Virus record (IMG/VR): IMGVR_UViG_3300014775_000324
Coordinates: 1 to 27,296 of that record
Reading direction: 5' to 3' (one strand)
DNA length: 27,296 bases
From: a virus
Taxonomy: Duplodnaviria; Caudoviricetes
Shown here: positions 1 to 27,296 of the stretch, in pieces
Position numbering within the stretch: the first letter of the stretch is position 1
How the letters are laid out: every line of letters begins with the position of its first letter
Program-made: the position numbers and the translations under genes
The notes under the pieces: model-generated
What the model saw: only the letters and a program-made list of their open reading frames with translations
Database searches by the model: none
What the model was told of the DNA's origin: nothing

Positions 1-347
1 GAAGAAGCATCTAAATTAATAGTACCGCTTGTAGTAGATATATCTTGAATTGCAGTATATCTTGGTGCTAACTCATCGTGGTCTACAACATCTGCAGAAA
101 TACTTAAAACAGTTGAACCTGTTACGTCTCCTGTATGAGTAGCGTTAGGGGAATCATTTGTTATTGTTACATCACCTGTTGCTTGGTCTACTGAAATCCC
201 TGTACCTGCAATTATTGAACCTACATCCCCTGCATCATCATTGTACAGTTCGGTAAAGTTATCGTTGACTTTATCAAAGGCGGTTCTTAATGGGTCTCCT
301 GTTCCATCATTTGCCGAAGTACCTATGTTTATTGTTTGTTGTGCCAT
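1..347 (-). CDS. Fibre/baseplate-type virion protein with T4 gp9/gp10-like N-terminus (truncated by window edge)
   Basis: Not in ORF track. Manual translation from ATG 347: MAQQTINIGTSANDGTGDPLRTAFDKVNDNFTELY..., open to the edge. NIG..DGTGDxLRxAFxKxNxNFxELY matches the gp9/gp10 N-terminal motif. Confidence 0.75.
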   Translation of the reverse strand, partial: MAQQTINIGTSANDGTGDPLRTAFDKVNDNFTELYNDDAGDVGSIIAGTGISVDQATGDVTITNDSPNATHTGDVTGSTVLSISADVVDHDELAPRYTAIQDISTTSGTINLDAS

Positions 348-353
348 ATCTTT

Positions 354-557
354 TTAAAATTGTGTTGCATCTGCTTTTATACTTGTATTGTCTGCGCTTA
401 CTAAAGTGGTGTCAGCAAATAATAAACTACCATCAAAATTGAAAGGATATATAATACCCCAACTATTAGCTTCGTTTACATTACCTGCCCATACATCGTC
501 ATAAACTTCTCCCCAAGAGATGTTATTTCTTCCGTACCAATCTTCAATGTTTGCCAT
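354..557 (-). CDS. Small virion-module protein (67 aa), Trp/Gly N-half and ADxT repeats at C-terminus
   Basis: ORF track. Preceded by the late promoter motif (564-590). Ends FADTTLVSADNTSIKADATQF. Confidence 0.7.
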   Translation of the reverse strand: MANIEDWYGRNNISWGEVYDDVWAGNVNEANSWGIIYPFNFDGSLLFADTTLVSADNTSIKADATQF

Positions 558-660
558 ATATAGTACAATTACTTTTTTTGGTTTTTGTTATATAAGCTAA
601 ATACTGTTTTAACTTTATAACATTCTCTTGTTTTGGTTTATACTTTCTTACAGTACCCAT
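544..660 (-). CDS. Possible small basic protein (38 aa)
   Basis: Manual translation MGTVRKYKPKQENVIKLKQYLAYITKTKKSNCTIYGKH fills the gap between flanking genes but overlaps a promoter motif. Confidence 0.35.
   Translation of the reverse strand: MGTVRKYKPKQENVIKLKQYLAYITKTKKSNCTIYGKH
564..590 (-). promoter_or_regulatory. Putative late promoter TAACAAA-N14-ATTGTA
   Basis: Exact motif, 6 nt upstream of ATG 557. One of five perfect copies. Confidence 0.75.
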
Positions 661-1151
661 CCTTCAAAACTTGCATCTTTATCAGGATATACATCATCAT
701 TACTATTTGTGTAGTATTCAGGAAACTTACTACTTGCCTCAAAACTCATATAGTTAATGAATCTGTCTGTATAGTATTGTGCTACGTTTCTTTCTTTTTC
801 TATTAAGAAATCTACTTCATTCTTTTCTACGTTTGTAGCATTCTCTGAACCGTGCTTAAATATGCCTTTATTTGCTATTGTATAAGCCGCAAAGGGTAAG
901 TACTCAACTAATGCCCAATGTATCAGCATAGGCTTTATATGAGTGTTTACGAGCGTTAAATAATCTCCTGTTAAACTACTTGCTACAATATCAGCTTGAA
1001 TCTTGTTATAAAGGTCAGTTCCTAAATAGTTTTGGATATGTATATCTTGTGCTATCTTAATATACTGTAAGAACTTGTCCGTATCTACGTTTCCATTGAC
1101 AGAACTAAACTTTACTAAATCTTTTCTTGTTATGAATAATGCGTCTGCCAT
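648..1151 (-). CDS. Putative head-tail adaptor / neck protein
   Basis: 167-aa helical protein directly after portal. AQDIHIQNYLGTDLY motif resembles Bacteroidota phage adaptor (DUF6712-like). Confidence 0.6.
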   Translation of the reverse strand: MADALFITRKDLVKFSSVNGNVDTDKFLQYIKIAQDIHIQNYLGTDLYNKIQADIVASSLTGDYLTLVNTHIKPMLIHWALVEYLPFAAYTIANKGIFKHGSENATNVEKNEVDFLIEKERNVAQYYTDRFINYMSFEASSKFPEYYTNSNDDVYPDKDASFEGWVL

Positions 1152-1154
1152 ATC

Positions 1155-2876
1155 TTACTTATTTACAAATCCTTTATTAGGCATATCCACAGGTCGTTTA
1201 GCAACCTTTGGGTCATTAGTTTCAGGAGTAAATCCCTCTTTCTTTGCCTTGTTAACACTAATCTCTGCATTTGGGTTTGTAGCATCAGGTTTTACGTCAA
1301 CTGCCATATAAGTTTTACGCATCCAAAAATGATGACAAGCACCTCCACCTTTATATAACCATATATCGTAGGTAGCTGCTCCATTCAATCCCCATCCTGC
1401 ATTTACCGCTCTTTGGCTCATCTGCATTATATCTTCTTTGCGGTATATCTTTTTGGCATTTACCATTTTCTTGCAAAACTCTCTTGAATTAGTTTGTGTT
1501 TTTAATGGCGCATACTGATAACGCACCTTAAACTTCATATCCTCTACTTCCCCATCTTGCTCACTTGTAGCATTAGGTCTTGCAGTTCCTGTTGAAGCCA
1601 ATCCAATCATTTTGTCTAATGCTTCTTCTTGGTCATAGTCAACTTCTCTTTCGTCAACCAATACCCAATTCTCTAAATCTTCTTCTTCTCCAAACTCATC
1701 AAGCAAGTCAAACATTTTATTGTCATCAAACTCTGCGGACAATTTAACCCCTGTTTCTTCTTCTCTTGCTTCATCTGTAATAGCGTTGTCTGTTTCTATG
1801 AATGATAAAGGTTGAAGTGTCTTAAAATATAATTTAAGAGAAATACCGTTAACCGCTAAAATATCGTCTATATGCTCACATAATAGGTCTTGGTAGGGTT
1901 TTATAGTAATATTGTCAAAAAGTAGCGCAGCGGTCTTTATTTCGTCTGCATTTGACCCTAAACCATTGTTTTCTGTTCTAATTCCTAAAAGTAACGGACT
2001 TGTTACCCTATGAGCAACTATTAATTTGTTTGCACATTCTCTTGATAGGTATTCGTAGTGTTGTGGTGCATCATTTAATGGAATATCGTCAACTGTTGTT
2101 TTAGCTTCAGCGTTGTTGTTGAAAGCAATAATTACTTTCTCGCCTCTTGAACCTGTCAGCTTGTGCATTACATCGTTCTTAATCTGCATTTGCTTCTCAC
2201 GGTCAGGAACACCATTATTAAAGTTTACTACTTTTGTTCCGCTAAATCCATTTTGTACATCGTTAATTAAGTAGTCAGCTACCTCTGATTCTAATTCAGC
2301 GTAAGCCAATCCACCTTGATAATCTACAGGACAATAGTAATCGTACCCCGAAACATATTTCTTTACGATTTTAATTTCAGGTTCGTTACCGTTACCAAAT
2401 CCAAAAGCTGCAATACGTTGAGGTTTATCACTACGTTTTACATCTTTCCATTTAGGATGATAGTAATATGCTTCAATCTCTCCATCTTCGTTACACTTCT
2501 CTGCTCGTAAAGTTTGTCTTGGGAAGTGTTCGGCTCTTACTACTTGACCTTTTTTGTAAAGTACTTGAAAAGCACCTTCTCCTAATAGTTTAAGGTCTAA
2601 AGTTACTTTGCGTAAACAACTATCGTGGAAGATAGAACGCATAGCAGCATACTCATCAGGTTTTGAACTATTATCCAAAGCATCAAGACCTTTACCGTAA
2701 ATCATATTTGTAATACCGTTTATAATGGCATTATTTGTTGTGGATTCGGTATATAGGTCTATTAGGTAAGAATAATAATCGTTATCTTCTCCGTACTCAA
2801 CCCAATCTCTGTTTTTATCTTCAGATATTTTAGGTCTATTGTAAGAAGCTAAATTAACTATGTGTAAATTATCCAT
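1155..2876 (-). CDS. Portal protein with acidic linker and Cys/His C-terminal extension
   Basis: 573 aa. Portal-like core (LIVAHRVTSPLLLGI...LGSNADE...IKPYQ), then an acidic linker and a SREFCKKM...GGGACHHFW domain. Confidence 0.85.
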   Translation of the reverse strand: MDNLHIVNLASYNRPKISEDKNRDWVEYGEDNDYYSYLIDLYTESTTNNAIINGITNMIYGKGLDALDNSSKPDEYAAMRSIFHDSCLRKVTLDLKLLGEGAFQVLYKKGQVVRAEHFPRQTLRAEKCNEDGEIEAYYYHPKWKDVKRSDKPQRIAAFGFGNGNEPEIKIVKKYVSGYDYYCPVDYQGGLAYAELESEVADYLINDVQNGFSGTKVVNFNNGVPDREKQMQIKNDVMHKLTGSRGEKVIIAFNNNAEAKTTVDDIPLNDAPQHYEYLSRECANKLIVAHRVTSPLLLGIRTENNGLGSNADEIKTAALLFDNITIKPYQDLLCEHIDDILAVNGISLKLYFKTLQPLSFIETDNAITDEAREEETGVKLSAEFDDNKMFDLLDEFGEEEDLENWVLVDEREVDYDQEEALDKMIGLASTGTARPNATSEQDGEVEDMKFKVRYQYAPLKTQTNSREFCKKMVNAKKIYRKEDIMQMSQRAVNAGWGLNGAATYDIWLYKGGGACHHFWMRKTYMAVDVKPDATNPNAEISVNKAKKEGFTPETNDPKVAKRPVDMPNKGFVNK

Positions 2877-3220
2877 TAGAATGTAATAAATTCGTTATCT
2901 GTATCATTGGCAATAAAAGCACCACTATTAATAGTATAATCTGTTAAGTCAGCTTGATTAGTACAAAAGATTTTGTCTTTATGTATTACCTCACTACCTT
3001 CTTTAATAGTTAGCGTGTAGGTTTCATCTTCTTTCAAATTAAACACCGCAGTATAAGTATTATAATACAGTTGTTCCGCTATAGATGTAGTATCTACGTT
3101 GTGTACTTCTGTATTTGTGGTTTCGTTTATAACAGTTACGTTATAAGTATTCCCACTTGTAAACTTTCTTGGTATTAAATTAATAGTTTGTGCTGATGCA
3201 CTTTCTTCTAATACAATCAT
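2876..3220 (-). CDS. Hypothetical virion protein (beta-rich, possible head closure)
   Basis: 114-aa ORF coupled to the portal start (TAATG), with late promoter motif upstream. Confidence 0.6.
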   Translation of the reverse strand: MIVLEESASAQTINLIPRKFTSGNTYNVTVINETTNTEVHNVDTTSIAEQLYYNTYTAVFNLKEDETYTLTIKEGSEVIHKDKIFCTNQADLTDYTINSGAFIANDTDNEFITF

Positions 3221-3225
3221 ATTTA

Positions 3226-3252
3226 TACAATAAAAAAACTTTGAATTTGTTA
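3226..3252 (-). promoter_or_regulatory. Putative late promoter TAACAAA-N14-ATTGTA
   Basis: Exact motif, 5 nt upstream of ATG 3220. Confidence 0.75.
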
Positions 3253-3264
3253 TTTCTATAAAAC

Positions 3265-3291
3265 AAAAAAGGGCAGCATATAGCCACCCTT
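3265..3291 (-). terminator. Rho-independent terminator after tail tube gene
   Basis: AAGGGTGGC-TATAT-GCTGCCCTT hairpin followed by a T-run on the minus strand. Confidence 0.8.
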
Positions 3292-3312
3292 CTCAATCAA
3301 ATGAAATCTCTA

Positions 3313-3861
3313 TTAAGAGTTTGTTCCTTCTGTAATAGTATCAGTAGCTGAAACCATTCCTGCGAATGGGTCTCCTGCAGTTGCACCTGATACAAAGTTA
3401 GCAGGTTTCAATTCTTGTGCCGCTAATGTTAAGGTATATCCTGAAAGGTCTCCCATAGCCGCTCCTGTAGAAATTGTACCTCCTGTTACTTCAGCACCGT
3501 GTTCAAGACCCATAATAAATACATTACCGTTGTAATCTTCAACAGCAACGTGAGGTCTACCGTATGCTAATAGTTTTAATTCTTTGTTATCTTCTTTAGA
3601 CAGCTTTTTAAGCGTAAGGTTTAAAGTTTGCTCAAAGAAAGTCGTTCCGTTTTCTCTTGATGAGGTAATAGTTTGCTCAAAGCTACTATTTCCTTTTAAT
3701 TCATATTTGTATGCAGTAAAAGTACCTGCTATATCAGTAATTTCGTCATCTGTTTGTGTTACCGTTCCGTAATCTCCGAAATCAGTAAAGTAAACAGCTT
3801 TTAGACCACCAACTACGTCTTTACAAGGTTCTTTTCTACCACGAGTTAAATCACAAGCCAT
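3313..3861 (-). CDS. Major tail tube protein
   Basis: 182 aa, Thr/Gly-rich beta protein (C..VGGLKAVYF, SRENGTTFFEQTL, GDLSGYTLT) after the capsid gene, flanked by terminators. Confidence 0.7.
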   Translation of the reverse strand: MACDLTRGRKEPCKDVVGGLKAVYFTDFGDYGTVTQTDDEITDIAGTFTAYKYELKGNSSFEQTITSSRENGTTFFEQTLNLTLKKLSKEDNKELKLLAYGRPHVAVEDYNGNVFIMGLEHGAEVTGGTISTGAAMGDLSGYTLTLAAQELKPANFVSGATAGDPFAGMVSATDTITEGTNS

Positions 3862-3874
3862 ATTTTATTGTATT

Positions 3875-3909
3875 AAAAAAGGGTAGGCAGATATAAAACC
3901 ACCTACCCT
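3875..3909 (-). terminator. Rho-independent terminator after major capsid gene
   Basis: AGGGTAGG...CCTACCCT stem followed by a T-run on the minus strand. Confidence 0.8.
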
Positions 3910-3930
3910 CTTATATTAGTTATTCAGTTA

Positions 3931-4884
3931 TTAGTTAGCAGAGTTAGTGATACCGTAAGTTACGATGTCATCAACAATACCATATTGTACACCTGCAGTA
4001 AATCTCATTACCACACGGATGTTGTCAGAACCATCAAGGTCGCTCATATCTAATACTTTTACTTCATTGTGGTCAGCTAATAGACCTGTACCAAAGAATA
4101 AGTTAGATTTTTCAGCAGCCATAGCTGTGTTGTCAGCAAGACCGTTAGCTACAAAGATTTTAACTCCATCAAAAGTTAAAGAACCGTTGTTCCACCATTG
4201 AGTACCCATAGCGTTTGTACCATTAGCACCAAGTCCTGAAGAACCAAATCCTCCTAATGCACGAACGTATGCTCTTGCAATGTTTTGAGAAACGTAAACG
4301 TTCAAATCCTCACTTCCGTAAAGTGCAGAAGGGATAGCATCTACGATTTTACCTAATTCAGTAATTACGTTAGAAGCAGTTACTGTAGTTCCTGCAACTT
4401 CTTGTGCGGCAGGTAATGCTGCATCAGTTGCAATTTGAGTAGTAAGACCATCAAACTGTCCTGAAGTTGAAGTATCTCCTGCCCAAATAGAGTTTTCAGT
4501 TCTTTGTGCAACTTTAGCTGCAACGTGAGCAATTAAGAAATCAGAAAATGCAGGAGGTAAATCGTGATGTGCAGAATACCCCATTTGTACTGCTTCCCAA
4601 TCAGAGATAAAATCTTTCTTACAAAGTTGTAAGTTCACTTGCTGAAATTCAGGTTGTAAAACTCTTTCTGTAAGAGTAACTGTAGAAGTAGCTGTAAAGT
4701 CGCAAGAAGCATCTTTTACGATGTCATCTGTAGATACTTTTTTGATTACTTCTTTAAATTTAACGTTAGGTTTAACTGTAATCCCTCCGTTTTCAATAGT
4801 TGAAGCACTTAATAGAGCAGCAGAAATATACTGTCCTGCAAACTCACCTGCATAAGTACTTGTAATAGATGTAGTTGTTGCCAT
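3931..4884 (-). CDS. Major capsid protein (HK97 fold)
   Basis: 317 aa, ENSIWAGD...FDGL motif, downstream of acidic scaffold, followed by a terminator. Confidence 0.88.
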   Translation of the reverse strand: MATTTSITSTYAGEFAGQYISAALLSASTIENGGITVKPNVKFKEVIKKVSTDDIVKDASCDFTATSTVTLTERVLQPEFQQVNLQLCKKDFISDWEAVQMGYSAHHDLPPAFSDFLIAHVAAKVAQRTENSIWAGDTSTSGQFDGLTTQIATDAALPAAQEVAGTTVTASNVITELGKIVDAIPSALYGSEDLNVYVSQNIARAYVRALGGFGSSGLGANGTNAMGTQWWNNGSLTFDGVKIFVANGLADNTAMAAEKSNLFFGTGLLADHNEVKVLDMSDLDGSDNIRVVMRFTAGVQYGIVDDIVTYGITNSAN

Positions 4885-4896
4885 TTTTATTAATTA

Positions 4897-5505
4897 TTAT
4901 TTTTTAATGTTTGCAATTTTTGAAAATACTCTATCCATAGTAGTCGCTTGTCTTTTTTGACCATATAGATTGATATTTACTTTTTGTTCCTTTTCAGGAT
5001 TATGAGTGATTTTAGCTACAGGTTCTTCAGCAGATAATTCTACTTCTTCTTCTTTAACTTCCTCACTTAATTCTTCTTTGGGTTCTTCAACTTCTTCAGA
5101 ACTCATCTCTTCTTTAGGCTCAAGCATAGCTTTGATTTCTTCAATCATTTCTTTAACCTCTGCAAGTTCTTCTTTAGTTGCATATCCCATTTCTTCTTCC
5201 TCTGCAGCTTCTACTTCTTCAGATGCTTCCGCTTCTTCTTGTTCTGCTGCCCCTATAGAAGCAATAATACCCTCTTCTTCTACTTTTAGCATTTCGCCAT
5301 CTTCAAGAGTGTACTCGCCTACAGGTAGTGCTACCTTTTCATCTTCTGTTACGATGAACACTTCACTTCCTGCAGCGAAATCTTCACTTTCAATAACAGT
5401 TCCGTTTTCCAAAGTAGCTTGTGCTAATTTTACTTCTTGGGTTTCTTCATTTAGTTCCACTCCAAGAACTTCTTTTACTTTGTTTAACATATCTGTCGCT
5501 TTCAT
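4897..5505 (-). CDS. Capsid scaffolding protein
   Basis: 202 aa, very Glu-rich, LPVGEYTLEDG motif, directly upstream of the capsid gene. Confidence 0.7.
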   Translation of the reverse strand: MKATDMLNKVKEVLGVELNEETQEVKLAQATLENGTVIESEDFAAGSEVFIVTEDEKVALPVGEYTLEDGEMLKVEEEGIIASIGAAEQEEAEASEEVEAAEEEEMGYATKEELAEVKEMIEEIKAMLEPKEEMSSEEVEEPKEELSEEVKEEEVELSAEEPVAKITHNPEKEQKVNINLYGQKRQATTMDRVFSKIANIKK

Positions 5506-5523
5506 ATAAATTGAATATAATTA

Positions 5524-5550
5524 TACAATAACTTATTAATTACTTTGTTA
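5524..5550 (-). promoter_or_regulatory. Putative late promoter TAACAAA-N14-ATTGTA (scaffold/capsid operon)
   Basis: Exact motif, 18 nt upstream of ATG 5505. Confidence 0.75.
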
Positions 5551-5555
5551 TATTT

Positions 5556-5702
5556 TTACTCTGTGCCTGTAATGTTACCTATTCCTTGTGCTTGGAAACT
5601 TCCATCACAACACTTTCTTGAATAAGTTTTACCATCTTTACACAAACATCCTCTTCTGTCGTTTTGTGGACTTGGGTTTCTATCGGTTCTTTCTTTTCTC
5701 AT
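5556..5702 (-). CDS. Small Cys-rich protein (48 aa)
   Basis: Not in ORF track. MRKERTDRNPSPQNDRRGCLCKDGKTYSRKCCDGSFQAQGIGNITGTE. Start overlaps the upstream stop (TAATG) and it fills the gap. Confidence 0.7.
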   Translation of the reverse strand: MRKERTDRNPSPQNDRRGCLCKDGKTYSRKCCDGSFQAQGIGNITGTE

Positions 5703-6340
5703 TAGCTAAAGTCAGCGTTTTGTGTTCGTTGTATAAAATATATAATATCCCATATCTTTGCACTTCCTCCATTAGAAGTTATTTTCCAATCAGTACCATT
5801 TGTTACAAAATCAGCATCTGTATAATATTGGAACATTTGATGAAAGTCGTGTGATATATTGTTTCCTTTAGGGAAATTAATATCACTTCTTATTCTATCG
5901 TATGGTGTACCGTTACCTCCTTCAAAATGTAAACTTAAATATGTTTGGTTAGCGTTTGCTGCTGAACATCTAAATACTACCGTAATTTGGTAAACATCGT
6001 TTTCATTTATAGCTAACACTTTATTAGTAGTACCATTATAAAAGGTAATTGAAGGATGACTTCTGTAAACCGCTCCTGCGTTATTAGGTAATACAACCTC
6101 AACACCATCTGCTAAAGTTAATTTATTAGATGAGGTGTAAGTAGTATCATCGTATCTTGCCCAACCATTTACAGTTATAACATTTTGTGGATATACTACT
6201 ACGTTGTTATTGTTATGACCCATATAAAGGGCATCTGTAGTATGTAGCATTGCTCCATCTTCAATATTAACAGCATCAACCTCTGTTTGGTCGGTGTGTT
6301 GAACGTGGACTTTGTAAGATGTGTTTTTTAATACTGCCAT
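5702..6340 (-). CDS. Hypothetical beta-rich virion protein (possible head decoration/spike)
   Basis: 212-aa ORF coupled to the protease gene. Beta-strand-rich C-terminal region. Confidence 0.55.
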   Translation of the reverse strand: MAVLKNTSYKVHVQHTDQTEVDAVNIEDGAMLHTTDALYMGHNNNNVVVYPQNVITVNGWARYDDTTYTSSNKLTLADGVEVVLPNNAGAVYRSHPSITFYNGTTNKVLAINENDVYQITVVFRCSAANANQTYLSLHFEGGNGTPYDRIRSDINFPKGNNISHDFHQMFQYYTDADFVTNGTDWKITSNGGSAKIWDIIYFIQRTQNADFS

Positions 6341-7353
6341 TAGTCAATAGGTACACAATTAGGAACTCGTCTACCGTTTTTTATTTTAAACCCTATCATT
6401 TCATATCCTGCTTGGCAAGGTTCTTTTAGAGATGCTTCTAATAGGTCTAATTCTCTTAATTTAGCGCCTGCCCAACGTAATCCTGCCTTTCCTCCCCACA
6501 ATAAGTAAGAAATAGTACCACACGCCTCTGTATCTCCTTCATCGTAATACTCTTCTGCTCTTGATAGGTAACTAAACATTCTTTTGATTGTTTCTACAGT
6601 AACCGCCTCTTTCTTTGCTAATTGTTGCGCTCTTACTTTACCTACTTGGGTAGCACACTTGTTATTGACTTTTTCGTTTAATTCAATACCACGTTTAGCG
6701 TTGTTAGAAACAGCATCAGGATAATCAGCATACGATTCAAGTTCTTCTCCTTTTAGTATTTGTTTTAGTTCAGTAACTAATGCTTCAGCTTCTTCCTCTT
6801 CTAATTTAGCTAATTCGTCTTTTATACTTTTGTCTTTAGGCCTTTCTGCTTTGTCAGCAAAATATCCTTCTATAGAGAATCCTTTTACCTTGCCTGTTTT
6901 AACGTAATTGTTCCAAATATCATCATTGAGAACCTTCATAGAAACCATCCAAGTTCCAAGAGGCACTTCCATATCGTACATTCTTGTTTTATCTTTTTCT
7001 TTGTCCTCAACAATCCAAGATTCAACAACACTTAAACCTGTAAGAGGCATTTGGTGTTCTAATGTACTTTTGTTTTGGTTTCCGTTTATAAAGAATAACT
7101 CACTTGCTTTTCTTACCGTATCTCTTGAGAAATAAATGTAATATTCATTGTCCTCATTTCTACGGTAAATAGGTTTGTTAGGAATTAAAGCCGCGCCCAT
7201 TAAGATACGCTTTTCCTTATCTACTTCTGCAAGTTTAAACTCTTGGTTTTTAAGTGCTATAAAATCTTCCTCTATGGCAGGACTTTCAACAACAGATATT
7301 GCTTCAATCCCTATAGCATCTTCTTCATCTAAAATAAGTTCTACTATGTTCAT
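6340..7353 (-). CDS. Prohead protease (XkdF-like serine protease) with C-terminal extra domains
   Basis: EKRILMGAALIP, TLEH, VVESW, GTWMVSMKV, GKVKGFSIEG motifs of the XkdF/S78-like protease, plus about 130 aa of extension. Confidence 0.8.
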   Translation of the reverse strand: MNIVELILDEEDAIGIEAISVVESPAIEEDFIALKNQEFKLAEVDKEKRILMGAALIPNKPIYRRNEDNEYYIYFSRDTVRKASELFFINGNQNKSTLEHQMPLTGLSVVESWIVEDKEKDKTRMYDMEVPLGTWMVSMKVLNDDIWNNYVKTGKVKGFSIEGYFADKAERPKDKSIKDELAKLEEEEAEALVTELKQILKGEELESYADYPDAVSNNAKRGIELNEKVNNKCATQVGKVRAQQLAKKEAVTVETIKRMFSYLSRAEEYYDEGDTEACGTISYLLWGGKAGLRWAGAKLRELDLLEASLKEPCQAGYEMIGFKIKNGRRVPNCVPID

Positions 7354-7358
7354 ATTAA

Positions 7359-7385
7359 TACAATAGTTTTTTGAGTAATTTGTTA
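7359..7385 (-). promoter_or_regulatory. Putative late promoter TAACAAA-N14-ATTGTA
   Basis: Exact motif, 5 nt upstream of ATG 7353. Its upstream box overlaps the tape measure stop codon. Confidence 0.75.
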
Positions 7386-9002
7386 CCCTATTGATGCACC
7401 TTCTGTTATTTTTCTATCAAGTGCTTGTTGGTTGGTTACATCATCTCCTACGACGTATGCTTTAATAGGTCTTTCTTCTCTTTCTCCTAATGTTTGTGCT
7501 AATTGGTTTTCAGGAGACGCGCCTACTACATTAAATGCAGGTGCTTGTGGTGCGCTTGGTGTGGAAATTGTACCTCCACCTGTTGCTCCACCTGCTGCTC
7601 CACCGATTGTACTTTTAGCCGCATTAACAGCACTTCTAATAGATGATATAATACCTGCTGCCTGCGCTGCAAATATTGCTATATTAATTAAGTTAGCAGG
7701 AGGCGGTGCTGATGCCGCTGCCTTTGCTCCACCTGCCGCTAAATCAACTGAACCTTCTGCACTTTTATTTAATATTTTTTGTAGTGTTACTTTTGCCGCC
7801 ATTACCTGCTCTTGAATCATCATAGCTTGTTTGGCTAAAAACAATGCCTTACCCAATTTAGTTTCTTCTCCTGCTGCTTCAATAGAGGCATCTAAAGCAC
7901 CATATATAGACGCTTTTTTCTGTTGTTCAAGTTCTATTTCTTTTTGTTTCTTTTCTTCTAATCTTTCAAGTTCTGCTTCATCAGCTTCTTTCTTTAAATC
8001 TGCTGCTTCACGTTCTAAAGATATACGATTAGATATTTGTTCTGAACGAAATCCTTCTATTTGTGCAAGTACAGCTTCTCTTTCGTTTTGTGCTTCAAGT
8101 AAAGCTATATAATTTTCTTGGTTTTGGTTCTTGTCGTATTCTGCTTGTGCCGCTCTAATCGTAATATCTACGTTCTCAAGCATCTTCTCTGCTTGTTCGT
8201 CTAATATCTCCCCTAAACGATTATTAGCCGCTATACGCTCTTCTATGGTCTTTGTCTCGTCATCTCTTAACTGTCTTTGTTGTTCAGCTTGTCTATCGTA
8301 CTTTTCAATAAGACCTTGATTGATGACTGCAGCTATCTCTGCTTGTTTGTTTAATTCTACTGTGTTTTTTGCCGCATCTAATGTAGATTTAGCATAATCA
8401 GTTATACTACTTACTACAGTAGGTACTACTTCTGCTACTTTGTCAAATGTATTATTGACTCCTGTTACTACATCAAATAATTCTTTACCTGCACTCTTTG
8501 CACTTTCTGCTGCGCCTGCAAAATCTCCACTAAAAACCTTTACAACAGCATCTCCTAAAAATCCTAAAGCATCTAATGCACTTTTAACTCTTTCTATTAC
8601 ATTGTCTAATAGTGCTTGACCAAAGTTCTTTATGGCTTGTGTAGGGTTGTTAAATAGACCTTTAAAATAGTCAATTACAGTTCCTACGTTTCTATCAAGG
8701 AATTTAAAGAAATCATTAAAGGCTAAACTTAATACCTCAAAGGTTGTGTTGAAAGCATCTGCTACTTTTTGGTTTTGATTAAATACCTCTGCTAACTTTG
8801 CAAAAGCTGCTACTGCTAAACCAATACCTGCAGCTTTAAGTGCGTTGCCAATGCCCTTTACTCCTTTAGCTACACCACCTGTGCTTTCTTTTACTTCTTC
8901 AAGGTTATTATCTATACGCTGTACGCTTTTCGCTACACCATCTAAATCTTTTTGTGCCTTGTCTACTTTAGCTTCTAATTCTATTGTCTTTTTAACTGCC
9001 AT
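7383..9002 (-). CDS. Tail tape measure protein
   Basis: 539 aa, Ala/Gly/Lys-rich helical with coiled coil and hydrophobic segments. C-terminal IKAYVVGDDVTNQQ. Confidence 0.82.
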   Translation of the reverse strand: MAVKKTIELEAKVDKAQKDLDGVAKSVQRIDNNLEEVKESTGGVAKGVKGIGNALKAAGIGLAVAAFAKLAEVFNQNQKVADAFNTTFEVLSLAFNDFFKFLDRNVGTVIDYFKGLFNNPTQAIKNFGQALLDNVIERVKSALDALGFLGDAVVKVFSGDFAGAAESAKSAGKELFDVVTGVNNTFDKVAEVVPTVVSSITDYAKSTLDAAKNTVELNKQAEIAAVINQGLIEKYDRQAEQQRQLRDDETKTIEERIAANNRLGEILDEQAEKMLENVDITIRAAQAEYDKNQNQENYIALLEAQNEREAVLAQIEGFRSEQISNRISLEREAADLKKEADEAELERLEEKKQKEIELEQQKKASIYGALDASIEAAGEETKLGKALFLAKQAMMIQEQVMAAKVTLQKILNKSAEGSVDLAAGGAKAAASAPPPANLINIAIFAAQAAGIISSIRSAVNAAKSTIGGAAGGATGGGTISTPSAPQAPAFNVVGASPENQLAQTLGEREERPIKAYVVGDDVTNQQALDRKITEGASIG

Positions 9003-9133
9003 TGTGTAAATTGTTTGTATGCTTCTTTTATAGATTCAGGATATTTGTTTTTACCTAAAGCTATATCTATGTGTTGTCCTTTCCATTTCTCGCTTCTTGC
9101 GAACTCCAATAAATCTAAAATATTACTAATCAT
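8981..9133 (-). CDS. Small hypothetical protein (50 aa)
   Basis: Not in ORF track. MISNILDLLEFARSEKWKGQHIDIALGKNKYPESIKEAYKQFTQWQLKRQ fills the gap and overlaps both neighbours. Confidence 0.6.
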   Translation of the reverse strand: MISNILDLLEFARSEKWKGQHIDIALGKNKYPESIKEAYKQFTQWQLKRQ

Positions 9134-11372
9134 TTGGTACATATACTGTTAATGGTACTACTTCTCTTGTTGACGTTATAGAAACCCCATCATAGAAACA
9201 AGATTGGTCTGCTGTGATTGTTAACGAATCTACTCTATCTATTGTTGAATCTACAGTTATACACAATACTTCAGGTACAAACTTGTCAGGGATTACAGGG
9301 TCTACTTCTATTGTTGCACCTGCCTCTTGTTTAACATTTATTAACTCTAATGTAGATTGTGTAGTTTCAAAGTTTGTTGTTAACTTATTGATTCTATATA
9401 GGTTGTCAAAGATTCTAACTTTATCCGCTAACGATAAATTCATTGTCACAGACAAAGGCAAATACGCTTTTACTTTTGTCAATCTACGTTGTGGGTCAAA
9501 TATTTCTTTAACGTAATTTTTATAATATGTGTCAAATAACGTTTGTGTATAAGGCACTAAACCAAACTCATTAACCTCTGAATTAAAGTTTATGTTTTGT
9601 GAATCCGTAGTGCTTACACTATTAGAAGGAATATAAACACCTGTATGTGATACTAAATCTCCATCTGACTCAATTACACCTATTGTTTCGTTTTGTTGAA
9701 TAGGATAAAAGAATAAGGGTTTACCTAAATTAGGACTTTGCTTAATATCAGCACTCCATCCCCATTGTAGGTTGGTAAATGTATCTCCATTAATATCTTT
9801 TAGCTTTTCGTATTTAAAGTGTTCTAAAGGTATTGTAATAGTATATGCTTGTCCTTCAAATTTATCTGATGCTCTGTATTGTAAAGTACCCCATTCTTGG
9901 TTAAATAGTTCGCTATGGTTTTTAGCAAAGAAGTTGTCGTGTCCATCATATCTTAAATTAACCTGTTTATAGGGTAATACTGAATCTACACTTGATTCTG
10001 ATTTATCAAGATACTCTGTTATATTCCAAGTTGTTGTACTACTTGCATAGAAATCATCTAATGTCTTTACTTCAATTATTCCTGCATCGTTTTGGAAAGA
10101 AGTGAGATTAAACATCTTAAATAACGATGTAATAAAATCTATTACTTTCAAATCAGGCAATTGGTTAGCAGGTCTAAATTGTACGTCTGTTAAAACCTCT
10201 GCTGTTGCAGTAAAATATATGTTAGGCTTAAATGTTCCATCTCTTTCTACATACATTTCTATATCATAAGTACTTGGTATATCTGATTCTATAGCAAATG
10301 TATAGCTACCATCCTCTAATACCAACCCTCTAATATCTACCCATTCTCCTGTAGTAGCATCTCTTGATACGTTGTCATATCTTTCATATACTTCTCCATT
10401 TTTGTAAATAACAAAACTAAATTCATCTGCTACTGATGGAGTGATTGTAACATCTAAACGTCTTTCTTTTCTTCCTCTTGGTGTTCCTGCTATAGATGCT
10501 GCAGGTGCTACAAAATAATTATCATATATATCTATAGTGTTTCCATTTTCGTAACCAAGAATAAAATCCCCAACGGGAGTTACATTACCCTCATCTTCAA
10601 ATAATCCTCCTGTCTTGTTGTGTAACCACAAATAAAGGTTATAGAAAGGTTCGTTAGTTGTATTAAAGAAATCAGTACTAAAGGTTATTCCGTATTGTTG
10701 CTCTATAGCTTTTAAAATAACGTATATTCTCAACGCAGGTTTAAGTTGTGATAGTTGTAAACCGTGTGTACTTCCTGCTTCGTATGCTATATTATTTTGA
10801 GTGTCGGTATTGTCGTATGCGCTTCCTACTGCTGAATCGTAAACTAACCTTTTGGTATGTGTTATCAAAGGAAAGATAATAGCATCTGTATAAGTTGTGC
10901 CTGAATGTGTAATATCTAACCCACTTTGCATATAGGTTTTAATATTAGCATCTGAATAGGTAAACTTAAACGCATCATCTTTAAGCATAGATAAGGCATC
11001 TAATTTATCTTCTCCTATAAGGTCTTTTAGATTAATACCATTACCAAAGAAAGTAAGATTGTAAGTGTGTGCTTTATTATCTTTTCTTGTAGCACCCTCT
11101 AATTTTATTTTACCTTTCTTGAATAATTTGTAGTTGAGGTATATCTCTGCATCTTTCTTTTTTCTTGCATCAAATCCTATAATATGATAATCATAGAAAT
11201 GCTTAAATATCTTGTTATTGGTTTTAGATGCAGGAACATTAAAAGAACGTGAGAAGTCCGTAAATACTTTCTCAATATCCTTTACATCCTGTAAGGTTTG
11301 TGTTAGTGTTACAGATTCATCTTGGAATAAATCAACTTCCTGACCCTCTATGTATAATTGTAGGTTTAGCAT
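9126..11372 (-). CDS. Tail tip / baseplate hub-like protein
   Basis: 748 aa. N-terminal LYIEG..VDLF...FSRSFNVPAS..NNKIF and PDLKVIDFITSLFKMFNL are typical of Bacteroidota siphovirus tail proteins. Confidence 0.7.
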   Translation of the reverse strand: MLNLQLYIEGQEVDLFQDESVTLTQTLQDVKDIEKVFTDFSRSFNVPASKTNNKIFKHFYDYHIIGFDARKKKDAEIYLNYKLFKKGKIKLEGATRKDNKAHTYNLTFFGNGINLKDLIGEDKLDALSMLKDDAFKFTYSDANIKTYMQSGLDITHSGTTYTDAIIFPLITHTKRLVYDSAVGSAYDNTDTQNNIAYEAGSTHGLQLSQLKPALRIYVILKAIEQQYGITFSTDFFNTTNEPFYNLYLWLHNKTGGLFEDEGNVTPVGDFILGYENGNTIDIYDNYFVAPAASIAGTPRGRKERRLDVTITPSVADEFSFVIYKNGEVYERYDNVSRDATTGEWVDIRGLVLEDGSYTFAIESDIPSTYDIEMYVERDGTFKPNIYFTATAEVLTDVQFRPANQLPDLKVIDFITSLFKMFNLTSFQNDAGIIEVKTLDDFYASSTTTWNITEYLDKSESSVDSVLPYKQVNLRYDGHDNFFAKNHSELFNQEWGTLQYRASDKFEGQAYTITIPLEHFKYEKLKDINGDTFTNLQWGWSADIKQSPNLGKPLFFYPIQQNETIGVIESDGDLVSHTGVYIPSNSVSTTDSQNINFNSEVNEFGLVPYTQTLFDTYYKNYVKEIFDPQRRLTKVKAYLPLSVTMNLSLADKVRIFDNLYRINKLTTNFETTQSTLELINVKQEAGATIEVDPVIPDKFVPEVLCITVDSTIDRVDSLTITADQSCFYDGVSITSTREVVPLTVYVPND

Positions 11373-12358
11373 TAACGTACATTGTTTATCTTGTTAAACG
11401 CAAATTCAAAATCTATTGTGTAGTTTGCTAATCTGTCATTAACGCTTGTTTTTAATGTTAGTGATTTAGTTTTGGGTATAATAGGTAGTGTGTCGCTACC
11501 TTGTTTAATCCATACATTTTCAGATAGGAATAATTCTTCTATTGCACTATTGCTATCCTCATTTATAAATCCTGTATTTAGAGTTATACTCTTTTTAGCG
11601 TTAGTGTTATACCTTTCTTGTTGCCCTCCGTATGTAGGATATGTAACGGTTGAGTTCTCTATTGTGTTTCGTTTGAATTGCTCATCGGTTACGTTAAAAG
11701 ATTCTATTGATTTTTTAAAGAACCAAAGGTCTTGATACGCACCGTACTTATTTACAAACGTTACTTTATATGGAGTGTATTTAGGTTCACATACATTATT
11801 TACTGTAATTGTCTTTAATAGCGTAGAATCATCCGTATCGTAAACTTGAATAGTAGAACTATCTGCAGGTATTGTAACGTACTGTATCTTTTGATTAGTG
11901 TTTCCGTTGTCTGTAATTTCTGTATCTACTGAATCAATAGTAACCTTTCCTACACCCTCTGCAAATATTGGTAGTTTTCCTGCAGTACCTTCAGGTAGAT
12001 AAATAGTATTTGGAGTAAATAAAGCGTGTCTTTGTAGTTCAGGGTTTATCTCATCCTCAAAATACCCATATCCATTTGTAGCAATATAGGTATTACTTAC
12101 AGGAGAACCATAAGTATATACTTGGTCGTTTTCGTCTAATATAGTTGCGACAGTAGTAACCCAAAGCACTCTTGATAAATAGTCATCATTAAAAGTTAAA
12201 TCTAAATAATCTCTTATGAGTTCCGCTATCTCAAATACTACATTAGTGTCTCCACTCAATATTTCTTTTTGTATTTGATATTTAAGGTCTGAATCGGTAT
12301 AGCTTCCTGCTGTACCTTCATAAATATATACCTGTAAATCTACCGTTTTAATTGCCAT
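11372..12358 (-). CDS. Distal tail (Dit-like) protein
   Basis: 328 aa. FVNKYGAYQDLWF and LNTGFINE...EELFLSENVW motifs, coupled to the hub gene. Confidence 0.6.
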   Translation of the reverse strand: MAIKTVDLQVYIYEGTAGSYTDSDLKYQIQKEILSGDTNVVFEIAELIRDYLDLTFNDDYLSRVLWVTTVATILDENDQVYTYGSPVSNTYIATNGYGYFEDEINPELQRHALFTPNTIYLPEGTAGKLPIFAEGVGKVTIDSVDTEITDNGNTNQKIQYVTIPADSSTIQVYDTDDSTLLKTITVNNVCEPKYTPYKVTFVNKYGAYQDLWFFKKSIESFNVTDEQFKRNTIENSTVTYPTYGGQQERYNTNAKKSITLNTGFINEDSNSAIEELFLSENVWIKQGSDTLPIIPKTKSLTLKTSVNDRLANYTIDFEFAFNKINNVR

Positions 12359-12364
12359 ATCTTA

Positions 12365-13945
12365 TTATGCTAATCTTGTAAATATTCCTGTTGTCCAATT
12401 CGCCTGCCAAACTTCTGTGATAAATCCATTTGTTTCAACTCTCAAATACCAATCAAATACATTTTGTGCAGGAGTTTGTCGAAAATATTCTCGTGATTTA
12501 GTTACCCTTGTATATGGATATTGTAGCGCTCCGCTTGTATATGTAAATCGTCTTGGTGTTAATGGTATATGCAACGTACAAAAAGTAGTATTAATGTTGT
12601 TTTGTACATAAGCACTTTCTAAACTTATAGGTGTATCTGATGAACCACGAAGAACCGTATGACTATTTTTTCCGTATGCCAAATACGCACCCTCTACACT
12701 TCTATAAGGATTTGACCAATATGTATAATCTAAAGTGGGGTAAGCTGCTTGTACTTGTGCAATAGTCATATATCTATCCCAAACAGATGTATTCCACCAT
12801 TTTTCTATACCACAAGTTAATTCAATAGCGGGTTGGGTCATCGTTACAGGACAAGTAATGTCAGTACCACTATTATCATATCCACTTGCAGGTGCAGTTA
12901 TTGTATAAGTAACTGTTCTACTTGTATTAGTAAATACTTGAGGAAATGATATTGGGCTAAAACTTTTTATAGTTCCTTTATCCGCAGTTCCAACTTTTAT
13001 AATTCCTGATGTGGTTATTGCTTGTCCTGTAAGTCCTGCTGTATCACAATCAAATTCAGGCAAAGCACTACTCACTTGATAATACACTTTAGAACATTCT
13101 ACGGTTGCGCCTGTGTTTGAATATCCTGTTGGTACGGTAATATCAAAATATAATGTCCATTCTATAAAAGACCCTGTATTATTTGCAGGAACGCTTGTAA
13201 TAGGTGTACCTCCGCTTGATGTTTTCATAGCAGTAATAGTTCCATTTACAGTAGGTTGCACTATACTACCATCTTGATTTATAAGACCTCCTGTTATATA
13301 AGAATCATCACAAGTGTAAGCAGCTGTAGCAGTTGTCGTTATTTGAATAGATTGTGTAGCATTACAGGTCAATGGGTCTCCATCATTTGCTTCTACATAT
13401 AGATTATGAGTTCCTGCTTTTGATTTAGACACTATCGTTAAATCACTACCATCTATTGTGTAGTCAAAATAATCGGGATAGTTATTTGTGATTGTGTAGA
13501 AAGATATAGGGTCTACTCCCGCAGTAAAGTAAGAAGAAACGTCAATAGTAACTGTGTCTCCACCTGTATCTAATGATTGATTAGGAATACTTCCACTTGT
13601 TGTTACCCCTCCTGTACAAACAAAAGTAGGTTGTGTAGCGGTTGCAGTACAATCTATTGTATCATTATTTGCATTTGTAAATTCAGGAGGAATACTAATA
13701 GTAAATGTAACCGTTCTTGATGTATCACTTCCTACGGTAGCAAATCTACCATCAGAGAAATCTCCATCAGTAGAAGTATAAGATAATATTGTACCGTATT
13801 TAGGTATCGGTTTTGTAACATTACCAAATTGGTCTACGGAAAATCCTTGTAGGTCTATTAGCGCGCAAGTTAATTCTACACTTGGTGGTGTAGGTTCTCC
13901 ATAACTTGCATAAAACGGACTTCTTACATTTATTTTAGTACTCAT
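12365..13945 (-). CDS. Tail-associated adhesin-like protein with three Cys-bracketed repeats and an Ig-like domain
   Basis: 526 aa, Thr-rich. Repeats at about aa 25-106, 210-290 and 298-372 (TSRTVTxTI..P..C..T.TQP). Confidence 0.65.
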   Translation of the reverse strand: MSTKINVRSPFYASYGEPTPPSVELTCALIDLQGFSVDQFGNVTKPIPKYGTILSYTSTDGDFSDGRFATVGSDTSRTVTFTISIPPEFTNANNDTIDCTATATQPTFVCTGGVTTSGSIPNQSLDTGGDTVTIDVSSYFTAGVDPISFYTITNNYPDYFDYTIDGSDLTIVSKSKAGTHNLYVEANDGDPLTCNATQSIQITTTATAAYTCDDSYITGGLINQDGSIVQPTVNGTITAMKTSSGGTPITSVPANNTGSFIEWTLYFDITVPTGYSNTGATVECSKVYYQVSSALPEFDCDTAGLTGQAITTSGIIKVGTADKGTIKSFSPISFPQVFTNTSRTVTYTITAPASGYDNSGTDITCPVTMTQPAIELTCGIEKWWNTSVWDRYMTIAQVQAAYPTLDYTYWSNPYRSVEGAYLAYGKNSHTVLRGSSDTPISLESAYVQNNINTTFCTLHIPLTPRRFTYTSGALQYPYTRVTKSREYFRQTPAQNVFDWYLRVETNGFITEVWQANWTTGIFTRLA

Positions 13946-14472
13946 CTCAATCTATCTTGTTTTAATGTATATGCCAAGAAATCTTCTACGTCTAAACCAA
14001 ACTTCTCTACAAGTTCATCAGGTAGTTTCTTGAATCCTTGTTCAAATGGTTTAGTAAAGAATAAACTTGGTTTGATTCCTTTTCTGTATATGCTTCTTGC
14101 TATTAAATATCCTATTGTGTTGTAATTCCCTTTTGTGAACTTACCCTGTTCGTCTCTTAATCTTATGTTTCTACTCTTTGCCCAATCTGCTAAAGGTTTA
14201 ACAGGAGGCATCTTTGACTTATAAGAGAAGGGTGTGTTGTATTTCTTTTGCGTACCACTTACCCCTTTGTCTTGATACATTCCATATTCATCCATTTCAA
14301 ATTCCACAAGAATAGAATTAGGCATCTCCTTTACATACCCCTTCAAACTATTATAAAGCCCTTTAGAGACGTTCTTACGACCTTTTGTAAGTCGTGTGCG
14401 TGCTTGTTGTATAACAAACGCTTTAAACGCTTCTAATGCTTCCTGTGTTTTTGTTAGTTGCATATTAATCAC
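13942..14472 (-). CDS. Neck/tail completion protein (HK97 gp10-like)
   Basis: 176 aa, basic. SKGLYNSL, YGMYQDKG, IARSIYRKGIKPSLFF motifs. Confidence 0.6.
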   Translation of the reverse strand: MINMQLTKTQEALEAFKAFVIQQARTRLTKGRKNVSKGLYNSLKGYVKEMPNSILVEFEMDEYGMYQDKGVSGTQKKYNTPFSYKSKMPPVKPLADWAKSRNIRLRDEQGKFTKGNYNTIGYLIARSIYRKGIKPSLFFTKPFEQGFKKLPDELVEKFGLDVEDFLAYTLKQDRLR

Positions 14473-14923
14473 AAATAGTCATATCGTTTTGTACTACTAC
14501 ATCAAAGGTAGCTGCCCATCCTGCTAACTTGTTTTCAAATCTATCTACAAAAGGTTCACAAGTAACATCTCCCTCTATTTGATAAAGGTCTGTATATAGG
14601 TCTCCTCTTTGTAGTGTATTTATTACTCTTGTTTGTAAAGCTAATTGAGTGTTTAGTACGTCTTGTTCATTGTCGTTTCCTACAAACACATCTGTAACCT
14701 CATCTTTACTAACATCTACAATATCCATAGAAAGAATACTGATATTAAAAGTAAGCGTTTTAGTTCCTACTATTGTATTGTTTACTGTGATGTGAGATAA
14801 AGGAAAGATGGTTTGCTTGTTGAGGTCTACATCATCAATAGAACCAAATGTAACTGTATTTACAAATGGCTCTGCTATGAGTGCATCTTTTAGTTTATCT
14901 GTTACGTTGTAAAACCCTTTCAT
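14465..14923 (-). CDS. Tail terminator-like protein
   Basis: 152 aa, acidic. FPLSHI and CEPFVDRFENKLAGW motifs, in the tail module. Confidence 0.55.
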   Translation of the reverse strand: MKGFYNVTDKLKDALIAEPFVNTVTFGSIDDVDLNKQTIFPLSHITVNNTIVGTKTLTFNISILSMDIVDVSKDEVTDVFVGNDNEQDVLNTQLALQTRVINTLQRGDLYTDLYQIEGDVTCEPFVDRFENKLAGWAATFDVVVQNDMTICD

Positions 14924-15171
14924 CGTTTCTTAATCAGTTTCTTTTCTAATTCTATTTTATCTTTTTCAAATGCTAAATACATTAAGCACTCGTGTACGTT
15001 GAGTTTGGTAATTTTATCAAACTTGGTAACATCCCCTTTAGCGATTCCATAGATTGATTGATACCAACCCCACTTGCTTCCAAACGTTCCTTCTGATGAG
15101 TAGTCAGATTGTTCACTTCCTTCTGTAAATAGTTCAGGATAGTTGTTATTAACTCGCTGTTTAAATTCCAA
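14920..15171 (-). CDS. Tail assembly chaperone C-terminal extension (gpGT-like, reached by -1 frameshift)
   Basis: In the -1 frame relative to 14982..15653 and called from the T9 run. Its stop is coupled (ATGA) to the next gene. Confidence 0.7.
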   Translation of the reverse strand: MEFKQRVNNNYPELFTEGSEQSDYSSEGTFGSKWGWYQSIYGIAKGDVTKFDKITKLNVHECLMYLAFEKDKIELEKKLIKKR

Positions 15172-15653
15172 AAAAAAACCATAGCAGAAAAGACCACATC
15201 TAAAGGTGCATCTTTCATTATATCGTTCATTCCTTTGTACTTATCTATTGTGTATTTGTGTCCTTTCTTAAACGTGATTGGTCTATATAAAACACTCATT
15301 GCTTTGTGCATACTTTGCCAATCTCCCAAGTTCTCATCAAGGTCTACATACTCGCCTAAAGTCATATCATCCAATACAGGTATAAATCCGTATTCTACGC
15401 CTCTTAAATTAAACGTAGGTATTAAACTATGCTTTGTATCAAATACTTTGTTTAGATGTACTGCAATCTCCTGTACGGACTTGTATTTAATCTCTGCTAC
15501 GTCTTTTAAATCAAGATTGCAAAATATCTCTACCATCTTCTGAAGTAGAAAAGTAGAACCTTGATTTTCTTCTGTGTTTAGCTTTTCAAATCTTTGATAC
15601 TGTGCTAAAGTTATTTCGTTTAGCGAGTCAGGTACGTTTATTTCAACTTTCAT
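14982..15653 (-). CDS. Tail assembly chaperone (gpG-like)
   Basis: 223-aa ORF containing GTT TTT TTT TGG slippery site at codons 159-162. Confidence 0.7.
   Translation of the reverse strand: MKVEINVPDSLNEITLAQYQRFEKLNTEENQGSTFLLQKMVEIFCNLDLKDVAEIKYKSVQEIAVHLNKVFDTKHSLIPTFNLRGVEYGFIPVLDDMTLGEYVDLDENLGDWQSMHKAMSVLYRPITFKKGHKYTIDKYKGMNDIMKDAPLDVVFSAMVFFWNLNSELITTILNYLQKEVNNLTTHQKERLEASGVGINQSMESLKGMLPSLIKLPNSTYTSA
15170..15179 (-). other. Programmed -1 ribosomal frameshift site (T TTT TTT)
   Basis: A9 at 15170-15178 on the plus strand gives an in-frame X XXY YYZ heptamer at 15177-15171. Confidence 0.7.
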
Positions 15654-15658
15654 ATAAT

Positions 15659-15685
15659 TACAATAAATTAATTACTAATATGTAT
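15659..15685 (-). promoter_or_regulatory. Variant late promoter ATACATA-N14-ATTGTA (tail operon)
   Basis: Same downstream box and spacing as the five perfect copies, 4/7 match in the upstream box. 5 nt upstream of ATG 15653. Confidence 0.55.
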
Positions 15686-15692
15686 AAAAAGG

Positions 15693-15712
15693 AAAAGGTA
15701 GCCAATGCTACC
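15693..15712 (-). terminator. Rho-independent terminator ending the small-ORF island
   Basis: GGTAGC-ATTG-GCTACC followed by TTTTCCTTTTT on the minus strand. Confidence 0.65.
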
Positions 15713-15739
15713 CAATCCTCAAACAAAAATCAAATGAAA

Positions 15740-15973
15740 CTACTTATTGATAAATCTTTCGTAAGCGTATTTATAAGCTGTTATTATTGCTTCACTCAGT
15801 TCTATACTATTTTGTTTATATGTTTCACTTCCTTCTACTTTTCCTTTGCCTTTGTAATCTATATATAATGTAACGTCAACTCCTTTTTGTACTCCACGCT
15901 TTGTAGGTTTTTGCACTACATATATATCATCATCCCAGCAGGCTTTTACCTTGTTAATGTAATCTATATCCAA
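15740..15973 (-). CDS. Hypothetical protein (77 aa)
   Basis: ORF track (TTG start), followed by a terminator. Confidence 0.6.
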   Translation of the reverse strand: MDIDYINKVKACWDDDIYVVQKPTKRGVQKGVDVTLYIDYKGKGKVEGSETYKQNSIELSEAIITAYKYAYERFINK

Positions 15974-16110
15974 CCTAGATCATATCTTAAATATAAAAAC
16001 CCATATAAAAAAGCATACATACTAGCGTAAGCTATAGCGTTAAATAGTATAGCTAATAATATATTCTTTTTTGTAAACACTTGTTTTAATATTTGTATAT
16101 CTTCTTTCAT
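15964..16110 (-). CDS. Small membrane protein (48 aa)
   Basis: Not in ORF track. MKEDIQILKQVFTKKNILLAILFNAIAYASMYAFLYGFLYLRYDLGWI, one hydrophobic segment. Confidence 0.6.
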   Translation of the reverse strand: MKEDIQILKQVFTKKNILLAILFNAIAYASMYAFLYGFLYLRYDLGWI

Positions 16111-16112
16111 AA

Positions 16113-16262
16113 TTAAAATAAATTAGTTTTACCAAATGTAGGGTACACTTCTGCATCCCGCAGCCTATCTAATTTTGTGGCTTCACGAATCTCACGTTCT
16201 AACTCTGCTTGGCGTTTTGCCTTTATTAAGTTGTGTAAAAACTGTTCTCTTGATTTGCTCAT
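16113..16262 (-). CDS. Small hypothetical protein (49 aa)
   Basis: Not in ORF track. MSKSREQFLHNLIKAKRQAELEREIREATKLDRLRDAEVYPTFGKTNLF abuts the next ORF. Confidence 0.6.
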   Translation of the reverse strand: MSKSREQFLHNLIKAKRQAELEREIREATKLDRLRDAEVYPTFGKTNLF

Positions 16263-16274
16263 AATATAAGTATT

Positions 16275-16296
16275 AAAAAGGGGAGTTGCCTCCCCC
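16275..16296 (-). terminator. Rho-independent terminator with GCAA tetraloop
   Basis: GGGGAG-GCAA-CTCCCC followed by TTTTT on the minus strand. Confidence 0.85.
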
Positions 16297-16302
16297 TATT
16301 AT

Positions 16303-16551
16303 TTATTTTACTTCTATACTATTTATTAATTCTGTAGTACAATACATAGGCTCCCATCCTTGTTCTATAGTTAAATCTTCTTGACTATTATAAACTAATC
16401 CTTTTTTAATTAAAGAACTTAATACTCCTTTTTCCTCGTCATTAAGCCCTAACCCATCAAATTCTGAGTAACCTGTGTTTTTACCATCTACTTCACTATC
16501 TATTATTTCGTGTAAAAGTAAATTTTCTTTTTTTGTAATTTGTGTTTTCAT
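16303..16551 (-). CDS. Hypothetical acidic protein (82 aa, possible winged helix)
   Basis: ORF track. KGVLSSLIKKGLV resembles a wHTH end. Has its own upstream promoter-like box and a downstream terminator. Confidence 0.6.
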   Translation of the reverse strand: MKTQITKKENLLLHEIIDSEVDGKNTGYSEFDGLGLNDEEKGVLSSLIKKGLVYNSQEDLTIEQGWEPMYCTTELINSIEVK

Positions 16552-16576
16552 TGTATAGTTGTTTTTGTTTTACTTT

Positions 16577-16585
16577 GTAAATATA
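16577..16585 (-). promoter_or_regulatory. Putative early promoter -7 box TATATTTAC
   Basis: Variant of the Bacteroidota TAnnTTTG box. Same 9-mer is intergenic at 21259 and 25628. Confidence 0.45.
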
Positions 16586-16630
16586 TAAACATTTTTTTAA
16601 CTATTATATATTTTAACAAAATTTTAACAT

Positions 16631-17800
16631 TTAGTAAATGTAATATTCTCCTTTATTTGGATTTTCTAACTGATCTGTTAGTACATATCTTGCAGCATCT
16701 ATACAGTCAGGATGCGCACCTGTAGGCTTTTGTAGTGTATTGCCTTCTTTATCTTTTGCCCACACATATCCCTGTAGTTCTCTTTTTAAATTCTTGCTTC
16801 TTGCAGTTATATATATTTCGTTCTGGTTTATTAGATTAATACCATATACTACACTATCCCTGCCTTTGCTTACAGGGTAAACAGTATGCCCATAACCATT
16901 TAGTTCAGCAATACTTTTAGGTTCAGCTGAGTCTGCTATAATGTTTTCTTTTATATCATGCTGGCTTAAGAATCTACTTATATCCCTGTTTAGCATTCCT
17001 TTCTTATAAAGCACCTCATCAAATATATAAGCATCATTCCATTTGTAAAGTGCTATCAAGGTAGTAGGGTCAACTGAATAACCAAAGTCCATACCATACG
17101 CTAATAGTCGTGCATCTTCAGGTAGATTGTCTATTTCTTTCCAATCAGGAATACATACACCCTCTAACGAACCTGTTTCTCCCAATCCATATACCCTCCA
17201 CCAATTAGCCCAATAGGTTGATATCTTTGCTTTCTCTTTAGCTTTTTCTATTTCTTTTACAATACTTTCAGGTAGCGCATCATTGTCTTTATAAGTTAAT
17301 GTAATGTAATCCGTATCAGGTTTGCCTATTAGTTCTTTATCTACCCAAAACAAGTTAGAAGGGTTATAATCTAACCAGATAATCCCGCTTGTTCTTACCG
17401 CTAACTGTGTGTAAGCATCAAAAGGTACATTGTTGCACTCGTTAATATATAGGTCAGTCCGCCTTGCACCTCTTAGTTTATCAGGTTGGTCAGTAGAAAA
17501 GAATTCTATATAGCTATTATTTGAAAAGGTGTATTTTAAGGTACTTTTATTAAACTGACCATCTTTATACCTATGTTGACCTTTTAAAATGCCTAAGAAG
17601 TCCTTTAAAGCGCCTCTACGAAGGTGTGGTATGCTTTCACTTACTACGCTTATTTCTTTATTAGGGTTTTTTACTGCATAGTCTATTAAGATAGCTAATA
17701 TAGATATAGTTTTACTTGCTGAGGTTCCACCCTTAACAATTCGTATCCTACTATTTAGCTTCCTAAGTTTTTTAGTCGCAATAGTTTGCTTAATACGCAT
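16631..17800 (-). CDS. terL: Terminase large subunit (PBSX/Terminase_3 family)
   Basis: Walker A GGTSASKT, Walker B LYINE, nuclease GMDFG, DSAEP and DCIDAARY motifs. Confidence 0.95.
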   Translation of the reverse strand: MRIKQTIATKKLRKLNSRIRIVKGGTSASKTISILAILIDYAVKNPNKEISVVSESIPHLRRGALKDFLGILKGQHRYKDGQFNKSTLKYTFSNNSYIEFFSTDQPDKLRGARRTDLYINECNNVPFDAYTQLAVRTSGIIWLDYNPSNLFWVDKELIGKPDTDYITLTYKDNDALPESIVKEIEKAKEKAKISTYWANWWRVYGLGETGSLEGVCIPDWKEIDNLPEDARLLAYGMDFGYSVDPTTLIALYKWNDAYIFDEVLYKKGMLNRDISRFLSQHDIKENIIADSAEPKSIAELNGYGHTVYPVSKGRDSVVYGINLINQNEIYITARSKNLKRELQGYVWAKDKEGNTLQKPTGAHPDCIDAARYVLTDQLENPNKGEYYIY

Positions 17801-17801
17801 A

Positions 17802-18050
17802 CTAATCTACAAACAATGGTAAGTCCTCATTGATTGTAATATCCTTAGTTTCTTTTGGTTTACCTATGTAGTATTCTAAGTAAAGTTTAATCCAACGTAT
17901 GTCGCCAGACTCTACACCTGTTTTTAAAGCTTGTAATGCAGTATCTTCTAATGGTGATAATCTTTCTACAAGTTTTATTTCATCACTCTTAGGTTTTCTT
18001 CCTGCGAATCCTTTTGTAGAATGTCCTCCATTATTCTTTCTACCATCCAT
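17802..18050 (-). CDS. terS: Putative terminase small subunit
   Basis: 82 aa directly upstream of terL, basic NNGGH...AGRKPK N-terminus. Confidence 0.6.
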   Translation of the reverse strand: MDGRKNNGGHSTKGFAGRKPKSDEIKLVERLSPLEDTALQALKTGVESGDIRWIKLYLEYYIGKPKETKDITINEDLPLFVD

Positions 18051-18077
18051 AATTAAAAAAGATTAATTAATTAATTA

Positions 18078-18104
18078 TACAATAAACTTTTTAACTATTT
18101 GTTA
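18078..18104 (-). promoter_or_regulatory. Putative late promoter TAACAAA-N14-ATTGTA (terminase operon)
   Basis: Exact motif, 27 nt upstream of ATG 18050. Confidence 0.75.
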
Positions 18105-18549
18105 ATTCAAATTGTTCAGCTAGTTCTGGGTTAACCTTTTTTAATTGTGCTTGCAAGTACTTATATCTTATTTCTATATCTTTATTTTTTTTATCTAATA
18201 TCTTATATTGTCCTTCCCAAAACCCTTCTAATGTTTGTGCTTTTGTAAATGCTTCAGGATTTAATTCTTTAGCCCTATTGAATCTTTCACTTAATATTAA
18301 ATAGTCCTGCTCAAATTCTTTATCAAATTTAATCCAGTCTTTAGCTTTTCTTGTAAAATATAATACAGTAGCATGATCTTTATCCATTGTTTTACCTATT
18401 GCACTTAATGAGTAATGTGTATTATCTCTTAATAGTTTATAATAGATTGCTCTTGCTTCTATATATGGTCTACGTCTTGTTACTTTAGTAATATCTAATT
18501 TATAATAATCTTCTATTATTTCCCTAACTATTCTTTGTGTGTTCGTCAT
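18091..18549 (-). CDS. DnaA C-terminal (domain IV)-like HTH protein
   Basis: TRRRPYIEAR...YSLSAIGKTMDKDHATVLY matches the DnaA domain IV signature (SLxxIGxxxxRDHTTV). Confidence 0.8.
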   Translation of the reverse strand: MTNTQRIVREIIEDYYKLDITKVTRRRPYIEARAIYYKLLRDNTHYSLSAIGKTMDKDHATVLYFTRKAKDWIKFDKEFEQDYLILSERFNRAKELNPEAFTKAQTLEGFWEGQYKILDKKNKDIEIRYKYLQAQLKKVNPELAEQFELTNS

Positions 18550-18745
18550 TTTCTATTTTATTAATTATATCTTTTATTGTCATAAATCCTGCTTCGTGTA
18601 TAGCTTTTAATATTCCTGCACACGCTTCGTACTCCTCTGCTTTTTCATATAAGTCTATAGCTTCCTCTAACTCCGTAATACTTCTCCCATTAGCTATATC
18701 TAATAAAGCAAGGTTATAAAATTCATTTATTATACTTTTATTCAA
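18524..18745 (-). CDS. Hypothetical protein (73 aa)
   Basis: ORF track. UVR-like YEKAEEYEACA motif. Confidence 0.65.
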   Translation of the reverse strand: MNKSIINEFYNLALLDIANGRSITELEEAIDLYEKAEEYEACAGILKAIHEAGFMTIKDIINKIENDEHTKNS

Positions 18746-19775
18746 GAGTGTCTCTTATTACGTAAGTATTTATATCCTCTTCCATTTTGACAAAATACTT
18801 TTCAAAAATTTGTAATCCTGCTTCGAGTTTATACTTACCTGATTCATAAAAACTTTCTTCTACATCATATATTCCTAAATCTCCTGAAGATTTATCAATT
18901 ACAAAAAACTTAAAATCTTTCCAATGTATATTAAATAAATTACAGTAAATATATAATTGAACGTCGTAAGAATATTTTTTAGCTGACCATTTAAATCCTT
19001 TTAAATCACTTGTTGTTTTTAAATCTGCAATATAACCTTGTCCTAAAACATCTGCTTTAGCTCTAAAAGGATAGCCATGTAATATATCAAACGCGGGTTT
19101 TTCAAATTCCGCTCCTCTAGTTAATTCTTGCCATACATCATTTTGTAATAATGCATCCGCTGTATACATAGCTTTATCATATTCTTTTCTTGTAAATACA
19201 AAGTCAGGGCTGCCTACTTCTTTTACTTTATCTTTGTATGTTTTAGTTACGGCCGATTGAACCTCAACTATATGGCAAAGAGTATCTAATTTTTCAGGCT
19301 CTAATGCGGCTAAGTGTATTAGTCTTCCTATTTTAAATGCTCCACTATCTGATTTAAAATTTAAACTTCTTTGATAACTTTTAGGGGAATCTATTAATTG
19401 TTTTATAGCAGAACTACTTAAAGCATATTTACCTAGTTCACCATAATAAAAGCTATCATCATACATTTTTTTAATTAGCTCTTCTTTATCCCATACTTTA
19501 CCATTTAATAATTTTATTTTTTCTATTCTTTCTTTGCTTTTTATATAAATAGATTTCATATCCGCTACTGGTATAAAGCAAGTATCAGGTCCATTAAATG
19601 AAGGATTTAAATTAATTAATAATGCTTGTAATTCTTGATCAGTTGTAAATTCATAATTATCACTTCCTACAATAATATTAACACCTCCCTTTTTTTTGGC
19701 CCAATCCATAAAACCTATCTTAGGTGTTTTAAAAGTTATATGTTTCCAATCTGGTTTCTTTTCTACGTTTATCAT
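18738..19775 (-). CDS. PD-(D/E)xK exonuclease, RecE/ExoVIII-like (DUF3799), with N-terminal extension
   Basis: LSSSAIK, GRLIH, RAKAD, ADLKTT and YDVQLYIY motifs. Confidence 0.85.
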   Translation of the reverse strand: MINVEKKPDWKHITFKTPKIGFMDWAKKKGGVNIIVGSDNYEFTTDQELQALLINLNPSFNGPDTCFIPVADMKSIYIKSKERIEKIKLLNGKVWDKEELIKKMYDDSFYYGELGKYALSSSAIKQLIDSPKSYQRSLNFKSDSGAFKIGRLIHLAALEPEKLDTLCHIVEVQSAVTKTYKDKVKEVGSPDFVFTRKEYDKAMYTADALLQNDVWQELTRGAEFEKPAFDILHGYPFRAKADVLGQGYIADLKTTSDLKGFKWSAKKYSYDVQLYIYCNLFNIHWKDFKFFVIDKSSGDLGIYDVEESFYESGKYKLEAGLQIFEKYFVKMEEDINTYVIRDTLE

Positions 19776-20077
19776 TATTTATTTTTTACAAAAGTTCCAT
19801 TAATCATTTTACCCTTACGGCTTTTTATTTCTGCATAAGCTGATTCTATACAACCCTCAATACTTAATCCGCACAACTCAGCTAAATTAGTTAATACTAC
19901 TACACAATCCCCTATTGCATCTTCTATTTCAAATTTATTACTATTCAATATAGCTTTTGATAATTCTCCTGCTTCTTCAAGTAATTTAAGATATTGCGTT
20001 TTAGGATCCCCTTTTTCATAGATACCTCTTTCTCTTGCCCAATCTCTTATTGGTTCAAACTCGTTATTTAATATCAT
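19775..20077 (-). CDS. mazG: MazG-like nucleotide pyrophosphohydrolase
   Basis: KLLEEAGEL...DAIGDCVVVL...AYAEIKSRKG motifs. Confidence 0.88.
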   Translation of the reverse strand: MILNNEFEPIRDWARERGIYEKGDPKTQYLKLLEEAGELSKAILNSNKFEIEDAIGDCVVVLTNLAELCGLSIEGCIESAYAEIKSRKGKMINGTFVKNK

Positions 20078-20082
20078 TCTTT

Positions 20083-20841
20083 TTATTTTATTAATTCTGC
20101 TTTAATATAAGAATTACTTTTATAATTATCTAAATAATAATTATTATAGTCTCCTTTTAATTCTGGTAAATTAAATATATTATTATAAATATAATCATTT
20201 ACTGCGTCTATATGATTTAAATATATATGCGCATCAGCTAAATTTAAACCTAATGTATCGGGTATTAAATTACATTCTTTAGCTATAGTTATTAAAAATA
20301 ATGCTCCTACTATTATATCATAGGGCAAGCCTAAAAATAAATCCGAACTTCTAAAATGTATTGTTAAGTTTAATTTATTATTTATTCTTACAAAATTCAT
20401 TTGAGTATAGCAACAGGGCAAAGCTTGTTCTTCTAAGTCGCAAGGGTTCCATAAAGTAATAATTGCTCTTCTTGTATTATTTTTTATTTCATTAATACAA
20501 TATTCTACTTGATCTACTTTATTATTATAATTTTTAATTTGATAACCATAAACTTTTCCCAAAGAATTATTAATCGCAAAATCATCCCACCAGTTTACAT
20601 TGTTATTTTTTAAATACTCTAAATCAGTACGACCTTCGTATATCCATTTAAATTCGGTTAAAGCTTTATTAAAAAATATTTTTTTGCCAGTTAATATAGG
20701 AAAGCCTTTTGATAAATTAATATTTAAGGTTTTATTAAAAAGTTTAATAGTATCAACCTTTGTTCTATTTTTACAGCGCTCACCATACTGCAAAACAGTA
20801 AGCAATAATTCTTTATAATCTAATTCAAATTTATTGCTCAT
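20083..20841 (-). CDS. thyA: Thymidylate synthase family protein with Asn177-to-Asp substitution (possible dCMP methylase/hydroxymethylase)
   Basis: NRT, EFKW, VYG, TRR, ALPCC (C144), FRSSDLFLGLPYD (D175) and DAHIY align to E. coli ThyA C146/R166/D169/N177/H207/Y209 with a constant -2 offset. Confidence 0.9.
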   Translation of the reverse strand: MSNKFELDYKELLLTVLQYGERCKNRTKVDTIKLFNKTLNINLSKGFPILTGKKIFFNKALTEFKWIYEGRTDLEYLKNNNVNWWDDFAINNSLGKVYGYQIKNYNNKVDQVEYCINEIKNNTRRAIITLWNPCDLEEQALPCCYTQMNFVRINNKLNLTIHFRSSDLFLGLPYDIIVGALFLITIAKECNLIPDTLGLNLADAHIYLNHIDAVNDYIYNNIFNLPELKGDYNNYYLDNYKSNSYIKAELIK

Positions 20842-21094
20842 TGTTGTAATTATTTAAAGCAGCTATATATCCAACCGCATCTAATAAAGTATCTTCTTTT
20901 AAATTATATGCCATTCTACTAATTTTTAATGCAATCATACATTTATAAAAATCTTCTGTGGTTATTTCTTTATTGCATAACTCACTTGCAAATAAAGCAG
21001 CTTTACGCATTGATTCATTAAAAGGACCGTACTCACGTTCTTTTTCTTCAGATCTATTATTTATAATATCATCTGCTTTTTTTAAAATATTCAT
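20831..21094 (-). CDS. DUF6378-like all-alpha protein (possible dNTP pyrophosphohydrolase)
   Basis: ILKKADDIIN.R...YG...MIALKISR...DTLLDAVGY pattern. Overlaps the start of the thyA homolog. Confidence 0.7.
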   Translation of the reverse strand: MNILKKADDIINNRSEEKEREYGPFNESMRKAALFASELCNKEITTEDFYKCMIALKISRMAYNLKEDTLLDAVGYIAALNNYNNEQ

Positions 21095-21246
21095 AATTCT
21101 AAAAATTCTGTTTGTTCTTCTATTCTTCTGTCTAATTCTTGTTGAGCACGTTGACTTTCAGCTGTTAGTCTATTAGTATTTATTATATGTATTAAATCTT
21201 GCTCTGTAAGTTCTGACCAAAACCAGTTGTTATAATTAAATTGCAT
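21091..21246 (-). CDS. Small hypothetical protein (51 aa)
   Basis: Not in ORF track. MQFNYNNWFWSELTEQDLIHIINTNRLTAESQRAQQELDRRIEEQTEFLEL, ATGA-coupled to the next gene. Confidence 0.7.
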   Translation of the reverse strand: MQFNYNNWFWSELTEQDLIHIINTNRLTAESQRAQQELDRRIEEQTEFLEL

Positions 21247-21258
21247 ATTGTTGTTTTT

Positions 21259-21267
21259 GTAAATATA
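21259..21267 (-). promoter_or_regulatory. Putative early promoter -7 box TATATTTAC upstream of the nucleotide-metabolism cassette
   Basis: Intergenic, followed by AAAAACAAC leader as at 16577. Confidence 0.45.
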
Positions 21268-21272
21268 AACAA

Positions 21273-21401
21273 TTATTTAACATCTTCCTCTTTTGGAAAA
21301 ACTTTTTTTTCAATTTTATCTAATCTATGTAATGCAACAACTAATGCTTTTTGTGCAAGCTTTATATCGTGTTGCATTTTAATCAGTTTTATTTCTTTCA
21401 T
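21273..21401 (-). CDS. Small hypothetical protein (42 aa)
   Basis: Not in ORF track. MKEIKLIKMQHDIKLAQKALVVALHRLDKIEKKVFPKEEDVK. Confidence 0.6.
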   Translation of the reverse strand: MKEIKLIKMQHDIKLAQKALVVALHRLDKIEKKVFPKEEDVK

Positions 21402-21534
21402 TGTAATATATTTGGTTACATACTGCAAATCTTAGGTGTGGACTTTTATATTTTTCAGCTATTACTGGGTTTAGCAGACATTTTTCCATAAACTCTAGTC
21501 GGGTTTCCCCTGTTTTTAATTTTGGTAAAAGCAT
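21379..21534 (-). CDS. Small 2-Cys protein, paralog B (51 aa)
   Basis: MLLPKLKTGETRLEFMEKCLLNPVIAEKYKSPHLRFAVCNQIYYNERNKTD, paralog of 21564..21710. Confidence 0.65.
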   Translation of the reverse strand: MLLPKLKTGETRLEFMEKCLLNPVIAEKYKSPHLRFAVCNQIYYNERNKTD

Positions 21535-21547
21535 TATTTCTATCGTG

Positions 21548-21577
21548 CTACATTTTAATTAATTTAACTTCTTTCAT
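21548..21577 (-). pseudogene. Truncated duplicate of the 5' end of 21273..21401
   Basis: MKEVKLIKM* with TAG where the intact copy has CAA. Confidence 0.6.
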
Positions 21578-21710
21578 CTTTATATATTTGATTACATACT
21601 GCAAACCTTTGATCTACAGTCCTAAATTCTTTAATCATTTCTGGGTTTATCATACATCTTTGTACAAATTTCTGTTGAGTTTCCCCTGTTTTTGGTTTTG
21701 GTAAAGGCAT
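21564..21710 (-). CDS. Small 2-Cys protein, paralog A (48 aa)
   Basis: MPLPKPKTGETQQKFVQRCMINPEMIKEFRTVDQRFAVCNQIYKDERS, TAATG-coupled to the upstream gene. Confidence 0.75.
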   Translation of the reverse strand: MPLPKPKTGETQQKFVQRCMINPEMIKEFRTVDQRFAVCNQIYKDERS

Positions 21711-21970
21711 TATTTCTGTTGTTTTAATTTTTCTATATACAATACTGCATCCATTAATTCTTCTTGCAAATGGTTTAGGAACTTGTAGAATCCGTCAGGG
21801 CTATCGTAAAGAGTTGTTCCATATTTTACTATTCCATTCCTGCTGCGTTCCCTCATTTTACTAATTACCAATTCTACAATTACGTCTTTATACCTATCCT
21901 TATAAGTACTGTCCATTGTCCATCTGTCGCCAAATTGCATTTCTACCCACTTTCTTAAACTATCACTCAT
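21710..21970 (-). CDS. Hypothetical protein, possible all-alpha NTP pyrophosphohydrolase fold
   Basis: GIVKYGTTL...HLQEELMDAVLYIEK contains an EExxD acidic motif. Confidence 0.55.
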   Translation of the reverse strand: MSDSLRKWVEMQFGDRWTMDSTYKDRYKDVIVELVISKMRERSRNGIVKYGTTLYDSPDGFYKFLNHLQEELMDAVLYIEKLKQQK

Positions 21971-22058
21971 CTTTTTTTATATTATAAAATTCCCTAACTA
22001 ACATACCTTCGATTATTCTTAAGGTAATATAACCAAGTATTATTTTAAATACCAACAT
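21963..22058 (-). CDS. Possible small hydrophobic peptide (31 aa)
   Basis: MLVFKIILGYITLRIIEGMLVREFYNIKKDE fills the gap and overlaps both neighbours. Confidence 0.35.
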   Translation of the reverse strand: MLVFKIILGYITLRIIEGMLVREFYNIKKDE

Positions 22059-22359
22059 CTATTCTAGTTTTTAATTTTTGTATTTCTTCTTCTAATTCAA
22101 TTATTTTTTTTTCAGCTGTTCTTGCTCTTTCAACTGCTCGTATTTTATCTGACCTGTACTCCGAAAGTGATTGATCGTAAAAAAACCTATCTGATATAAG
22201 GTTTTGTACATAATAACCTATTTGCACTAAAGCGGCAGTTGAATCGTTTAAAGTAATATTATCAGGATACTTCTTTTTTAATTTAAGTATTACTTCACTT
22301 ACTAAGTTGTAATTAGTGTAATACTCTAATTCTTTAAGATTATCTATTTTTTTATTCAT
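22045..22359 (-). CDS. Hypothetical coiled-coil protein (104 aa)
   Basis: ORF track, co-oriented and tightly packed. Confidence 0.75.
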   Translation of the reverse strand: MNKKIDNLKELEYYTNYNLVSEVILKLKKKYPDNITLNDSTAALVQIGYYVQNLISDRFFYDQSLSEYRSDKIRAVERARTAEKKIIELEEEIQKLKTRIDVGI

Positions 22360-22376
22360 TGTTCTTTGTTTTGTAT

Positions 22377-22784
22377 TTACAAGTATTGATTATATACAGC
22401 TTGTAAATCTTTCCATACTACTTTAGCAAAACTACAGGGCGTGCATTCAACTTTAGTTTTAAATATTCTTTCATATATTGTTTTATACGTTTCTTGTTCA
22501 TCTGGTGTAAATTTGTGCTTTTTGGTATCTACAGCCATTTTGATTAAGTCAAACTCACTTTCTGTTAAACACTCAGGCTTTTTATACCTAAACATTTTAT
22601 TTAGTTTAACTTTTCGTTCATCACAACCGCAATCTTCACCAGCTAAAAATTTAACTGCTTTCTTTATACCTGTAGCTGTTGTAATTTTTTCTACAGTATC
22701 GCCAAGCCCTTCGCTTGCCGCTGCGTATTTAGCCTTCCATTCTTTGTACTCTTTTGTACGTTTGTCGCCTTTAAATTCTGTCAT
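22377..22784 (-). CDS. Hypothetical Cys-motif protein (135 aa)
   Basis: GLGDTVEKIT...DCGCDERK and CTPC motifs, overlaps the sigma gene end. Confidence 0.75.
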   Translation of the reverse strand: MTEFKGDKRTKEYKEWKAKYAAASEGLGDTVEKITTATGIKKAVKFLAGEDCGCDERKVKLNKMFRYKKPECLTESEFDLIKMAVDTKKHKFTPDEQETYKTIYERIFKTKVECTPCSFAKVVWKDLQAVYNQYL

Positions 22785-23319
22785 AATCTTTATTTTTGTA
22801 ATCTTCGTAATCTTCTTGAAATTTATCTTTTAATTCTTGTTTTGCATTTTTTAATGAATTAAATATACTAACCCAACTTATATTAGTTTCTGAAGCTATC
22901 CCTCTAATACTTAAATCTGAGTCTCTATACAAAGTAAATAATTTTTTTTCATACCATCGCCAACCTTCAATATGTTCATCAATCATTGTGCATATTTTAT
23001 GAAAAGCTACTTGTTCATCCATTTGCGAAGCATCTGGGATCTGTAGGGTAGTTTCGTCATCATCAATAGATATTTTAACAATCTTTCTTTTACTATTATA
23101 ATATTGGAAATAGATAGAACGAAAAGTAAAATACATATACCCCCTACTAACGACACCATCTCTAATAATCTTGCTTTCATCAGCATATTTATATATAGTT
23201 AAATATCCTTCTTGTACAATATCTTCCGCATAATCATATTCGCCAAAACTTTTTACAATAGCTACCCATTCATCGTGCCTTTCAGCCACTTTAGCTAGCC
23301 ATTCAGTTGGTTTATCCAT
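22771..23319 (-). CDS. Phage RNA polymerase sigma factor (ECF/sigma-70-like)
   Basis: Region 2 AEDIVQEGYL and region 4 HTH LSIRGIASETNISWVSIFNSLKNAK, 182 aa. Confidence 0.82.
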   Translation of the reverse strand: MDKPTEWLAKVAERHDEWVAIVKSFGEYDYAEDIVQEGYLTIYKYADESKIIRDGVVSRGYMYFTFRSIYFQYYNSKRKIVKISIDDDETTLQIPDASQMDEQVAFHKICTMIDEHIEGWRWYEKKLFTLYRDSDLSIRGIASETNISWVSIFNSLKNAKQELKDKFQEDYEDYKNKDYDRI

Positions 23320-23510
23320 ATCACATTAATACTAATTATACCTAACAAACATTGTAAGGTAATTTCATCTTCGTTTTCGTATTGTTCTTTGTGATATAAA
23401 AAGCCAAACATTATACCTTTAATAGGACTAATAATAATATCTGCACCTTTGTATTGACCTGTTATAATAAACACAAAAGCAATAATTAATAAAAGCCCTA
23501 TAAGTATCAT
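23295..23510 (-). CDS. Small membrane-anchored protein (71 aa)
   Basis: Hydrophobic N-terminus, ATGA-coupled to the helicase. Confidence 0.65.
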   Translation of the reverse strand: MILIGLLLIIAFVFIITGQYKGADIIISPIKGIMFGFLYHKEQYENEDEITLQCLLGIISINVIWINQLNG

Positions 23511-24418
23511 ATATTTAGTTTTTGTATTTTAGTTTTATTGTGCATTAAATCAGTACCCATAAATTCATATCCAATATTATTTATTTTCATTCTTAATTTT
23601 AAAGGCTGTTCAAAACTAGTTGGCCTCGCTCCGGTTTCGTTTTCTTTGATTTTTAAAATATGAATATTAGCATACATCCAATCTGTAGGGTGTTGTACAT
23701 ATCTATGAATACACCATATATCGTCTGCTCGTGAACTAATCTTAGAACCACCTTCAGCATCACTCATAGCTAATGGTCTTGTTAATCCTTCGTATTCGTG
23801 TCCTGAATGATGAACTTGGCGAAGTGCTGAGGTTACACCGTGAGCGTTAACACATATTTGCACATTATTTTTTTTTGTAAATATTCTTAACTCAGTTAAT
23901 ACCTGATAATCGTACTCGTGAGCATTACCTACCATTTTTAAAATTGCAGCATCTTTAGCTAAACTGTTATAAGGATCTATTAAAAATCCATCATAATTCC
24001 AAGCATCTTTTATTTGCTGTGCTTCTTTTAATAAACTCTTATAAGTATATAAATCTTCAACTTCTATTATTTTAAAATATTCATCAGACCATTTAACAGC
24101 TTGATTTATTTGTTCATCATTAGCTTGTTGAATTGGTTTACCCATATAAAATTCTATAATCTTTCTTAATATAGACTCAGGTGTATTTTCACTTGACCAA
24201 ATTAAAAATCTTAGATTATGCAATTTGGCCCATAATACATAAAAATAAATAAGCGTTGTTGTTTTTCCTACATTTGCATGACCTATAGCTATCAATAAAT
24301 TTTTCTTAAATCTTATATGCTCATCAATTTCAGGAACACCTATTTTTAATCCTTCTTTTATTCGACCATATTTAATATCTAATATTTTATCTTGTAAGCT
24401 CTTTGCCTGTGCTATCAT
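23507..24418 (-). CDS. DnaB-like replicative helicase (RecA-fold domain only)
   Basis: Walker A GHANVGKTT, WSSEN, Walker B LIDPYN, NAH, ADDIWCIHR and KIKE motifs. Confidence 0.85.
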   Translation of the reverse strand: MIAQAKSLQDKILDIKYGRIKEGLKIGVPEIDEHIRFKKNLLIAIGHANVGKTTTLIYFYVLWAKLHNLRFLIWSSENTPESILRKIIEFYMGKPIQQANDEQINQAVKWSDEYFKIIEVEDLYTYKSLLKEAQQIKDAWNYDGFLIDPYNSLAKDAAILKMVGNAHEYDYQVLTELRIFTKKNNVQICVNAHGVTSALRQVHHSGHEYEGLTRPLAMSDAEGGSKISSRADDIWCIHRYVQHPTDWMYANIHILKIKENETGARPTSFEQPLKLRMKINNIGYEFMGTDLMHNKTKIQKLNI

Positions 24419-24561
24419 ATACTTTTAGTTATAATATTATACTTTTTTTCCATTGCCTCTGACTGACCCTCTTCTTTTGGTAAATAATATCCTAATATAG
24501 GATTTACTTTATAATTCCAAAAATCAATAGGCATTTCTTCTCCATCTTTTAATCTTTTCAT
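24415..24561 (-). CDS. Small hypothetical protein (48 aa)
   Basis: Not in ORF track. MKRLKDGEEMPIDFWNYKVNPILGYYLPKEEGQSEAMEKKYNIITKSI, ATGA-coupled to the helicase. Confidence 0.65.
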   Translation of the reverse strand: MKRLKDGEEMPIDFWNYKVNPILGYYLPKEEGQSEAMEKKYNIITKSI

Positions 24562-24569
24562 AAAGGTAT

Positions 24570-24593
24570 AAAAAAAGGGGAACTTAATCCCCT
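24570..24593 (-). terminator. Rho-independent terminator after SSB-like gene
   Basis: AGGGGA-TTAAGT-TCCCCT followed by a T-run on the minus strand. Confidence 0.8.
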
Positions 24594-24599
24594 ATTAAA

Positions 24600-24932
24600 T
24601 TAAAAAGGTAAATCTGCTGTTTCTTCTCTTGCTGGATTTTGATCTGAATTATTTACATTACCTATAGTAGCTGTTATTTTCCAGCCATTAATACTAGTAT
24701 AATATTTACCATTATATTCTTTACCCCTTAAATTAATTCCTACTGTAACTGGGTTACCTACTTGAAAGTTATTTATTGCATTAATAGATTCACCCATAAA
24801 ATCAATAGCTAAATCTTGAGGATATTTTTCTGCAGTAGTTACAACGATAGTTCTTTTTGACCACTCGTTACCTGCTTTAGAAGTTCCTGACTCAATGTCT
24901 TGAATAATTTTGATGTTTCCTGTAATTTCCAT
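24600..24932 (-). CDS. DUF3127 family ssDNA-binding protein (Bacteroidota type)
   Basis: MEITG...GTSKAGNEW...YPQ...GKEYNGKYYTSINGWKI with acidic DLPF tail. Confidence 0.85.
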   Translation of the reverse strand: MEITGNIKIIQDIESGTSKAGNEWSKRTIVVTTAEKYPQDLAIDFMGESINAINNFQVGNPVTVGINLRGKEYNGKYYTSINGWKITATIGNVNNSDQNPAREETADLPF

Positions 24933-24989
24933 ATTTCTACTTTTATTGATTGATTATTATATTTAGTTATGTAATATACTTTTTTTATT

Positions 24990-25505
24990 CTACAATTTAG
25001 CAAGTTCATCCCATACTTCTTTTTTAGCGTTGTAATGGCTTTTAACTGTACTTAAAGATGTACCTGCTTTTATTTTATCTTTAATTGTATTAAATAAAGG
25101 TGTATTTTTATTTAAAAAAGGTTTTTGTGTTGTTACACCACTTGCTGTATTACCGTCGTCATCTTCCGCTTGTAAACCAAGTAATGATGTTAAAGTACCT
25201 CTTCTAAAATATGTAATACAAGCTAATTTTTTTTGAGGATCTGTAATTGATTCAGGTATTTTTAGCCAAGCCATATCGCTTGTTTCTGATTCTATACATT
25301 TTAAAATAGTAAATACTTTTCTTCCTCTTGTAGGCTGTGATAACAATATTTTGTGTTTTTCTAATAAAGGATTAAGTTGTTTAATTAAAGAGTTAATATC
25401 AAAATACTTTGAATTATAAAAAGGATTTTTTGCATCTTTACTAATTGCTCCTATTTCTTGTTGTAATAAAAACATTTTCTTGTGGATATTTGTTTCTTTG
25501 CTCAT
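24990..25505 (-). CDS. erf: ERF-family single-strand annealing recombinase
   Basis: KDAKNPFYNSKY, ITYFRR.TL.SLLGL and EDDDGN motifs. Confidence 0.85.
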   Translation of the reverse strand: MSKETNIHKKMFLLQQEIGAISKDAKNPFYNSKYFDINSLIKQLNPLLEKHKILLSQPTRGRKVFTILKCIESETSDMAWLKIPESITDPQKKLACITYFRRGTLTSLLGLQAEDDDGNTASGVTTQKPFLNKNTPLFNTIKDKIKAGTSLSTVKSHYNAKKEVWDELAKL

Positions 25506-25624
25506 TGTTTTAAATTTGAAATTAATTGTTGTTTTGCTTGTTCAAGCATTTCATTTTTCTTTTTTAATTCATATTGCAGCTCTTGTACCTTGCCATAGAG
25601 TTCTGCTTTTGTAAATTGTTCCAT
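25502..25624 (-). CDS. Small coiled-coil protein (40 aa)
   Basis: Not in ORF track. MEQFTKAELYGKVQELQYELKKENEMLEQAKQQLISNLKQ, ATGA-coupled to erf. Confidence 0.6.
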   Translation of the reverse strand: MEQFTKAELYGKVQELQYELKKKNEMLEQAKQQLISNLKQ

Positions 25625-25627
25625 ATC

Positions 25628-25636
25628 GTAAATATA
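25628..25636 (-). promoter_or_regulatory. Putative early promoter -7 box TATATTTAC
   Basis: Intergenic, just downstream of a terminator, 3 nt from ATG 25624. Confidence 0.45.
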
Positions 25637-25651
25637 TAAAAAAATTTTAAT

Positions 25652-25686
25652 AAAAAAAAAGAGGCAAGAAATTAATCTCACCCCCT
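25652..25686 (-). terminator. Rho-independent terminator after ninG
   Basis: GGGGGTGAGA-TTAATT-TCTTGCCTCT stem (G-U rich) followed by a long T-run. Confidence 0.65.
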
Positions 25687-25714
25687 TCTAACAAAGAACA
25701 ATATACAAGAATTA

Positions 25715-26107
25715 TCAAGTAAGCTTTTTCACTCTTTCATTGTAATCAGAAATCATTTCTTCTAACTCGATATTGGTAAATTTACGCAGTTCACGACTTT
25801 CTTCTAGTAATGTTTTAGATAAGTTATTACCAAGATATAAACTATATTTATATTGTTCACCTGCTCTATAAACGTTACAAGCCACACATTGAGGTTTTAC
25901 ATTACGCTCGTCCCAACGTATAGAGTAGTGTTTTCTACTCATAAAATGTCCTGCTTGTATTTCTTTCCAATGGAATTTCTTATTGCAAGTAACACAAGTA
26001 CAATATCCATTGTTGTCCGCATTGATTAATCTTATATACTGACTAAATACTACATCTAACTTTTTTACAAGTTTACTCCGTGTAGGTTTTTTAGCAGTTC
26101 TTGGCAT
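25715..26107 (-). CDS. ninG: NinG/Rap family recombination endonuclease
   Basis: LDVVFSQYIR, CVTC, AGHFMSR, RWDERN and QCVACN motifs. Confidence 0.88.
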   Translation of the reverse strand: MPRTAKKPTRSKLVKKLDVVFSQYIRLINADNNGYCTCVTCNKKFHWKEIQAGHFMSRKHYSIRWDERNVKPQCVACNVYRAGEQYKYSLYLGNNLSKTLLEESRELRKFTNIELEEMISDYNERVKKLT

Positions 26108-26116
26108 AGTTTTTTT

Positions 26117-26359
26117 TTAAGCATCCATATGGTTTAGAAGTAAATTACCATCGGTTTCATTAAAACCTTTTATTAATTTATATAAATGCTTACTATCTGA
26201 TTTAACTTTTTTCTTTTCTGTTTTAGTAGAATCTATTCCAAGATTTTGATACTGTATAGCATCCATTTCTAAAATAGCATCTGTTCTTTCTTTTACAGAT
26301 AATTGAAAATCTTTAGCAATTTTCTCTGCTAATCTTCTAATAGTTAAATCTTCAGTCAT
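26117..26359 (-). CDS. Hypothetical protein (80 aa)
   Basis: ORF track, first gene after a promoter-like box. Confidence 0.75.
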   Translation of the reverse strand: MTEDLTIRRLAEKIAKDFQLSVKERTDAILEMDAIQYQNLGIDSTKTEKKKVKSDSKHLYKLIKGFNETDGNLLLNHMDA

Positions 26360-26408
26360 TTTATATATATATTAAAGTTAGTAATTAATTACATTCCCAC
26401 TAACCCAC

Positions 26409-26416
26409 CAAATTTA
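26409..26416 (-). promoter_or_regulatory. Bacteroidota sigma-A -7 box TAAATTTG
   Basis: Exact TAnnTTTG match in the intergenic gap between lysis and replication modules. Confidence 0.55.
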
Positions 26417-26467
26417 CACGCTTTTTTTTTAAGATGTAAACTTTTTTAAAGGTAAGTTATTAACTTT

Positions 26468-26848
26468 TTATTTAACCTTGTCTTTTAACTTCTCGTAAGT
26501 CCTTAAACCACCGAGTCCTAACATACCCAAAAGAACAGTCATTAAATGTTCCATTTGTAAGGCAGGAGGAACTGTTTCAGGTTTAATAGCCCAAATAAAC
26601 AAATCCCTAATTACAAAGTTATATGCTAATGCTACTCCACAAACCCAACCTATAAAAGGTCTCCACCCTGCTACAAATACTGTGCGGTGTTGTGCTTCTA
26701 TTTCGTTAATTCTTGTTTGTATTTCTAATAGCTGATTAGGGTCAAGTTCTTTGCCTTTTATGGCTTCCCTAATTTCCCAAGCTAAATTACCTGCTACTGA
26801 CTTTCTTGCATTACCGCCTTTTAAAAGCCCTAATAATAATTTCCACAT
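26468..26848 (-). CDS. Holin, 3TM/GTA family (DUF3154)
   Basis: FVAGWRPFIGWVCG and LLGMLGLGGLRTYEK signature. Confidence 0.88.
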   Translation of the reverse strand: MWKLLLGLLKGGNARKSVAGNLAWEIREAIKGKELDPNQLLEIQTRINEIEAQHRTVFVAGWRPFIGWVCGVALAYNFVIRDLFIWAIKPETVPPALQMEHLMTVLLGMLGLGGLRTYEKLKDKVK

Positions 26849-27012
26849 TATTCGTTCAGCATTTTATTATACAGTATTTGTGCTAATCTAACTTCGTGTT
26901 TATTGTCTTTGCAGATGTCTTTTGTTAATTCTCTGTATTCAGCTATCTTTTGCTTTCTTGCACTTGCACAACTTAACATCGTTGCAGCAAGTAATATTAT
27001 TATTATTCTCAT
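26848..27012 (-). CDS. Small lipoprotein (54 aa), candidate spanin-like component
   Basis: Not in ORF track. MRIIIILLAATMLSC-ASARKQK... has a signal peptide II with Cys15, and its stop is TAATG-coupled to the holin. Confidence 0.7.
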   Translation of the reverse strand: MRIIIILLAATMLSCASARKQKIAEYRELTKDICKDNKHEVRLAQILYNKMLNE

Positions 27013-27127
27013 AGCGTTTGTTTGTTTGTTGGAGGATTGCCTCCGTTAGTTTGTCGATACTTTTGCGTATCTCTTTTAATTCGTTGCGAAGTCCGTTTGA
27101 CTTTACACTAATCGTATCTTTACTCAT
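26939..27127 (-). CDS. Hypothetical coiled-coil protein (62 aa)
   Basis: ORF track. The 3' 74 nt overlap the lipoprotein gene in another frame. Confidence 0.6.
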   Translation of the reverse strand: MSKDTISVKSNGLRNELKEIRKSIDKLTEAILQQTNKRYENNNNITCCNDVKLCKCKKAKDS

Positions 27128-27213
27128 TTCTTTTTAGCAGGTTTGTTTCTACCGTTTTTTTGCGCTCTTGTACAATGACTGTACTTACCTCTACGATTTA
27201 ATGCTTTACCCAT
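27124..27213 (-). CDS. Small basic peptide (29 aa)
   Basis: MGKALNRRGKYSHCTRAQKNGRNKPAKKK, ATGA-coupled to the next ORF. Confidence 0.45.
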   Translation of the reverse strand: MGKALNRRGKYSHCTRAQKNGRNKPAKKK

Positions 27214-27231
27214 AGCGTACTTCCTACAGTA

Positions 27232-27296
27232 TTAGTATGTCCATACAGAGTTTGGCTTTGAATCATCGGTATCACAATGGATAAAGGTTTTTGCAA
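27232..27296 (-). CDS. Endolysin, peptidase M15 family (C-terminal fragment)
   Basis: AKTFIHCDTDDSKPNSVWTY* has the FIHxD Zn-ligand motif and terminal WxY of M15_3 peptidases, near the holin. Confidence 0.7.
   Translation of the reverse strand, partial: AKTFIHCDTDDSKPNSVWTY

Follow-up and report, generated by a model that had tools for sequence, protein, structure and literature searches.

The window, the whole 27,296-nt stretch of viral DNA analysed, carries three co-oriented minus-strand genes that probably form a pre-replicative 5-methylcytosine (5mC) pathway, with the modified phage DNA likely shielded from type II restriction. Because its ThyA-like synthase has the active-site residues of dCMP-methylating enzymes, the phage DNA likely contains 5mC. 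In the proposed pathway, MazG would degrade dCTP to dCMP, which the ThyA-fold enzyme would methylate using methylene-tetrahydrofolate; a kinase (possibly the DUF6378 protein, else a host enzyme) would lift the product to 5-methyl-dCTP, and the host polymerase would build this into phage DNA, where 5mC would likely give the protection. No recognisable kinase is encoded for the phosphorylation step, a point against the pathway. The enzyme activities of the cassette are all predictions from sequence, the host was probably a marine flavobacterium, and cytosine replacement may be complete or partial.

An earlier note on this DNA had proposed dCMP C5-methylation for anti-restriction modification, and this fits the residue rules, the Xp12 motif, the shared slot and the word pattern described below. 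The note overstated the novelty: Asp177 synthases beside MazG/PRA-PH genes had already been described from coastal metaviromes, and the 5-methyl-dCMP synthase class is already known (Xp12, seawater MetaGPA). The features considered are as follows.

15901..27296, no strand: terminase and early/replication half, where site counts show C-containing restriction-type palindromes to be tolerated
18738..19775, minus: DUF3799 (RecE/exonuclease VIII-like) nuclease (Pfam/PHROG)
about 19512-19775, minus: extra 88-aa N-terminal domain of this nuclease, which travels with the cassette
19775..20077, minus: MazG-family NTP pyrophosphohydrolase, 100 aa, predicted dCTPase (Pfam E 4e-6; PHROG MazG-like E 6e-36)
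20083..20841, minus: 252-aa synthase of ThyA fold, predicted to make 5-methyl-dCMP, with L141, C144, Y145, D167, D175 and a ThyA-like C-terminus
20317..20319, minus: GAT codon of Asp175, at the position that sets pyrimidine specificity (Asn177 in E. coli)
20831..21094, minus: DUF6378 protein, 87 aa, all-helical (Pfam E 6e-15), whose gene overlaps the start of the synthase; a candidate for either a non-P-loop dNMP kinase or a second NTP pyrophosphatase
21258..21268, minus: AT-rich box, lying in the gap that precedes the operon, which resembles a Bacteroidota promoter element
21710..21970, minus: 'c13' family protein, 86 aa, helical, weakly DUF6378-like (hhalign E 0.004, the lowest value in 15 comparisons)

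The synthase and its cassette

The product of 20083-20841 belongs to the thymidylate synthase family (PF00303, E 2e-62, Pfam). Aligned with reference enzymes, D175 falls at E. coli N177, T4 gp42 D179 and Xp12 D196, and Y145 at E. coli H147, as the earlier note had read from the GAT codon and a His147-to-Tyr replacement. The other residues it listed (C144, R164, S165, D167, GLPYD at G171-D175, H205 and Y207) were all present in the translation, and the comparison it proposed with ThyA, T4 gp42 and Xp12 confirmed both Asp at the pyrimidine position and Xp12's GLPYD. The longer motif RSSDxxxGLPYD is common to the window synthase and the assayed Xp12 enzyme. The catalytic and phosphate-binding set is intact: R21, E58, W80, Y94, R126, R127, C146, R166, S167, H207 and Y209 in E. 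coli numbering.

Residue rules in PMC13326640 assign D177 to dCMP, a retained L143 to methylation and a retained D169 to enzymes other than 5-hydroxy synthases, position 143 being said there only to correlate with product. The window synthase has the Asp at 177 (D175), and the non-acidic 143 with Asp169 (L141, D167), of a 5-methyl-dCMP synthase. It has Asp and Tyr in place of the canonical ThyA pair Asn177 and His147, Leu141 where the T4 gp42 type is acidic (T4 Asp145), and Asp167 where the 5-hydroxy-dCMP synthases of RB69 and DLP3 have Asn169. Positions 177 and 147 were the best separators of modified from unmodified metavirome contigs (PMC8670742). Of seven predicted 5mdCMP synthases assayed in E. 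coli, where Xp12 served as the control, five gave 5mdC and the other two gave no product (bioRxiv 2024.12.05.627091). The synthase of a cultured Rosemountvirus phage shares the window enzyme's signature.

Among the best 120 of 821 homologs, Asp occupied the 175 position in all 120 and His147 was replaced by Tyr or Phe in 119; D175 also had its equivalent in 80/80 viral loci. This invariance excludes a sequencing error at Asp175, which the earlier note had named as a way for its reading to fail. In three public sequencing runs, from seawater or aquaculture, contigs cover codon 175 and none of the differences listed alters it; 34 less-supported differences fall outside that list.

MazG matches PDB 1vmg (E 8e-5), and its acidic metal-binding set, as expected of the family, is at least 95% conserved over 56 rows (E34, E35, E38, D53, D57). 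The co-occurrence suggested in the earlier note held in the viral loci, with MazG downstream of the synthase in 80/80 and DUF6378 directly upstream in 66/80; the 'c13' subfamily stands in for DUF6378 there in 13/80. Among 80 loci selected by DUF6378, 77 had a synthase, 76 had Asp177, and none had an Asn177 synthase. Long records (n=31) gave the same association: MazG was in 21/21 synthase-bearing and 0/10 synthase-less records, DUF6378 in 20/21 and 0/10. The note's picture of flanking NTP pyrophosphohydrolases stands for MazG (Pfam/PHROG) but not for DUF6378, whose pyrophosphatase identity is unsupported. Its statement that the window has no kinase or polymerase held across 40 ORFs (Pfam, with a separate PF02223 search). 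The nuclease N-terminal extension was found in 22 loci, all of which also encode a synthase together with a short MazG, and had no family match; kinship with the domain in the middle of long MazG fusions was considered and dropped, there being no detectable relation (E 0.14).

In Xanthomonas phage Xp12 and Pseudomonas phage PaMx74, C is fully replaced by 5mC, and Xp12 DNA withstands 196/218 type II enzymes, according to PMC7653180. These systems share with the window the ThyA fold, Asp177, Asp169, RSSDxxxGLPYD, the catalytic set and an adjoining NTP-pyrophosphatase gene. The window synthase differs in its 26.5% identity to Xp12, its separate clade and its Tyr (Pro in Xp12) at 147; moreover, Xp12 encodes a DNA polymerase of its own as well as a deaminase, DHFR and ribonucleotide reductase, and near-complete relatives of the window showed none of these. 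The Asp177 homologs from MetaGPA and IMG-VR have the same diagnostic residues as the window, come from coastal and sewage viromes, and co-occur with PRA-PH/MazG as in the window cassette (PMC8670742 and bioRxiv 2024.12.05.627091); those assayed were chosen for a neighbouring deaminase, whereas the window cassette has none. The closest GenBank phage record, uncultured phage MedDCM-OCT-S28-C10 (AP013540, annotated thyA, 52.6% identity), has a predicted synthase of the window's clade with an identical L/C/Y/D/D signature, but in a T7-like genome where the gene is surrounded by those for an NTP pyrophosphatase, a P-loop kinase, a deaminase and a polymerase. T4 gp42/gp56/gp1 follows the same pathway logic of synthase, dCTPase and kinase, with Asp179; gp42, however, aligns at 22% identity over 138 aa, is acidic at 143 and lacks the ThyA-type C-terminus, and the T4 system makes a hydroxymethyl product and has its own polymerase.

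The small helical partner

The DUF6378 structure model was confident (pLDDT 93.6), with conserved residues R14, E17, R20, Y22, G23, K57, R60, K66, D68, D72 and Y76. Its similarities to HisE 3c90 (Z 5.4, rmsd 3.3, 71 aligned) and to MazG 7ody and 1vmg (Z 5.0) were within noise, and hhalign against the neighbouring MazG gave E 0.4. Foldseek against the PDB returned nothing at E <= 0.001, the viral structure library matched only DUF6378-like proteins, and the Atlas gave DUF6378 clusters only, with no usable match once these were skipped. Pfam at E <= 10 on 77 members found no nucleotide-enzyme family, and the Walker A P-loop of canonical dNMP kinases is absent from this 87-aa all-helical protein.

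Two families invite comparison. T7 gp1.7 (DUF3310), a non-P-loop nucleotide kinase, and DUF1599 (nucleotide modification associated domain 1) are, like DUF6378, small, all-helical and beside thymidylate-synthase genes. Homology of DUF6378 was found to neither (hhalign E 0.26 for gp1.7, 0.07 for DUF1599), and DUF6378 was absent from the top 50 viral fold matches of DUF1599, a tandem query that may disfavour short targets. A YG turn, a helix bearing KxxR and a last helix with D..Y are common to DUF1599 and DUF6378. The position beside other Asp-type synthases is taken by DUF6378, by a P-loop kinase or by a domain resembling DUF1599. Immediately upstream of its synthase JWX has DUF6378, whereas a P-loop kinase-like domain stands there in S28-C10 and RDJL1. 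A canonical thymidylate kinase is missing from 35/36 DUF1599 genomes. Gene position together with these genomes makes a kinase role for DUF6378 a live lead, one that would fit its gene order at least as well as a pyrophosphatase role. Microbacterium phage Skylord counts against it, as a distant DUF6378 occurs there alongside an annotated thymidylate kinase.

A fuller version, which we put forward only tentatively, is that DUF6378 might be a small helical 5-methyl- or hydroxymethyl-dCMP kinase without a P-loop. DUF6378-synthase-MazG would then be a base-replacement cassette of 1.3 kb, self-contained and polymerase-independent, and the look-alike DUF1599 might be both Xp12's unassigned kinase and the missing thymidylate kinase of a large bacterial group including Bacteroides and Flavobacterium. 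In the literature searched, which was largely outside subscription journals, no function was named for DUF6378, no tested activity was found for DUF1599, and there was nothing relevant on a non-canonical thymidylate kinase or an Xp12 kinase; such roles may be in print elsewhere.

A swappable slot and its restriction-word footprint

The DUF6378-synthase-MazG block occupies a swappable DNA-modification slot. Seven of the 35 close relatives spanning the slot carry the block, the synthase being of the methyl, the hydroxymethyl or some other type, and in 23 the slot holds methyltransferases, Mom or TET instead; MTase, Mom, TET or MT-A70 genes fill the slot in 23 of 28 synthase-less relatives. T4-type hydroxymethylases lie within the same borders, some with an alpha-glucosyltransferase. 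These hydroxymethylase-type genes are short, at 211-227 aa (293 aa in one case); their five signature sites spell DCTDD, and most of them group with T4 gp42 in the tree. Near-complete relatives of ~30 kb have no recognisable polymerase, deaminase or P-loop kinase, and a set of 129 representative ORFs from five methyl-type genomes contained neither a polymerase nor a glycosyltransferase.

Cassette GC was 0.24-0.26 versus about 0.33, so the very AT-rich block of the earlier note is real in its low GC, but cassette GC3 (0.15-0.16) is level with that of other early genes (0.13-0.19). Terminase GC3 was lower in synthase-bearing loci (0.25 vs 0.30, p = 0.0009), but with kinship ignored this difference is given no weight here. 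The promoter-like box that the note saw upstream is at chance level: sigma70-like sites number 24 against 25.6 expected, and the box pattern occurs twice against 0.72 expected, a count that 18/100 shuffles reach.

In the structural half (positions 1-15900) GATC occurs 0 times of 46 expected, CTAG 0 of 52 and CATG 0 of 38; in positions 15901-27296 the counts are 13 of 23, 11 of 28 and 4 of 22. Together the three words total 0 of ~136 expected in the structural half and 28 of ~72 around the cassette, across a boundary drawn once the sites had been seen. Five restriction-type words, picked after an initial look at the data, stood at 23 per 10 kb near the synthase and 2.3 far from it (p = 6e-7). 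Such a mosaic might also arise if the module came from a phage infecting a different host. Near exceeded far in 11/16 methyl records (Wilcoxon p = 0.006), compared with 6/10 control records (p = 0.77). Across relatives the signal is mixed: whole-record avoidance was 0.35 in methyl and 0.10 in synthase-less phages, a non-significant difference (p = 0.08), strong avoidance was retained in four methyl records (G001 0.08, G016 0.03, G003 0.09, G002 0.15), and avoidance was wholly lost in 3/5 hydroxymethyl-type relatives (observed/expected 1.1-1.2). A palindrome test on 20-kb loci (CCGG, GGCC, CGCG; p < 0.001) double-counted some contigs and was superseded by the whole-record test.

Alternative readings and significance

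The low identity to Xp12 and the separate tree group count against a 5mC pathway. Xp12, PaMx74, RDJL1 and JWX form a 100/100 clade that excludes the window synthase, whose own clade lies with Asn177 enzymes (composition bias is flagged for this tree); identity to E. coli ThyA, at 31%, exceeds the 26.5% to Xp12, and databases name the homologs thymidylate synthase. These points would suit an ordinary dUMP-specific thymidylate synthase with an odd residue, which we nonetheless regard as highly improbable given the invariant Asp177 and near-universal loss of His147 in the homologs listed, and since N177D turns specificity to dCMP (as cited in PMC8670742). An enzyme acting on dCMP could instead yield 5-hydroxymethyl-dCMP or another C5 product, as position 143 is said only to correlate with product and the same slot houses hydroxymethylases. 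The kept Leu141, the short DCTDD form and mostly gp42-like branching of the relatives' hydroxymethylases, the lack of a glycosyltransferase in the five methyl-type genomes and, by the published rules, the kept Asp169 that runs contrary to a 5-hydroxy product make this quite unlikely.

The product might also be put to a different use. As a thymidylate bypass, 5-methyl-dCMP would be a mere intermediate that a host deaminase turns into dTMP or dTTP, leaving phage DNA largely unmodified. Xp12-type phages obtain dTTP through deamination of 5mdCTP, the genome is AT-rich, the cassette phages lack a recognisable kinase, and the four methyl records keep full site avoidance; a PF00383 member was present in 41/41 genomes from the family to which a Flavobacterium MAG belongs, a test that does not single out dCMP deaminase because E. 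coli matches too. We still judge a bypass unlikely: a deaminase is lacking in 15/15 methyl-type records, 9 of them >=90% complete, payloads of hydroxymethylase plus glucosyltransferase use the same cassette frame, DNA methyltransferases occupy the same slot, where no Asn177 ThyA turned up, and 10/10 sister records lack any synthase. Very unlikely, in our view, is that the modified nucleotides mainly disturb the host pool or DNA, with substitution in the phage low and incidental. A phage that depends on the host polymerase, without deaminase or P-loop kinase, incompletely relaxed site avoidance, and a nuclease domain joined to the cassette in many loci would all suit such a role, but all slot neighbours are self-protection genes, and the avoidance lost in hydroxymethyl-type relatives fits real protection.

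With a 5mC pathway as the probable reading, the residue switch alone is ordinary, the enzyme class being known. A 1.3-kb cassette, though, may suffice to place 5mC in a genome copied by the host polymerase, which suggests that small marine phages annotated with plain thyA commonly have modified-base DNA. At least eight DNA-protection chemistries swap at one locus, a natural experiment on anti-restriction strategy, and the footprint of the swapping is readable in restriction-word counts. If DUF6378 or DUF1599 is a nucleotide kinase, two widespread function-less families would gain a role, and an essential step seemingly without a canonical gene in Bacteroides-type bacteria would be filled.

Signature of the synthase

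The cassette comprises three genes, which were borne out as the earlier note described them, together with the synthase residues and the GAT codon of Asp175:
20831-21094, minus strand, DUF6378 protein
20083-20841, minus strand, ThyA-fold synthase
19775-20077, minus strand, MazG

The alignment to reference enzymes that the note had proposed placed D175 opposite E. coli N177, T4 gp42 D179 and Xp12 D196. L141 and D167 match E. coli ThyA L143 and D169, and Y145 takes the place of H147. A sequencing error at Asp175, absent from homologs, was excluded: the 120 top-ranking of 821 homologs all have D175, as do 80/80 viral loci of a set that includes near-duplicates. The surrounding block is AT-rich as noted, but so is the whole early module, and the promoter-like box reported upstream did not rise above chance.

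The accessible part of PMC13326640 states that Asp177 confers preference for dCMP, that an acidic residue at 143 accompanies hydroxymethylation and that Asn169 marks 5-hydroxy synthases; under these rules the window signature L143/D169/D177 is of the methyl type. According to accessible portions of PMC8670742, positions 177 and 147 best discriminate cytosine-modified metavirome contigs, in which PRA-PH genes co-occur; those of bioRxiv 2024.12.05.627091 report 5mdC from five of seven predicted enzymes, with Xp12 as control. The window clade may be among the supplement entries of any of the three.

The Xp12 enzyme shares the motif RSSDxxxGLPYD with the window synthase, but only 26.5% identity; for E. 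coli ThyA identity is 31%. In a 48-row tree the window synthase fell with phage S28-C10 inside a starred 22-row Asp177 clade. Xp12, PaMx74, RDJL1 and JWX formed a separate clade, and the window clade lay nearer to Asn177 enzymes, a placement flagged for composition bias. By these sequences the window enzyme would work like that of Xp12 as a functional counterpart, not a demonstrated ortholog. The cultured Salmonella phage ciri (Rosemountvirus) has an annotated 'thymidylate synthase' (L241:1587-2471) that reads L143/Y147/D169/D177 and adjoins a PRA-PH gene; it is a predicted dCMP methylase.

Cassette composition and a swappable slot

Co-occurrence, another check the note proposed, was examined from both sides. 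MazG lay ≤1.4 kb downstream in 80/80 synthase-selected loci, and DUF6378 directly upstream in 66/80; its position was otherwise taken by a 67-aa protein of the helical c13 type (13/80) or a contig edge (1/80). Among 80 DUF6378-selected loci, which overlap the first set, 77 had a synthase and the other three end within 3 kb. Of those 77 synthases, 62 were methyl type and 13 hydroxymethyl type; one is split, with Asp177 in one of its halves, and another is short and has Gly. Asn177 was found in 0/77. A scan of 75 longer DUF6378 proteins found fusions to MazG/PRA-PH (3), dUTPase (2), synthase (1) and uracil glycosylase (1).

Several neighbouring features were noted. The synthase is split or truncated in two relatives (L187:5254-5998, L196:646-1071), through either assembly error or cassette decay. 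The c13 family (window 21710-21970, minus strand) is present in most relatives whatever the cassette, and one c13 subfamily overlaps the start of the synthase gene in loci that lack DUF6378. At window 19512-19775 the DUF3799 nuclease is extended at its N-terminus by 88 aa that match no family; all 22 loci with this extension have a synthase and short MazG, and it was seen in no other loci. Many loci without it have a ~250-aa MazG whose N-terminus looks nuclease-like by eye.

The slot survey used 76 of 80 loci found by the window terminase (80–96% identity), the other four already being in the locus set, and 35 loci cover the whole interval from early genes to terminase. DUF6378-synthase-MazG occupied 7/35. 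Two of the seven have a methyl-type synthase; four have a T4-gp42-like one, joined in two cases by an alpha-glucosyltransferase and in one by a PLP enzyme; in the seventh a divergent synthase is accompanied by an asparagine-synthase-like gene. Of the 28 synthase-less spanning loci, scanned by one representative per cluster, 23 carried DNA-modification genes (C5 or N6/N4 methyltransferase, Mom, MT-A70, or TET/JBP with glycosyl- or amino-acid transferase) and five had no recognised modification gene in the slot. This makes the locus a swappable DNA-protection slot. Ten long records in the terminase-related group lacked the synthase over their entire length.

Some slot contents deserve mention. 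TET/JBP dioxygenase genes accompany glycosyltransferase or amino-acid:DNA transferase genes in L095, L099, L102, L121, L132, L150 and L157. At L100:1549-4114 the synthase in the cassette frame is divergent (Arg at 143, Asp177) and is joined by an asparagine-synthase/glutamine-amidotransferase gene; the product may be a nitrogen-bearing cytosine modification. Hydroxymethylase-type cassettes at L154:3662-8041, L151 and L229-L238 carry ~2.7–3.2 kb of additional genes, among them one for a PLP-dependent enzyme and others for unannotated 300-aa proteins; an undescribed cytosine hypermodification is possible.

Restriction-word footprint and host

C-containing 4-bp palindromes are almost totally avoided in these phages. 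CCGG, GATC and TCGA are back in two C5-methyltransferase carriers (G011 and G012; loci L136, L142), a positive control; GGCC and CATG are still missing from both, which hints at the target range of the methyltransferase. Observed/expected counts in window 1-15900 were 0/46 for GATC, 0/38 for CATG and 0/52 for CTAG, against 13/23, 4/22 and 11/28 in 15901-27296, a boundary placed after the sites were seen. Under a fixed rule (near, 0.7–5 kb from the synthase; far, beyond; five words picked in an earlier count), window densities were 23.3 near vs 2.3 far per 10 kb (p = 6e-7), and CTAG, outside the five words, agreed. A hydroxymethyl-type relative with 90% terminase identity showed a like contrast (p = 6e-14). 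Near exceeded far in 11/16 methyl, 5/5 hydroxymethyl and 6/10 synthase-less records, and avoidance was gone altogether in three hydroxymethyl records. Against this, a test of whole-record avoidance gave no significant difference between methyl phages and those without a synthase (p = 0.08), and strong avoidance was kept in methyl records G001, G002, G003 and G016, which could reflect recent gain, partial substitution or different host range. The word footprint supports DNA protection, short of proof.

The window record, 86% complete, belongs to a virus with genes for portal, terminase, helicase, ssDNA-binding, Erf, NinG and holin proteins. Its capsid-like protein matched only Nonlabens phages P12024S/L among GenBank phages (31.7%), similar cassettes occur on contigs from Fluviicola, Flavobacterium and Cytophagales MAGs, and the best-matching runs were seawater or aquaculture metagenomes. 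We infer a marine flavobacterium as host.

The kinase step and the proposed pathway

Five methyl-type relatives (29.5–31.9 kb, 91–100% complete) were surveyed through 129 representatives of their 231 ORFs, none of which was a polymerase, kinase, deaminase, DHFR or glycosyltransferase. A deaminase occurred in 0/15 methyl-type and 1/5 hydroxymethyl-type records. Neither a Walker-A scan nor searches with two phage kinase domains turned up a dNMP kinase in 31 records, or a P-loop dNMP kinase in Xp12. Host polymerase would thus insert the base, and thymidylate would come from the host.

Gene order suggests DUF6378 for the kinase step. Directly upstream of the Asp-type synthase are a P-loop kinase in S28-C10, a PRA-PH fusion that weakly matches dNMP kinase in RDJL1 (E 0.056) and a DUF6378 member in JWX (Pfam E 3e-4; phrog_474, a family also matched by the window protein, E 5e-8). 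In Xp12, which induces a 5-methyl-dCMP kinase, and in PaMx74 this place holds a PRA-PH domain joined to one that resembles DUF1599 (hhalign E 5e-4, 63 columns, best of 15):
L082:46207-46980, PRA-PH/MazG and DUF1599-like fusion of Xp12 (QNN97215), annotated HAD hydrolase, upstream of the synthase
L247:3264-4001, PRA-PH and DUF1599-like fusion (PaMx74_53)

DUF1599 may itself be the dTMP kinase that Bacteroides/Flavobacterium-type bacteria seem to lack. B. thetaiotaomicron was the sole one of 14 control genomes without thymidylate kinase and the sole one with DUF1599. Among 151 genomes (G031-G185; loci L314-L347) sampled across the phylum to which a Flavobacterium MAG belongs, a strong Tmk match was missing in 35/36 with tandem DUF1599 and present in 113/115 without, an exclusion that probably reflects one clade-level event. 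Against a kinase, the best DUF1599 folds were dimeric dUTPases (5myd, Z 7.5, rmsd 4.0, 135 aligned), which suits a pyrophosphatase. In their accessible parts, published accounts report Asgard viruses in which DUF1599 accompanies dUTPase and ThyX, and a Faecalibacterium phage that has DUF6378 next to ThyX.

The DUF6378 model is confident and all-helical; HisE and MazG were among its best matches to solved structures, at noise level (Z 5.0–5.4). Its conserved residues (basic R14, R20, K57, R60 and K66, plus D68 and D72) would suit a nucleotide-phosphate site of hydrolase or kinase alike. Counting against a kinase, Microbacterium phage Skylord has a distant DUF6378 together with an annotated thymidylate kinase, and neither profile nor fold comparison demonstrated DUF6378-DUF1599 homology. 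We keep nucleotide kinase as a candidate role of DUF6378, a rather doubtful one.

In the pathway we favour as probable, MazG would convert dCTP to dCMP, the synthase would methylate it, DUF6378 or a host kinase would phosphorylate the product, and host polymerase would build 5mC DNA able to withstand most type II enzymes, as the accessible part of PMC7653180 describes for Xp12 DNA. The main contextual point against a mere thymidylate-supply role is the swappable slot, and we judge a thymidylate bypass unlikely. Still less likely is another C5 product of the synthase. Modification that is host-directed or incidental seems slightly more improbable again. A plain ThyA is the least credible reading.

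The window enzyme is a fresh member of an already known class; what is new is the minimal, polymerase-free, swappable layout.
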